Shown here: in pieces, positions 1 to 32,000 of the stretch
Layout of the letters: each line of letters opens with the position of its first letter
Position numbering within the stretch: position 1 is the stretch's first letter
Source: Desulfuromonadaceae bacterium
GTDB taxonomy: Bacteria; Desulfobacterota; Desulfuromonadia; Geobacterales; Pseudopelobacteraceae
NCBI GenBank assembly: GCA_049318985.1
Contig: JBMOEI010000031.1
Coordinates: 2,417-34,416 of the forward strand
Direction of reading: 5' to 3'
Length of the DNA stretch: 32,000 nucleotides
The notes under the pieces: model-generated
What the model was told of the DNA's origin: nothing
The model's input: only the letters and a program-made list of their open reading frames with translations
Database searches by the model: none
Program-made: the position numbers and the translations under genes

Positions 1-1109
1 GGTTGTCGTGCATATTTTTCAAGATCAAGAGTTTTAGGAGGCAAATCCAGTGTTTGCCGGTAGTTGTCATCCACTTCAATAATATCTTTTAAAAGTTCTT
101 CCGTTTCGGGAATGCTGATTCTGTGAGCGAGATTAGATGTATCTCCGTCTGCCATTGCCATCATGATAAAATCTGTTTGAGCCCTTATTTTTTTGCCGTA
201 TGCCCAAGTAAGAACATTTTTGTATGCTTGGCGATTCCCTTTCATTACAGGGCAGCTGATCTGAATAGGAATGTCGGCATTTAGTAACTTTTCGATGGCT
301 GAGAGTGTCCTTTGGTGGGAACCCGGCAACTTGGTTATTGCATCGTGTTCAATCGGGTTCATGCTGTAAACCGATACCTGCACCATGTTGACGTTGATGT
401 CTTTGAGTAGGCTAACAATCTGATCGTCAATAAGTGTTACATTGCTTAAAACGGAGATAGAGAAATCCTTCTCCCGTGCATGGCGTAGTATTTTTTCTAC
501 ATCTTGATGCATAAACATCTCGCCACCACTTAAAATGAGCCCCACGGTACCCATTTCTGCAAATTGGTTTAAGGTGTCAATTACGATGTCAGTATCAAGA
601 TCAGTAGTCTTCTTTTCATGGGGAATGTAGCAGTGAACACAGCGTTCATTGCATCGGTTTGTCAGTTCAATTTGAGCCGCAAAAATGGTTGGCCGCTCAT
701 GGAATTGCTCATAAAAGAAAGCAGATGTGTCGGCCATGCCGGGCTTTCTGTCTGGTTCCATGAAGTTAATAGTAGCCGTTTTCGGATTTTCCCCGGCATA
801 GCTGAAAAAGGGCTCTTTTAGATCAAGCTCTGCCTCGCTTTGACCGGTTACAACATAGCTATGTCGCTCAAGGTCGTCAATAAAATCGGTAAAGTCATCT
901 TTGATCGTTTGGTAGTCAACATCTTCAAATTTGGCAAATATTACGTGAACTATTTCCTCAACTGTACGTGCCTTACGGGACAAACCCGTCAAGAAAACTC
1001 CACCAGCATCATTATAAACTCTGTCATGTTTAGTCAGTTGGCTGGTTACGTAGCCAAATTCACCGTAATTACGGGTAAAAGTATTTTTGCATAGCCTGAC
1101 CAATTTCAT
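1..1109 (-). CDS. Radical SAM peptide maturase with N-terminal PqqD/RRE-like domain (partial; 3' end lies beyond window start)
   Basis: Absent from the ORF track because it has no in-window stop. My translation of the minus strand from ATG 1109..1107 stays open to position 1 (~369 codons). The N-terminus MKLVRLCKNTFTRNYGEFGYVTSQLTKHDRVYNDAGGVFLTGLSRKARTVEEIVHVIFAKFEDVDYQTIKDDFTDFIDDLERHSYVV... looks like a PqqD/RRE leader-binding fold. It is followed by the radical-SAM cluster motif CNERCVHCY (coords 627..653) and a GGE-type motif LILSGGEMF. RBS AAGGAAG lies ~8 nt upstream. Any SPASM/C-terminal part is not visible. Confidence 0.85.
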   Translation of the reverse strand, partial: MKLVRLCKNTFTRNYGEFGYVTSQLTKHDRVYNDAGGVFLTGLSRKARTVEEIVHVIFAKFEDVDYQTIKDDFTDFIDDLERHSYVVTGQSEAELDLKEPFFSYAGENPKTATINFMEPDRKPGMADTSAFFYEQFHERPTIFAAQIELTNRCNERCVHCYIPHEKKTTDLDTDIVIDTLNQFAEMGTVGLILSGGEMFMHQDVEKILRHAREKDFSISVLSNVTLIDDQIVSLLKDINVNMVQVSVYSMNPIEHDAITKLPGSHQRTLSAIEKLLNADIPIQISCPVMKGNRQAYKNVLTWAYGKKIRAQTDFIMMAMADGDTSNLAHRISIPETEELLKDIIEVDDNYRQTLDLPPKTLDLEKYARQ

Positions 1110-1186
1110 TTTCTAACTTCCTTTTGTATTTTTGAAATACATAAATTTGATATGAAAAATAACAGCTTAATCTGTATGCAGTGTTG

Positions 1187-1219
1187 TAAAAAAAATGCCG
1201 GGAGCAACGCGCCCCCGGC
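1187..1219 (-). terminator. Rho-independent terminator / attenuator between precursor peptide gene and maturase gene
   Basis: Read on the minus strand: GCCGGGGGC-GCGTT-GCTCCCGGC (9-bp stem including one G.U pair) followed directly by A-TTTTTTTT. It starts ~10 nt after the precursor A stop and ends ~80 nt before the maturase ATG. Confidence 0.7.
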
Positions 1220-1229
1220 TGTTGCGAGA

Positions 1230-1349
1230 CTACTGTGCGACAAGACAATTTCTGCAACTACCATGACCCGGAAGCTTTTCTGGACAACCCGCAGCATAAC
1301 TGCCTGCCGGTTGGTTCTGTGCAATAACAACTGGTTTTTTGTAAGACAT
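1230..1349 (-). CDS. RiPP precursor peptide A (39 aa, 3 Cys)
   Basis: Below the ORF-track size cutoff. ATG 1349..1347 is preceded by AAAGGAGGTGAT (GGAGG ~8 nt upstream). Translation: MSYKKPVVIAQNQPAGSYAAGCPEKLPGHGSCRNCLVAQ*. It lies directly upstream of an RRE-radical-SAM gene and shares its first ~15 residues with the neighbouring peptide B. Confidence 0.75.
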   Translation of the reverse strand: MSYKKPVVIAQNQPAGSYAAGCPEKLPGHGSCRNCLVAQ

Positions 1350-1410
1350 TAGTATCACCTCCTTTTTTGTTAGGATGTGCTTTTCAAGGCACTTTTGTGT
1401 TTTTCACCCA

Positions 1411-1506
1411 CTACTTAGGACCGCACCGAGTTGGCAAATTCGATGAAGCGGAGAAGCACCCTTGCGGCAGGTTCTGTGCAACAACTACTGGTTTTTTGTA
1501 AGACAT
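1411..1506 (-). CDS. RiPP precursor peptide B (31 aa, 2 Cys)
   Basis: Below the ORF-track cutoff. ATG 1506..1504 is preceded by the same AAAGGAGGTGATACTA RBS block as peptide A. Translation: MSYKKPVVVAQNLPQGCFSASSNLPTRCGPK*. The leader MSYKKPVV[IV]AQN is conserved and the C-terminal core diverges. Confidence 0.7.
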   Translation of the reverse strand: MSYKKPVVVAQNLPQGCFSASSNLPTRCGPK

Positions 1507-1531
1507 TAGTATCACCTCCTTTTTGTGAGAT

Positions 1532-1552
1532 ATGTGCCTTTTGATGGCACAT
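1532..1552. promoter_or_regulatory. Palindrome ATGTGCC-N7-GGCACAT upstream of precursor B (operator or 5' RNA stem-loop); a weaker copy lies at 1375..1393 upstream of precursor A
   Basis: A 7-bp perfect inverted repeat lies 26 nt upstream of the peptide B start codon. No U-tract follows it on the coding strand, so it is not a canonical terminator. Confidence 0.35.
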
Positions 1553-1605
1553 TTTGAGAACATTGTTTTCTCTCTAAAGCCTTTCCGTTCTACTATTTCT
1601 GACTG

Positions 1606-1896
1606 TCAGTCATTTTGAATTTTAACACAAAGAGTGCAATCGCTCGCTGGGTTGCCTTCAACCACTTCTTTGATGATTTTTGTCATTTCTGGCCTGTCAA
1701 CAAAAACACCTTCAAGTTCACCAGCAGAATATTTTGAATTGGCGAGTATAGAGGCATGTTTGATTTCCTCGCCACCTTCAAAGACACACTCATCATGTTT
1801 TTTACATTGTTCAAGTACTCCAGCTTCAATTGCAATTCTTAACGCCACTTCTCTTTTGGCTTCATAGTCTTCCAGCATTTGTTTTCCGCTGCCCAT
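1606..1896 (-). CDS. Hypothetical protein (96 aa, four Cys in two pairs CKKHDEC / CTLC)
   Basis: ORF-track 1606..1935. I prefer the internal ATG at 1896 (MGSGKQMLEDYEAK...) because GGAGAA lies ~8 nt upstream. I recognise no family motif. Confidence 0.5.
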   Translation of the reverse strand: MGSGKQMLEDYEAKREVALRIAIEAGVLEQCKKHDECVFEGGEEIKHASILANSKYSAGELEGVFVDRPEMTKIIKEVVEGNPASDCTLCVKIQND

Positions 1897-1944
1897 AGTT
1901 GTATTCTCCAGCGAGTTGATTTTAAGAATCCACATAAAGACATT

Positions 1945-2289
1945 TCAATTTGAAATATCAAGTCGCCATACGAATTCTTGCGAACACGGTTGCCCAATTG
2001 TATCAGTGACCCGAGTTATTACAACTTCATTACCATCAAAATGCAGATCATAATTCATTCGGTATTCAACGCACGCAATTGAATCTTCATCCCATGTAGT
2101 CCATCTTTTGCTTAGCGTATCCACACCAACATGCACTGTTCGATTATCATAAAGCCAAGCTTGCATCAAACTATCATGAAGGTCATATTTGGTGTCACTT
2201 GACTCTTCGATCAGCACCATATTTTCGTCATAAATATAGATACATACCTTTGGTGGCCATTTGCCTCTTTCATGTGGCTTGATAGTCAT
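1945..2289 (-). CDS. Hypothetical protein (114 aa)
   Basis: ORF-track entry MTIKPHERGKWPPKV..., same strand and tightly spaced with the downstream ORF. No recognisable motif. Confidence 0.45.
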   Translation of the reverse strand: MTIKPHERGKWPPKVCIYIYDENMVLIEESSDTKYDLHDSLMQAWLYDNRTVHVGVDTLSKRWTTWDEDSIACVEYRMNYDLHFDGNEVVITRVTDTIGQPCSQEFVWRLDISN

Positions 2290-2555
2290 AGTATACCTCG
2301 CTTTGATTTATCAACAACTGACCTTTCAGATGCCTCCGCCAAGTCAGTTGGTGGGTCGCGTTTGCTTCATCAACGCAACGTTTGTGGTATTGCCTCCAAC
2401 ATTGTAACATTGCGTTTACGATAAGCTGTTCAACACAACCAATAAAATCATCTCAAACTGTTCCACCACATCCCTACCACAAATCCCTAAAATCTACCAC
2501 TTGCATAATCAACCGCTTGACGTGACGATTGAGCGTCTCCGTCTCCGTTTTCGCC

Positions 2556-2575
2556 ATTTCCGAACGTTCGGAAAT
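2556..2575. promoter_or_regulatory. Perfect 20-bp palindrome ATTTCCGAACGTTCGGAAAT downstream of the ParB-like gene
   Basis: Read directly from the sequence. It is immediately followed (2574..2594) by a second hairpin AATCAGC-N7-GCTGATT, and both lie between the parB-like stop (2627) and the next gene. Confidence 0.4.
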
Positions 2576-2626
2576 CAGCCTAACCAGCTGATTTATAACA
2601 AATTACCTCTCAAAAATACTTCGTTT

Positions 2627-3427
2627 TCAAGGTGCTGCTGTCGTTTGCACCTTCAATTTTTTCATCTTCTCCAGCAACATACTGCGAAGTTTGACTATTG
2701 TCTGGTTGAGCGATACCTTCTGGTCATCGGTCAAAATTGCACCGTCCAGCAGATAGATCCTTTCATAAAATTGATCCACAAAAGCTAGGTCTACAGGCGC
2801 TCCAGTCAGCTTTGGTTTTGCGGCTTTTTTCCTCAGTTCACCCACTGTGAGACCGTTCTCCTTATATTTGTTGTAGAGTGCAGTCATTTTTTCCGGATTC
2901 TTTTGACGTGCTATAAGCGCAAGGATAATCCGGCCTGCCTTGGGTTCATTGCGGCAATCATTCTTCACAGAATCAGGCAGTTTATTGAGAGAGAGGATTT
3001 CAGAAAGTGTCGAATCAGATTTGCCAAGAACAAGAGCCAGATCACCCAGCGTGTATTCATGCTGAGCCCGCAGTTTCTCAATCGCCTCTGCTTCTTCAAT
3101 GGCTGTCAGGTTTTCGCGTAGCAGGTTTTCAACTATGGAAAGCTCCGCTGGATCGCCATCGGTAAAAACAGCCGGAATAGTCAGACAGCCAGCTAGTTTT
3201 GAAGCCTGAAAACGTCGCTCACCGGAAACCAGCAGCAAAGTGCCATCTGTACCCTGACGCACAAGAACAGGTTGCAGAACACCATGCTTCTCAATCGACA
3301 CTTTTAAATCTGCTAGGGCTTGCTCGTCAAAATATTTGCGCGGCTGCTCCGGGTCTGGTTGCAGATCAGCGATGTTTAGATCATACAATTTTCCTTTTTC
3401 GTAGTTGACTTGTGTCGATTTTGCCAT
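2627..3427 (-). CDS. ParB/Spo0J-like nuclease-domain DNA-binding protein
   Basis: ORF-track 2627..3457. I start it at MAKSTQVNYEK (ATG 3427, RBS CAGGAGAT). ParB-box motifs are present: LQPVLVRQ...LLLVSGERRFQASKLAG, and an HTH-like segment YTLGDLALVLGKSDSTLSEILSL. Confidence 0.8.
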   Translation of the reverse strand: MAKSTQVNYEKGKLYDLNIADLQPDPEQPRKYFDEQALADLKVSIEKHGVLQPVLVRQGTDGTLLLVSGERRFQASKLAGCLTIPAVFTDGDPAELSIVENLLRENLTAIEEAEAIEKLRAQHEYTLGDLALVLGKSDSTLSEILSLNKLPDSVKNDCRNEPKAGRIILALIARQKNPEKMTALYNKYKENGLTVGELRKKAAKPKLTGAPVDLAFVDQFYERIYLLDGAILTDDQKVSLNQTIVKLRSMLLEKMKKLKVQTTAAP

Positions 3428-3517
3428 GACGTATCTCCTGTGAAGCCAAGTATTCAAAGCGAAGTAATAGTATCAAAAATCAAAGCATTAGCAATCTGAA
3501 AAAATGACCGACCTGTC

Positions 3518-5131
3518 ATGACCTATCGCCGTTGGATCAGCGAGATCGAGAACAACGGTACCGCCACGGAAGCCCGGACGCACAACAAGCAGCTTCCGTA
3601 CATCCGGCTCTTGAAGCGGATACCGTTCGACCTCGCCATCTTCGACGAAGCCCATAACGCGGCCAACCTGATGAGCAATCAGGGGACCGCGTTCATCCGG
3701 CTTGCCGCAACCGCCAAGAAGGTTCTTGCCCTCACCGCCACCGTGACCAACGGCATGGCGAAATCCATCTACAACATCCTGTGGGGGTTGAATCCAATGC
3801 AAATGCGGAGTGCCGGCTGGGAGATGAAGTCGGCTACTGATTTCCAGACCAAGTACGGAGCGTTCAAGACCGTCAGGAAAACCGATGAGAAAAACCGTCA
3901 CCGTGAATCGGAGCGTGTCACCACCTACGATACGGCTGGCATCTCACCGGCAGCCCTGATATTTACGATTCCCAACTTCGTCAATGTGGACAGTGACGAC
4001 TTCGACGATCTCCCACCGGTAGAACGGGAGGTAATCAAGTGTCAATCACACGCCTTGGTGGAAACCTGTCACCGGAGCATCGAAAACATCATCGAGAAGG
4101 CAGACCTGCCGCCGGAAGACCTCCTGGCAGCTGCAGCCGTCCGCAATGCCGCGTTCCTGCGCGTAAGCGATACGTTCCGGCATTACAACGACGAACTGAA
4201 ACTGCGGGATATTCCGCTTGGCACACTGCACCGGCTGTCGCTTCCCGACGGGGAGCTGCTGCTGGAAAAAGAAGAAAAACTGATTGGTATCGCCCAGGGG
4301 GTGATCGACAGGGGAGAGCGTCTGCTGGTCTATACCGGCAACACGCAGAAGATCGACATGCGCCCCGTCTTGAAACGCATCCTTCGGGATAACGTGCAGG
4401 GCGCCAGCATTGAGATCCTGCCCGACTCGGTTGCTCCAGAAAAGCTGGTCGGCTGGTTTGAGCAGGTAACGGCTCAGGTCGTTGTTGTCTCGTTCCACCG
4501 CGTCGCCACGGGTCTCAACTTATCCCAGTTCAATAACCTGGTCTGGTACGACTACACGTCCAATACCAGGCTGGCCGAACAGGGGGACGGCAGAATCCGT
4601 CGCGTCAATACTGCTGATATCCACCGGGCCCAGTTCGGGGAAGTTCGCCCCGTCCGTTACTGGTATCTCACCTCTTCGGAAGTCCAGGCATTGCAGCTCG
4701 CCTACACTTTAGAAAAGAGGATGGTCGCCAAACTGGCGGAAGGGGAAACACCGGACATCGACCCGGCTGAATGCAGCAGCAGCCAGTCGTTTTCATCCCT
4801 GATGACGAAGGCGCTCAAGGAGGGGAACTTCAACTACACGGACCCATCGTCCCTGTTGAAGAAGATGACCCAGCATGAAAACGCCCGAGTCAGGGGCGAC
4901 AACAAGGCAGAAGCGCCGATTAAAAGCAACATCATCCATCTTCCTACCACCAGGCCGGAACCTGCTCCAACTCCATCATCCATTGCCGTCATCCATTGTG
5001 AAGACGGCAGAGAGGTCACTCGGGACTTGCCATTTGGCATGTACCAGCCCTTGCTGGATGCGGGAGTCCTGGAGTTCACCCTGTTTGGCGTCTATGTGCG
5101 TAATCCCGCTCCCGGGCGGAAATACGCCTGA
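3518..5131 (+). CDS. SNF2/DEAD-like helicase, N-terminally truncated (possible gene remnant)
   Basis: Helicase motif II AIFDEAHN is at residue ~41, motif III LALTATV follows, and C-terminal motifs VVVVSFHRVATGLNL and QGDGRIRRV are present. No Walker A/motif I exists anywhere in the ORF. The reading frame opens only 6 codons upstream of the ATG (stop at 3497..3499). An abrupt AT-rich to GC-rich transition occurs at ~3490-3520. Confidence 0.7.
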   Translation: MTYRRWISEIENNGTATEARTHNKQLPYIRLLKRIPFDLAIFDEAHNAANLMSNQGTAFIRLAATAKKVLALTATVTNGMAKSIYNILWGLNPMQMRSAGWEMKSATDFQTKYGAFKTVRKTDEKNRHRESERVTTYDTAGISPAALIFTIPNFVNVDSDDFDDLPPVEREVIKCQSHALVETCHRSIENIIEKADLPPEDLLAAAAVRNAAFLRVSDTFRHYNDELKLRDIPLGTLHRLSLPDGELLLEKEEKLIGIAQGVIDRGERLLVYTGNTQKIDMRPVLKRILRDNVQGASIEILPDSVAPEKLVGWFEQVTAQVVVVSFHRVATGLNLSQFNNLVWYDYTSNTRLAEQGDGRIRRVNTADIHRAQFGEVRPVRYWYLTSSEVQALQLAYTLEKRMVAKLAEGETPDIDPAECSSSQSFSSLMTKALKEGNFNYTDPSSLLKKMTQHENARVRGDNKAEAPIKSNIIHLPTTRPEPAPTPSSIAVIHCEDGREVTRDLPFGMYQPLLDAGVLEFTLFGVYVRNPAPGRKYA

Positions 5132-5214
5132 CGAAACCTCAACCATCAACCCGTGCGGGGACAGACACCCCCGTAAGGGTCGATCTGTCTCCGCACATTA
5201 CAAGGAGACAGTCC

Positions 5215-5733
5215 ATGTCAAACAACATAAATCAGGACGAACCGACCAACGAGGAGCGTGCCGACCGAATCGACACGGTTATGCAGGCCTACTGCCTGAC
5301 ACTCGAAGGCCGGGATTTCGATGGCGACGAAGATGACGTCAAGGACATGCTCACAGACCTGATGCACTTCTGTGAGCGGATGGGGATCGATTTTGAAGAG
5401 AATCTCCGCGTCGCCCGCAACAACTACAACCATGAACGGCTTGCGGAACAGGGCGATACCGGCCAGCTCGGCTACCCGGTATGCGGCTGCTTTCTGGAAG
5501 TCACCCGTACCGACACCCTGTTGGGGATCGACCGGGAACTGTACGACTGCCAGGAATGCGACGAGACCTTCATCCGGGAACTGAATGCCCCGGACAGTCC
5601 ACTCGAACGGGCCGTTAAATGTGTCGGCTGCGGCAACATGATTCCGCAGGCCTCAGCACGCATCCTGTACCAGCAGGACGACTACGCCCACTTCATCGGC
5701 GAGTGCTGTTGGGACGAACGGCTGCGAGACTGA
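5215..5733 (+). CDS. Hypothetical acidic protein with C-terminal Cys-rich (zinc-ribbon-like) region
   Basis: ORF-track entry with RBS AAGGAGA 7 nt upstream. Cys pairs: CGC, CQEC, CVGC, CC. Confidence 0.55.
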   Translation: MSNNINQDEPTNEERADRIDTVMQAYCLTLEGRDFDGDEDDVKDMLTDLMHFCERMGIDFEENLRVARNNYNHERLAEQGDTGQLGYPVCGCFLEVTRTDTLLGIDRELYDCQECDETFIRELNAPDSPLERAVKCVGCGNMIPQASARILYQQDDYAHFIGECCWDERLRD

Positions 5734-5746
5734 AAGGAGACTGACA

Positions 5747-6259
5747 ATGACCCTTAACGCGACGTTACAGGCGGCACGGGATATGGGAGTGCCAGTGCGT
5801 TACGCAGTAATGCGCCGGCTTGCCTTTCTGCAACCGCACATCAAACATCTGGAGCGTGAAATCTGGGGAGCACGACGGCGGATAGAACACAGTCGCGATC
5901 CTCTGGTTAAGGCCCTGACTGAATCCTTTATCAGAGACCAGGAAAAGGAGCTGCGCCCCCTGAAACGGGAGGCGACGGCGCTCCTGAACCATGTCAACGG
6001 CAAGGAGACGGTGCAGACGCCCGGCGGGATCACCCCGGAGATGATCGACCAAGCCCGGCAGTATCCCATCACCAGCATCATCGACTTCCCCAAGGGAAGG
6101 CACCGGTGCTGTCCGTTTCATGAGGACAGCAATCCATCAATGGCTCTGTATGACAACCATGTCCACTGTTTCGTCTGCAACCGGTCATGGGATTCCATCA
6201 GCGCTGTTATGGAGCTGGATGTGGTGAGCTTCAGGGAAGCCGTGTTGGCGCTCCAGTAA
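5747..6259 (+). CDS. CHC2 (DnaG-primase-type) zinc-finger domain protein
   Basis: CPFHEDSNPSMALYDNHVHCFVCNRSWDSISAVMEL matches the C-x-H-x(n)-C-x2-C CHC2 finger. RBS AAGGAGA upstream. No TOPRIM region is present, so this is a stand-alone finger as commonly seen on ICEs and plasmids. Confidence 0.75.
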   Translation: MTLNATLQAARDMGVPVRYAVMRRLAFLQPHIKHLEREIWGARRRIEHSRDPLVKALTESFIRDQEKELRPLKREATALLNHVNGKETVQTPGGITPEMIDQARQYPITSIIDFPKGRHRCCPFHEDSNPSMALYDNHVHCFVCNRSWDSISAVMELDVVSFREAVLALQ

Positions 6260-6339
6260 TCTGAATCAATAACTTTCAACCCTATGGGGGCGGACACTGC
6301 CCTCGGGGTGGTCCGCCCTCAACATTTCAGGAGGCGGAC

Positions 6340-6831
6340 ATGAATCTCGATCTCTTCGGAGAACCAGTAGCATCTACAACAAAAAGAATCTTCATAAAAT
6401 CAATTGAAGCCCGTTACCGCAACGAAGTTGTCAGAGATGACGCCCCGAAATGGGTATCGATGCGCTTTACGCAACCCCAGCAGGTATTCGAGATGTTCCG
6501 GGAACTCCGTCTGGAGACGAAGGAGCATTTCATTACCTTGCATCTTGATGGTAAAAACCGGATCGTCTGCTTTGATCGAGTCTCAATTGGCTCGCTCAAT
6601 CAGGCCATCGTGGTAGGAAGAGAAGTTTTCAAAACGGCATGCATCTCAAATGCGGCGGCAATCATTCTGATGCACAATCACCCTACAGGTGACCCGACAC
6701 CCAGCCAGGAAGATATCGCCATTACCAGACGTCTCAAGGAAAGTGGCGAAATTCTAGGCATCAAGGTTTTGGATCACATCATCATTGGTGATGGCGAGTT
6801 CCTGAGTTTTGTCGAACGGGGACTCTTGTAA
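6340..6831 (+). CDS. radC: RadC-like JAB/MPN domain protein
   Basis: JAMM-type motif ILMHNHPTGDPTPSQEDI (H-x-H-P-x-G...S-x-x-D). Size and tail (LDHIIIGDGEFLSF) are typical of RadC/DUF2466. RBS AGGAGG upstream. Confidence 0.85.
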   Translation: MNLDLFGEPVASTTKRIFIKSIEARYRNEVVRDDAPKWVSMRFTQPQQVFEMFRELRLETKEHFITLHLDGKNRIVCFDRVSIGSLNQAIVVGREVFKTACISNAAAIILMHNHPTGDPTPSQEDIAITRRLKESGEILGIKVLDHIIIGDGEFLSFVERGLL

Positions 6832-6839
6832 ATAATAAT

Positions 6840-6869
6840 GAGGGAGCGGCGCTTTGTGCGCCCTCCCTC
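6840..6869 (+). terminator. GC-rich stem-loop after radC (weak terminator)
   Basis: GAGGGAGCGGCGC-TTTGT-GCGCCCTCCCTC followed by GATTCTTCC (poor U-tract). Confidence 0.4.
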
Positions 6870-6882
6870 GATTCTTCCCCCA

Positions 6883-6941
6883 GCCCAAAAGGGTTCCTTA
6901 GAGCCACCGCCCAGCGGTGGTTGTAGGGAGCCCTTTTGGGC
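6883..6941. other. Nested (hairpin-within-hairpin) inverted repeat, possible structured RNA or protein-binding site
   Basis: Outer arms GCCCAAAAGGG(TTCC) at 6883..6897 pair with (GGAG)CCCTTTTGGGC at 6927..6941. The inner hairpin CCACCGC-CCA-GCGGTGG is at 6904..6920. Confidence 0.35.
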
Positions 6942-6971
6942 CACCATCACAACGATAAGGGGGATAGAGTC

Positions 6972-7109
6972 ATGTCAGTTCGAGCACGCATTAACGGTAG
7001 GGAATTCACACTGAGTTGGGAGGAGTTTGAAAAGGCGCTGCACAGGAGCAATCTTGCAGGCGGCGAATTTGAAGTTCTTGCCATTCTTTCGGGAGTGAAA
7101 CCCTACTAG
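6972..7109 (+). CDS. Small hypothetical protein (45 aa), not in ORF track
   Basis: ATG 6972 is preceded by AAGGGGGATAGAGTC. Translation: MSVRARINGREFTLSWEEFEKALHRSNLAGGEFEVLAILSGVKPY*. It is followed by two hairpins including a canonical terminator. Confidence 0.5.
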   Translation: MSVRARINGREFTLSWEEFEKALHRSNLAGGEFEVLAILSGVKPY

Positions 7110-7145
7110 AGTCTTCAGGCCGGATACCCGTCCGGCCTGGATAGA

Positions 7146-7176
7146 GGCGGCCCTTGTGGTCGCCTTTTTTATTTTT
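7146..7176 (+). terminator. Rho-independent terminator ending the plus-strand gene block
   Basis: GGCGGCC-CTTGT-GGTCGCC followed by TTTTTTATTTTT. It is preceded by a 9-bp-stem hairpin CAGGCCGGA-TACCCG-TCCGGCCTG (7116..7139). Confidence 0.75.
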
Positions 7177-7180
7177 ACAG

Positions 7181-7218
7181 CACAATAATCTAGCAGTGGC
7201 AAGACACAATAATCTAGC
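7181..7218. repeat. Two direct copies of CACAATAATCTAGC, 24 bp apart centre to centre
   Basis: Exact 14-mers at 7181..7194 and 7205..7218, in the AT-rich gap between the plus-strand terminator and the convergent hipA end. Confidence 0.6.
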
Positions 7219-7284
7219 TGGCGCATGAAATGTTCATGATGCCGTACTGATTAAGAGTGGGCTCTGACACTCTTGGTAGCGTGC

Positions 7285-8532
7285 TTACGCAATCTTTCGC
7301 AAGGTTTTTTCTGCCTGTTCCCCCACCAATTGCATCAAGCGGTACAAGGCATCACATTTATAGGGGGAGAATCCTCCCTTGAAGAGCTGCAAGCGGTTGT
7401 CCTCAATCTTCTTTGCAAGATCGGCAACACGGGTCAGCACCAACCGTGGCTTGATGCCGATCTCCTCGGCAAACTGTTCCCAATGCTTTTTCTGGATTGC
7501 GTTAGGATCACTCTCGCCACCAATCTTCATAGCCAGACCTTCCGCTAACCCGTAATGGGCGTAAATCCTCGTCGAAAGCAGATCGTAGAATGGGGCCAGC
7601 ATCGGTCCTTCCGGCAACAGTAATAGAGAGATGTTCTTGCCATGCGCATCGGAGTTGCCAATCAGGTAATTGAAGATCACCCAGTTCAAAAGCGACAGCA
7701 CATCCTTGCCGGACCTGATGCTGGCAGTGCGAACCAAATTGAAGCATGCTGCCAGAGACGGTCCACCTTCGGATTCATACTTGTATTCAGGTGGGATATG
7801 GAGCGCCTGGCAGAAATCTTCCTGATGCAACCGCCTGGTATCATCGCCGACAATCACGCGATCAAAGCGCTTGACGATGAATACACGTGTTTCCCCATGT
7901 TGATGGATGAATGATCGAGGTACATCCAGGCCAACCGAGTTAGCCAGGGCCATGCAGAATGCTTCGTTTTCCACCGTGCCATCCAGGTTCTCGATGGCTG
8001 GTTTGATGATGTAATTGGAAGGAGCGGTGCCATATCCCAGATGAAATTGTTGCTCATCATAAAAGATCGGCAGCTTTTTCTGGGCACCGGCCAGTGAGAG
8101 CCGTATCCCTTTCTCCCCTGCCAGAAGTGGCCGTTGCGGGAGTTCACTGATAATAGTGTTGAGTTCATCCAGCGTGAGCTGGCGATAGGTGCCGGGTTCG
8201 CGTTTCGGTTCTCCGGTCTCAGGATAGAGTGAAACCGCACCGGCGCAATCACCGCCGATCCGCTCCAGGAGCCCATAGTCGTTATTGAGGGAAACACCAA
8301 GATTCCGGGCAATCACGGCACGGATTTTTTCTTCAGGAAGGAGGTTGGCGAAAAAGGGATGTGACTCATCGTCGGAATAGGGGGCGGCACGTAAGGGCAA
8401 CGAGAGGGACAATGGGATTCTCGACTGCTCCAGCCACTCCTTGTCGTACTGGAAGCAGAAGTGCTTCTTCTCATCAAACCAGAGCCGCCCCACAACATCT
8501 TCATCTATACTGACAAGCAGGCCGATAGTCAT
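7285..8532 (-). CDS. hipA: HipA-family serine/threonine kinase toxin (type II TA)
   Basis: ORF-track 7285..8592, trimmed to MTIGLLVSIDEDVVGRLWFD (ATG 8532), which overlaps the hipB stop as ATGA. Motifs: N-terminal coupling domain, GGDCAGAVSL, SLAGAQKK (P-loop-like), and catalytic loop NSDAHGKNISLL. Confidence 0.9.
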   Translation of the reverse strand: MTIGLLVSIDEDVVGRLWFDEKKHFCFQYDKEWLEQSRIPLSLSLPLRAAPYSDDESHPFFANLLPEEKIRAVIARNLGVSLNNDYGLLERIGGDCAGAVSLYPETGEPKREPGTYRQLTLDELNTIISELPQRPLLAGEKGIRLSLAGAQKKLPIFYDEQQFHLGYGTAPSNYIIKPAIENLDGTVENEAFCMALANSVGLDVPRSFIHQHGETRVFIVKRFDRVIVGDDTRRLHQEDFCQALHIPPEYKYESEGGPSLAACFNLVRTASIRSGKDVLSLLNWVIFNYLIGNSDAHGKNISLLLLPEGPMLAPFYDLLSTRIYAHYGLAEGLAMKIGGESDPNAIQKKHWEQFAEEIGIKPRLVLTRVADLAKKIEDNRLQLFKGGFSPYKCDALYRLMQLVGEQAEKTLRKIA

Positions 8533-8765
8533 GATTCGTCTCCTGGAGTTGCCCACGTACGGATACTCGCATCCAGCTCGATTCCGAGGCACTTGATGAC
8601 CTGCAGTACCTTGTTCAGGCGCACGGTCTCCTTGCCGTTTTCCAGAGCAGACAGAAAGGCATAACTTACGCCACAGACTGCAGCCGCATCTTCCAGGGTG
8701 AGGCCATCGTCTTTACGTTTCTGTTTGATGAGCCGTCCAATGTCTATTGCACTTGTAATCTTCAT
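8529..8765 (-). CDS. hipB: HipB-like XRE-family HTH antitoxin
   Basis: IGRLIKQKRKDDGLTLEDAAAVCGVSYAFLSALENGKETVRL is a Cro/C1-type HTH. There is a 4-nt overlap with hipA. Confidence 0.85.
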   Translation of the reverse strand: MKITSAIDIGRLIKQKRKDDGLTLEDAAAVCGVSYAFLSALENGKETVRLNKVLQVIKCLGIELDASIRTWATPGDES

Positions 8766-8790
8766 TTCAAAACCCTCTCCATAATATATG

Positions 8791-8845
8791 CGTTCGTATA
8801 TTTATAGCAGTTAGAATGAGACATTAACAGCAAAATATACGATCG
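8791..8845. promoter_or_regulatory. Candidate hipBA operator: inverted 13-mers CGTTCGTATATTT / AAATATACGATCG
   Basis: Arms at 8791..8803 and 8833..8845 (1 mismatch) lie 26-80 nt upstream of the hipB start. Each arm also sits within a local palindrome (AATATA-N8-TATATT; TACGATCGTA). Confidence 0.35.
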
Positions 8846-8966
8846 TAGATATGGAGACGCTATAAGCCAGCGGAACGGAAAATTATCTGCGTTTATAGAT
8901 GAGAGTACGGAGTATGAGGATTGAGTCAACTTGGTGGCGTAATCTGAAAGTGCAGCCATAAATTCA

Positions 8967-9404
8967 TCAGTGTACTTCAACCTGCTTAGCGGTACACATC
9001 CGGGTAGATATTTCACAGGGATGATCAGGCTGATCACGCCACCATTGCTTGTCTACGACAGAAGAGCAACCCCCATCTTCCAATAGCCCCTTGCGCCCAC
9101 TCTGATCGCACACGAGCACAACAGCATGACCGTTAACCCCTTGCGCTTTTAAGAGATATCCCACAAATGGCTCTTTCAGTCGTGGATCATGGCTGGTTGA
9201 AAAATCTACCAACTCCATATCCTTCATTTCTGCCGGTGCTTCCTTGAACAGCACTTTCTCTTCCACTGCTGTAGTCAATTTAGTAAGGGCAGAAGCCAGT
9301 GAGTACATTTCTTCTTTATCCGCAACGTTGTAATGGGCGCACCCGGAGCTGAAGATCAGCAGGGAAAACAGTATCAGCCGCACACCGATGTTGAATTTTT
9401 TCAT
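8967..9404 (-). CDS. Lipoprotein (145 aa)
   Basis: ORF-track 8967..9461, trimmed to MKKFNIGVRLILFSLLIFSSGCAHY, a signal peptide plus lipobox (FSSGC). The start is 3 nt after the stop of the upstream PLC-like gene. Confidence 0.7.
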   Translation of the reverse strand: MKKFNIGVRLILFSLLIFSSGCAHYNVADKEEMYSLASALTKLTTAVEEKVLFKEAPAEMKDMELVDFSTSHDPRLKEPFVGYLLKAQGVNGHAVVLVCDQSGRKGLLEDGGCSSVVDKQWWRDQPDHPCEISTRMCTAKQVEVH

Positions 9405-9406
9405 TA

Positions 9407-10336
9407 TTACCCCCAGAAAATGAGATTGTTTGCCTGATCCCTGCCGGTATCTAAATTCCACTCACCGAAACGCGCCAGAATTGTGTCGTTGCCGTTGAAT
9501 GTCCCACGCGCTATATCCGCCCATACTGTTGCTACATTGTCCACTGCCTCAGTGTAAATATCTGTATAACTCATGGTTCCGTTGGGAATCTTGAGGCCTT
9601 CAATATACTGTTTGTCTATCTGCCCGGGCAAAGGATAGACCATTCCTGAATCTGCTGCGAGATGTCGGGCAAAAGGAAATAGATGATTTCCTGCTGATGA
9701 TATTGTATCTACAATCTCATTGAACCGCTCATGCCACTTGTGAATGTCAGGAGGATTAGCGGCAAAAATATCCGGGTGGACAGCTTTCATCAAAGCACTC
9801 CAGAACGAGATAATGTCAGCATCCAGCTTATCGTCATCATCCGGTGCAGAGCATGCGCCAATACCTGATGCTAGATGGTCTGACACTCCAACCCCTCCAA
9901 GATCAAGCCTCTGGAAGATAAAGGCATCCTGGTGCATTTCACATACCCTGTGTTTCGTTTTATTCTCTTCATACGTGCCGACCTTGAGTTCGATTACCGG
10001 ATGAACCGTCATGTCTGCGGTAACATGCGAGGAGTACCCCAGCAGCCACGCCAGACATTTGTACTTCTTCTCTCCATCAATGGCTCGAAGCAACTTTGAG
10101 CCTTCCCGGACCATCGCTCCCGTGTGGGTGTAGTGCATCAGATCAGACCATTTTGCGGCATCGCTGTCATCTACAGCCAGGTACGGATAGTCAGGGCTTA
10201 CAGCTCCCAGTTCTGCAAACTTGAACCAGCGCAGGAATGCTTTTGATGCTTCTTTCGGAAAGTCAGGAATGGCAAGAAGCTTATCGGTGTTCCTGAATTC
10301 ATTAACTACCGATATATGCGCGTATGCTCCAGGCAT
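9407..10336 (-). CDS. Zinc-dependent phospholipase C-like family protein (no signal peptide)
   Basis: His/Asp pattern typical of the Zn-PLC/P1-nuclease-like superfamily: N-terminal MPGAYAHISV, GAVSPDYPY, LMHYTHTG, GYSSHVTADMTVHPVI, CEMHQDAF. The call comes from motif recall only. Confidence 0.55.
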   Translation of the reverse strand: MPGAYAHISVVNEFRNTDKLLAIPDFPKEASKAFLRWFKFAELGAVSPDYPYLAVDDSDAAKWSDLMHYTHTGAMVREGSKLLRAIDGEKKYKCLAWLLGYSSHVTADMTVHPVIELKVGTYEENKTKHRVCEMHQDAFIFQRLDLGGVGVSDHLASGIGACSAPDDDDKLDADIISFWSALMKAVHPDIFAANPPDIHKWHERFNEIVDTISSAGNHLFPFARHLAADSGMVYPLPGQIDKQYIEGLKIPNGTMSYTDIYTEAVDNVATVWADIARGTFNGNDTILARFGEWNLDTGRDQANNLIFWG

Positions 10337-10353
10337 AGTTTCCCCTTATCAAC

Positions 10354-10373
10354 AAAATTTGCCAGCAAATTTT
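10354..10373. promoter_or_regulatory. 20-bp palindrome AAAATTTGC-CA-GCAAATTTT just upstream of the PLC-like gene
   Basis: Perfect 9-bp arms starting 18 nt upstream of the start codon at 10336. Confidence 0.35.
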
Positions 10374-10483
10374 CCGGTGATATTGATATTTGCAGCCACA
10401 TCAATTCCCGCCCAAAGGTTAGCATGCGGCCACGACACATGAATGACCATCGACATCCACACCACCGAAAAAAACTTCAGACC

Positions 10484-10660
10484 TCACGGCGACAAGCGAG
10501 AGCTTTTGACCTTATTCTCGCGATCAATGAGCCGTTGCGCCCATTCTTTCGCCCCTTGATATCGTTCCAGTTGTGTCGCACTTGGCAGTTGACCGCTGGT
10601 CATGGCACTGGATGCCTCCAGTAATTCCTGGAGCGATGCCAGCAGATCCTCATTACTCAT
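10484..10660 (-). CDS. Small hypothetical helical protein (58 aa)
   Basis: ORF-track 10484..10675. I prefer ATG 10660 (MSNEDLLASLQELLEASS...) with GGAGG 8 nt upstream. Confidence 0.45.
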   Translation of the reverse strand: MSNEDLLASLQELLEASSAMTSGQLPSATQLERYQGAKEWAQRLIDRENKVKSSRLSP

Positions 10661-10789
10661 TACAGAAACCTCCATTTGTTGTTATCCTTCAGCCTTGATT
10701 CTGCTTGCCACATCCTGAAAGAAATCGTGCGAACGGTATCGGTTGTAGCAGATACCCTTTTCCATGAGAGTCCGGCTGATGCAGAATAT

Positions 10790-11065
10790 TCACTTGTTAA
10801 TTGCATCCCTAAGCAGATTGCTCGGCTTGAACGTCAATATCCGCCTCGCTTCAATGGTGAGCGCCTCACCTGTCTGCGGATTACGACCACGGCGGTCAGC
10901 CTTCTGTTTAACGATAAAATTGCCAAAGCCGGATATTTTAAGATTCTCACCGGATTCGAGCGTGCTTTTCATAATGGCAAAAACTGCTTCTACCATCTCG
11001 GCTGATTCTTTGCGTGTCATGCCGATGCTTTCCTGAACCTTTTCAAATATGTCTGCTTTAGTCAT
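10790..11065 (-). CDS. HU/IHF-family DNA-bending protein (IHF-alpha-like)
   Basis: ISGFGNFIVKQKADRRGRNPQTGEALTIEARRILTFKPSNLL is the classic HU/IHF beta-arm signature (GFG-F...R-x-G-R-N-P-x-T-G). RBS AAGGAGGAAG. Confidence 0.9.
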   Translation of the reverse strand: MTKADIFEKVQESIGMTRKESAEMVEAVFAIMKSTLESGENLKISGFGNFIVKQKADRRGRNPQTGEALTIEARRILTFKPSNLLRDAINK

Positions 11066-11112
11066 GATTCCTGCTTCCTCCTTGAAAATTTATCATACTG
11101 AGAATGTACGCG

Positions 11113-11328
11113 TCATACTGTTCCAAACCGCTGCTTCAACTGCTCAATGGTATGATTCCATTTGTGTGTCTTCGGGCGGGTAACCGTATTCTGGTTGCCG
11201 AAAAATCCTACCTCTGAGACGGCCTCGTTTGTCGGCTTTGTGCAAATCCATTCGACTGGCACAAAATATTCGGACTTTTCTTCGTCGTCGTTGAATTGGC
11301 GATGATAATTGGACTGTGCGACATCCAA
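11113..11328 (-). CDS. Hypothetical small protein (71 aa), possibly a C-terminal remnant
   Basis: ORF-track entry directly downstream of hsdS. No convincing RBS seen and no recognised motif. Confidence 0.3.
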   Translation of the reverse strand: MDVAQSNYHRQFNDDEEKSEYFVPVEWICTKPTNEAVSEVGFFGNQNTVTRPKTHKWNHTIEQLKQRFGTV

Positions 11329-11353
11329 CAGAGATCGTTCGACTCCGTCAAAA

Positions 11354-12544
11354 TCAAATCAGGTCTCCACGAAATGCTTTATCCAGAATCGACGGCACCA
11401 TGGCATCCAGTTCGGTGGCAGTTTCGGTCTGGAGGCGTTTGAGGGAGTCAATCTTGGCTTGGAGGTTGTCCAGGTGGGTGACGATGTTGTGCTGTTCTTC
11501 AATTGACGGTAGCATAATGGGAAACTTTCTTATGGCTCCGATATTGAGATGAGGTGATGCTGAACCTTTAGAGAGCGGAACTATCTGATCTTGCTGAATA
11601 ATCGGCGAGAGCCATTGGTACAAAAGGAATTGCGGTAGAATTTTCCGGGAATCAGGGCGAACTTGCATAACTCTTTGCCCTAAGCTCATTTTATGACCTT
11701 CTTCAACAATGCCGGCTTTTCCGGTTCCTCCACCTTCTCGAACGATGATAATGTCTCCTGGTACAAGTTCTCCCCTCCGAGTTCGACGAAGGTACTCATC
11801 TTCACTTGTTCTCAAAGCTGTTTCGGGAAAAAGTTTGCCCCATCCTATATCCGGAGATCGGAGTGTTGGAATTCCCGAATCGGAATATATCGCGTTCGAG
11901 TGTAAACAATCGATTATGTCAGTGCAAAGCGATGCAAGCACTGCACTCCCATTATATTTCGACATAGAGAACAAGTTGCGGGACGTGCTGTGTAACAGCG
12001 CCTCCGTCTCCTCCACCGCATGCCGTCTGAGCCCCCGCGCCTCCTTAATCTTCGCCGTCAGCTCTTCAATCCGCGCAACAATGCACCGTTGTTCGGCCAG
12101 CGGTGGGAGGGATATTTCCATGGCAAGAAACTTCTCTTCTTTGAGGCGTACCCTGTTAGTTGTACCTTCACTGGCTGCCTTACAAAGTTCAACAAATCCT
12201 GATGTCTTGCTTAACCACTCTAGGAACTTCGGTGTAAGCCTTTCCTGATTCAAATCGAATGCCGGAAAATCATTACTGACAACCGCTCCATCAAGCATTT
12301 CAGGGACAAGACCAAAAGCACCGTTGCGGGCATCAATCCGCGAAAGTATGAACTGGCCTTGCCGGACAATGGCTCGCCGTGATGCCGTCATCTCTGTGCC
12401 AGAGACCTCACGGCGTAGCACAACACCCTTGCCCCAGAGTTTGATCGTCACTTCCCGATAAAAGGCATTTGGGTCAATAGAAACCAATTCCTCAGACTTC
12501 TTCAGCACCTCTCCAAGCGCCACCAGCGGCCACGCGCCACTCAT
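11354..12544 (-). CDS. hsdS: Type I restriction-modification specificity subunit HsdS
   Basis: Two target-recognition halves are separated by the conserved helical spacers LPPLAEQRCIVARIEELTAKIKEA and LPSIEEQHNIVTHLDNLQAKIDSL. The ATG overlaps the upstream stop (ATGA at 12541..12544). Confidence 0.9.
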   Translation of the reverse strand: MSGAWPLVALGEVLKKSEELVSIDPNAFYREVTIKLWGKGVVLRREVSGTEMTASRRAIVRQGQFILSRIDARNGAFGLVPEMLDGAVVSNDFPAFDLNQERLTPKFLEWLSKTSGFVELCKAASEGTTNRVRLKEEKFLAMEISLPPLAEQRCIVARIEELTAKIKEARGLRRHAVEETEALLHSTSRNLFSMSKYNGSAVLASLCTDIIDCLHSNAIYSDSGIPTLRSPDIGWGKLFPETALRTSEDEYLRRTRRGELVPGDIIIVREGGGTGKAGIVEEGHKMSLGQRVMQVRPDSRKILPQFLLYQWLSPIIQQDQIVPLSKGSASPHLNIGAIRKFPIMLPSIEEQHNIVTHLDNLQAKIDSLKRLQTETATELDAMVPSILDKAFRGDLI

Positions 12545-13380
12545 ACGCCCGTCATCCTGAGAAGTTCCGAGACGAAACCAACGACATCCGCCTGCATCTC
12601 CGCGTCCTCGGCCCCGGAGGCAAAAAGCGCCACCCGCATCGGTCCGAGTGCTCTTTCGTCAAGAAAATCCTCGCGAAGAATAGCGACAGCACGACGACCA
12701 GGGGCGGTTTCAATCAGGTGGCTAAAAAAAGCAGCGACGTCTTCCGTGCCGCTACCATAGTTTCTCGTCATGTAGTAAAGATCGTAGGCATCTTTGAATT
12801 TCCCGCGATTGCGGAACGCCAGCGCCTTCAGGATGACAAACGCACCTGGATTACACACGGGGATTTCACGCGATGCGGTTTCACCAAAAAGGGTCGTCCC
12901 GTCAAGCCTGACTCTAATCCGCTCACTAAATGCGATTTCAAGCCCCTCGATAATAAAAGCGGCCAGGCCCTTTTCGAGTGATTGTAATTTCCCTGGGACT
13001 GCCTCTTCATTGATCGGCGGAATAAGAAATTCTATTTTTGCTGACGGATTTCGCGTATGGGTCCAGCGCTGACGGACTTCATTCCCTTTATTACTGATGT
13101 CAGGGGTAAAACCCGAATCCCTCAAACGCTCCGCGATACCCTCGTACCGATGATCATCAAGAATTGCCAGATCAAGTCCAAGATCAAGATCCATCGTACC
13201 TACATGCGGTTCGGCTCCGATTGGGAGTGCTGTCGGAGGGATGAGGAGGCTGGGCACCAATCCTCCGACAACAACCAGATCATCCATATAATCGCCGAGT
13301 ATGGTCGCTGCCGTAAGGGTGGCGGCACGGATCAAGTCAGTCTGTTCGGGGGTATAGTCGGCGGCAGTGTGAAACGTCAT
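12541..13380 (-). CDS. AbiEii/AbiGii-family nucleotidyltransferase toxin-like protein (DUF1814-like)
   Basis: NTase-like VVVGGLVPSLL...HVGTMDLDLGLDL motif, size ~280 aa, paired with an upstream wHTH protein and overlapping it by 4 nt (13377..13380). Confidence 0.6.
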   Translation of the reverse strand: MTFHTAADYTPEQTDLIRAATLTAATILGDYMDDLVVVGGLVPSLLIPPTALPIGAEPHVGTMDLDLGLDLAILDDHRYEGIAERLRDSGFTPDISNKGNEVRQRWTHTRNPSAKIEFLIPPINEEAVPGKLQSLEKGLAAFIIEGLEIAFSERIRVRLDGTTLFGETASREIPVCNPGAFVILKALAFRNRGKFKDAYDLYYMTRNYGSGTEDVAAFFSHLIETAPGRRAVAILREDFLDERALGPMRVALFASGAEDAEMQADVVGFVSELLRMTGV

Positions 13381-14429
13381 GGGAACTCCAGATTTTTCCG
13401 CAACTCGGTAGCTGCTTCTTTAGCCCGTTCCGGGAGGGATTTCAGGTCAAGCCAGACCTGGATGCGATGAACACAAGGAATGTCGGCAACGGGTTGTATG
13501 CCGTAAAAGAGATCGGGGTCTTTCGGAATGATCAGCCAAACATTGGCTCCGGAGGTGTTTTCCCGGAAGCCGATCTGTTCCAGGATATGCTTGTCCGGCC
13601 ACTCTTTCAGATACATGGTAACAGTGCGAAACGCGGCAAACCTGGAATACAACCATGCAGCCCCCAGCCCGGTGGCGGCATGATCAACAGACAGACTTTT
13701 CAAGGTGCTGCTGATTTTCCCTTGAATCTCTTCCCCGGATCGTCCGGCCACATGGCCGCGCAGTATCTCATGCTTTGTGAAATCGTACCCTTGCTGCCAC
13801 GCATCCAGCATTACTTCTGACTTGGCGACAATGAGTTTCCCCTGATTGTCACGGGAGATAAGCTGCTGGGCTTCAAGTGATTTAACGATCCGGCTGACAA
13901 ATCCTTCCCCCAGACCTGTTTCGTCTGCCAGCTCCCGTTGCGTCCAGGCACGGTTTGTTTGATACAGCATGTGTCGGGCAATTCGCGAACTTTTCGGGGC
14001 AAAGGGATTTTCATTGCGCCCGGGGGAGATGAACTTGTTCTTTTCGCCACGGACGAAGAGACGGAGGCCGGGAGCGGTAATATCGGCATTGCCCGAGAGA
14101 TCCAGCCAGGAAACACCGGCCTCGGCGCACTTACCAATCCCGGTTTCTCCCATGAATGGTGTAACCAGCAGTCGAATATCGGAAGGTTTGGCGGGGTAGC
14201 GTATCAAATGCTCAATGCCGGCGGCAACAGAGCCAATCAGGGGTGATGACTTGTACTCAACTACGAACCGGAATCCACCTGCCTCCATAACAAGGTCTGG
14301 CCGGTATCTTTCGCTTTGCGGAGTACCTGTAAGAGGCTCGTAGTCAACCCTGTCGGCGCTAACACCGATGAGCTTCTCCAGCCGGTCTACCACCTGTTTC
14401 AACGCATTTTTCTCATGTTCAATCTTCAT
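13377..14429 (-). CDS. AbiEi-like antitoxin/transcriptional regulator with N-terminal PD-(D/E)xK-like module
   Basis: Central winged-HTH SRIARHMLYQTNRAWTQRELADETGLGEGFVSRIVKSLEAQQLI. N-terminal RPDLVMEAGGFRFVVEYKSS resembles a D...E-x-K nuclease-fold core. Genomic pairing with an AbiEii-like NTase. Confidence 0.5.
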   Translation of the reverse strand: MKIEHEKNALKQVVDRLEKLIGVSADRVDYEPLTGTPQSERYRPDLVMEAGGFRFVVEYKSSPLIGSVAAGIEHLIRYPAKPSDIRLLVTPFMGETGIGKCAEAGVSWLDLSGNADITAPGLRLFVRGEKNKFISPGRNENPFAPKSSRIARHMLYQTNRAWTQRELADETGLGEGFVSRIVKSLEAQQLISRDNQGKLIVAKSEVMLDAWQQGYDFTKHEILRGHVAGRSGEEIQGKISSTLKSLSVDHAATGLGAAWLYSRFAAFRTVTMYLKEWPDKHILEQIGFRENTSGANVWLIIPKDPDLFYGIQPVADIPCVHRIQVWLDLKSLPERAKEAATELRKNLEFP

Positions 14430-14430
14430 G

Positions 14431-14466
14431 CTTTACTTTTTACCACTACTTTACTTATTTGTAAAG
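14431..14466. promoter_or_regulatory. CTTTAC / CTTTAC / GTAAAG repeat set upstream of the AbiEi-like gene (candidate autoregulatory operator)
   Basis: CTTTAC at 14431..14436 and 14449..14454, with the inverted copy GTAAAG at 14461..14466, in the AT-rich 83-nt hsdM-abiEi gap. Confidence 0.3.
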
Positions 14467-14512
14467 GCGGTTATTTTAGTGAAGTGGCTGATCTTATTTT
14501 TGCATTTCCCTT

Positions 14513-16048
14513 TCAATCTACTACACCCTTGGCAAGTACCAGCCGGATCTCGCCCATGATCTCAAGTATTCGCTGCTCTTTCCTGACAATATCTTCTACC
14601 AGCCGCTCCGGCGGCAGATGTTCGAAGTCATCTTTGCCGGTGGGATTCTTGATGTCCAGGTTGTAGCCGTTCTCGATGATCCGCTCTACCGGCACCCGCC
14701 AGGCGTGCTCGTTCTCCTCCTTGTTGTTCCACCATGACAGGCAATCGGCAAATTCCTCGAACTGGACCGGCTGGGTCTTGGTGTAGTTCTTCCGCCCTTC
14801 CGGCAATGGCTGTTCATAGTACCAGACCTCTTTGGTCGGCCCGGAACGGTCGAAGAAAAGGAGGTTGGTGGGGATACCGGTATACGGGGCAAAAACGCCA
14901 TTGGGCAGACGCACTATGGTATGCAGGTTGAAATCTTTGATCAGTCGTTCCTTGATTCGCCCGCAGATGCCGTCGCCGAAGAGCATGCCATTGGGGACGA
15001 CCACTCCGGCTCGGCCAGGTTTGGGTTGGCGTTTGAGCTTGCGCATGATCATCTGGAGAAAGAGCAGCGTCGTCTCCGAGGTCTGCATCTCGGCGGGAAA
15101 GTTGTTGAGAATCCCTTTCTCTTCTTCACCACCAAATGGGGGATTAGTCAGGATGACATCCACTCGATCCCGGTCGCCAATCTCATTGAGCGGAAAGCGG
15201 AGGCTGTTATCCGGGTCGATTCTGGGGAATTCCAGCCCGTGCAGCAGCAGGTTCATCTGCACCAGCAGATAGGGGAGCGGCTTGGCTTCGCCGCCATAAA
15301 TGCTGCTTCCCTGGAGAATATTGCGCTCTTCAACGGTCGTGCACTGCTTCTCCAGGTGGCTGTAGGTCTCCACCAGAAAACCGCCAGTGCCGCAGGCCGG
15401 GTCAAGGATGGTTTCACCCAATTGGGGATTGAGGACATCGACCATGAAGCGGACAACCGGGCGAGGGGTATAGAATTCTCCCGCATCACCGGCTGCATCG
15501 CGCATCTCCTTGAGCATGGATTCGTAGAGGTGGCTCAGGGTGTGAATTTCGTCAGACGAAGTAAAGTGGATGCCGTTGACCTTGTTGATCACGTCCCGCA
15601 ACAGGTAGCCATTGATCATCCGGTTGATGGTGCCTTTGAAGACGGTGGCGATGACATCCCGCCGGTCGCCGCCGTTGATCCCCTGGAGGCCGCGCAGATA
15701 GGCGAACAGCCCTGCGCCCCTGGTTCCATCCGGACGGACCGCTTCATCGTTGTTGACGAAAGCTATCAATTCATCGCCGGTTATGCCGTCTTCCCGTGCG
15801 GCCCAGTCGCGCCAGCGATACGGTGCCTCAATTGCCGGTCGGAACTTCTCACCGGAAAGGATCGCTTCTTCCTCCCGAATTCGCTCCATGTCATCGAGGA
15901 ATTTGAGGAACATGATCCAAGTAAGTACGGGGAGCCGGTCGATGTCGCCGGAAAGCCCCTTGTCCTTGCGCATGATGTCGCGGGATGATTTTACGATAGA
16001 GCCAAGTTGTTGGGCGGTTGATAATGAGTTTATGGTTTTGCGTGACAT
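14513..16048 (-). CDS. hsdM: Type I restriction-modification N6-adenine DNA methyltransferase HsdM
   Basis: HsdM N-terminal domain (LPVLTWIMFLKFLDD), SAM motif I ILDPACGTGGFL, and catalytic motif IV VILTNPPFGG. Confidence 0.95.
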   Translation of the reverse strand: MSRKTINSLSTAQQLGSIVKSSRDIMRKDKGLSGDIDRLPVLTWIMFLKFLDDMERIREEEAILSGEKFRPAIEAPYRWRDWAAREDGITGDELIAFVNNDEAVRPDGTRGAGLFAYLRGLQGINGGDRRDVIATVFKGTINRMINGYLLRDVINKVNGIHFTSSDEIHTLSHLYESMLKEMRDAAGDAGEFYTPRPVVRFMVDVLNPQLGETILDPACGTGGFLVETYSHLEKQCTTVEERNILQGSSIYGGEAKPLPYLLVQMNLLLHGLEFPRIDPDNSLRFPLNEIGDRDRVDVILTNPPFGGEEEKGILNNFPAEMQTSETTLLFLQMIMRKLKRQPKPGRAGVVVPNGMLFGDGICGRIKERLIKDFNLHTIVRLPNGVFAPYTGIPTNLLFFDRSGPTKEVWYYEQPLPEGRKNYTKTQPVQFEEFADCLSWWNNKEENEHAWRVPVERIIENGYNLDIKNPTGKDDFEHLPPERLVEDIVRKEQRILEIMGEIRLVLAKGVVD

Positions 16049-16096
16049 TTATGGCTCCGAGGCGCAAATGGTGAATGAAAATTGCATGGATGTCGT

Positions 16097-17089
16097 TTAC
16101 TTTTTAGTCGCTAAATTGATAGACATAATAAAAGAGGTCACAGCTTCAGCGCTATTATCAGCAGTGGGGTCAGAATCTGGGACCAGAGTGCTTTCTACTA
16201 AAATCGAACCACCATGTAATTCAATAATTGAATTCGCAACTGCCAATCCAAGTCCTGTGCCTCCTGAGTAAGTTGTATAAAATGGTTGAAAAATCCGCCT
16301 GGAATAGATGTCGTCCTTTGGGATGTATTTGCCGATATTACTTACTTTTACAAATGCCGATGACCCAACCCGATACACATCTATTTCTATGGGATACTTC
16401 GAATTGCCAAATTGCTGGGCATTAATAATCATATTAAGAATGACTTGGCTAAGTTGGTGGGTATCACCAAATATCTCGCACTGACTCATGTGCTGATTTA
16501 ATTGGATCTCATAGCGGTTATTTGTATCATTCACCAAATTATAGGCCTCATTAACAATCTGCAAAAGATTAACTCGCGAAAAACCAACCGGTAATGCTGT
16601 GATGCTGTATATCTGCGGCATAATCGCTAAGATAAGCTTTTGTACTCCAGCCTCCAAATCTGGGAATAAGTCTACGCGATGTATCTCCGCTAACATCGGA
16701 TGTTGAGGTTGACAGTCATCAAGTCGCACAGGGAGAAGATATATTTTATCAGGAGGCATTGTTTCCATTACCTCAATGGCCTGGCGCAGTTCTTTCTGCA
16801 CTACACCTCGTTTATTAACTGCATGATTTGACATCAACGCTATGAACAAATCAGATTGTATAATTGCCTTCGTGATTTCCTGTTTCCAATTTTGCCCTGG
16901 TTGAAGAGATTCTTCATCAAACCATATATATACAAGCTTATTTAGCCTTTTGAGGACACGATAAAGCTCTCTTGCCGAGTCGATGTCTTCTCTAGCATAG
17001 CTAAGAAATATTTGTTTCCTTTCGGGTATCATCACGTGATCTGACAGACCATCTAACCTCGTGAGCATATCCTGTAAATTGTTTGCCAT
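16097..17089 (-). CDS. TIR domain fused to histidine-kinase-type HATPase_c (GHKL) domain, no DHp/H-box
   Basis: N-terminal half: KQIFLSYAREDIDSARELYRVLKRL...WFDEESLQPGQNW...DLFIALMS...VVQKELRQA is a TIR_2-type pattern with the conserved Glu (E100). C-terminal half: N-box VILNMIINAQQFG, F-box IFQPFYTT, G2-box GGTGLGLAVANSIIELHGGSILVES. No HisKA phospho-acceptor His region lies between them. Confidence 0.75.
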   Translation of the reverse strand: MANNLQDMLTRLDGLSDHVMIPERKQIFLSYAREDIDSARELYRVLKRLNKLVYIWFDEESLQPGQNWKQEITKAIIQSDLFIALMSNHAVNKRGVVQKELRQAIEVMETMPPDKIYLLPVRLDDCQPQHPMLAEIHRVDLFPDLEAGVQKLILAIMPQIYSITALPVGFSRVNLLQIVNEAYNLVNDTNNRYEIQLNQHMSQCEIFGDTHQLSQVILNMIINAQQFGNSKYPIEIDVYRVGSSAFVKVSNIGKYIPKDDIYSRRIFQPFYTTYSGGTGLGLAVANSIIELHGGSILVESTLVPDSDPTADNSAEAVTSFIMSINLATKK

Positions 17090-17158
17090 TTTTATAACCT
17101 TTCAGATTAACGGCATTATGGTTACTGGATTCCCGTTATAGACAACCTGTGTTGACAA

Positions 17159-18790
17159 TCATCGGTCGCCGCGCCAGTCGGGAGTGTGAAAGCCATCAAG
17201 GAAGCGTGAGCGAACCGCAACAAAGGAATCCTTTCCAACATTAGACCCACGTTGGGCCATGTCCTCAATTGCTTCCACGTCGTCAAGCTTGATTTCACAA
17301 AGCGTCTGCTGATTTACCCTCAGATGGCGAGCTGGACTCAAAAAACTGTCTGCTAGTTCGGTAGCCGCGTGCTCCTGTGCCGCAAAAAAAAGATCGGCGC
17401 TTGTCGGTGCCCATCCTACTTTTCCTTTGCCTAGGGACTCTGTGAAATCGGTTTCATTACACATCGTTCCGATGCTCAAGACATCAATTCGATCAAGCGG
17501 TATTTTGAGGTGACGAACCGCCTCAGCTATTGCAGGCAATACTGGATTGTTTGCCCAAATTCCGCCATCAAGATAACTCTCAACCGATATTGCATTGTCA
17601 ACTATTGCTTCATCAAAGTATGTTGGTGCGGCAGAAGATGCTAGAGCTGCATCTACGGCGGATATTGCCGCAAATGCAGTCCGGTCGCGACAGTGAGCAG
17701 TTACAATAGCCTCTGCTTCACCATGGTTTGCCCTCACAGTAGGGAGCACTAGCCTACAGAGAGAATCCTGCGTTAGTATGCGATCTCCAAACACCGATTG
17801 AAGCGTCTCTCGTAGAGTTTGAGATTCATGCTTGGATTTCAGCCAGTGGCGCAGTTTGCGGTTTTTGGGGAATATCTTAGGCCCTTGCGTTCGATAAAAG
17901 GAAAGCATTTCAGCTGGGGTTAGACCGAGGCCGAGGCCTATGGCGAGAATCGCACCTGTAGATGTACCCGCAACAAGATCGAAATGTTTTACTAATTGGT
18001 TCCCGCCACCACTCTTTATCATATCGTCCCACTTAGCGAGGACAGCAGCGGTAAAGGTGCCTCGTAGGCCGCCGCCATCAAGCGCCAGGATTCGAAATAG
18101 GCGCCCACTAGAGATACTCTCTCGTGCCAGTGGAAGTAACTTTAGCTGAGATATTATTGTGCCCACAAGCTCATCAACAACAGTGCACGTAGCAAATGCT
18201 CGATTCTGCTGTTCAGAAAGACCGTTGCGCAAACGACAAAACACAGTCTCGTCATCTCTTACGTAACCTTCAATGGCCCCACCAAACCCCGCTACTGCAA
18301 ACCCAGATTTTCCACGGGCCAAGGTTTCTTCCAATTCAGCCGGAACTCCAGCGCGAGGTTTGTTGATGTCATACCATTTCCCACCTACTGCGACGACAAC
18401 ATCACATCTTTCAGCCATCCATTGCCTCATGGGAACTAAGCTTTCATCAGGTCTGTTACAGATAGATGGAATGATCTGAACAGCAGCGTATTCACGTTGA
18501 TCTTCAATATTTGCAAGTTGTTCAGCTGTGGCAGAAAACTTCTGGGTACGAACAAAAGTAAGCGCATCCTTCCGACCGCCTGACTCAACAAACTGCTTAG
18601 CGGAATTTTCAAGCGGATCTTGGAGAGTTGGGTGGCTGCCGTGAATAATGGTACCTCCCTCCCTGAATACAGCTTGACTAAGCCTCTGAACAAATAGTTG
18701 AATCGCTTTTGCCTGTTCAATAGAAGCGTTATCGTGAATAGCCCCGGAAATATGGACTCTTATGCCAAGCAGCGGAAGACGAGTTGTCAT
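17159..18790 (-). CDS. SLOG/STALD-like (LOG-type Rossmann) domain fused to patatin-like phospholipase
   Basis: Residues ~8-215 (IRVHISGAI...REGGTIIHGSHPTLQDPL...CDVVVAVGGKW...AGVPAELEETLARGKSGFAVAGFGGA) fit the SLOG/LOG Rossmann pattern. Residues ~232-445 carry the full patatin set: oxyanion DGGGLRG (238-244), nucleophile GTSTG (Ser277), and catalytic YLDGG (Asp408). Confidence 0.75.
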   Translation of the reverse strand: MTTRLPLLGIRVHISGAIHDNASIEQAKAIQLFVQRLSQAVFREGGTIIHGSHPTLQDPLENSAKQFVESGGRKDALTFVRTQKFSATAEQLANIEDQREYAAVQIIPSICNRPDESLVPMRQWMAERCDVVVAVGGKWYDINKPRAGVPAELEETLARGKSGFAVAGFGGAIEGYVRDDETVFCRLRNGLSEQQNRAFATCTVVDELVGTIISQLKLLPLARESISSGRLFRILALDGGGLRGTFTAAVLAKWDDMIKSGGGNQLVKHFDLVAGTSTGAILAIGLGLGLTPAEMLSFYRTQGPKIFPKNRKLRHWLKSKHESQTLRETLQSVFGDRILTQDSLCRLVLPTVRANHGEAEAIVTAHCRDRTAFAAISAVDAALASSAAPTYFDEAIVDNAISVESYLDGGIWANNPVLPAIAEAVRHLKIPLDRIDVLSIGTMCNETDFTESLGKGKVGWAPTSADLFFAAQEHAATELADSFLSPARHLRVNQQTLCEIKLDDVEAIEDMAQRGSNVGKDSFVAVRSRFLDGFHTPDWRGDR

Positions 18791-18846
18791 TGCATCCTCT
18801 TTTCTTGTGGTTCAAACGTTGGGTTCGCATTCGTACTGTAGATATT

Positions 18847-19446
18847 TTACCAGCCCGCGAGCCCAGCAGCTGTCTCGATCCATCCGCCGATGTTCTGGCG
18901 TCCATTCTGTGCCGTAAAATCATAGCTCATACAGTGATTTGAAAGTTGTACGACATTGTTGTCACTTGGGGCGGTAAACCATAGATCGCTCTCCGGAATA
19001 GCGAGTGTGTAATCGTCGTATTTAATCCATTTGCCGCTCTTCCACTCGGCAAGGTAAATTCCCTTTTCAGTTCTATATACACCCATCTGCGCCAGTGGGT
19101 CAGCGCCTTTCACAGCGACTACTCCATCCTTGTTCTTTACACCATGTATATAGACTGTCAATAACCCGTTGCCCTTGATTAGGCTGCGGGCGATTTCGTA
19201 TCTGACCCAGCGCCGACTCCAAGTGTCAGTACCCGAGAGTACACAAGTCACAGAGGTATTTTTTACCCCATCTCGGAGGAAAGCCTTGAGAGAGTCATCA
19301 CTTTCTTTTTTGGAAGCTTCGAATACGCTACTATCGAAAAAACCAATGCTGGCCTGATCCTCTGCCTTGACTACCCAGCAATTGCGAACATTCCAAGCAC
19401 GCCAGACGTCGGGTACGTAGTGAAACGAAAAAAAAGTTCTTCTCAT
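18847..19446 (-). CDS. thsB: ThsB-type TIR-like protein (DUF1863/Thoeris ThsB family)
   Basis: MRRTFFSFHYVPDVWRAWNVRNCW...NTSVTCVLSGTDTWSRRWVRYEIARSLIKGN. The FFSFHY, VRN, NTSVTCVL and RRWVRYEI blocks match the ThsB hallmark blocks as I recall them from Bacillus cereus ThsB, including the catalytic Glu (here E84). RBS GGAG upstream. Confidence 0.8.
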   Translation of the reverse strand: MRRTFFSFHYVPDVWRAWNVRNCWVVKAEDQASIGFFDSSVFEASKKESDDSLKAFLRDGVKNTSVTCVLSGTDTWSRRWVRYEIARSLIKGNGLLTVYIHGVKNKDGVVAVKGADPLAQMGVYRTEKGIYLAEWKSGKWIKYDDYTLAIPESDLWFTAPSDNNVVQLSNHCMSYDFTAQNGRQNIGGWIETAAGLAGW

Positions 19447-19574
19447 TTTGTCTCCGTTATTTTCATGGGGGTATAACGTCTAAAGGGTTAGCTGTGGCGA
19501 AGCCAACTGCTTGAGGGTCTGCTGTGTAGCGTAGCGGAAACAGCAGTACCTAAGTGTTAGGCATTTCGGCAAGA

Positions 19575-20261
19575 TTATCGGGGCTCTTCACCTTCTATTC
19601 TTGCCTTTATTAATCCTGCAAATAGACTTGAAGAAGGCCAACGGAGTTCAAAACTATTTGCGGCTTCTTCAAGTGTTGTTAACAAGGATTCCGTATCATC
19701 ATAAAAAATTTCGACTGTAGTATATTTCCCATTTTCAAGAAGCTTTATACCGTAACTCGTCTCTGTATTAGCCGACTCAGTCATTCTTTTGATTGCACTT
19801 GATAATTGTGCCATATACAAATCGGCTCTTTTTTCCCCCGGCAAGTCAGCTGGTATCCATCCTTCTTTATCATCACCGTACTCGAAAGACACTCTTCTGA
19901 TTACATCATTGGCATCGTGCGGCAGAGGGTCGCACTCATAAGTGAGCTTATCATTTGTGTCTAAATTAATGAGGGTCGTAATCAATATGGGCACTTTGTG
20001 CCCTTGTTTTTCGGAGATATTTCTTGACAACAACATTTCTCTAGCAAATGGTAACAATTTTAACTTATCTTGAAACTTTCCATATTCTCTCTCATATCCT
20101 TCTTTGTGCGCGTATAAGCTCTGCATCGCAAAGGTTGCACTTCTGGTCGCCGACAGTAGCGCGGAAAAATTAAAACAAAATTCCTCACTCGCAAGTTTTA
20201 GACCGCGTAGTTCATTCAAAAAATACCTTGCCTCTTTTATTTTGTATGATGGGTACATCAC
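19575..20261 (-). CDS. Hypothetical protein (228 aa), AT-rich, first gene of the insert between hsdR and hsdM
   Basis: ORF-track entry MMYPSYKIKEARYFLNELRGL... with RBS CAGGAGAAA upstream. I recognise no motif. Confidence 0.5.
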   Translation of the reverse strand: MMYPSYKIKEARYFLNELRGLKLASEEFCFNFSALLSATRSATFAMQSLYAHKEGYEREYGKFQDKLKLLPFAREMLLSRNISEKQGHKVPILITTLINLDTNDKLTYECDPLPHDANDVIRRVSFEYGDDKEGWIPADLPGEKRADLYMAQLSSAIKRMTESANTETSYGIKLLENGKYTTVEIFYDDTESLLTTLEEAANSFELRWPSSSLFAGLIKARIEGEEPR

Positions 20262-20293
20262 TTTTTCTCCTGTGTTTGCCTAACTCATTGCTG

Positions 20294-20325
20294 ACCGTTT
20301 CACGCGCACATGCGCGTGAAACGGT
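20294..20325. promoter_or_regulatory. 32-bp near-perfect palindrome ACCGTTTCACGCGCA-CA-TGCGCGTGAAACGGT
   Basis: 15-bp perfect arms read directly from the sequence, located 33-64 nt upstream of the 228-aa gene start and ~250 nt downstream of the hsdR stop. The outer half-sites GTTTCAC/GTGAAAC equal the two halves of a canonical parS. Confidence 0.5.
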
Positions 20326-20577
20326 GATCTTCCCAGGTTTTTTTGTCTGCGCACAATGAACTACCCCGCAGCAAGCTACGAGGTATCACGACGGTAATTT
20401 ATTTTTCAACGAAGCGAGCTTCGAGGAATTTACCCGAAGAGATTAAAACGACACATCAGTTGATTAAGTTTTCAGTAAAACGGTCACCTCAAAACACATT
20501 TCGCCAACATCACACCTCTTGATATACGAATCTAATTCGCGCCAGGCGAGATTGATCGTGACATCCGTATTCCTGCA

Positions 20578-22953
20578 TTAAAACCCCGCATAGAGCAGCG
20601 TCTGTAGTTCATTCACCGCTTCCCGCAGATTTTCCGCTCCACCAAAATACCCGGCAATCTCAATCACATTCCCACGCCCAGATATTGGCGGCACTTTCAA
20701 GATGTCCGGTACCACAAATTGTGCCGTACCATGTTGGGCGTATTTCTCCAGCAGTTCTTCAAGTATGGCCCTGGCCTCGGGGCCGTAGTGATCGAAGAAA
20801 TCCTTCCGGTCATGCTTAAGGCGTTCAGCCCGCTCGCGGCGAGTTCGTAACGGCGCATTGAAGGCCAGGTGACAGAGCAGATCAAAGTGGTCAGCTTCTG
20901 GTTGCCCAACGGAGTCTGCCAGCTCATTAAAGTTGATACCACGCTCCTCAAGCTGGCGGATAACTTCGGCCCGTTCCTTTGGATTGGCCCACTGTTCTCG
21001 CATCCGAATAGCACCGGTGAACAGAGTACGAACCTTGTCAGCGGCATAGTCGCTGTATTTGACGACACGGAGCTGCTTGCCGTCTGGATCCAGTTCATAA
21101 ACCAGATGGGCGGCAATCGCCACCTGTCCGCCATCGACATAGTACTTGCGGGGTTCTTTTGTGACGTCATCAATGACAACCCCTGCCGGGCCGTAGTCAT
21201 CCTGAACGCCGCCATCTTCCACAACGGGAGCTTCCTCAATAATGGTCGTTTCGTAGGTGGCGCCACTCGTATCAATCTTCTCTTCGCTGACCAGAGCCGG
21301 ATCCCCGTCGAAATCACTATCGGCAAAGAGCCTTGTGGCACTGCCGGTATAATCGAGGATGCTGAACCAGAGCTTGCCGTAATCGTCCCTGACACGGGTG
21401 CCACGGCCAATAATCTGTTTGAACTCCGACATGGAGCCAACCACGCGGGCCAGGACGATATTTTTACAGGTAGGGGCATCGACGCCGGTGGTCAGCATCT
21501 GTGAGGTGGTAAGGATGGCTGGGGTCTCGGTCTCCAGTTCCTGAAACCTGCCGAGATGCCCACGACCTATATCGCCCTCATTCGAAGTCACCCGGCAGAC
21601 GTAATCCGGGTACTGGCTTACCAGATCCTGGTTAAGGTTGGTGAGTGCCCGTCGCATCTCGTCCGCATGATCCTGATCCACGCAAAATACGATGGTCTTG
21701 GCAAAACGGTCAGTCTTTCTCAGAAAGTCATTCAGGTGACAGGCAATAGCCTCGGTACGGGCCTTTAGAGCGACAACCCGCTCAAAATCCTTGGTCTGGT
21801 ACTCCTCGTCCGGTATCTCCCGGCCATAGCGATCCAGCTCTCCCTTGCTGGGACGCCAACCTGCAGCATCAAAGTCAGTGATAATGCGGTGGACCCGGTA
21901 CGGCGCCAGGAAACCGTCGTCTATCCCCTGCCGCAAGCTGTACTGGTAGATGGGGTTGCCAAAGTAGAGGTAGGTATCCCGGTTGTCTTCCCTGAGCGGG
22001 GTAGCGGTCATCCCCAACTGAAACGCCGGAGAGAAATACTCCAGGATCTCCCGCCAGTTGCTGTTGTCGCGGGCGCTTCCCCGGTGGCATTCATCAACTA
22101 TGATCAGGTCGAAGAAGTCCGGCCGGTACTCCTTATAGAGCCCCGGTCGCCGTTCGTCCTTGGCCAGCGACTGGTAGATGGCGAAATACATCTCACGGCT
22201 TTTGTTGGCCTCGCCATTCTCGATCTTCCAGCGGGCATCGCCGAAGGGAGCAAAGATCTTATCCTTGGGGTCATCGACCAGAATATTACGATCAGCAAGG
22301 TACAGAATTTTGGGGCGCCGATGCTCGCCGGTTGCATTCCAGCGGGCGCTCCAGAGTTTCCAACAAATCTGGAAGGCGACTACGGTTTTGCCGGTGCCGG
22401 TGGCCATGGTCAGCAGGATTCGTTTATTGTCCTGCAAAACCGACTGCACAACCCGGTTGATGGCGATTTCCTGATAATAGCGAGGACTCTTGCCGCTGTG
22501 GTGGTAATAAGGTGAAAGAATGCGTTGCGCGGATTCGGGGGAGAATGCCTGAGAGCTTTGCAGTCGCTGCCAAAGTTCCTCTGGTGGCGGGAACTCCGTC
22601 AATACTCGCTCCTGGCCGGTCATATAATCAAACTCGATGATTTCTATGCCGTTAGTGGCATAGGCAAACTTGATACCCAGAATCTCAGCGTACTCTTTAG
22701 CCTGCTGTATACCATCCCCGGCTGACAGGTAATCTGGTTTGGCCTCTACAACGGCTATGAGATAATCACGGGTATAGCGAAGCAGGTAGTCGGCCCGTTT
22801 CTGGGGACGACGCCTCACCTTGTTCCCAGCAAGAACAATACGGCCATCGGTAAAGGTAATTTGCTCGTTGATACGGTGGGGCTCGTTGTCCCAACCCGCC
22901 TCAACCAGCTTCGGCAGCACGTATTTTCGGCAGGTATCTGCTTCGTTGCTCAT
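20578..22953 (-). CDS. hsdR: Type I restriction enzyme endonuclease/translocase subunit HsdR
   Basis: N-terminal HsdR nuclease region (MSNEADTCRKYVLPKLVEAGW, ADYLL...VVEAK), Walker A LTMATGTGKT, DEAH-box IIVDECHRGS, motif III GMTATP, motif VI QIIGRGTR. Confidence 0.95.
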   Translation of the reverse strand: MSNEADTCRKYVLPKLVEAGWDNEPHRINEQITFTDGRIVLAGNKVRRRPQKRADYLLRYTRDYLIAVVEAKPDYLSAGDGIQQAKEYAEILGIKFAYATNGIEIIEFDYMTGQERVLTEFPPPEELWQRLQSSQAFSPESAQRILSPYYHHSGKSPRYYQEIAINRVVQSVLQDNKRILLTMATGTGKTVVAFQICWKLWSARWNATGEHRRPKILYLADRNILVDDPKDKIFAPFGDARWKIENGEANKSREMYFAIYQSLAKDERRPGLYKEYRPDFFDLIIVDECHRGSARDNSNWREILEYFSPAFQLGMTATPLREDNRDTYLYFGNPIYQYSLRQGIDDGFLAPYRVHRIITDFDAAGWRPSKGELDRYGREIPDEEYQTKDFERVVALKARTEAIACHLNDFLRKTDRFAKTIVFCVDQDHADEMRRALTNLNQDLVSQYPDYVCRVTSNEGDIGRGHLGRFQELETETPAILTTSQMLTTGVDAPTCKNIVLARVVGSMSEFKQIIGRGTRVRDDYGKLWFSILDYTGSATRLFADSDFDGDPALVSEEKIDTSGATYETTIIEEAPVVEDGGVQDDYGPAGVVIDDVTKEPRKYYVDGGQVAIAAHLVYELDPDGKQLRVVKYSDYAADKVRTLFTGAIRMREQWANPKERAEVIRQLEERGINFNELADSVGQPEADHFDLLCHLAFNAPLRTRRERAERLKHDRKDFFDHYGPEARAILEELLEKYAQHGTAQFVVPDILKVPPISGRGNVIEIAGYFGGAENLREAVNELQTLLYAGF

Positions 22954-22961
22954 AGATTACC

Positions 22962-23009
22962 CGATAAAGAAAAAGCCGTTTGTCAGCACTTGAGCAGACA
23001 ATGCGGCTT
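22962..23009 (-). terminator. Terminator-like hairpin plus U-tract abutting the hsdR start codon (insulator or attenuator)
   Basis: Minus-strand reading: AAGCCG-CA-TTGTC-[12-nt loop]-GACAA-A-CGGCTT followed by TTTTTCTTTAT, then CGGGTAATCT-ATG(hsdR). Confidence 0.45.
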
Positions 23010-23084
23010 CAGTTGGAACAATATGTCCTAAAGGGCACAGAGCCCATCTCTTTACCCTCCATAAATGCATGAAATTACGACATG

Positions 23085-23113
23085 TTAATACCTCTTTTCA
23101 CCCTCAAAGTCAA
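23085..23113 (-). promoter_or_regulatory. Candidate sigma70-type promoter for hsdR
   Basis: Minus strand: TTGACT (23113..23108), a 17-nt spacer, then TATTAA (23090..23085). This would give a ~125-nt leader containing the hairpin above. Confidence 0.4.
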
Positions 23114-23293
23114 TTTGATATGGCACCTGTACATTCCTACCGACAAAGAACGCTATTAGAGAACCCTGTCCTATCAGAACAGAGTGCTGCAACATGCTGT
23201 AATTTTTGTATTTACAGTTGACATTTGATATTAAGCTGGCCAAACTGACGTTGAAAAACTGACTATTTTGACTGTCGAGAAAGGAGGGAGGAC

Positions 23294-23608
23294 ATGATAA
23301 AAAAAATTGCAGCAATCTTCATTGCGGTTGCAGGAACTGTTCTCCCATGCCTACTTGCGGGAGCGGTGGTTGGGCTTATGTTTATATCGAGTTTCTGGAT
23401 ATGGGCTCTCGGGTTGACGACTATTTCGTTCCCCTGGATGCTCATGAACCGGGTGCATACCCGATTTTACCATGGGTACCTTAACGGAAAAACTTTATTT
23501 GAGAACTTGAAATACGCCTACACAAGTACTGAATATTATCCAACAACATCTCTCTTCGGTGCTTCATGGTGGAATTGGTACTGGGGATTTTTTAGACGAC
23601 ATTTCTGA
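23294..23608 (+). CDS. Small membrane protein (104 aa, two predicted TM helices, Trp/Tyr-rich tail)
   Basis: ORF-track entry with strong RBS AAAGGAGGGAGG. Hydrophobic stretches: IAAIFIAVAGTVLPCLLAGAVVGLMFI and FWIWALGLTTISFPWML. Confidence 0.55.
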   Translation: MIKKIAAIFIAVAGTVLPCLLAGAVVGLMFISSFWIWALGLTTISFPWMLMNRVHTRFYHGYLNGKTLFENLKYAYTSTEYYPTTSLFGASWWNWYWGFFRRHF

Positions 23609-23624
23609 TGACAGAAGTGATAGC

Positions 23625-23942
23625 TCATGAAGGTGCATAGGAATATTCCCATGCCCCTTTTATTTTGAGGAGTTCATCGCGACTTATTTCAACCCCGCCG
23701 ACAAATGGTGCAACGATGGCATACGGAGATGATTGGTAAAAATATACATTCGTACCATCTGCCCGTTCTAAATGCTCAAGGATCGCAACCGGAAGATTGA
23801 TCACACAGCTTCCTATCCGCAAATCAGCCCCATGCTCTTGAACATATAGTGAAATTGACGTGTCATGGTTGTCCGGCAAAGAAAATGTATCAGTTGCAAT
23901 GACTATTATTCCATCTGATACCAAGAGAATCTTATCCAACAC
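23625..23942 (-). CDS. Hypothetical protein (105 aa) immediately downstream of traG
   Basis: GTG start at 23942 with GAGGAGG upstream, 3 nt after the traG stop. No recognised motif. Confidence 0.45.
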   Translation of the reverse strand: MLDKILLVSDGIIVIATDTFSLPDNHDTSISLYVQEHGADLRIGSCVINLPVAILEHLERADGTNVYFYQSSPYAIVAPFVGGVEISRDELLKIKGAWEYSYAPS

Positions 23943-23945
23943 GAA

Positions 23946-26900
23946 TTACCTCCTCGATCCTTTGTATGGTTGCGGTCCACCGCCTTTCGGCAGCAGAGAA
24001 TTCTTGCTTTGATGTTGAAGGATTCTCCCCGTCCTCTGCAAATCTCTTTCAACACGAGTTTCAGCCGTCCTGGCAACTTGTTCAGTCATTCGAGACTCAG
24101 CTTCACGTTTAGCGGCATTCTTTTCCATTGAAGAAGTCAAAGGCCTGGCGACTGTTGCCGCGTCACCAATCAATCCAGAGGTTTCGTGCAGAGCCCCTCT
24201 ACCAACAGCTATCGTTGTAGCAGCAGTTCCCGCATTAATAGACCGACCTTCGACAAAATCGCTACTCGCTGCACTACCGGCAAGATCCTGTAATGATCTG
24301 ACCGATGTACCAACTGTTTGCCTGTTTGAATAATCTGCCTTAACCCCACCATCAGCACGAATACTCCCGGTAATTCCACCACCTGACCTGGTACTGACAA
24401 CAGCCGCCCCCTGCTGTGACGACTGAACAAACTGGTCCTCGGTAATCTCCGACCGCTGTCCGGCAATGAGATTCCCGCTCTTGTCCATCTTCCCTTGGAC
24501 TTGAGAGTAGTGCAGGTTGCCATCCTTGTCCTTGGCATACATAAGGACATTTCCGTCGAGTCCGTTGGAGAACGATCCACCGACTACCTCCATTTTGCCG
24601 GTTTTATCGTTCTTGGCATAATACCAGTCACCATTGACCATCATCTGCTTGCCGCCAGCCTGGATCATATAACTTCCGGACTTCCGTGACACATTCAGTG
24701 ACTGGTTCTCGTAGCCAGTCTTGATGAAATCACCAACCGTCTTGCGCAGCCCCTTGTCAGTAGTCGACACGTTTCGATCCAGACGCTCGATATCTGTCCC
24801 GGCCTTGCTCTGACCGAGATCAAACTTCTGCACCCGGCCACCCTGATCAACGGCAAACGACGCGAGATTGCCGTTCCGGTCGTAATCAGCCCTGTAGTCG
24901 AAGGCCTGGCCGGACAGCTTGGCGACATGGGCAGCAGCACTCTGGAATCCGGCAGAACGAAGCTGCTTCTGCAGTTCGAGTGCCTGTCCTTTGTCTCCTT
25001 TGGCAACGGTACCGGAATCAGACGAATTGACGATCCCGCCATCCATACCGACATTGACCGCACTCTTGCCGTCAACTGTCGTGAAGTTGATGTTCTGCCC
25101 CTCCATCGCCTTCTGCATCTCGGCAAAGCCCCGTTCGGTCAGGTGACCGTCCTGGTACATCTCCGGATCGTTTTTGAGTTGCGGAGCAATCCGTCCAACC
25201 AACTGATCCGCTGCAGCATGAACAAGCTGGTTGCGGGCAATCCGTCCTGAGACATCATTGCTGGTTAGCTGTTGGTAGTTGCCGTAACCGCCCCCAGCAT
25301 AGATTCCCTGGATCTTGCCTCCGGTTTCCGTTGCCACGACATGACCAGCCTCAGTACCGGCGGCAACAGGACCACCCATTTGATTAGAAAGCCCGGTAAC
25401 CTCTGATGCATGTTTGCTCTGCTGAAACTGGGCATTCATCTGCATAAGTTGTCCGGATGAGATTCCGTAGTTATCGGCAATCTTGTTCACCGCATCGGTA
25501 TTGGCAAAATCCCCCAGGGCTGTAACTTCCGAGCGCATGGCATTAAACTCCCGCCAGTTCCCATTGAACCCGAGAGACCTGGCAGCGGCATATGCTCCCA
25601 TTTCACCCTGCAATTGCCCGACACTCTTGTCCATATTGGCAGTCAGGAAATCTGAATAGTTTTCACCGGAGCCAAAGACATTTGCCAAGGCCCGGTCGTT
25701 GGCAACTCCCATATTCGCGAAGGCCTGAGTGTCGCCGCCGTAACTGCCTGAAACTACATCTTTGGTAGCAGCCGACCTGTCGAGTCCCAGTCGGCCATCA
25801 AATGATTTCAACTCGTAGGCTGATGACAGACCACCTTCACGCATTGCCCTGCCGCTGCCGCCGAAACCGATTGATCTGCCAATCTCGCTATCAGCGGATA
25901 TCCGGCTCGAAGCCTCCATGCCGAAGTCCCGGATCATATCGCTCGTCGCCGTGGTTTTACCAGACATGCTGACCAGCGACTGTGCCTGCCTGGCTTGGAA
26001 GCTATGCTCATTGCTCCAGGCCTGGGTCGGCATAGCAGTAACATTACGCTGCATGGCTGACGCTCTACCGGCGGGATCTTCAACCTCATGTGTTGCCCGG
26101 TTGCCTGCGGACTGAACCTGGCTGACCATCCCTCCGGCCATCATCGCCATGGCATGACCGCCGAACTTGATCAACATACCGGTAATAACCGTCGCCAGCA
26201 TCATTCCACTCATCCGAAGCGTACCAAACATCCCAAGTATCTTTACCGTCTGGTCAGGAAAGAAGTAGAGGGCATCCATACCCAGCTTGTTCTGCCGGAC
26301 TATCTCATAAGCCCGATTAGCATAGTCCACGGCAAACTGGTGAACAATGGCATCGGTGACACCCCATGCAGTCAACCAAATGAAGAAGCCGGCGATGATC
26401 CCGACCGCCTTTCCGATCAGCGGTGTGGGAATGAAGAGCGCCAGGAATGGCAGCAATCCAACAGCGATGGCAGTAAGTGCCGCTTTCAGGATCGGCAACC
26501 ATTCGTTGGCCGACTTCATGGCACCGGAAGCGCTGAGCAGGAATTGGTAATTGGTGGCACCGGCAGCATTACCACTACGGAAGATCTCCTCCAGTCGCTG
26601 GGAGACGTAGGCCTGCTTCAGAAAATCGTCAATGCTTGCCGCTCCCAGACCGATACCGGTATTAACATTGTTCAGTACCGTCTTGCACTGGATCATGGCT
26701 GCAGCATCGGTTACGTCATAGCCAAGATTGGCACAGACCGACTGGATGTTCTTTTCAAGATTGGCCGGGGTGAGCGCCGCTTTGATGCTGGTCCAGGAGT
26801 CGGTACAGGTAAGCGTCTGCCCCTGTGGATTTGCTACATCGTAATAAACCGTCCAGATGGCCGGATTGACCGCCTTGTCCAGTGAACCGACAAAATTGGT

Positions 26901-27545
26901 GGTCGTTTTGCGCAGTTCATCCACGGTGAGGTTGGCATTGGGATTCATCAGTGCATAGGATACGCAATCCTTGACGTAACGCCGCATGGAGGCGTCCAGA
27001 TTACTGTCCACCGCCGACAGTGGAATGCTTGTAAGCTGGGCGAGACCCAAAAAACCTTTGCCGCCAGCCTGGGTCTGGTAATTCAATGGATCTCCGGCAG
27101 TGGTGACAATATCCACTAAACCGCGTTCGATCTTGTTCAGGATGCCGGTCACCGCTACCACACCATCCGGAATGCCGCCGACCGCCTGATTCTTGTTAAA
27201 GACCGGATCATAGACATGGATGGTTCCCTTGGGGACAACCAGAGCCAGGTACACCATGATGCCGATCATGGTCGGCACGATCCAGGTCATGACCGAACCG
27301 TTGGCGGTTCCCAGCGACTTGGCGAATACCGTCACCCCTCCGAAAAAGAGTCCGGCAGCGATGACCACGAAGTAGAGCGACTTGTAGGCGTTGTCGCCGA
27401 AGATCAGCGCCAGTTTGCTGAAGGCATTCACCACCGCGTCGTGACCACCCCAGACATAGAATTCCATATCCAGGGCCAGTGCCATGGTGGGGATGAGTAC
27501 CAACAGTAGTGTGAGGCCGAGCCTAGATACGGTCCGTATCGACAT
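23946..27545 (-). CDS. traG: F-type conjugal transfer protein TraG (mating-pair stabilisation), TraG_N domain plus long Gly/Ser/Ala/Gln-rich C-terminal region
   Basis: 1199 aa. Signal-like N-terminus followed by multiple TM helices across residues ~50-480 (e.g. LPILKAALTAIAVGLLPFLALFIPTPLIGKAVGIIAGFFIWLTAWGV). Size and context next to TraU/TrbC/TrbI fit TraG. Confidence 0.75.
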   Translation of the reverse strand: MSIRTVSRLGLTLLLVLIPTMALALDMEFYVWGGHDAVVNAFSKLALIFGDNAYKSLYFVVIAAGLFFGGVTVFAKSLGTANGSVMTWIVPTMIGIMVYLALVVPKGTIHVYDPVFNKNQAVGGIPDGVVAVTGILNKIERGLVDIVTTAGDPLNYQTQAGGKGFLGLAQLTSIPLSAVDSNLDASMRRYVKDCVSYALMNPNANLTVDELRKTTTNFVGSLDKAVNPAIWTVYYDVANPQGQTLTCTDSWTSIKAALTPANLEKNIQSVCANLGYDVTDAAAMIQCKTVLNNVNTGIGLGAASIDDFLKQAYVSQRLEEIFRSGNAAGATNYQFLLSASGAMKSANEWLPILKAALTAIAVGLLPFLALFIPTPLIGKAVGIIAGFFIWLTAWGVTDAIVHQFAVDYANRAYEIVRQNKLGMDALYFFPDQTVKILGMFGTLRMSGMMLATVITGMLIKFGGHAMAMMAGGMVSQVQSAGNRATHEVEDPAGRASAMQRNVTAMPTQAWSNEHSFQARQAQSLVSMSGKTTATSDMIRDFGMEASSRISADSEIGRSIGFGGSGRAMREGGLSSAYELKSFDGRLGLDRSAATKDVVSGSYGGDTQAFANMGVANDRALANVFGSGENYSDFLTANMDKSVGQLQGEMGAYAAARSLGFNGNWREFNAMRSEVTALGDFANTDAVNKIADNYGISSGQLMQMNAQFQQSKHASEVTGLSNQMGGPVAAGTEAGHVVATETGGKIQGIYAGGGYGNYQQLTSNDVSGRIARNQLVHAAADQLVGRIAPQLKNDPEMYQDGHLTERGFAEMQKAMEGQNINFTTVDGKSAVNVGMDGGIVNSSDSGTVAKGDKGQALELQKQLRSAGFQSAAAHVAKLSGQAFDYRADYDRNGNLASFAVDQGGRVQKFDLGQSKAGTDIERLDRNVSTTDKGLRKTVGDFIKTGYENQSLNVSRKSGSYMIQAGGKQMMVNGDWYYAKNDKTGKMEVVGGSFSNGLDGNVLMYAKDKDGNLHYSQVQGKMDKSGNLIAGQRSEITEDQFVQSSQQGAAVVSTRSGGGITGSIRADGGVKADYSNRQTVGTSVRSLQDLAGSAASSDFVEGRSINAGTAATTIAVGRGALHETSGLIGDAATVARPLTSSMEKNAAKREAESRMTEQVARTAETRVERDLQRTGRILQHQSKNSLLPKGGGPQPYKGSRR

Positions 27546-28263
27546 GTACTACTCCTGCAGCGATAAGTTTACGGTTGCGCCGCCAGGCGACCAGCATGGC
27601 GACTATCGGAATGACAATGAATACTGCCGTGGATACCAGAACAAAGTACGCTGAGATAAGGAAGATCCCCTTGAATCCCTGCACCCAGTAATAAATCGAG
27701 GCGACCGTACTGGGCGAGGTCTTGGCGTAATAGAGCTTTGCCACCGCCCACAGAACGTTCTTGTCGGTGAAGATCTTGAAATAGAGAAAATGGAAGGCGA
27801 TGAAAGCAAGAACCGCTTTGACGATGGCTCCTAACACCATACCGCCCAGAAGATTCAGTACCATCGCCCGGGTGTATTCGCCGATGAAACAGGTGGATGC
27901 CTTGGCCATGAAGATGGCGTATCCCAGTGAAAAACCGAGAGCCAGCAGGAAGGCACTGAACTTGTCGAAAAAGGTCGGAGATGTATCACCGAACATGGGG
28001 ATATACTGTTCAATCACACCGATGGCCACAGGGGTCAGGAACGCCGAAACGATGCCAGAAGCAAAAGCACTCCGGAATCCCACTTCCATGAATTCAAGCC
28101 GCTGCTTGGTAGTCAGGAAGCGGGCCTTGATTATGCAACCGCCCAGTTCGTTGGCAAAGTTCTGATCTATGTAGGAGATCGCCTCCAGGAGCCCTCGCGG
28201 GTGAATCTCGTTGCTCTGGGGTACCGGCATTACATCAGGTGAGCTGTTGCTATCTTTCGACAT
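27523..28263 (-). CDS. Polytopic inner-membrane protein of the transfer operon (246 aa)
   Basis: ORF-track 27523..28665, trimmed to MSKDSNSSPDV (ATG 28263) because the upstream 134 codons overlap the neighbouring gene. Five to six hydrophobic helices. It overlaps the traG start by 23 nt. Confidence 0.55.
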   Translation of the reverse strand: MSKDSNSSPDVMPVPQSNEIHPRGLLEAISYIDQNFANELGGCIIKARFLTTKQRLEFMEVGFRSAFASGIVSAFLTPVAIGVIEQYIPMFGDTSPTFFDKFSAFLLALGFSLGYAIFMAKASTCFIGEYTRAMVLNLLGGMVLGAIVKAVLAFIAFHFLYFKIFTDKNVLWAVAKLYYAKTSPSTVASIYYWVQGFKGIFLISAYFVLVSTAVFIVIPIVAMLVAWRRNRKLIAAGVVHVDTDRI

Positions 28264-28271
28264 GACGCCCC

Positions 28272-28523
28272 CTATCCTGTCAATGACCTGACCAGATTCA
28301 TGACACCGCCACCATAGGCGACGATAACCGCCAGCAGCAGGCAGATTGCGGCCAATGTCGGGTTTCTCTGACGCACACCAACCCAGAAAGCCGAGACTAC
28401 CAGAGCGACAAAAAAGAAGCGCCCCCAGAAACCATAAAGGAGCGTGGCAAAGAGCTTCTGCCAGAAACCGGTATATTCCGCCTGCCCCATGTAGTGCAGT
28501 GGGTTGAGCTTTTCGATAGGCAC
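28272..28523 (-). CDS. Small two-TM protein, candidate TrbC/VirB2-like pilin
   Basis: GTG start at 28523 with AAGGAG 6 nt upstream. Two hydrophobic helices (FWGRFFFVALVVSAFWVGV; LAAICLLLAVIVAYGGGVM). It lies directly downstream of an S26 TraF-like peptidase gene. Confidence 0.4.
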   Translation of the reverse strand: MPIEKLNPLHYMGQAEYTGFWQKLFATLLYGFWGRFFFVALVVSAFWVGVRQRNPTLAAICLLLAVIVAYGGGVMNLVRSLTG

Positions 28524-28534
28524 GGCGGCTCCTT

Positions 28535-29029
28535 TCAGAAAATCGGGTAGGCTTTTGCCAGGATACGGTTTTTCTCGGCAAATCCAAAATAACGGGAGTC
28601 GAAGCTGTCTTTGTGCTGCCCCATGACGAACATGACACCTTTGGGGATAGTGCCGTTGAAAACAAAGTGCTGCAGCGGTTCCCCCTTCAAAGATTTGTCT
28701 TTTGCCCGCACCAGGTACTCACCGTTGCAGTAGAAATTCTTCTCCGCATCGACGGTGAGCAGTTCCCCCTCGTTACAGCCAAGGATTTTCATGACATCCT
28801 CGGACTTTTCCATCCCCATGCGGGTTGTAAGTTCCTTGTGCCTGAACAGGACGTAATCACCCCGCACCACCTTGTCCGGATTCCGGGTGAGCCAGTAGAT
28901 CCGATGCGTGAGAGACGGCGTGAGTGTAACACTGATCTTGTAGGGGAGCAGCGTCCCCACCACGAGCAGTGCCGTGATAGCCAGCCAGAGCCGCCAGTTG
29001 CGGAAATCAAGGTTTAATGGTTTCGGCAT
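28535..29029 (-). CDS. S26-family signal-peptidase-like conjugal transfer peptidase (RP4 TraF / R27 TrhF type)
   Basis: One TM anchor (WLAITALLVVGTLL), then GDYVLF...VMGQHKDSFDSRYFG (the S26 SxDSRYxG box). The ORF-track start at 29047 is GTG. I prefer ATG 29029 (MPKPLNLDF). Confidence 0.75.
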   Translation of the reverse strand: MPKPLNLDFRNWRLWLAITALLVVGTLLPYKISVTLTPSLTHRIYWLTRNPDKVVRGDYVLFRHKELTTRMGMEKSEDVMKILGCNEGELLTVDAEKNFYCNGEYLVRAKDKSLKGEPLQHFVFNGTIPKGVMFVMGQHKDSFDSRYFGFAEKNRILAKAYPIF

Positions 29030-29558
29030 TGCGCACCACCGCGTCACCCATGATGACCACCCGGTTTTTGGGAAGGGCTGTTATGACGGCCTCAAGTCGG
29101 TCAAAACGCCTCTTCAACTCGTCATCATTCAGTTTCCCGGCCAGGTAGTTGTCCCGTTGCTCGGCTATGTATCCCTTGATGTCAACGGCCACGACCTTTT
29201 GGGCGTACCAGCGGTCATAACCGGCTATGGTGGCCAGCGAAACTGATGCCGATACGAGCGCATACAAGAACACTGTAGAAATGAAATTTGCCCATTCGTA
29301 AAATTTCACCTTGAACATGTCGGCTTGCTGTTCACGAGGGTTTTCCGCTCTTCGCCTGATAGTCGAGTTATTCTCGGACTCGATTTCTCTTGGATCTTCG
29401 TTATCACTGAAAGATTCATCGCTTATGCAATATGTATCACTTCCCTTGTGTAGTTCATGTCGCTCACTGTTTGTTTTCGGTCTTCGCCATAAATCCGAGA
29501 CGCTCCCGAAGCCGATCTCCCGTGGATCGGGGTTTTTACCAAATGATTCATCTTTCAT
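29007..29558 (-). CDS. trbI: TrbI-like (F-type) transfer protein with extended N-terminal tail
   Basis: Single TM (FISTVFLYALVSASVSLATIAG), then VVAVDIKGYIAEQRDNYLAGKLNDDELKRRFDRLEAVITALPKNRVVIMGDAVV. This matches the F TrbI layout as I recall it. The N-terminal 80 residues are extra and carry an internal repeat. Confidence 0.6.
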   Translation of the reverse strand: MKDESFGKNPDPREIGFGSVSDLWRRPKTNSERHELHKGSDTYCISDESFSDNEDPREIESENNSTIRRRAENPREQQADMFKVKFYEWANFISTVFLYALVSASVSLATIAGYDRWYAQKVVAVDIKGYIAEQRDNYLAGKLNDDELKRRFDRLEAVITALPKNRVVIMGDAVVRNAETIKP

Positions 29559-29568
29559 GCGGCAAGCC

Positions 29569-30384
29569 TCACTTCCTCTGTTCAGTTTTTGTAGCCGGAG
29601 CAGTAAGCAGGGCGGTCAGAGAATGTGCCCCGGTTTCTCTCTGGATCTGCTCGATCAAATATTCGAGACTGGCATTACCGTAAACCGTATGGTGCTCCGT
29701 AATGCTGACGTTTTTGGAGTCGCCTTCACTCAGGGCGGCATCATCTGCTTTTAGTCCCTTGGCATAGACAACAGCAGGAACCCGGTCAATTCCGTACCGC
29801 CTGAACAGCAGTGGATCGATGGCAATTCCTACCGGCAATCTCTCGCACTCTTCCTCTGCAGGATTGCAGACAGGATCACGTTGCAACACAGAACCGATGA
29901 ACCTGATCGTCGGCTGAATCTTCGTCATGCCATCCACGAAGCCGCGCATGACCAGAGTGACATTGGGATCACCCAGACGTGCCACCGAAGCAGCATAGTT
30001 CCTGACCGTCTGCAGCGGCATGGCTGATGAGATGAACAGGTATACTCGTTCATCGTTACCGAGTTTTCCGTGTGATGCGGGAGTCTTGCTGTCAGGGTAG
30101 AACCTGACCGAAGCATCGCCGAAGAGCTCACCTTGTATCCGTTCCGTCTCGCTCTTCAGTCTCCCCTGGAATTCCGGGGACCGGTAGTAGGCGTTCATCT
30201 TCTCCGCGATTTTCGCCATTTCCACTTCGGAGTTGTTTGTCGGGATGGTGACAGTTTCTGCCATCTTGCTTGCCTTATCCAGACTGACTGCCACTTCCGG
30301 GATGCCAAACCGGGGATTGTCCCCGCGTACAACTGCGGGGATGACCAGGAGGACCAGTATTAATTGAGCGCATAGCCGACGCAA
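29569..30384 (-). CDS. F-type pilus assembly protein of the TrbC/TraW family (TrbC_Ftype domain)
   Basis: Signal peptide MRRLCAQLILVLLVIPAVVRG, then VYLFISSAMPLQTVRNYAASVARLG...VTLVMRGFVDG...IDPLLFRRYGIDRVPAVVY. Its position right after traU matches the F-plasmid order. Confidence 0.65.
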   Translation of the reverse strand: MRRLCAQLILVLLVIPAVVRGDNPRFGIPEVAVSLDKASKMAETVTIPTNNSEVEMAKIAEKMNAYYRSPEFQGRLKSETERIQGELFGDASVRFYPDSKTPASHGKLGNDERVYLFISSAMPLQTVRNYAASVARLGDPNVTLVMRGFVDGMTKIQPTIRFIGSVLQRDPVCNPAEEECERLPVGIAIDPLLFRRYGIDRVPAVVYAKGLKADDAALSEGDSKNVSITEHHTVYGNASLEYLIEQIQRETGAHSLTALLTAPATKTEQRK

Positions 30385-31388
30385 CAGACCCTCCTTCGTG
30401 TCAGTGACCAGAGAAAATTATCAGCCGACGTGGTAGTAGTCCCGAAAGGCGGGTTCTTTGCCGTTCCCCAGAGGAGTGACGGTCTGCCGATGGGGATACA
30501 GTCATTACCGCGCACCGGACGTGCAATCTGAAGCCGGTAGTTGCTTTTGACGAGAATTGGAGTCACGACTCCGGCGCTGGCACACTGATTGATGCCGGTA
30601 TCATAAAGGAGAGTTTCACGACCAAGCTTGAACAGCATCCGGGCCGCCAGCCCGGCATTGACGTTGAGTGGATTATTCTCAATCATGCTCCCTGACAGCG
30701 GATAGAATGAACCCCAACTCCCCATACACCAGAACAGGGGATCGATAGGATACGTCACGGTTGCCGCCACGCTGTCGGCAACGCACGCCAACTGCGAGAC
30801 CGGATTGCCGAACAGCAGCGCTTCCGGGTTGATGATGAATGACAGGCTGTCGTCGTTCCACATCGGATCAACTTCCGTCATGTAGGCCAGGTCGAACGCC
30901 CGGTTCTCCGCACAGGGAAAATCCATGAACAGCTTCAGGATCGACCAGGCCGGAAAGTAGTAATAATGGGCCTGCTGGAAAGCAAAGTCCGAATCGCCAT
31001 ACTCCTTGCTGCGGATTTCTCCGGAAGAAAAGCCCGGTTTCGGGTTGGTCATGCCGGTACCCATGACCGGGAAGCAGAAAGGATCCTTGACCGTTTCGAT
31101 CAGCCGGGCATGTTCCCAGAATGCGGTAGATACCCCAAGGATCAAAATCCCCTTGCTGTCCGGACAGGCACAGACCGGCGATGTGATAGTGCCGGGAGCC
31201 GGCTCCGCACCATTGCCGAAAGAGACACTCCCCATCTTCACCGGAAACATGCACTGCCAGCAGATGTCGGTCACCGGATTGAGCACCTTGCCCTTGCAGG
31301 CTCCGCCAGCCCCGTAAGCGAACGGAGCTGCCAGAAAGAGCATGACCAGCGTGATGATCGGGAAATTATTTCTCAGGTTCATCCTCAT
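30360..31388 (-). CDS. traU: F-type conjugal transfer pilus assembly protein TraU
   Basis: ORF-track 30360..31598, trimmed to MRMNLRNNFPIITLVMLFLAAPFAYG (signal peptide). Hallmark CKGKVLNPVTDICWQCMFPVKMG and further Cys-containing blocks (PVCACP, FCFP, FPCAE, WCMGSWG). Confidence 0.9.
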   Translation of the reverse strand: MRMNLRNNFPIITLVMLFLAAPFAYGAGGACKGKVLNPVTDICWQCMFPVKMGSVSFGNGAEPAPGTITSPVCACPDSKGILILGVSTAFWEHARLIETVKDPFCFPVMGTGMTNPKPGFSSGEIRSKEYGDSDFAFQQAHYYYFPAWSILKLFMDFPCAENRAFDLAYMTEVDPMWNDDSLSFIINPEALLFGNPVSQLACVADSVAATVTYPIDPLFWCMGSWGSFYPLSGSMIENNPLNVNAGLAARMLFKLGRETLLYDTGINQCASAGVVTPILVKSNYRLQIARPVRGNDCIPIGRPSLLWGTAKNPPFGTTTTSADNFLWSLTRRRVCCVGYALN

Positions 31389-31866
31389 ACCGCACCTTGA
31401 ATTCGGACCCTTCATCCGTAATGATGATGATCGACCCTTTACTTCCGGTCGAAAAGCGACCGACAGCACCTTTGCTATTGGTGGAGCTGTTGTTGGCCTT
31501 GAGCTGCTCCGGGTATATCTCGCCCCAGTCGCGGGCACGGAAGCGGCTCTGCATTGTAAGCATCTCTTCCATGAATTTCCCGTCGCTGCTGAAGTCATCC
31601 AGTACCCTGCGTGTCAACACGAATTGTTTACCGCGCTCGGTATCCGTTCCATTGGATACAGGTCTGGTGGCAGCCCTGCCGGCCATCGCCACCCAACTGA
31701 CTGGTGCCAGGATCGGCGCTGCTGTGGATGGCAAACGGGATGTTTCCTCTACCGTTGTCCATGTTTCATGGGAACACCCGACCATTAATACACAGAGAAG
31801 AAATACCGCGCCCCGGACTTTCGGCTGCACTTTAATTAGTCGGTCATTCCGCATACTGTTCCCCAT
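31366..31866 (-). CDS. Lipoprotein of the transfer operon
   Basis: ORF-track 31366..31992. An internal start at 31866 or 31854 gives a signal peptide plus lipobox (VFLLCVLMVGCSHE). The true start is uncertain because the frame is open almost to the window edge. Confidence 0.5.
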   Translation of the reverse strand: MGNSMRNDRLIKVQPKVRGAVFLLCVLMVGCSHETWTTVEETSRLPSTAAPILAPVSWVAMAGRAATRPVSNGTDTERGKQFVLTRRVLDDFSSDGKFMEEMLTMQSRFRARDWGEIYPEQLKANNSSTNSKGAVGRFSTGSKGSIIIITDEGSEFKVRYEDEPEK

Positions 31867-32000
31867 AACCGTTGTGACTGTGCCTGCGTGTATCTGTGCA
31901 GTTCGTTCCTTGTGTAAGGGATTTTGATCGATATGAATTTCCACATATTCAGCAAATCCACTGCCATCAGCTGTACTCAGGTATTTTTCCATGGCATATT

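What the first reader, a model, noticed from the sequence alone, without database searches (positions are those of the whole stretch)
1..1556. Unannotated RiPP locus: two tandem Cys-containing precursors + RRE-radical-SAM maturase
Two ORFs too small for the ORF track (39 and 31 aa) have perfect Shine-Dalgarno sequences and share the leader MSYKKPVV[IV]AQN. Their cores diverge and contain 3 and 2 Cys respectively: ...GSYAAGCPEKLPGHGSCRNCLVAQ and ...GCFSASSNLPTRCGPK. A canonical hairpin plus U8 terminator separates them from a radical SAM gene. That arrangement is the classic high-precursor, low-enzyme stoichiometry device of RiPP operons. The enzyme has an N-terminal PqqD/RRE leader-binding domain followed by CNERCVHCY. 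This points to a sactipeptide- or ranthipeptide-type (Cys thioether) or related rSAM-modified peptide. I cannot place the leader in any family I know. The locus is AT-rich and sits on a conjugative element, so it is horizontally mobile.
Basis: partly seen in the sequence, partly recalled or inferred. Interest (0 to 1): 0.7.

Follow-up and report, generated by a model that had tools for sequence, protein, structure and literature searches.

The report
Uncharacterised radical-SAM peptide-maturation cassette on a conjugative element
Two tiny cysteine-containing peptide genes sit in front of a peptide-modifying radical SAM enzyme, and this locus belongs to a widespread but undescribed three-gene cassette (peptide, enzyme, metal hydrolase) found in hundreds of gut and anaerobic bacteria.

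Summary
On the minus strand lie pepB (1506..1411, 31 aa) and pepA (1349..1230, 39 aa). Each has a perfect Shine-Dalgarno site, and about 70 nt of 5' region plus leader is near-identical between them. A strong terminator follows (1219..1187), then a radical SAM gene that runs off the window.

The full enzyme (484 aa) has an RRE/PqqD domain, CNERCVHCY and a SPASM domain with 8 invariant Cys. Its model aligns over its full length to CteB, SkfB and SuiB.

New here:
- The locus belongs to a family with at least 584 loci in species-representative genomes (Bacteroidales, Prevotella, Fibrobacter, Treponema, Akkermansia and others).
- In at least 68 of 80 loci the enzyme sits beside a precursor of the form M-x-Y-x-K-P-x-h-h-A-[KQ]-N-x-P-x-G-S-[YF]-A-A-G-C-P-(6-29 variable)-C-x-x-C-[ED]-R-x-x-end.
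- In 64 of 80 loci an overlapping TIM-barrel amidohydrolase follows. It lies just outside this window.
- No transporter or protease is conserved.

No NCBIfam, PADLOC or Rfam model matches, and I found no paper describing it. pepB is a lineage-specific second precursor under purifying selection. pepA uniquely lacks the family's acidic residue.

The chemistry is untested. I judge Cys thioethers most likely (about 0.45), and the C-terminal motif resembles PapB-type ranthipeptides.

Verdict: a real RiPP locus and a new variant of a known kind.

The parts
1..1109 (-). 5' part (369 of 484 codons) of the RRE-radical SAM-SPASM peptide maturase. The SPASM domain and the overlapping amidohydrolase gene lie beyond the left end of the window.
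   Evidence: Translation. Pfam Radical_SAM 1e-23 and PqqD 3.2e-5. 100% identical to P0001, 484 aa, which carries PF13186 SPASM. AF2 model pLDDT 86 with an N-terminal beta3-alpha3 domain. Foldseek top hits are CteB, SkfB and SuiB.
1117..1123 (-). Weaker Shine-Dalgarno site (AAGGAAG) of the rSAM gene, 7 nt before the ATG at 1109.
   Evidence: Read directly from the sequence.
1187..1219 (-). Intrinsic terminator or attenuator between the precursor genes and the maturase gene (GCCGGGGGC-GCGTT-GCTCCCGGC followed by A-T8).
   Evidence: Terminator scan. RNA fold -20 kcal/mol, z -3.5. Kept in relatives L082 and L087. A hairpin plus T-run follows the precursor in 21 of 47 other loci.
1230..1349 (-). 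pepA, a 39-aa precursor of the widespread family: MSYKKPVVIAQNQPAGSYAAGCPEKLPGHGSCRNCLVAQ. The tail CRNCLVAQ is non-canonical; the family consensus is C-x-x-C-[ED]-R-x-x.
   Evidence: Family alignment of 71 precursors. Identical in an independent Logan assembly, L001.
1358..1364 (-). Shine-Dalgarno site of pepA (AAGGAGG, part of AAAGGAGGTGAT).
   Evidence: Read from the sequence.
1377..1392 (-). Small palindrome GTGCCTTGAAAAGCAC upstream of the pepA SD. Role unknown.
   Evidence: Conserved in L087, where it is perfect: GTGCC-TTGAAA-GGCAC.
1411..1506 (-). pepB, a 31-aa second precursor with the family leader but a different core: MSYKKPVVVAQNLPQGCFSASSNLPTRCGPK.
   Evidence: An orthologue in L087 has 4 synonymous and 0 non-synonymous changes in the core. 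No other non-canonical leader-bearing ORF was found in 87 loci.
1515..1523 (-). Shine-Dalgarno site of pepB (AAAGGAGG).
   Evidence: Read from the sequence.
1534..1550 (-). Small palindrome GTGCC-ATCAAAA-GGCAC upstream of the pepB SD. Role unknown.
   Evidence: Conserved in L087.

Best explanation
This is a ribosomal-peptide (RiPP) maturation cassette. It has two tandem precursor genes, a leader-binding radical SAM/SPASM maturase and, just outside the window, a translationally coupled binuclear-metal amidohydrolase.

Proposed mechanism:
1. Expression (inferred). A short, abundant pepB-pepA transcript with perfect SD sites ends at the terminator at 1219..1187. Read-through, or a weak promoter in the 88-nt AT-rich spacer, gives less rSAM-amidohydrolase mRNA. 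The rSAM gene has a weaker SD.
2. Leader binding (inferred). The N-terminal Y-x-K-P-x-h-h-A-[KQ]-N segment of the peptide docks on the N-terminal RRE/PqqD domain, residues about 1-98.
3. Radical chemistry (inferred). The C153-x3-C157-x2-C160 cluster cleaves SAM. The 5'-deoxyadenosyl radical abstracts a hydrogen from a core residue, and the SPASM domain (8 invariant Cys, two auxiliary clusters) helps form intramolecular cross-links.
4. Cross-link type (inferred, about 0.45). I judge Cys S-C thioethers most likely. In the canonical family peptide the C-terminal C-x-x-C-[ED]-R-x-x-COOH places an acidic residue at i+4 of the first Cys and the C-terminal residue at i+4 of the second. This is the geometry PapB uses (CX3D, and Cys to the C-terminal residue). 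The third invariant Cys sits in G-S-[YF]-A-A-G-C-P, and the three together enclose a hypervariable loop of 6-29 residues.
5. Hydrolysis (inferred). The amidohydrolase then cuts an amide bond, most likely removing the leader. The dinuclear-zinc amidohydrolase PurAH, which removes the bottromycin follower peptide, is an analogy.

Shown here: the genes, the domains, the conservation and the linkage. Inferred: every chemical step.
For: - Architecture: PqqD + Radical_SAM + SPASM. AF2 model with an N-terminal beta3-alpha3 domain. Full-length fold matches to CteB, SkfB and SuiB. The PDB profile ranks SkfB 1e-21, PqqE 1e-18, CteB 2e-10 and SuiB 2e-10.
- Linkage: at least 584 genome loci. A precursor lies on the same strand in at least 68 of 80. 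It is usually upstream and in about 8 loci lies between the rSAM and the amidohydrolase. The amidohydrolase is adjacent in 64 of 80 and overlaps the rSAM stop codon in L001 and L082.
- Precursor motif over 71 peptides: Cys invariant in G-C-P; acidic residue after C-x-x-C in 63 of 68; exactly 4 residues after the second Cys in 67 of 68; 3 Cys in 51 of 71.
- pepB: 4 synonymous and 0 non-synonymous changes in the core against L087.
- Amidohydrolase: invariant D-x-H-x-H, K-x-H, H-T-G, A-H, D-T-A-F and G-[ST]-D-x-P. AF2 pLDDT 96, TIM barrel.
- PapB rules: CX3D motif, thiol plus carboxylate recognition (PMC10739248). Cys linked to the C-terminal residue (PMC12373016).
- PurAH precedent: PMC10885120.
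- Terminator.
Against: - No experiment exists. No NCBIfam model reaches its cut-off: PapB 73 bits against 340, AlbA 60 against 850, SkfB 62 against 300, StsB 83 against 625.
- The top-scoring models are in fact the heme-pathway enzymes AhbD and NirJ2, at 126 and 117 bits against 500.
- Eight invariant SPASM-region Cys could fully ligate both auxiliary clusters. From my recollection, not checked here, that is the situation in SuiB and anSME, which do not make thioethers.
- The window's own pepA has Leu where the family has Glu/Asp. pepB has neither the G-S-Y-A-A-G-C-P block nor C-x-x-C-E, so the PapB-like rule does not explain the two peptides actually encoded here.
- No exporter, immunity gene or protease is conserved.
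- The amidohydrolase's nearest solved relatives are lactonases, decarboxylases and uncharacterised proteins, not peptidases.
Confidence: 0.8

Rival explanations
1. The cassette is a RiPP system, but the rSAM does not make thioethers. Alternatives are a C-C or C-N cross-link to the invariant aromatic residue (Tyr/Phe), epimerisation, or another radical modification, with the Cys serving as metal ligands or disulfides in the product.
For: An aromatic residue is invariant in G-S-[YF]-A-A-G-C-P (Y 57, F 13 of 70). Eight invariant SPASM-region Cys. PqqE and SuiB, both C-C bond formers, are as close as the thioether synthases. No sacti or ranthi model reaches its cut-off.
Against: Three Cys are the most conserved core residues. 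The fixed C-x-x-C-[ED]-x3-COOH geometry fits a carboxylate-directed thioether. Tyr to Phe exchange excludes chemistry that needs the phenol oxygen.
Confidence: 0.3
2. The peptide is the precursor of an intracellular peptide-derived cofactor or metal-binding molecule, as in PQQ or mycofactocin. The amidohydrolase would excise it. It would not be an exported bioactive peptide.
For: No transporter, immunity gene or protease is conserved near 80 loci. The core block G-S-Y-A-A-G-C-P is unusually conserved across phyla. A hydrolase is the only other conserved gene. PqqE is the second-best PDB match.
Against: The loop between the conserved blocks is hypervariable in length (6-29) and sequence, even between 80-90% identical loci. 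The distribution is patchy and sits in variable or mobile regions. No partner dehydrogenase or redox enzyme is conserved. PqqE and MftC models score far below their cut-offs.
Confidence: 0.12
3. pepB is a decaying duplicate of pepA and is not a substrate. Only pepA, or neither peptide given its aberrant tail, is matured in this particular element.
For: pepB lacks both family core motifs. Non-canonical leader-bearing ORFs occur only in this lineage. pepA is the only one of 68 peptides with Leu at the acidic position.
Against: The pepB core is identical in protein between the window and L087 despite 4 synonymous DNA changes. It keeps a perfect SD, leader and 5' palindrome. The abrupt switch from a near-identical leader to an unrelated core is the pattern of multi-precursor RiPP loci (my own knowledge).
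Confidence: 0.15
4. The cassette is an anti-phage or anti-competitor module of a defence island rather than a conventional natural-product cluster.
For: In the window it sits beside type I R-M, AbiEii, TIR/ThsB-like, SLOG-patatin and HipA genes on a conjugative element. Other loci neighbour HipA, PIN, AbiEii, DruA, AAA_14/DUF4143 and protein kinases.
Against: There is no PADLOC match beyond generic rSAM-core similarity to viperins. The neighbours are heterogeneous and none is conserved. Co-location in variable islands is expected for any mobile cargo.
Confidence: 0.1

Closest known systems
CteB / thermocellin (SCIFF ranthipeptide) and SkfB (sporulation killing factor)
   Same: Three-domain enzyme with an N-terminal RRE, an rSAM core with CxxxCxxC and a C-terminal SPASM or twitch domain. 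These are the best fold matches (5why/5wgg, 6efn) and the best PDB profile matches. The substrate is a Cys-containing precursor encoded next to the enzyme.
   Different: Only 15-17% identity. The SkfB model TIGR04403 scores 62 bits against a 300-bit cut-off. The precursor has 3 Cys and an unrelated motif, not six Cys in about 45 residues. This family has 8 invariant SPASM-region Cys, whereas CteB is reported with 7 (PMC10352776). It also has a conserved amidohydrolase partner.
PapB / PapA (freyrasin ranthipeptide)
   Same: The family tail C-x-x-C-[ED]-R-x-x-COOH contains a CX3[DE] unit and a Cys four residues before the C-terminus. PapB links Cys to Asp/Glu in CX3D and can link Cys to the C-terminal residue (PMC10739248, PMC12373016).
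   Different: The PapB model NF047865 scores 73 bits against 340. PapA has six repeats, while this family has one unit plus a separate G-C-P Cys. The window's pepA lacks the acidic residue and pepB lacks the motif entirely.
Subtilosin sboA-albA type operons
   Same: A small precursor gene with a strong SD is followed by a stem-loop and then the RRE-rSAM-SPASM maturase. This gives excess precursor over enzyme (operon layout from my own knowledge; terminator shown).
   Different: The AlbA model scores 60 bits against 850. The alb operon also encodes transporter, immunity and protease genes. Here only an amidohydrolase is conserved.
Bottromycin PurAH/BotAH
   Same: It is a precedent for a dinuclear-metal amidohydrolase-fold enzyme acting as the peptide-trimming step of a RiPP pathway (PMC10885120). 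The enzyme here keeps the full HxH / K / H / H / D metal-ligand set.
   Different: Homology to PurAH was not shown, and it was not among the top 50 fold matches. Bottromycin maturation uses YcaO and other enzymes and has no RRE-SPASM enzyme.
PQQ (PqqA/PqqE/PqqD) and mycofactocin (MftA/MftC)
   Same: A peptide, a PqqD-type RRE and an rSAM-SPASM enzyme, followed by hydrolytic excision, with no exporter. PqqE is the second-best PDB match.
   Different: The PqqE model scores 88 bits against 381 and MftC 58 against 265. Precursor motifs are unrelated, there is no partner redox enzyme, and the precursor has a hypervariable loop.

Membership tests
RRE-dependent radical SAM/SPASM RiPP maturases (architecture class) | CxxxCxxC radical SAM cluster motif | tested here: met
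   C153-N-E-R-C157-V-H-C160-Y in the window. Invariant in 19 homologues. Pfam Radical_SAM 1e-23.
RRE-dependent radical SAM/SPASM RiPP maturases (architecture class) | N-terminal PqqD-like RiPP recognition element | tested here: met
   Pfam PqqD at residues 33-84, E 3.2e-5, 24.6 bits against a 23.4-bit cut-off. PF05402 is precomputed on many homologues. The AF2 model has three or four strands followed by three helices in residues 3-82 at pLDDT 86-95. The full-length Foldseek alignment to CteB and SuiB includes this region.
RRE-dependent radical SAM/SPASM RiPP maturases (architecture class) | C-terminal SPASM domain with 7-8 Cys for auxiliary clusters | tested here: met
   PF13186 on P0001. Invariant C372, C380, C390, C430, C433, C439, C442 and C462. 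This part lies outside the window and was read from the 100% identical P0001 and L001.
RRE-dependent radical SAM/SPASM RiPP maturases (architecture class) | Adjacent, co-conserved precursor peptide gene | tested here: met
   At least 68 of 80 homologous loci carry a same-strand small ORF with the shared motif. The closest relatives L082 and L087 do too.
RRE-dependent radical SAM/SPASM RiPP maturases (architecture class) | Enzyme modifies the peptide | not testable with these tools
   Needs co-expression and mass spectrometry.
Sactipeptides | Maturase belongs to a curated sactisynthase family (AlbA, SkfB, StsB models) | tested here: not met
   AlbA 60.5 bits against 850, SkfB 62 against 300, StsB 83 against 625.
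Sactipeptides | Cys sulfur to alpha-carbon thioether | not testable with these tools
   Needs MS/MS and NMR of the product.
Ranthipeptides (PapB, SCIFF/CteB, QhpD types) | Maturase matches a curated ranthipeptide maturase model | tested here: not met
   PapB NF047865 scores 72.9 bits against 340. No SCIFF maturase model reached E <= 1e-10 among those shown.
Ranthipeptides (PapB, SCIFF/CteB, QhpD types) | Cys followed by a carboxylate-bearing acceptor at fixed spacing (CX3D/E) | tested here: inconclusive
   In the family, an acidic residue lies at i+4 of the first tail Cys in 63 of 68, and the C-terminal residue lies at i+4 of the second Cys in 67 of 68. The window's pepA has Leu at the acidic position and pepB has no such motif.
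PQQ / mycofactocin type peptide-derived cofactors | PqqE or MftC equivalog match and the cognate precursor motif | tested here: not met
   PqqE 88 bits against 381 and MftC 58 against 265. The precursors match no NCBIfam or Pfam family at E <= 1.
Amidohydrolase superfamily, Amidohydro_2 (PF04909), hydrolase/decarboxylase type | TIM barrel with HxH (strand 1), His (strands 5 and 6) and Asp (strand 8) metal ligands | tested here: met
   PF04909 at 6.5e-12. Invariant D-x-H-x-H, K-x-H, H-T-G, A-H and G-[ST]-D-x-P. AF2 pLDDT 96. Foldseek hits are 3cjp, 4i6k, 4do7 and ACMSD at TM about 0.7.
Amidohydrolase-related dinuclear oxygenases (AROs) | C-terminal D-x-P-H-x-D/E motif (PMC13154177) | tested here: not met
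   The corresponding segment reads G-S-D-Y-P-L-D and has no His.
Known anti-phage defence systems (PADLOC 2.0) | Match to a defence-system protein model | tested here: not met
   The rSAM matches only the generic rSAM core of pVip models, over residues 147-294. The amidohydrolase has no match.

The most novel reading that the evidence does not exclude
The peptide-rSAM-amidohydrolase cassette defines a new RiPP class with three features. First, a carboxylate-directed double thioether at a fixed-length C-terminus plus a further link to the G-S-[YF]-A-A-G-C-P block. Second, a TIM-barrel amidohydrolase doing the trimming in place of a protease. Third, a self-contained three-gene module that spreads among gut and anaerobic bacteria inside defence or cargo islands of mobile elements, where it acts in phage defence or interbacterial competition. 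The window's element, with a second precursor of unrelated core and a pepA that has lost the acidic acceptor, would show the enzyme accepting new cores.
Probability: 0.2. Interest if true: 0.8.

Novelty: new variant of a known kind. Interest (0 to 1): 0.55.

Why it matters
Radical SAM/SPASM RiPPs are a main source of new peptide chemistry and of narrow-spectrum antimicrobials. This family occurs in at least 584 species-level genomes, including Prevotella/Segatella, Muribaculaceae, Akkermansia, Fibrobacter and Treponema. Its precursors are mostly unannotated or labelled "hypothetical", and no curated model covers the peptide, the enzyme or the hydrolase.

A fixed three-gene unit with a clear precursor motif is an easy target for heterologous reconstitution. 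Several cultured carriers exist: Fibrobacter intestinalis ATCC 43854, Treponema primitia ZAS-10 and Prevotella sp. HCN-7019.

The amidohydrolase partner could be a new kind of RiPP-processing enzyme. The copy in this window also shows the cassette travelling as cargo of a conjugative element.

Tried and rejected
A full phmmer scan of 1.84 billion representatives gave only about 22 small-protein clusters at E < 1e-3. Of the 10 clusters I looked up, none carries an informative name.
- NCBIfam and Pfam scans of six family peptides gave no family.
- Literature searches for the motif (YAAGCP), for rSAM plus amidohydrolase plus RiPP, for PF04909 plus radical SAM, and for the taxa found no description. 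The Bacteroidales RiPP-mining paper PMC10352776 treats a different cluster. The Clark & Seyedsayamdost atlas is not held in the library, so a prior listing there cannot be excluded.
- The ARO oxygenase reading of the PF04909 protein was rejected because the motif is absent.
- The defence-system reading has no PADLOC support.
- An Rfam scan of 1-2400 gave no known RNA element.
- A search for conserved transporters or proteases among neighbours found none.
- A metagenome DNA scan with the back-translated leader gave only two contigs, of which one was new.
- The ea8.5-like gene upstream (1606-1935) is kept in L087 but not in L082, so I do not count it as part of the system.
Full report
**What is in the window.** All the genes in question are on the minus strand.

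- pepB runs from ATG 1506 to TAG 1411 and encodes 31 aa, MSYKKPVVVAQNLPQGCFSASSNLPTRCGPK.
- pepA runs from ATG 1349 to TAG 1230 and encodes 39 aa, MSYKKPVVIAQNQPAGSYAAGCPEKLPGHGSCRNCLVAQ.
- Each is preceded by AAAGGAGGTGAT, with 8 nt between GGAGG and the ATG.
- At DNA level about 70 nt are almost identical between the two genes. This stretch covers a small palindrome (GTGCC-N6/7-GGCAC), the SD and the first 13 codons. Similarity then stops abruptly.
- After pepA comes a 10-bp, G+C-rich hairpin followed by T8 (1219..1187). Its free energy is -20 kcal/mol, z = -3.5, and none of 200 shuffles folds as well.
- An 88-nt AT-rich spacer and a weaker SD (AAGGAAG) precede the radical SAM gene. That gene starts at 1109 and runs off the left end of the window after 369 codons.

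**The enzyme.** The window fragment carries a Pfam Radical_SAM domain (1e-23) with C153-NER-C157-VH-C160-Y. It also carries a PqqD domain at residues 33-84 that just passes Pfam's gathering score.

A 100% identical full-length protein of 484 aa exists in a Desulfuromonadaceae MAG and has a SPASM domain. Eight Cys in the SPASM region are invariant in 19 diverse homologues.

An AlphaFold model (pLDDT 86) shows four parts:
- an N-terminal strand-strand-strand, helix-helix-helix domain;
- a disordered linker at residues 113-126;
- the rSAM barrel;
- the SPASM region.

Foldseek aligns the model over about 500 columns to CteB, SkfB and SuiB, the three solved RRE-rSAM-SPASM/twitch peptide maturases. 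A profile search of PDB sequences ranks SkfB, PqqE, CteB and SuiB first.

No NCBIfam equivalog is reached. The best scores are for AhbD and NirJ2 (126 and 117 bits against a 500-bit cut-off). The sacti and ranthi maturase models score 60-83 bits against cut-offs of 300-850. So the enzyme is a peptide maturase by architecture, but it belongs to no curated subfamily.

**The family and its precursor.** They come mostly from Bacteroidales, Prevotella/Segatella, Muribaculaceae, Paludibacteraceae, Fibrobacter, Treponema and other spirochaetes, and Akkermansia. There are single cases in Elusimicrobiota, Lachnospiraceae and others.

In the 80 best loci I looked for small ORFs. At least 68 carry, on the same strand as the enzyme, a 37-61-aa ORF with one shared design. 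From N- to C-terminus the design is:
- M-(K)-x-Y-x-K-[PAV]-x-h-h-A-[KQ]-N;
- x-P-x-G-S-[YF]-A-A-G-C-P;
- a hypervariable stretch of 6-29 residues;
- C-x-x-C-[ED]-R-x-x at the C-terminus.

Counts over the peptides that could be anchored:

| Feature | Count |
|---|---|
| Ala before [KQ]-N | 70/70 |
| Asn | 66/70 |
| Aromatic residue | Y 57, F 13 |
| Cys in G-C-P | 70/70 |
| Acidic residue after C-x-x-C | 63/68 |
| Exactly four residues after the second Cys | 67/68 |
| Three Cys in all | 51/71 |

Most loci without a detected peptide are contigs that begin too close to the enzyme gene. In about eight loci the precursor lies between the enzyme and the next gene rather than upstream. That placement ties the three genes together.

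pepA of the window is a member of this family.

**The third gene.** An independent 4.8-kb assembly (L001) extends the locus leftwards. The rSAM gene is followed by a 253-256-aa Amidohydro_2 protein (PF04909) whose start overlaps the rSAM stop codon.

A homologue lies immediately downstream of the enzyme in 64 of 80 loci. It is also present in the close relatives.

The family keeps D-x-H-x-H, K-x-H, H-T-G, A-H-[CG]-R-P, D-T-A-F and G-[ST]-D-x-P invariant. This is the ligand set of a metal-dependent, probably binuclear, hydrolase.

The AlphaFold model (pLDDT 96) is a TIM barrel. Its nearest solved neighbours are uncharacterised amidohydrolases (3cjp), LigI-type lactonases and ACMSD, at TM about 0.7 and 10-16% identity.

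It lacks the D-x-P-H-x-D/E motif of the amidohydrolase-related oxygenases.

No other neighbour is conserved, and there is no transporter, protease or immunity gene. Flanking genes are a mixture of protein kinases, AAA_14/DUF4143, HipA, PIN, AbiEii, DruA and transposases.

**What is special about this copy.**
- The closest relatives are a metagenome locus with an 80% identical enzyme (L082-84) and a 2.8-kb contig, L087.
- L082 has one canonical precursor, MSYKKPVVLAQNQPAGSFAGGCPSKSTGGGWCKECDRAQ, followed by the same kind of terminator.
- L087 has the same tandem pair as the window. Its pepA has a canonical tail...ACPAKTTSGANCKNCDRAQ.
- L087's pepB is MSYKKPAVVAQNQPQGCFSASSNLPTRCGNR.
- Between the window and L087, the pepB core GCFSASSNLPTRCG has four synonymous and no non-synonymous changes. 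So pepB is translated and under purifying selection.
- The variable loop of pepA is almost completely replaced between the two.
- The window's pepA tail CRNCLVAQ differs from CKNCDRAQ by a block substitution, not a frameshift. It is identical in the independent assembly L001.
- It is the only one of 68 tails with Leu at the acidic position.
- No other locus among those fetched has a leader-bearing ORF with a non-canonical core.

**Mechanism.** The following are shown: the gene set, the domains, the linkage, the precursor motif, and the terminator and its recurrence (21 of 47 loci have a hairpin plus T-run directly after the precursor).

The following is inferred:
- The leader Y-x-K-P-x-h-h-A-[KQ]-N docks on the RRE.
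- The enzyme forms intramolecular cross-links involving the three conserved Cys.
- The amidohydrolase then cuts an amide bond, probably removing the leader.

The tail geometry gives a concrete hint. The first tail Cys has Glu/Asp at i+4, and the second has the C-terminal residue at i+4. PapB links Cys to the carbon next to a carboxylate in CX3D motifs and depends on thiol plus carboxylate (PMC10739248). It can also link Cys to a C-terminal residue (PMC12373016). A dinuclear-zinc amidohydrolase, PurAH, trims the bottromycin precursor (PMC10885120).

Several points count against a simple thioether reading:
- The models for known thioether synthases are not met.
- Eight SPASM-region Cys could saturate both auxiliary clusters.
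- The two peptides of this window do not carry the acidic acceptor.

I put about 0.8 on "RiPP precursor, maturase and hydrolase cassette" and about 0.45 on "the cross-links are Cys thioethers".

**Context.** The window carries the following:
- F-type transfer genes: TraG_N at 23946-27545, TrbC at 29569-30384 and TraU at 30360-31598.
- A type I R-M system with an inserted AbiE pair.
- TIR-HATPase, SLOG-patatin and ThsB-like TIR genes.
- HipA, a Zn phospholipase C and ParB.

The cassette region has 41.5% GC against 52-55% for the transfer genes. It is therefore low-GC cargo at the edge of a conjugative element rich in defence genes. This fits the family's patchy, cross-phylum distribution.

**Novelty.**
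- No curated model (NCBIfam r20, Pfam, PADLOC, Rfam) matches the peptide or reaches its cut-off for the enzyme. The hydrolase is recognised only as generic Pfam Amidohydro_2.
- The database names I saw are "hypothetical protein", "radical SAM protein", "PqqD family peptide modification chaperone" and "amidohydrolase family protein".
- Eight full-text searches found no description.
- Large rSAM-RiPP catalogues that I could not read may list it as an uncharacterised cluster.

I classify it as a new variant of a known kind: a real, widespread, uncharacterised rSAM-RiPP family with a distinctive precursor and an unusual hydrolase partner. The window holds an atypical two-precursor member.

Noticed in passing
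window 1534-1550 and 1377-1392 (minus strand): A small palindrome GTGCC-N6/7-GGCAC lies 10-15 nt upstream of the SD of each precursor gene. Both copies are kept in the related contig L087, one of them made perfect by a base change. It could be a 5' mRNA stabiliser, a processing site or an operator.
   Followed up: partly
window 7285-22953: A defence and toxin island. It holds HipA (7285-8592), Zn phospholipase C (9407-10336), type I R-M hsdS/hsdM/hsdR (11354-12544, 14513-16048, 20578-22953) interrupted by AbiEii (12541-13380) and a putative HTH partner (13377-14429), TIR-HATPase_c (16097-17089), SLOG-patatin (17159-18790) and a ThsB-like TIR (18847-19446).
   Followed up: partly
window 23946-31598: F-type conjugative transfer genes: TraG_N (1199 aa), TrbC and TraU. 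The window is part of a conjugative plasmid or ICE.
   Followed up: partly
window 1606-1935 (minus strand): A 109-aa protein with a lambda ea8.5-related domain lies directly upstream of the precursors. It is also upstream in L087 but absent from L082, so it is probably not part of the cassette.
   Followed up: partly
L001 2781-2996; L031 912-1109: A Cys-rich ORF of about 70 aa with a C-A-T-C-x-Y-W-x-G motif lies near the cassette in two unrelated genomes, downstream of the amidohydrolase in one and upstream of the precursor in the other.
   Followed up: partly
L007 457-1755 and about 10 other Bacteroidales loci: A protein of about 430 aa with a Ser/Thr protein kinase domain recurs within 4 kb of the cassette in about 11 of 80 loci. 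DUF4143/AAA_14 ATPases recur in about 7.
   Followed up: partly
L023, L025, L029, L032, L047, L048, L076 (about 5510-6040): In these loci the precursor gene lies between the rSAM and the amidohydrolase genes instead of upstream.
   Followed up: no
L079 115-422; L059 1129-1245: L079 has a second, divergent precursor in tandem (MSYVKPAFYAQTAPEGIYAASCPMKTGVTNFCSCKIGK). L059 carries a similar divergent form as the only one detected. Both end in C-x-C rather than C-x-x-C-E and may form a sub-type.
   Followed up: no
window 3518-5131 (plus strand): A 537-aa ORF with no Pfam match and only faint similarity to the helicase C-terminal parts of DrmD/ZorD. It overlaps a 137-aa minus-strand ORF.
   Followed up: no

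Follow-up and report, generated by a model that had tools for sequence, protein, structure and literature searches.

Three genes lying in the same orientation between hsdR and hsdM of a Desulfuromonadaceae bacterium encode a TIR protein, a putative sensor fused to a lipase and a second, different TIR protein. Which defence system, if any, do they form, and do all three belong to it? We addressed this in the window, i.e. the whole 32,000-nucleotide stretch of contig JBMOEI010000031.1 that was analysed. The reading that we favour, with a probability of roughly 0.6, is that the locus is a Thoeris-like abortive-infection system with a SLOG-patatin fusion effector, carried as cargo in a type I restriction-modification operon.

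A three-gene cassette within a restriction-modification operon

An ORF check of the window placed the three genes on the minus strand, with gaps of 56, 69 and 48 nt, the last one separating the cassette from hsdM. The preliminary description of the locus had these genes and gaps exactly right. The features discussed below are:

11354-12544, hsdS of the type I restriction-modification operon
14513-16048, minus strand, hsdM of this operon (the identical locus L019 has N6_Mtase and HsdM_N here)
16097-17089, minus strand, TIR_2 + HATPase_c gene (third protein), 330 aa
16187-16468, minus strand, histidine-kinase-type ATP-binding domain of the third protein, aa 208-301
16631-17011, minus strand, TIR domain of the third protein, aa 27-153, E100 invariant
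17124-17125, junction of two separately mobile modules, ThsB + SLOG-patatin and TIR-HATPase_c
17159-18790, minus strand, SLOG-patatin effector gene, 543 aa, SLOG and patatin halves
17159-18106, minus strand, patatin/CapV-like phospholipase half of the effector, aa 229-543 (the end coordinate counts the stop codon)
18116-18790, minus strand, SLOG domain of the effector, aa 1-225 (about 228 aa precede the lipase)
18847-19446, minus strand, thsB, ThsB-type TIR protein, 199 aa
19504, upstream cargo boundary, where homology to a related conjugative element stops
19575-20261, minus strand, 228-aa protein with weak Phage_lambda_Ea47 similarity, context only
20578-22953, minus strand, hsdR of the same operon (L101 homologue with ResIII, DEAD, SWI2_SNF2 and EcoEI_R_C)

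An AbiEi-like/AbiEii pair is nested between hsdM and hsdS, and the surrounding region is a mobile-element defence island with restriction-modification, AbiE and Lamassu-like genes. The GC content of the three cassette genes is 0.40, 0.49 and 0.48, compared with 0.56 for hsdM and 0.55 for hsdR, in agreement with the AT-richness noted earlier. Positions 19504-30455 of the window align with L101, from a metagenome-assembled genome assigned to Desulfuromonadaceae, which carries different cargo beyond its 227-aa gene. These homology boundaries support the view, already put forward in the preliminary description, that the cassette is a mobile insertion, here cargo that entered a type I restriction-modification operon on a conjugative element.

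The gene at 19575-20261 had been considered as a possible fourth member of the cassette. Its 228-aa product gave no match in Pfam, PADLOC or NCBIfam scans and has only a weak precomputed PF26900 match. A 95% identical copy follows hsdR in L101, without ThsB or SLOG-patatin, and a further copy stands alone in L103. Judging by these copies, the gene goes with hsdR and lies outside the cassette.

A ThsB-type TIR beside a SLOG-patatin effector

All ThsB motifs quoted previously (FFSFHY, VRN, NTSVTCVL and RRWVRYEI) are present in the translation of thsB, and profile scans matched the protein to Pfam ThsB_TIR (E=6e-25) and to the PADLOC ThsB model PDLC00431 (E=1.6e-53). The catalytic glutamate is E84, inside WVRYEI, which aligns with the corresponding BcThsB motif. 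The TIR domain shares 51% identity with BcThsB, which comes from type I Thoeris (ThsB plus the SIR2-SLOG protein ThsA), in which the TIR makes 3'cADPR. We predict that the window ThsB is an infection sensor and signal synthase. The domain is also 71% identical to a P. veronii R4 TIR listed and tested by Yirmiya et al. (bioRxiv 10.64898/2025.12.03.692087, Dec 2025, Tables S1-S2), in whose tables 'Patatin / SLOG Patatin' stands next to ThsB-type TIRs as a putative effector of Thoeris. Their 'SLOG Patatin' configuration has the same two-gene core as the window; they cloned TIR + effector pairs only and gave it no type number.

The C-terminal half of the effector is essentially a whole predicted CapV-like lipase. 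The patatin motifs DGGGLRG, GTSTG and DGG are all present, supplying the oxyanion element (GGGxRG, 239-244), the nucleophile S277 (GTSTG) and D408 (DGG), and residues G239-G241, R243, G244, S277 and D408-G410 do not vary among 47 homologues. This half matched Pfam Patatin (E=1.4e-26) and the PADLOC CBASS phospholipase effector (E=4e-77, covering model positions 5-317 of 331). It shares the catalytic dyad and fold of CBASS CapV/CapE over its 315 aa, and Foldseek matched it to AbCapV (8zr9, E=4.5e-13) and to CapE filament structures.

These matches raise the possibility that a cyclic dinucleotide activates the 543-aa protein, which would then be a CBASS effector, with the TIR genes unrelated to it. 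Over aa 232-504 only, the protein scores 207 bits with NCBIfam CBASS_lipase, above the cut-off of 200, and its homologues go under the name 'CBASS cGAMP-activated phospholipase' in PGAP, as do the plasmid copies in RefSeq. The genomic context, however, lends this public name no support. Every gene in the interval from hsdR to hsdM has been assigned, with no CD-NTase cyclase in it; no cyclase-family match was obtained among the scanned window proteins or the annotated L101 backbone genes, and no cyclase is annotated in the related loci and three plasmid loci inspected. The conserved neighbours are TIR genes instead, and a SLOG domain precedes the lipase. Moreover, four of the cGAMP contacts of AbCapV could be mapped, and three of them are replaced (F147 by A361, K149 by V363 and D159 by F373), while E207 is kept as E423; the further contact R279 falls outside the alignment. 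A CBASS effector is thus an extremely improbable reading. Because these contacts are lost, ligand sensing has plausibly moved to the SLOG domain.

Evidence for that domain was weak from Pfam alone, where the window sequence matched LD_cluster2 (E=3.7e-4) and STALD (E=2.4e-3) below the gathering threshold. Among relatives of the N-terminal domain, 71 of 72 match LD_cluster2 and 39 of 72 match STALD, and most close homologues of SLOG-patatin carry a precomputed PF18163 match. An AlphaFold2 model (pLDDT 92.7) had as its best PDB match in Foldseek 7uxs, the BcThsA SLOG domain with 3'cADPR (E=1e-7, TM 0.60/0.68), making the ThsA SLOG its closest structural relative. Structure prediction and relatives together thus confirm the SLOG assignment at the level of the predicted fold. 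In the profile alignment, G16, R122, G148 and E152 align with ThsA G289, R371, G399 and E403, which contact 3'cADPR in ThsA. Four of the six ThsA contacts to the ligand phosphates and distal ribose are therefore kept; S290 is replaced by Ala, and the mapping of K388 and of the adenine-stacking L326 and Q359 is of low confidence. From these alignments and the model, we predict that the SLOG domain receives a signal derived from ADP-ribose and made by a TIR.

The effector nevertheless differs from those of known Thoeris types. SIR2, the type I hallmark, gave no match in it (Pfam, PADLOC and NCBIfam), the predicted output comes from a patatin lipase instead of from depletion of NAD+, and SLOG is N-terminal, as described earlier for this locus, whereas it is C-terminal in type I ThsA. 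Type III Thoeris (van den Berg et al. 2024) is reported to have four TIR proteins and a SLOG effector; its TIR proteins, ThsB-like and TIR_2-like, are likewise combined with a single effector that bears SLOG. As a point of difference, the window effector carries a lipase domain. An orthologue of the type III effector ThcA/ThsD was ruled out (NCBIfam Thoeris_type3_ThcA, 20.7 bits, where the cut-off is 110).

The third gene and the second-TIR slot

The third protein combines Pfam TIR_2 (E=1.1e-24) and HATPase_c (E=1.9e-15), so that the profile scans upheld this domain call along with those for ThsB and patatin. It shares the N, F and G2 boxes of the ATP-binding domain with histidine kinases. Unlike these enzymes, it has HATPase_c fused to a TIR and lacks a DHp/HisKA domain and the phospho-acceptor His: Pfam and NCBIfam scans gave no HisKA match, and the NCBIfam alignments are confined to the end of histidine kinases that holds the catalytic domain, beyond DHp. 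The family is rare, with eight members carrying both domains, the window protein included, and seven of the eight have Asn in place of the G1-box Asp. A literature search found no paper describing a TIR + HATPase_c architecture.

Blastn revealed that the cassette is built from two blocks. Window positions 17125-19447 are 91.8% identical to L020, and positions 16098-17124 are 95.6% identical to L018, in which the upstream 404 bp of the contig are not SLOG-patatin. GC content changes at the same junction, from 0.49/0.48 on one side to 0.40 on the other. The ThsB + SLOG-patatin pair (17125-19455) recurs elsewhere at ~92% nucleotide identity with other genes downstream. On this comparison, TIR-HATPase_c is a separately mobile module. 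The co-conservation expected for the cassette is therefore strong for ThsB and SLOG-patatin and does not extend to all three genes as one unit. ThsB lies immediately upstream of SLOG-patatin in most loci with readable flanks (L001-4, 7, 8, 10, 11, 19-23, 25, 30 and 34), and in about 24 of 29 distinct loci one or more TIR-family genes lie next to SLOG-patatin.

This modularity suggests another explanation, in which two unrelated neighbours share a defence island: a two-gene ThsB + SLOG-patatin system and a self-contained abortive-infection TIR-HATPase_c, whose HATPase_c-like domain would sense the trigger and whose TIR would itself deplete NAD+, sending no signal to SLOG-patatin. The homology blocks meeting at 17124/17125 with a GC gap of 9 points and the L018 copy without SLOG-patatin ahead are as this explanation would have it. 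So are the homologues at 34-50% identity (L015-L017), which lack ThsB and SLOG-patatin as neighbours, and the wider TIR_2 clade, which occurs without SLOG effectors and whose related TIR_2 fusions stand alone. In addition, the third-gene TIR is closer to NADase-effector TIRs than to ThsB, matching the PADLOC models TIR-APAZ (E=5.5e-13) and SAVED-TIR (E=1.7e-8) better than the ThsB models (E=1e-5).

The position of the gene argues the other way. The slot directly 3' of SLOG-patatin typically holds a second TIR-superfamily gene, the type of which varies. Three copies of the pair, ~92% identical, are each followed by a different gene, encoding TIR-HATPase_c, TIR-FGE-sulfatase or a HET-domain protein (HET being remotely homologous to TIR), a pattern that chance would hardly produce, even in defence islands. 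In most other loci the slot is filled by a recognised ThsB family, a 380-396-aa protein matching the PADLOC ThsB model PDLC00434 along its entire length (E=3e-74). SLOG-patatin usually has two to five TIR genes around it, and enterobacterial plasmids carry arrays of four to five TIR genes around one SLOG-patatin gene as a rule. We therefore consider unrelated neighbours somewhat unlikely, while they remain the strongest competitor of a shared system. The two differing TIR types reported for the locus are indeed present; they are no peculiarity of it, several TIRs being the norm both for the SLOG-patatin family and for type III Thoeris.

Proposed mechanism and implications

Our preferred reading remains a Thoeris-like system. 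The locus has three general features of Thoeris: a TIR with a catalytic Glu, a SLOG effector as the predicted receptor, and adjacent, co-conserved genes. The logic proposed in the preliminary description, with a TIR signal maker, a SLOG sensor and a lipase output, fits the evidence. The analysis establishes which domains the proteins carry, the predicted fold, the conservation of catalytic and ligand-contact residues, the co-conservation of genes and the mobility of the modules; we infer all biochemical steps and the defence phenotype of the cassette. Upon phage infection, ThsB (E84) would turn NAD+ into an ADP-ribose-derived signal, for which 3'cADPR is the leading candidate. The signal would dock in the SLOG pocket of the 543-aa effector (G16, R122, G148 and E152), and the ligand-bound effector would assemble into higher-order oligomers. 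We propose oligomerization because both structural relatives do so, ThsA with 3'cADPR and CapV/CapE with cyclic dinucleotides; the solved CapV/CapE relatives are activated via ligand-induced filament formation. Assembly would open the CapV-like site (S277/D408), leading to hydrolysis of membrane phospholipids and to cell death or arrest before phage release.

TIR_2-HATPase_c, in the slot usually held by another TIR-superfamily gene in related loci, would most likely serve as a second, alternative sensor TIR that broadens the range of triggers. This role is much less certain than the core, and we put it at about even odds. A stronger version, which we think unlikely, is that SLOG-patatin systems are obligately multi-TIR and that the slot holds interchangeable sensor TIRs (TIR-HATPase_c here; TIR-FGE-sulfatase, HET or PDLC00434-type ThsB elsewhere), each with its own phage cue and all sharing one lipase. 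If true, this requirement would account for the failure of published two-gene constructs, and TIR-HATPase_c would be a new nucleotide-gated class of TIR sensor, with a histidine-kinase ATP-binding domain in which the adenine-contacting Asp has become Asn.

The constructs in question are two TIR + SLOG Patatin pairs cloned by Yirmiya et al., neither of which defended E. coli MG1655. Their failure could also mean that the locus is not anti-phage (acting, for example, against plasmids or in mobile-element addiction), is inactive here, or needs host factors missing in the test strains. Conjugative plasmids and elements often carry members of the family, and several copies are disrupted (L010 truncated, L014 frameshifted and L030 interrupted), as would suit such an explanation. 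On the other hand, SLOG-patatin proteins share 66-93% identity over their full length across distant phyla with invariant catalytic residues, and the locus sits amid restriction-modification, AbiE and Lamassu-like genes. Heterologous failure is also common; the study of Yirmiya et al. obtained defence from only 15 of its 30 cloned operons. Overall, we judge this explanation very unlikely.

The combination of genes was earlier held to be undescribed. Its two-gene core is already a catalogued, unnamed putative Thoeris type; the third gene alone is unusual, and TIR_2-HATPase_c is not listed within the 'SLOG Patatin' configuration. Our analysis adds the usual multi-TIR surroundings, the second-TIR slot, the rare mobile TIR-HATPase_c and the tie of the 228-aa gene to hsdR. 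The SLOG-patatin type is so far a predicted one, and its loci are normally multi-TIR, which makes whole loci, rather than TIR + effector pairs, worth testing. If the proposed mechanism is true, these loci would be a branch of Thoeris with membrane-lipid hydrolysis as its output, and the joining of a ThsA-type sensor to a CBASS-type CapV killer would mean that sensor and effector modules have been swapped between signalling defence systems.

Gene layout and domains of the cassette

The preliminary description placed a three-gene cassette between hsdR and hsdM, encoding a ThsB-type TIR, a SLOG-patatin protein and a TIR-HATPase_c protein. The open reading frames lie where it had put them, all on the minus strand, and the motifs it quoted are found in their translations. 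Re-measuring the intergenic gaps among ThsB, SLOG-patatin, TIR-HATPase_c and hsdM gave the same 56, 69 and 48 nt.

Cassette genes and their neighbours (window coordinates)
20578-22953, minus strand, hsdR, 791 aa
19575-20261, minus strand, gene of no known function, 228 aa
18847-19446, minus strand, ThsB (Pfam ThsB_TIR, PADLOC ThsB), 199 aa
17159-18790, minus strand, SLOG-patatin, 543 aa
16097-17089, minus strand, TIR-HATPase_c (Pfam TIR_2 and HATPase_c), 330 aa
14513-16048, minus strand, hsdM, 511 aa

The cassette is indeed AT-richer than the hsd genes, with a GC content of 0.48 in ThsB, 0.49 in SLOG-patatin and 0.40 in TIR-HATPase_c against 0.55-0.56 in hsdR and hsdM. A promoter and terminator scan returned fewer promoter-like sites than shuffled sequence did, and none within the intergenic gaps.

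ThsB was recognized by both Pfam (ThsB_TIR, E=6e-25) and PADLOC (ThsB model PDLC00431, E=1.6e-53), in line with its first assignment. Its TIR domain shares 71% identity with the Pseudomonas veronii TIR of Yirmiya et al. (bioRxiv 10.64898/2025.12.03.692087) and 51% with BcThsB of type I Thoeris. The PADLOC label PDC-M50 was rejected for the locus: ThsB matches PDC-M50B (E=2e-50), and no window protein matches the other PDC-M50 models.

The third protein was correctly described as a second TIR fused to a GHKL ATPase domain (TIR_2, E=1.1e-24, aa 27-153; HATPase_c, E=1.9e-15, aa 208-301). Since its alignments with NCBIfam histidine kinases reach only the kinases' C-terminal catalytic domain, it lacks a DHp/HisKA domain. 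The family is rare, a search of a 5.8-billion-protein collection yielding eight members with both domains, the window protein included. In the HATPase_c domain (window 16187-16468) the ATP-binding G1 box reads SNIGKY and not DxGxG, and the adenine-contacting Asp of this box is replaced by Asn in 7/8 family members; conservation is retained in the N, F and G2 boxes. This pattern suggests that the domain may bind a ligand other than ATP, or may act purely as a sensor or scaffold. Literature searches for a TIR joined to a histidine-kinase-like ATPase, and for ThcA, found no paper.

A SLOG domain joined to a CapV-like lipase

Single-sequence Pfam scores for the SLOG domain were sub-threshold (LD_cluster2, E=3.7e-4; STALD, E=2.4e-3), and the assignment was therefore tested by independent means. 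PF18163 is precomputed in nearly all of the best 120 SLOG-patatin homologues (66-93% identity, full length). When aa 1-228 were used as query against 1.8 billion cluster representatives, LD_cluster2 was detected in 71 of the 72 relatives scanned, STALD in 39 and patatin also in 37. An AlphaFold2 model of aa 1-228 (pLDDT 92.7) found its best PDB match in the BcThsA SLOG domain with 3'cADPR (7uxs, E=1e-7, TM 0.60/0.68), followed by other ThsA entries, LOG enzymes and TRPM SLOG domains. The matches of the relatives and the structural match together confirm the N-terminal SLOG domain. The family profile also reached ThsA chains (best E=4.7e-4), its alignment setting G16, R122, G148 and E152 of the window protein opposite BcThsA G289, R371, G399 and E403. 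In ThsA these four residues, along with S290 and K388, make the contacts to the diphosphate and distal ribose of 3'cADPR. R122 is invariant in the SLOG family alignment and G148 and E152 nearly so, while G16 is invariant among full-length homologues.

The C-terminal half is a complete patatin phospholipase, as had been claimed (Pfam Patatin, E=1.4e-26), with GGGxRG, GTSTG (S277) and DGG (D408) invariant in 47 homologues. It also passes the NCBIfam CBASS_lipase cut-off (207 bits against 200), and a model of the full-length protein (pLDDT 80, pTM 0.83) matches AbCapV and CapE over nearly the whole length of these lipases and the ThsA SLOG domain over its own N-terminal half. These matches would suit a CBASS effector. 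We rejected this reading, as no cyclase family matched the window proteins scanned and conservation does not extend to the cGAMP contacts. Published AbCapV contacts, transferred through a phmmer alignment, fall on A361 (F147), V363 (K149), F373 (D159) and E423 (E207); with the first three replaced, the CapV ligand pocket is for the most part not retained. Its loss is consistent with ligand sensing having shifted to the SLOG domain.

Neither PADLOC v2 nor NCBIfam returned a model specific for SLOG-patatin, their only strong matches being CBASS lipase models, which align with the patatin half. On three plasmids (L105, NZ_CP034659.1; L106, NZ_CP013986.1; L107, NZ_CP062806.1) RefSeq names the protein 'CBASS cGAMP-activated phospholipase'. 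Two to five TIR genes surround it there, with no cyclase annotated, and the name is probably a systematic misannotation that arises because the C-terminal half is recognized by the CBASS_lipase model.

TIR genes, the downstream slot and the host element

Megablast against complete E. coli genomes and PLSDB plasmids found no DNA near-identical to the 8.6-kb region, so locus context was taken from protein-based searches. The sample comprised 14 genome loci, three annotated plasmid loci and those of 80 metagenome loci that carry SLOG (L numbers denote individual loci). In most loci whose flanks could be read, ThsB is the gene immediately upstream of SLOG-patatin, and at least one adjacent TIR-family gene is present, by our own count, in about 24 of 29 distinct loci, which bears out the proposed co-occurrence. 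The gene just 3' of SLOG-patatin is usually a TIR-superfamily member as well. In L003-L008, L012, L027 and L030 this slot holds a 380-396-aa TIR_2 protein, and the two that were scanned match PADLOC ThsB PDLC00434 over the full length of that model (E=3e-74 and 2e-72). Another TIR_2 protein fills it in L022, L023 and L028 (in L028 the match is weak and below threshold), a ThsB in L033, and a convergent PfkB-TIR_2 fusion in L009. On a plasmid of E. coli ATCC 98082 (NZ_CP034659.1, about 204900-211600) a single SLOG-patatin gene is flanked by five annotated TIR genes, and on a Klebsiella variicola plasmid by four.

In a Nitrospira locus (L011, 2430-8153) a full SLOG-patatin is accompanied by a separate 270-aa gene for SLOG alone and by several ThsB and TIR_2-like genes, and one TIR array may serve two effectors there. 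SLOG-patatin is shortened to about 400 aa in L010, split by a frameshift in L014 and interrupted by about 1.2 kb in L030. In L032 (1-3759) a giant LRR-Roc-COR protein lies upstream of a diverged SLOG-patatin (44% identity), and its C-terminal end matches TIR_2 below threshold (E=1.3e-5, 26 bits where the cut-off is 28). Were this match real, an NLR/ROCO-like sensor TIR would be partnered with a SLOG-patatin effector.

The three genes had been read as a single cassette, a unity that the comparison did not uphold. The window is a mosaic: the ThsB and SLOG-patatin block (17125-19455) is about 92% identical in nucleotides to L001, L021 and L020, and the TIR-HATPase_c block (16098-17124) is 95.6% identical to L018, where the 404-bp sequence preceding the gene does not match SLOG-patatin. 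At the junction GC content drops, being 0.49 on the SLOG-patatin side and 0.40 on the other. TIR-HATPase_c was not supported as a conserved third member, as phmmer found no homologue in the 14 genome loci and its own homologues occupy unrelated contexts, none of the three with visible context having a ThsB or SLOG neighbour. Related TIR_2 fusions are standalone genes, and the full arrangement recurs only in an identical contig (L019). The slot is conserved and the gene is not. Copies of the pair that are roughly 92% identical precede three different TIR-superfamily genes, namely TIR-HATPase_c in the window, a TIR with FGE-sulfatase in L020 and a HET-domain protein in L001/L021, the HET domain being remotely homologous to TIR. 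The slot therefore looks like one with interchangeable TIR-superfamily occupants, and we give a functional link of TIR-HATPase_c to the pair about even odds. In L016 (2382-4376) an Exo_endo_phos (EEP) gene is followed on the same strand, after 58 bp, by a TIR-HATPase_c homologue, with a CAP12-PCTIR_TIR gene close by; the family may have another partner here.

The 228-aa gene had been considered a possible fourth member. It has seven homologues, and a related conjugative element (L101, JAQTZV010000034.1, a metagenome-assembled genome assigned to Desulfuromonadaceae) carries a 95% identical copy (227 aa) after hsdR with different cargo; another copy stands alone. The gene thus goes with hsdR and was rejected as a cassette member. 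The two elements have a TraU/TrbC/TraG_N backbone in common (89-94% nucleotide identity), and their homology ends at 19504, just upstream of ThsB. Beyond the 227-aa gene, L101 (10843-19334, against window 16097-19503) carries two unknown proteins, DUF8370/8371, MC3 and LmuB_C. Because the cargo differs and homology stops there, the site that follows hsdR and the 228-aa gene is a cargo swap hotspot. A 146-bp segment over the hsdR 3' end (window 20568-20713) has a second copy in L101 just after the cargo (19466-19611, 88% identity), which may be a recombination scar at the cargo boundary. An AbiEi-like/AbiEii pair lies downstream of hsdM, nested ahead of hsdS, and defence cargo nested in the type I restriction-modification operon divides it. 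The genes at 2627-10336 look like accessory genes of the conjugative element.

Surrounding features of the window
11354-22953, in order: hsdR, Ea47-like gene, ThsB/SLOG-patatin, TIR-HATPase_c, hsdM, AbiEi-like/AbiEii pair, hsdS
2627-10336, ParB, CHC2 zinc-finger protein, RadC and the two genes below
7285-8592, HipA kinase toxin
9407-10336, zinc-dependent phospholipase C

A predicted Thoeris configuration

Thoeris-like signalling is the best-supported reading of the core. In this model, all of whose biochemical steps we infer, a TIR enzyme would make an ADPR-derived signal, with 3'cADPR the leading candidate because ThsB and the SLOG domain resemble type I Thoeris. The signal would be bound by the SLOG domain and would switch on the CapV-like lipase, plausibly through ligand-driven oligomerization, so that membrane damage would abort the infection. 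ThsA, CapV and CapE have all been solved as ligand-bound filaments.

The kind of system was recognized correctly from the start, while novelty and three-gene unity were overstated. Yirmiya et al. (bioRxiv 10.64898/2025.12.03.692087, December 2025) surveyed TIR neighbourhoods, annotated 29 putative Thoeris types and validated types V-XI. In their Table S1 a ThsB-type TIR cluster is given 'Patatin' as its putative effector, and their Table S2 includes two 'SLOG Patatin' TIR and effector pairs, from P. veronii R4 and a metagenome scaffold, that were cloned in E. coli MG1655 and gave no defence. Given this listing and the closeness of the P. veronii TIR, the core architecture is already catalogued, without name or validation, and what stands of the claimed novelty is the rare TIR-HATPase_c in the second-TIR slot. 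Type III Thoeris, as far as it is described through that survey, likewise sets several TIRs beside one SLOG effector, the same layout as the multi-TIR SLOG-patatin loci. We put the probability of the Thoeris-like reading of the core at about 0.6-0.7, tempered by the two negative tests; of the 30 operons that the study cloned, however, only 15 provided defence. The locus is a predicted Thoeris configuration with a rare TIR-HATPase_c in the second-TIR slot.

Follow-up and report, generated by a model that had tools for sequence, protein, structure and literature searches.

A predicted protein encoded within an anti-phage gene cluster of a Desulfuromonadaceae bacterium is a rare and uncharacterised fusion in which a TIR domain is followed by the part of a histidine kinase that binds ATP. 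Judged from its sequence and its modelled fold, we tentatively favour the reading that this protein, TIR-CA, is a mobile TIR NADase that is complete in itself and is controlled by a nucleotide-binding CA (HATPase_c) domain. TIR enzymes are central to bacterial, plant and animal immunity, and their activation is the least understood step. The features of the window, a DNA stretch of 32,000 nucleotides, are given in Table 1.

Table 1. Features in and around the TIR-CA gene, in window coordinates
Feature	Position	Strand	Basis and remarks
hsdS, type I specificity subunit	11354..12544	(-)	Translation
hsdM, type I methylase	14513..16048	(-)	Translation, NPPFGG motif; N6_Mtase in homologous loci L011 and L012
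TIR-CA gene	16097..17089	(-)	330 aa, ATG start; TIR_2 plus histidine-kinase-type HATPase_c (CA), without DHp
Single-gene mobile block, TIR-CA ORF plus 35 bp upstream	16098..17124		blastn, 95.6% identical to contig L107
CA (HATPase_c) domain, aa 171-326	16112..16579	(-)	Pfam HATPase_c; PDB matches ZraS, ThkA, HK853; NCBIfam
Codon of Asn251, in place of adenine-contacting G1 Asp	16337..16339	(-)	N-I-G-K-Y versus D-x-G-x-G
Codon of Asn223, second (Mg-coordinating) Asn of N-box NxxxNA	16421..16423	(-)	Invariant in 8-sequence alignment; kept in nearly all 35 members
TIR domain, aa 25-161	16607..17017	(-)	Pfam TIR_2 plus secondary-structure elements of AlphaFold2 model
Codon of Glu100, putative catalytic Glu	16790..16792	(-)	GAA; invariant in family; aligned to TIR-APAZ Glu77
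SLOG-patatin, predicted signal-activated phospholipase effector	17159..18790	(-)	543 aa; Patatin E 1.4e-26
Two-gene block, ThsB plus SLOG-patatin	17170..19455		blastn, 91.5% identical to L010 and L013 (Desulfocapsa MAG)
ThsB-type TIR protein	18847..19446	(-)	199 aa; Pfam ThsB_TIR 6e-25; PADLOC ThsB1 1.6e-53
228-aa protein	19575..20261	(-)	Weak lambda Ea47-like; element backbone, not TIR cassettes
hsdR, type I restriction subunit, start of interrupted R-M operon	20578..22953	(-)	Translation; L108 equivalent with ResIII/EcoEI_R_C

The TIR-CA start codon is preceded by a Shine-Dalgarno-like AAAGG. Residues 27-153 match Pfam TIR_2 (E 1.1e-24, 87.7 bits; cutoff 28) and residues 208-301 match HATPase_c (E 1.9e-15, 57.7 bits; cutoff 26.4); neither HisKA nor HATPase_c_2 gives a Pfam match at E<0.1. 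Against PDB sequences, the protein aligns from residue 166 or 170 to residue 300 with the CA domains of ZraS (2.7e-17) and ThkA (1.4e-11), and the CA domain therefore begins directly behind the TIR domain. The best NCBIfam matches are AtoS, ZraS and VanS, in the CA region only. In the AlphaFold2 model (mean pLDDT of 87.1), residues 25-161 form a TIR fold and residues 171-326 a CA alpha/beta sandwich, with a low-confidence linker at approximately 162-170 between them. The linker between TIR helix 145-161 and the CA strand at residue 171 has about 9 residues, and a helical hairpin (DHp) is absent from the model. Foldseek returned histidine-kinase CA domains as the best matches of the model, with an identity of 25-28% to ZraS. 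The original prediction of a TIR_2 domain fused to a HATPase_c-type domain that lacks the phospho-acceptor module is borne out by these searches, and a cryptic HisKA is ruled out by Pfam, the limits of the PDB alignments and the model. Since DHp is absent, TIR-CA cannot carry out histidine autophosphorylation. The E-values, the approximately 30 homologous clusters and a dN/dS of 0.33 relative to the 95.6%-identical copy establish that TIR-CA is not a chance ORF.

The TIR half was expected to carry its catalytic glutamate at position 100 (VVQKELRQA), and this residue proved to be neither misaligned nor absent. Glu100 is invariant in the TIR-CA family, is conserved to at least 90% across 58 aligned TIR proteins and aligns with Glu77 of SPARTA TIR-APAZ, the position of the latter being assigned by residue counting. 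By sequence, the SPARTA TIR-APAZ proteins are also the nearest solved TIRs in the PDB, and in PADLOC the TIR half matches TIR-APAZ and SAVED-TIR best; matches to ThsB are weak (1e-5 at best). We count this closeness to NAD-depleting effector TIRs toward a self-contained NADase.

The CA half resembles kinases of the NtrB/AtoS/ZraS class in its similarity to ZraS, in its intact N-box (ILNMIINAQ), F-box (FQPFYTT) and G2 box (GTGLGLAV) and in its short ATP lid. Unlike these kinases, and unlike ThkA and VanS, TIR-CA has a TIR domain at its N-terminus and, ahead of the CA domain, no DHp/HisKA that would supply a phospho-acceptor His; neither a sensor nor a transmembrane region was found in it. There is also no cognate response regulator among the window ORFs (searched with Pfam; hsdR, hsdM, hsdS and TraG by translation). 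The G1 box is present as an N-x-G-x-x variant, S250-N251-I252-G253-K254-Y255, in which Asn251 replaces the adenine-contacting Asp, as the original prediction had read it; all 19 of the 19 histidine-kinase homologues have D-x-G-x-G. In an eight-sequence alignment of the close clade, Asn223, Gly253 of G1 and GxGLGL of G2 are invariant, and the invariant positions include no obvious His, Ser or Thr that could serve as acceptor.

A G1 box with Asn and without the second Gly is shared with VanSA, VanSC and ThkA. VanSA and VanSC still bind ATP, at low-millimolar affinity only, the G1 Asn of ThkA forms a hydrogen bond with adenine, and the second N-box Asn has a Mg-coordinating role (PMC10017428). 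ThkA was crystallised with ADP-Mg. Because 24 of the 27 DHp-less TIR-CA members and the working kinases ThkA and VanS carry Asn, this residue is, as judged from the alignments, a conserved family trait and not a sign of decay. It had been proposed that ATP binding is altered or lost; by analogy with ThkA and VanS, which bind nucleotide, a changed ATP affinity is plausible, whereas a loss of ATP binding is not implied. One subclade (P0253, P0257, P0258, P0262, P0265 and P0280) has degenerate G1 and G2 boxes, and nucleotide binding would therefore not be family-wide.

The family is rare, with about 30 clusters among 1.84 billion representatives, in which DHp-less forms outnumber DHp-bearing forms by 27 to 8. 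The eight TIR-DHp-CA relatives are 75-90 residues longer between TIR and CA and keep the H-box His; among them are P0254, P0260, P0261, P0264, P0267, P0272 and P0301, and in P0264, FFHELRTPI aligns with HELRTPI of SrrB. By these alignments, TIR-CA is not an isolated oddity. There are also TIR-receiver fusions (P0040 and P0099) with a TIR domain that is about 50% identical, and P0008 and several relatives show weak HATPase_c_2 and HATPase_c_5 matches. The CA domain of TIR-CA matches generic NtrB-class kinases with better scores than it does most of the other TIR-CA members, and the family may have arisen once, with a single loss of DHp, or more than once. Relative to the 95.6%-identical copy, dN/dS is 0.25 for the TIR domain and 0.46 for the CA domain. 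No near-identical TIR-CA DNA was found in plasmid or E. coli collections, and no full-length protein copy in 72,556 plasmids, 50,697 phages or IMG/VR, which returned TIR-only matches. In agreement with the original remark that the fusion is not known from any characterised defence system, PADLOC has no model for the CA half and our literature search found no paper that brings TIR domain, HATPase_c and defense together; where histidine kinases come up in the Aravind NAD-ADPr survey, the context is a different one.

The conjugative element that carries TIR-CA also has AbiE and Thoeris-like genes, and TIR-CA is placed inside its type I R-M operon; TraG is also among the window ORFs, as identified from its translation. 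The hsdM gene starts 48 bp past the TIR-CA stop codon, and a pair of HTH and AbiEii genes (12541-14429; Pfam) is inserted between hsdM and hsdS. On the other side, TIR-CA starts 69 bp past the stop codon of SLOG-patatin, on the same strand and with no terminator-like site in between, an arrangement that corresponds to an operon shared with a signal-sensing effector. SLOG-patatin shows weak SLOG matches in Pfam (LD_cluster2 and STALD), a match to a CBASS-type phospholipase effector in PADLOC (4e-77) and, at its N-terminus, a weak match to Thoeris type III ThcA. The 199-aa ThsB resembles a TIR protein of P. veronii R4 that is itself listed with a SLOG-patatin partner. The pair is predicted to be a Thoeris type: 'SLOG Patatin' is listed among the putative types, and two constructs made up of the genes for ThsB and SLOG-patatin did not protect E. 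coli (Table S2 of bioRxiv 10.64898/2025.12.03.692087). The 228-aa protein has no Pfam or PADLOC match, and its homologues carry PF26900. This gene belongs to the backbone also found in L108, with homology that stops at 19504, and is thus ruled out as a partner of TIR-CA.

TIR-CA moves between genomes as a single gene. The 95.6%-identical copy on L107 shares only positions 16098-17124, and both of its flanks are unrelated to the window. The ThsB and SLOG-patatin genes, in turn, travel as a pair, and in L010 and L013 they are followed by a HET-domain gene, not TIR-CA. The GC contents also differ, with 0.40 for TIR-CA, 0.48-0.49 for the pair and 0.55-0.56 for hsdR/hsdM. None of the eight other family contexts inspected (L001, L002, L006, L007, L008, L009, L027 and L041) has a SLOG or ThsB neighbour; they adjoin transposases, VapBC, an HSDR_N fragment or another TIR effector, and since most are short metagenomic contigs, more distant partner genes could be missed. 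The original prediction had treated TIR-CA as part of a cassette; it is not co-conserved with these neighbours, and a conserved three-gene cassette of ThsB, SLOG-patatin and TIR-CA is ruled out by the block boundaries. No repeats were found at the cassette junctions, nor was a second copy of the hsdR 3' end.

In the mechanism that we tentatively favour, the N-terminal TIR domain would be the enzymatic output, cleaving NAD+ by means of the retained catalytic Glu, and the CA domain, which corresponds to the ATP-binding part of NtrB/ZraS-class histidine kinases and has a conserved Mg-nucleotide pocket in its Asn-G1 form, would be a switch that binds nucleotide and serves in regulation or sensing. 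A phage-derived cue, or the occupancy of the pocket by nucleotide, would alter the CA domain, the altered CA domain would allow TIR-TIR association, and this association would turn on NAD+ cleavage, with growth arrest or abortive infection as the outcome. We know of no histidine-kinase CA domain that drives oligomerisation on its own. Cross-talk with the ThsB and SLOG-patatin pair is possible, given the adjacency to a SLOG effector on the same strand without a terminator and the multi-TIR character of SLOG-patatin loci, and is not required by this mechanism.

With its N-terminal TIR_2-type domain and catalytic Glu, TIR-CA is similar to single-protein TIR effectors with a fused sensor (SPARTA TIR-APAZ, TIR-SAVED and the single-protein TIR systems of E. 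coli), and like these it is genetically solitary in most contexts. As in TIR-X effectors, a putatively catalytic TIR and a non-TIR sensor or regulatory domain share one polypeptide, and there is no obligate partner gene, neighbours varying in every other context (many of these contigs being short). It differs in that the fused domain is a histidine-kinase CA domain and its activity is putative, and, unlike the SPARTA and SAVED systems, TIR-CA has no Argonaute or CD-NTase partner. Single-protein TIR systems protect E. coli (PMC11350192). Two further systems offer functional parallels. In animals, the TIR NADase SARM1 is controlled allosterically by a domain that binds nucleotide (ARM repeats), and by analogy TIR-CA may be a TIR NADase restrained by a fused nucleotide-metabolite reader that putatively binds NAD+, NMN or ATP; the ARM-repeat regulatory fold is unrelated to CA. 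Detocs is an anti-phage, two-component-like system with a complete kinase (HisKA and HATPase_c) and a phosphorelay to a receiver-effector. TIR-CA would likewise bring histidine-kinase machinery into phage defence, but has no phospho-acceptor or receiver partner.

A possible but less probable explanation is that TIR-CA serves as an accessory ThsB, whose CA domain senses infection and whose TIR domain makes an ADPR-derived signal; bound by the SLOG domain, this signal would turn on the patatin phospholipase and so widen the phage range. The putative active site with its TIR_2 fold and Glu100 would fit this role, and so would the position of the gene in the SLOG-patatin transcription unit suggested above. 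The neighbouring 199-aa ThsB and 543-aa SLOG-patatin fit the predicted 'SLOG Patatin' type, and type III Thoeris consists of multiple TIRs and a SLOG effector (bioRxiv 10.64898/2025.12.03.692087). SLOG-patatin loci are typically multi-TIR: L011 and L012 have two extra TIR_2 genes each, a TIR_2 gene lies directly downstream of SLOG-patatin in L015-L020 and L024, and the HET-domain gene that occupies the same slot in the nearest relatives, L010 and L013, is TIR-related. One may also speculate that the failed two-gene constructs leave room for a missing component. However, the downstream TIR of L015-L019 and L024 is ThcB4, whose translation is coupled to that of ThcA, a SLOG partner of its own, and this weakens the idea of a shared accessory TIR slot after SLOG-patatin. 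The pair is found at 91.5% identity without TIR-CA, and among the family contexts only this window has a SLOG neighbour, the L107 copy having other flanks; a family-wide association with any SLOG effector, as for Thoeris ThsB, is therefore not seen, and a solitary, signal-only TIR would be without an effector in the other genomes. Moreover, the PADLOC similarity to ThsB is weak, the signature motifs of the clade (five strings, e.g., SYARED and KRGVVQ) occur in no TIR among the Thoeris TIR table entries listed, and we know of no report of a CA domain in a ThsB protein.

Readings that centre on the kinase-derived half appear unlikely. TIR-CA might be a trans-acting kinase or partner switch that binds or phosphorylates a host or phage protein, the TIR domain itself or the DHp of another kinase, with TIR as regulated output or docking domain; SpoIIAB and RsbW, which are DHp-less GHKL kinases, are the model for such a role, and the DivL study reportedly provides a precedent for a repurposed kinase output domain. 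The conserved Mg-ATP pocket motifs, the weak HATPase_c_2 and HATPase_c_5 matches of P0008 and its relatives, the H-box His of TIR-DHp-CA proteins such as P0264 and the existence of TIR-receiver fusions are consistent with it. However, TIR-CA itself lacks the HATPase_c_2 match, no STAS, receiver, HisKA or sigma-factor gene is found among the window ORFs (Pfam scan; large ORFs by translation), the invariant columns offer no acceptor and phosphorylation of Ser or Thr is not known for CA domains of the histidine-kinase class. An equally improbable role lies outside immunity: TIR would mediate homotypic interactions within a network of TIR-kinases and TIR-receivers that resembles a two-component system, and the window copy would be a truncated regulatory or dominant-negative derivative. 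Both kinds of protein occur in the same TIR clade, and many homologue contexts are not obviously defence islands; nevertheless, the invariant catalytic Glu points to an enzymatic rather than an adaptor TIR, the window is dense in defence genes on a mobile element, and the DHp-less forms are the more numerous and under purifying selection. It is very improbable that TIR-CA is what remains of a decaying TIR-histidine kinase, deprived of DHp and of function. The absent DHp, the non-canonical G1, the low GC content and the patchy distribution would fit decay, but about 27 divergent clusters have an intact ORF, the dN/dS of TIR-CA is that of a constrained gene, the pocket motifs and the G1 Asn are conserved and not randomly mutated, and the AlphaFold2 model is confident.

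Plant TIRs form ADPr-ATP by ADP-ribose transfer, and type II Thoeris TIRs form His-ADPR. It is conceivable, though we regard it as quite a long shot, that the CA domain, with a low-affinity pocket of the Asn type beside the TIR active site, presents ATP or another nucleotide to the TIR domain for ADP-ribose transfer, yielding a new nucleotide conjugate that is read by SLOG-patatin, or that the pocket reads the ATP level and TIR fires at a phage-caused energy collapse; the family of TIR-DHp-CA and TIR-receiver proteins would then be a first link between two-component phosphorylation and TIR immunity.

TIR-CA represents a compact, one-protein system in which to ask if a nucleotide pocket controls the active site of a TIR domain or supplies it, and the DHp-less and TIR-DHp-CA forms are a natural series on how a phosphorelay module may become an NADase regulator. 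The locus also draws attention to what may be a missing component of the 'SLOG Patatin' type of Thoeris, which did not protect when tried as two genes. If TIR-CA is another TIR-X abortive-infection toxin, the gain would be modest, namely one new sensor domain. Finally, the locus as a whole shows TIR modules being shuffled gene by gene inside the type I R-M operon of a conjugative element.

TIR-CA, the 330-residue protein translated from the window, carries a TIR_2 domain (residues 27–153, E 1.1e-24) and a histidine-kinase-type catalytic ATP-binding (CA) domain (HATPase_c, residues 208–301, E 1.9e-15), both well over the curated Pfam cutoffs, and has no HisKA match in Pfam even at E<0.1. Sequence matches to solved structures begin at residue 166–170 and comprise CA domains only (ZraS, 2.7e-17; ThkA, 1.4e-11; HK853), and the CA half is nearest to AtoS, ZraS and VanS in NCBIfam. 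The AlphaFold2 model (mean pLDDT 87.1, pTM 0.67) consists of a TIR fold (25–161), a low-confidence linker (~162–170) and a CA alpha/beta sandwich (171–326), and is devoid of a helical hairpin like that of the phospho-acceptor module (DHp). Its best structural matches in the PDB (Foldseek) are histidine-kinase CA domains. The fusion of TIR and CA without a phospho-acceptor module, as originally predicted, is therefore real. Classical histidine kinases have a DHp and a response regulator; TIR-CA has no DHp, and no response regulator is encoded in the window, which places the protein outside that class.

The predicted conserved glutamate of the TIR domain, Glu100, is also borne out: it is invariant across the TIR-CA family, and the position is at least 90% conserved in a 58-sequence alignment. 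In a phmmer alignment it pairs with the glutamate of NKREGVLKEL in SPARTA TIR-APAZ chains (residue 77 by manual count), the catalytic residue of TIR-APAZ.

The G1 box reads S-N251-I-G253-K-Y, whereas all 19 aligned histidine-kinase homologues have D-x-G-x-G, as the original prediction had noted in proposing altered or lost ATP binding. In an alignment of 35 TIR-CA proteins, the G1 residue is Asn in 24 of the 27 members without DHp, Asp in one and degenerate in two. The remaining pocket is conserved in the clade of the window protein (N-box Asn223, Gly253 and the G2 motif GxGLGL). The G1 region of ThkA reads WNSGPPIP, and its crystal structure contains ADP-Mg. An Asn–adenine hydrogen bond is described for ThkA, and VanSA and VanSC have Asn at G1 and miss the second Gly; VanS CA domains bind ATP with only low-millimolar affinity, and another Asn-G1 kinase reportedly favours GTP (Grasty et al., PMC10017428). 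Since Asn is a family trait, the pocket is conserved and working kinases share the variant, a changed nucleotide affinity or specificity is plausible, but loss of binding is not implied.

The fusion is rare. Only seven further full-length homologues with TIR plus HATPase_c came up when 5.8 billion proteins were searched by word index. Profiles run exhaustively against 1.84 billion cluster representatives gave about 30 clusters with full-length matches, and the plasmid, phage and IMG/VR collections contained none. Of 80 metagenomic loci that encode close relatives of the TIR, only two include a CA domain. We found no description of TIR-CA or of any TIR-histidine-kinase fusion in PADLOC or the searchable literature, and the original prediction likewise knew of no characterised defence system with this fusion. 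Eight family members are 75–90 residues longer between TIR and CA, and the insert has H-box-like motifs; one of them, P0264, aligns with SrrB and HK853 across DHp and CA (FFHELRTPI versus VSHELRTPI), and P0272 has a weak HisKA match. There are therefore complete TIR-DHp-CA kinases. Metagenomic proteins of this kind with the H-box His are P0254, P0260, P0261, P0264, P0267, P0272, P0301 and one encoded at L041 297–1454. P0254 and P0264 already have Asn at G1. The CA domain of the window protein matches generic NtrB-class kinases with higher scores than it does most of the other TIR-CA proteins. One fusion followed by DHp loss is therefore attractive but unproven, and TIR and CA may have been joined more than once.

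All genes from 22953 to 11354 lie on one strand, in the order hsdR, Ea47-like gene, ThsB-type TIR, SLOG-patatin, TIR-CA, hsdM, HTH plus AbiEii, hsdS. The type I R-M operon is thus broken twice by defence cargo: once between hsdR and hsdM (the Ea47-like gene to TIR-CA) and once between hsdM and hsdS (an AbiEi-like HTH and AbiEii pair). The SLOG-patatin loci L011 and L012 are likewise embedded beside hsdR, hsdM and hsdS genes. Because the flanks carry ParB, RadC, HipA, a Zn-dependent phospholipase C, TraG, TrbC and TraU, the region is cargo of an F-type conjugative element. The closest relatives are Desulfocapsa and Desulfuromonadaceae MAGs.

Features of the TIR-CA region and its flanks (window positions)
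Feature	Position	Strand	Size	Remark
TIR-CA ORF	16097–17089	(-)	330 aa	
Glu100 codon	16790–16792	(-)		VVQKELRQA; read from sequence
Type I R-M operon	11354–22953	(-)		
SLOG-patatin		(-)	543 aa	
ThsB-type TIR		(-)	199 aa	
Ea47-like protein	19575–20261	(-)	228 aa	no Pfam match itself; PF26900 in homologues (lambda Ea47-like, weak)
Inverted repeat	20294–20325			perfect, 15 nt, 2-nt spacer: ACCGTTTCACGCGCA / TGCGCGTGAAACGGT; between hsdR and the 228-aa gene
Terminator-like hairpin	20362–20385			near the inverted repeat
hsdR 3' end	20568–20713		146 bp	
ParB	2627–3457			element flank
DnaG-type zinc-ribbon protein	within 1–10336			element flank
RadC	6340–6831			element flank
HipA toxin	7285–8592			element flank
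Zn-dependent phospholipase C	9407–10336			element flank
TraG	23946–27545		1199 aa	element flank
TrbC, TraU	within 23946–32000			element flank

The region is a mosaic of blocks that have been exchanged independently. The backbone up to the 228-aa gene (19504–30455) is 86–94% identical to L108, a Desulfuromonadaceae MAG contig with the same conjugative backbone and other cargo beyond. ThsB and SLOG-patatin (17170–19455) share 91.5% identity with L010 and L013, in which the next gene encodes a HET-domain protein, and the TIR-CA ORF with 35 bp upstream (16098–17124) is 95.6% identical to L107, both flanks of which are unrelated. GC content is 0.40 for TIR-CA, 0.48–0.49 for the ThsB/SLOG-patatin pair and 0.55–0.56 for hsdR and hsdM. 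The 228-aa gene (GC 0.396) stands beside hsdR in L108 and L109 whatever cargo follows. L108 carries the hsdR 3' end twice (9620–9770 and, as a 146-bp copy ~9.8 kb downstream, 19466–19611). The two enclose a different cargo (DUF8370/8371, MC3 and LmuB_C genes), an arrangement suggestive of bracketing by duplication; the window has no second copy.

We tentatively propose that TIR-CA works on its own as a mobile single-protein module, with a defence role that we infer from context; no conserved partner gene accompanies the family in the contexts inspected. The TIR would be the output and cleave NAD+, and the CA domain, presumably incapable of histidine phosphotransfer and with its Mg-nucleotide pocket kept, would be a regulatory or sensor switch over TIR self-association; NAD+ depletion and abortive infection would result. 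In working it would resemble TIR-X effectors or ThsB sensors. A decaying remnant is very improbable; dN/dS against the 95.6%-identical copy is 0.33 (0.25 for TIR, 0.46 for CA), a sign of purifying selection. It is unlikely that TIR-CA acts as a trans-kinase or partner switch, and it lacks SpoIIAB-type features. Metagenomic TIR-DHp-CA proteins, together with the TIR-receiver fusions P0040 and P0099, whose TIR is ~50% identical to that of TIR-CA, hint at a TIR-linked two-component network; that TIR-CA itself serves a non-immune network of this type is similarly improbable.

The ThsB and SLOG-patatin pair matches the 'SLOG Patatin' configuration, one of 29 putative Thoeris types, two representatives of which gave no defence in E. 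coli (bioRxiv 10.64898/2025.12.03.692087). The main alternative, less probable than the self-sufficient module, is that TIR-CA is an extra ThsB here, supplying the SLOG-patatin effector. TIR genes are conspicuously abundant in SLOG-patatin loci, and the gap between SLOG-patatin and TIR-CA contains no terminator-like site. However, the pair and TIR-CA belong to separate exchange blocks (L010/L013 versus L107) and differ in GC, and neither SLOG nor ThsB genes adjoin TIR-CA in the other contexts inspected, where the neighbours include a Y1 transposase, VapBC, an HSDR_N fragment, an EEP protein, a CAP12-type TIR and DUF772. The family therefore fails to show the conserved TIR-effector association of Thoeris. 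A generic accessory slot beside SLOG-patatin is also weakened, because the downstream TIR in L015–L019 and L024 is the Thoeris type III protein ThcB4, coupled to a separate SLOG partner, ThcA (both over NCBIfam equivalog cutoffs). The TIR-CA architecture, real, rare and conserved, poses a testable question on nucleotide gating of TIR enzymes.

The ThcB4 loci (e.g., L018 7001–10423), from Achromobacter, Acidovorax, Advenella and Stenotrophomonas, run SLOG-patatin, ThcB4 and overlapping ThcA, an order that points to composite loci holding two SLOG proteins and at least two TIRs. In L010 (3712–5163) and L013 (3636–5099), a 483–487-aa HET-domain protein takes the place of TIR-CA 3' of the pair; HET, known above all from fungi, is a cell-death domain related to TIR. 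The only SLOG-superfamily neighbour of TIR-CA seen outside the window is a LOG-family fragment (PGGxGTxxE; L027 3146–3451, (-)), which lies ~600 bp away from a solitary TIR-CA gene, in the opposite orientation, and is probably a housekeeping LOG. Saltatorellus ferox Poly30 encodes another kinase-fold-TIR fusion, a 479-aa PfkB-family sugar/nucleoside kinase-TIR_2 protein (L021 9568–11007, (-)); a SLOG-patatin gene lies ~0.9 kb away on the other strand. Finally, the 322-aa proteins P0064 (L003, L004) and P0056 (L005) have the TIR in common with TIR-CA and an unrelated C-terminal half. Their genes always directly precede one for a HEAT/nSTAND3-like protein of ~1100 aa, after which L003 has genes for ThiF and the ubiquitin-like YukD; this may be a distinct TIR-STAND system.

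Follow-up and report, generated by a model that had tools for sequence, protein, structure and literature searches.

The thsB gene and the SLOG-patatin gene directly downstream of it probably form a Thoeris-family module of two genes directed against phages, in which a signal made by a TIR protein would be received by a SLOG domain and converted into lipase activity. The pair lies within a stretch of 32,000 nucleotides, hereafter the window, and comprises the following features.

17159-18790, minus strand: SLOG-patatin effector gene, an ORF running from ATG to stop, 543 aa plus the stop codon
18125-18790, minus strand: N-terminal SLOG sensor domain of a type-III-Thoeris-like subclass, aa 1-222 (structural model, Foldseek, hhalign)
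17162-18106, minus strand: C-terminal CapV/CapE-like patatin phospholipase module, aa 229-543 (Pfam, NCBIfam, PADLOC, PDB, Foldseek)
17960-17962, minus strand: codon of Ser277, the predicted catalytic nucleophile in GTSTG (position checked; invariant in 37 homologues)
17567-17569, minus strand: codon of Asp408 in DGG, predicted to be catalytic (position checked; invariant in the same 37 homologues)
18847-19446, minus strand: thsB, encoding a TIR-domain protein of 199 aa that is predicted to sense infection and to synthesise the signal (Pfam ThsB_TIR, PADLOC ThsB)
18791-18846, minus strand: intergenic spacer of 56 bp from thsB to the effector gene, whose ATG is shortly preceded by AAGAGGA
17170-19455, no strand assigned: mobile two-gene cassette of thsB plus the SLOG-patatin gene (blastn block against Desulfocapsa contig L001)

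The 543-aa reading frame is real, and every motif string quoted in the original prediction was found at its position, i.e., GTSTG (275-279), DGG (408-410) and GGGLRG (239-244) in the lipase half and ISGAI (14-18), GGTIIHG (45-51), VAVGGKW (133-139) and GFGGA (168-172) in the N-domain, an agreement far beyond chance. More than 1,000 homologues exist, the best 120 of which are full length with 66-93% identity, and, compared with more than 100 of them, the ORF is full length; an identical protein with the same neighbours also occurs in the metagenome contig SRR30676220. An alignment of 37 sequences shows no variation at the patatin residues S277, D408, G239-G241, R243 and G244 or at the N-domain glycines G16, G45, G51, G136, G137 and G171. 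A crude Kyte-Doolittle scan agrees with the earlier claim that signal peptides and transmembrane segments are lacking; the sole hydrophobic 19-mer (272-290, mean 1.76) corresponds to the strand, nucleophile elbow and helix of the patatin fold.

The C-terminal half is a patatin with its catalytic residues intact, as predicted. It matches Pfam Patatin (PF01734) over residues 235-421 with E 1.4e-26 (94.3 bits against a threshold of 27.7) and the PADLOC phospholipase effector profile with E 4e-77, covering profile positions 5-317 of 331, while NCBIfam CBASS_lipase (NF041079) is matched by the C-terminal half only, at residues 232-504, with 207.3 bits against the equivalog cut-off of 200. The nearest PDB sequences are CapV structures (E about 4e-36), and in a Foldseek search with the full-length model the filament structures of CapV and CapE rank first (TM on target 0.66-0.73). 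The patatin half of this model has a mean pLDDT of 77 with several loops below 50, which counts against the mechanism proposed below. Ser277 and Asp408 have their counterparts in AbCapV, where S58 lies in the G-x-S-x-G esterase box and D192 in the D-G-[A/G] motif (PMC12480259).

The roughly 215 residues preceding the lipase were predicted to be SLOG/LOG-like, and the AlphaFold2 model of aa 1-222 (pLDDT 92.9, pTM 0.90) indeed has a SLOG fold. Among solved structures, Foldseek ranks first a ThsA SLOG domain in complex with 3'cADPR (7uxs; E 2.2e-8, TM 0.61/0.70), and LOG, DprA and TRPM2 rank after the ThsA SLOG domains, which argues against the N-domain being some other scaffold. A direct sequence search of the N-domain against the PDB gave no match; SeThsA was found only once a profile of the N-domain family was used (E 6e-7). 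The STALD label of the original prediction named the wrong subfamily: the protein scores 17.8 bits against the STALD cut-off of 24, and ThcA is closer. The score for LD_cluster2 (PF18163, SLOG cluster 2), 20.6 bits, likewise lies below its threshold of 25.3, and these sub-threshold Pfam SLOG scores of the protein itself weigh against the mechanism. PF18163 is precomputed on most homologues of 66-93% identity, and in a scan of ten N-domain relatives, nine scored 42-78 bits and one 26. By profile comparison (hhalign 99.0%, E 5.4e-18), the closest characterised relative of the sensor is ThcA of type III Thoeris, with which it has the motifs GxHP, MR, GG, GVxxE and GG in common.

The residues expected to line a ligand pocket are highly conserved. 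Across relatives of 25-59% identity, G51, R122, G136, G137 and G171 never vary and H50, P54, G148 and E152 hardly ever do, and the 3'cADPR contacts R371, G399, E403 and G289 of BcThsA map to R122, G148, E152 and G16, all four of which are invariant or nearly so. This mapping is a weak sequence alignment, in which K388 falls on W139 and not on K138, and to that extent it speaks against the mechanism. So does the side of the pocket that stacks the adenine in type I ThsA, which is replaced here by a family-specific HGSHP loop, and the ligand therefore cannot be named. Elsewhere the same sensor stands alone or is fused to TIR, to EF-G domains IV/C or to unannotated C-terminal regions, a modularity expected for a signal receiver.

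The original prediction did not mention thsB, which lies 56 bp upstream of the lipase gene on the same strand; the coordinates it gave omit 18847-19446. ThsB matches Pfam ThsB_TIR with E 6.1e-25 (88 bits, cut-off 21.2) and PADLOC ThsB with E 1.6e-53, and is identical at 49 of 99 positions to type I BcThsB and at 75 of 105 (71%) to the TIR protein of a tested 'SLOG Patatin' operon from P. veronii R4. Glu84 in WVRYEI, the predicted catalytic glutamate, aligns with E85 of BcThsB and is thus conserved; the E85Q mutation in BcThsB abolishes defence. No terminator-like site was found in a scan of the spacer, and a consensus scan for promoters and a scan for terminators gave nothing above shuffled expectation, the missing promoter counting against the mechanism.

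A TIR gene adjoins the lipase gene in 18 of the 20 informative loci, which span Desulfobacterota, Chlorobiota, Nitrospirota, Campylobacterota, Beta- and Gammaproteobacteria, and plasmids. Within these loci the effector is 62-71% identical to that of the window, and identity of the adjacent ThsB goes down to 32-41%; this is the pattern of a conserved effector with a diversifying sensor described for Thoeris by Ofir et al. Moreover, blastn of the window against the Desulfocapsa contig L001 gave one block, 17170-19455, with 91.6% identity over 2,286 bp, which ends at both gene boundaries and covers exactly thsB and the SLOG-patatin gene. The pair moves as a unit.

We hypothesize that phage infection would lead the TIR domain of ThsB, through Glu84, to convert NAD+ into a signal derived from ADP-ribose, which could bind the SLOG pocket formed by R122, K138/W139, G148, E152, G16 and the H50-G-S-H-P54 loop. 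Binding may then shift the oligomeric state, most likely towards filaments as in ThsA, CapV and CapE, and this change would open the lipid pocket of the CapV-like patatin domain, whose Ser277/Asp408 dyad could hydrolyse membrane phospholipids, so that the infected cell would die or halt its growth before phage progeny are released. The core of the original prediction, a SLOG sensor fused to an intact patatin lipase, is borne out by the fold, the motifs and the invariant dyad. Gating by an ADPR-type signal, which it had also suggested, we infer from the adjoining and co-occurring thsB and the ThsA-like fold, and the TIR protein is probably the source of that signal.

The two genes could instead be uncoupled neighbours, with ThsB acting on its own as a TIR that depletes NAD+ and the SLOG domain serving as a sensor of endogenous nucleotides or metabolites (e.g., NAD+ or ADPR levels), as an enzyme of the LOG type or as a scaffold for constitutive oligomerisation. 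R122 and E152 occupy what we take to be the positions that are catalytic in LOG enzymes (PGGxGTxxE motif), which would suit such an enzyme, and LOG structures are among the fold matches of the N-domain. Furthermore, some bacterial TIRs are NADase effectors and not signal makers, and the 3'cADPR produced by the type IX Thoeris TIR need not activate the co-encoded SLOG effector (bioRxiv 10.64898/2025.12.03.692087). However, the closest fold is the ligand-binding, non-catalytic SLOG of ThsA rather than LOG, the TIR protein here is short, stands alone and belongs to the ThsB family instead of being an effector-type fusion, and tight, phylum-spanning TIR adjacency combined with two-gene co-transfer is the signature that defines signalling Thoeris (bioRxiv 10.64898/2025.12.03.692087). 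We therefore consider uncoupled genes unlikely.

The genomic setting bears on whom the module serves. As cargo, the cassette lies between the hsdR and hsdM genes of a type I restriction-modification operon, which is itself part of a conjugative element; the window also holds an AbiE-like pair. The GC content is 48-49% in the cassette, about 40% in the two genes flanking it and about 55% in the R-M genes. One of the flanking genes encodes a TIR-HATPase_c protein (16097-17089), whose membership in the system is unsupported: it is missing from all other SLOG-patatin loci save on a contig that duplicates the window itself, its GC content differs (40%), and its homologues sit in unrelated neighbourhoods without a SLOG gene. 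Other SLOG-patatin loci often have additional TIR genes at their flanks, and the TIR-HATPase_c protein may thus be an accessory sensor. Both it and orf228 have 40% GC; the idea that they are an older pair split by the cassette was dropped, as no orf228 homologue was found beside TIR-HATPase homologues.

The surrounding element carries F-type transfer genes, ParB and HipA, and homologues of the effector are common on conjugative plasmids; these were found by tblastn, and megablast of the region against plasmids gave no match. The module could accordingly serve the element itself, in addiction, exclusion or conflict between elements, or be non-functional as defence. One genomic copy is frameshifted (L014) and another is solitary between IS genes (L009), which would fit such a role or decay. 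Two cloned 'SLOG Patatin' operons, from P. veronii R4 and a metagenomic scaffold, did not protect E. coli MG1655 against the 12 phages used, a result that also counts against our mechanism; these negatives are a single test, and 15 of the 30 candidate operons were positive overall (bioRxiv 10.64898/2025.12.03.692087). On the other side, the cassette sits among defence genes, i.e., the type I R-M system and the AbiE-like pair, with type III Thoeris genes beside its relatives elsewhere, and 66-93% identity is maintained across phyla with invariant catalytic residues, which speaks for selection on function. Residence on a mobile element is itself expected, since defence islands are typically carried by such elements. 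A role confined to the element, or no defence function at all, is thus improbable.

An orphan CBASS effector, that is, a CapV-type lipase activated by cGAMP or another cyclic oligonucleotide with the N-domain as an accessory, would agree with the CBASS_lipase and PADLOC scores, with CapV and CapE as the nearest solved structures and with the RefSeq/PGAP name of the homologues, 'CBASS cGAMP-activated phospholipase', but it is very improbable and already largely refuted by context, as no CD-NTase was found among the larger ORFs of the window or in the Pfam-annotated or RefSeq-annotated homologous loci checked, TIR genes adjoin instead, and three of the four alignable cGAMP contacts of AbCapV are replaced (F147 by A361, K149 by V363, D159 by F373), E207 (E423 here) being the sole one retained. 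In CapV, which lacks a sensor domain, the lipase domain itself binds cGAMP (PMC12480259), whereas a conserved SLOG domain of 222 aa is present here; the earlier statement that CBASS patatin effectors are activated through other sensor domains does not hold for CapV. The RefSeq label is very likely wrong for this family. The lipase half alone passes the NCBIfam cut-off, and many proteins named in this way, including those on plasmids of clinical Enterobacterales, are probably Thoeris effectors.

Within the Thoeris reading, the identity of the signal can be narrowed. The immediate neighbours of the lipase gene are genuine ThcB4 and ThcA genes, called by passing the NCBIfam cut-offs, in 8 of the 20 loci (L003-L007, L012, L023, L024), and one further divergent locus has the same arrangement. 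Given this neighbourhood and a sensor closest to ThcA, the activating signal is probably the type III Thoeris molecule rather than 3'cADPR. No ThcA or ThcB4 match was found in the window, where the N-domain reaches 20.7 bits against the NCBIfam ThcA cut-off of 110. Deriving the signal from the TIR cluster (Table S1 of Yirmiya et al.) was abandoned, because that paper shows one TIR cluster making different molecules. We tentatively raise the possibility that SLOG-patatin proteins are the membrane-destroying executioners of the type III Thoeris class, reading a TIR product through a GxHP-type pocket as in ThcA, and that the window holds a minimal two-gene form. If so, lipase activation would be a direct enzymatic read-out for identifying the type III signal, and killing by loci whose sole named effector is a bare SLOG protein would be explained.

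If the proposed mechanism is true, a CBASS-type lipase has been re-wired to TIR signalling just by an added sensor domain, which would be a clean example of recombination of bacterial immune modules. The natural plasmid loci of Klebsiella and of E. coli ATCC 98082 (NZ_CP034659.1, about 204.9-211.6 kb) offer host-matched versions of the system, whose operons from Pseudomonas and a metagenome gave no protection.

The pair has four of the hallmarks of Thoeris, i.e., a stand-alone TIR gene on the same strand 56 bp away, a conserved Glu, a sensor with a toxic domain and linkage across genomes. The design itself is already catalogued: in Tables S1/S2 of Yirmiya et al. (bioRxiv 10.64898/2025.12.03.692087, Dec 2025), 'SLOG Patatin' appears among the putative Thoeris effectors, without a type number and with the same two-gene layout of a ThsB-type TIR beside a SLOG-patatin, so the window adds a copy and not a new kind of system. 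This copy differs from the listed operons in lying on a conjugative element, enclosed by hsdR and hsdM, with two unrelated flanking genes of 40% GC. Type I ThsA, a SIR2-SLOG NADase activated by 3'cADPR, follows the same logic, with a SLOG receiver that takes up a TIR signal and switches on the toxic enzyme fused to it; among solved structures the N-domain matches ThsA best, and the diphosphate and ribose contacts of ThsA have conserved counterparts here. In contrast to ThsA, the window effector has a lipase in place of SIR2, for which no match was found in the protein, misses the STALD (PF18185) threshold and has the reverse domain order, with SLOG at the N-terminus. CapV and CapE of CBASS, which are ligand-activated, filament-forming lipases, share with the window protein the patatin fold, the Ser-Asp dyad and the GGGxRG loop, and its lipase half covers nearly the whole CapV profile; ligand-induced filament assembly may plausibly be a common principle. 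They differ in that CapV works with a CD-NTase partner and no sensor domain, whereas the window protein adds SLOG and has a TIR partner. Type III Thoeris (van den Berg et al. 2024) consists of the SLOG effector ThcA and several TIR proteins, ThcB1-4; the sensor of the window belongs to the same SLOG subclass as ThcA, but ThcA is a bare SLOG without an enzymatic domain, to which the window protein adds the lipase.

The SLOG-patatin gene of the original prediction was borne out as a complete ATG-to-stop frame, and every quoted motif lies at its predicted residues. The key feature of the locus, the TIR gene ThsB directly upstream, was overlooked there. Both genes belong to a minus-strand series that reads, in order of transcription:

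20578-22953, minus strand: hsdR
19575-20261, minus strand: orf228, GTG start, without family match
18847-19446, minus strand: ThsB, TIR protein
17159-18790, minus strand: SLOG-patatin, 543 aa
16097-17089, minus strand: TIR_2 + HATPase_c gene
14513-16048, minus strand: hsdM
13377-14429, minus strand: wHTH protein, first half of an AbiE-like pair
12541-13380, minus strand: AbiEii, second half of the AbiE-like pair
11354-12544, minus strand: hsdS

ThsB shares 71% identity with the TIR protein encoded in the P. veronii 'SLOG Patatin' operon and ~49% with type I BcThsB, and its E84 aligns with the catalytic E85 of BcThsB, thus the catalytic Glu is kept. We consider it likely that the pair is a TIR-gated lipase, with a putative mechanism. 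The predicted coupling of a SLOG sensor to a lipase was correct but not new, since it was anticipated by Yirmiya et al. (bioRxiv 10.64898/2025.12.03.692087, December 2025), who list 'SLOG Patatin', without type number, as one of 29 putative Thoeris effector types. The SLOG-patatin/ThsB architecture is already catalogued and not surprising to a specialist. Two 'SLOG Patatin' operons cloned in E. coli by Yirmiya et al. were both scored 'No' for defence, the negatives being tested once, and no later validation was found in the literature. The useful leads are the link to type III Thoeris, the probable CBASS mis-annotation and the host-matched Enterobacterales plasmid loci.

The type I restriction-modification operon (11354-22953, minus strand) is broken twice by other defence cargo, i.e., the Thoeris cassette of ThsB and SLOG-patatin with its flanking genes between hsdR and hsdM, and the wHTH and AbiEii pair between hsdM and hsdS. 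At another locus, L017, hsdM is likewise present, two genes upstream of the ThsB-lipase pair. The window also contains F-type transfer genes, ParB and HipA, and so is a conjugative plasmid or ICE carrying defence cargo. Its further minus-strand cargo and backbone genes (7285-8592, 9407-10336, 2627-3457, 23946-31598) include a HipA-family kinase toxin, a zinc-dependent phospholipase C family protein, ParB, and F-type TraG_N, TrbC and TraU. A 170-aa ORF (5747-6259, plus strand) matches short stretches of the PADLOC defence-associated reverse transcriptase models RT_UG29 (E 1e-12) and RTasDnaG-like (E 6e-11), probably reflecting a small shared domain and not an RT. The TIR_2 + HATPase_c gene (40% GC), 69 bp downstream of the lipase, encodes a 330-aa protein without a HisKA domain; this architecture is rare (both domains in only ~8 protein clusters among 434 matches), its homologues' neighbourhoods varied, and the gene may be a single-gene TIR system in its own right or encode an accessory sensor. 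At the cassette's other flank, orf228, also 40% GC, had no match in Pfam, PADLOC or NCBIfam, and the identical gene on contig L022 has a weak precomputed match to PF26900 (Phage_lambda_Ea47). Neither gene was conserved at the other loci compared, and both were rejected as conserved partners of SLOG-patatin.

The pairing with a TIR gene is itself conserved. The lipase has a TIR gene next to it in 18 of 20 informative loci (14 from species-representative genomes, 4 from independent contigs, 2 from plasmids), the exceptions being a solitary copy flanked by IS (L009) and a frameshifted copy (L014). Compared at the DNA level with a Desulfocapsa contig, the window gives a single block of homology (17170-19455, 91.6%) covering exactly ThsB and SLOG-patatin. 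The GC content of the cassette (48-49%), distinct from that of orf228 and the TIR-HATPase gene (~40%) and of the R-M genes (~55%), agrees with this two-gene extent. At the same loci the effector is much better conserved (62-71% identity) than the ThsB sensor (32-41%). SLOG-patatin is part of a large, well-conserved protein family, with more than 1,000 matches, the best 120 of them full length, 66-93% identical and spread over many phyla; most of these carry precomputed annotations of PF18163 (SLOG cluster 2) and PF01734. Two loci from different orders, in Achromobacter insuavis and Stenotrophomonas sp. MYb238, gave equal coordinates and identities for ThsB, lipase, ThcB4 and ThcA queries, which suggests that the locus as a whole was transferred horizontally very recently.

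The N-domain scored below the Pfam thresholds (LD_cluster2 20.6 bits vs 25.3; STALD 17.8 vs 24) and a direct sequence search of the PDB gave no match, therefore it was tested in three independent ways, i.e., structure, sequence profile and modularity. The SLOG fold withstood the refutation test proposed with it: a model of residues 1-228 built with 36 homologues (pLDDT 92.9, pTM 0.90; strands and helices alternating in a Rossmann-like manner) matched first, by Foldseek against the PDB, the SLOG domain of the type I effector BcThsA with 3'cADPR (7uxs, E 2.2e-8, TM 0.61/0.70), followed by all other ThsA structures, then LOG, DprA and the TRPM2 ADPR-binding domain. By sequence, ThsA was retrieved with a profile built from 33 diverse N-domains (25-59% identity): SeThsA at E 6e-7, EcThsA and BcThsA both at ~2e-3. 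With the N-domain alone as query, an exhaustive search gave 231 representative proteins; among the best 150, a patatin module is present in 51, ~29 are stand-alone and others are fused to TIR, EF-G domains IV/C or unannotated C-terminal regions; this modularity is the behaviour of a portable signal receiver. Unusual fusions (P0122, P0231, P0259 and P0265) comprise a tandem SLOG-SLOG-patatin (795 aa), SLOG with EF-G domains IV and C (547 aa), SLOG-TIR (530 aa) and TIR-SLOG (623 aa).

The profile alignment with ThsA was read against the BcThsA contacts with 3'cADPR published by Manik et al.:

R371 corresponds to window R122, invariant in the family
G399 corresponds to window G148, near-invariant in the family
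E403 corresponds to window E152, near-invariant in the family
G289 corresponds to window G16, invariant among close homologues
S290 corresponds to window A17, Ser in many homologues
K388 corresponds to window W139, adjoining conserved K138

The adenine-stacking L326 aligns to the family-specific H50-G-S-H-P54 loop, so the predicted pocket keeps the phosphate and ribose core of ThsA and differs on the base side. In a 37-sequence alignment, R11, G16, G45, H50-G51-S52-H53, R99, R122, W124, D130, G136-G137, G148, E152 and G171 of the N-domain are invariant.

The N-domain family also matches ThcA, the SLOG effector of type III Thoeris (profile-profile, 99.0% probability, E 5.4e-18, 157 columns), and shares with it the motifs GxHP, MR, GG, GVxxE and GG. 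On these sequence grounds the sensor is assigned to the SLOG class of type III Thoeris, treated in a review as distinct from STALD; of the predicted 'SLOG(STALD)' label, the SLOG part stands by fold and profile, and the STALD part fails. In 8 loci, plus one divergent case, the lipase is followed immediately downstream by ThcB4, a type III TIR protein, and ThcA, which are found neither in the window nor in the other minimal two-gene loci. Two plasmid-locus neighbours of the lipase exceed the NCBIfam equivalog cut-offs (ThcB4 452 bits vs 220; ThcA 252.5 vs 110), with the same result in an Advenella locus. As Yirmiya et al. argued that a single signal is read by both effectors when a Thoeris operon has two, the position beside ThcA suggests by analogy that the lipase, too, probably responds to the type III signal. 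A Nitrospira MAG (L011, DATFDJ010000117.1, 2430-8153) carries a dense TIR island of five TIR genes with SLOG-patatin and a stand-alone SLOG cluster 2 protein of 270 aa that shares 28% identity with the lipase N-domain; at L013 a stand-alone SLOG ORF lies just upstream of the lipase.

In two conjugative plasmids, the IncHI1B plasmid of E. coli ATCC 98082 (L023; NZ_CP034659.1, 204904-211578) and an IncF plasmid of K. variicola (L024; NZ_CP013986.1), SLOG-patatin sits inside a type III Thoeris locus with ThcA and 4-5 TIR genes, ThcB4 included, still under the RefSeq name 'CBASS cGAMP-activated phospholipase'; 12 of the 13 full-length plasmid homologues are from Enterobacterales and one is from Cupriavidus. 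The lipase half alone exceeds the equivalog cut-off (200 bits) of NCBIfam CBASS_lipase (NF041079), with 207.3 bits in the window and 220.4 in L023 (5001-6617), and PGAP therefore names these TIR-associated proteins CBASS effectors. No CD-NTase was present in any annotated SLOG-patatin locus, and the naming is probably a systematic mis-annotation.

The C-terminal half is a complete CapV-like module. Besides the Pfam Patatin match (aa 235-421, E 1.4e-26), it covers positions 5-317 of 331 of the PADLOC phospholipase effector profile (E 4e-77), its nearest PDB sequences are CapV structures (E ~4e-36), and the full-length model (pLDDT 77) retrieves CapV and CapE filament structures first (TM on target 0.66-0.73). 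The 37-sequence alignment shows no variation at the dyad S277/D408 or at G239-G241, R243 and G244 of the loop. CapV, without a sensor domain, binds cGAMP in its lipase domain by F147, K149, D159, E207 and R279 (PMC12480259). In the HMMER alignment the first four correspond to window A361, V363, F373 and E423 and R279 is unaligned, so the CapV nucleotide site is for the most part not kept. Whereas CapV senses cGAMP inside the lipase domain, the window SLOG-patatin adds a separate SLOG domain.
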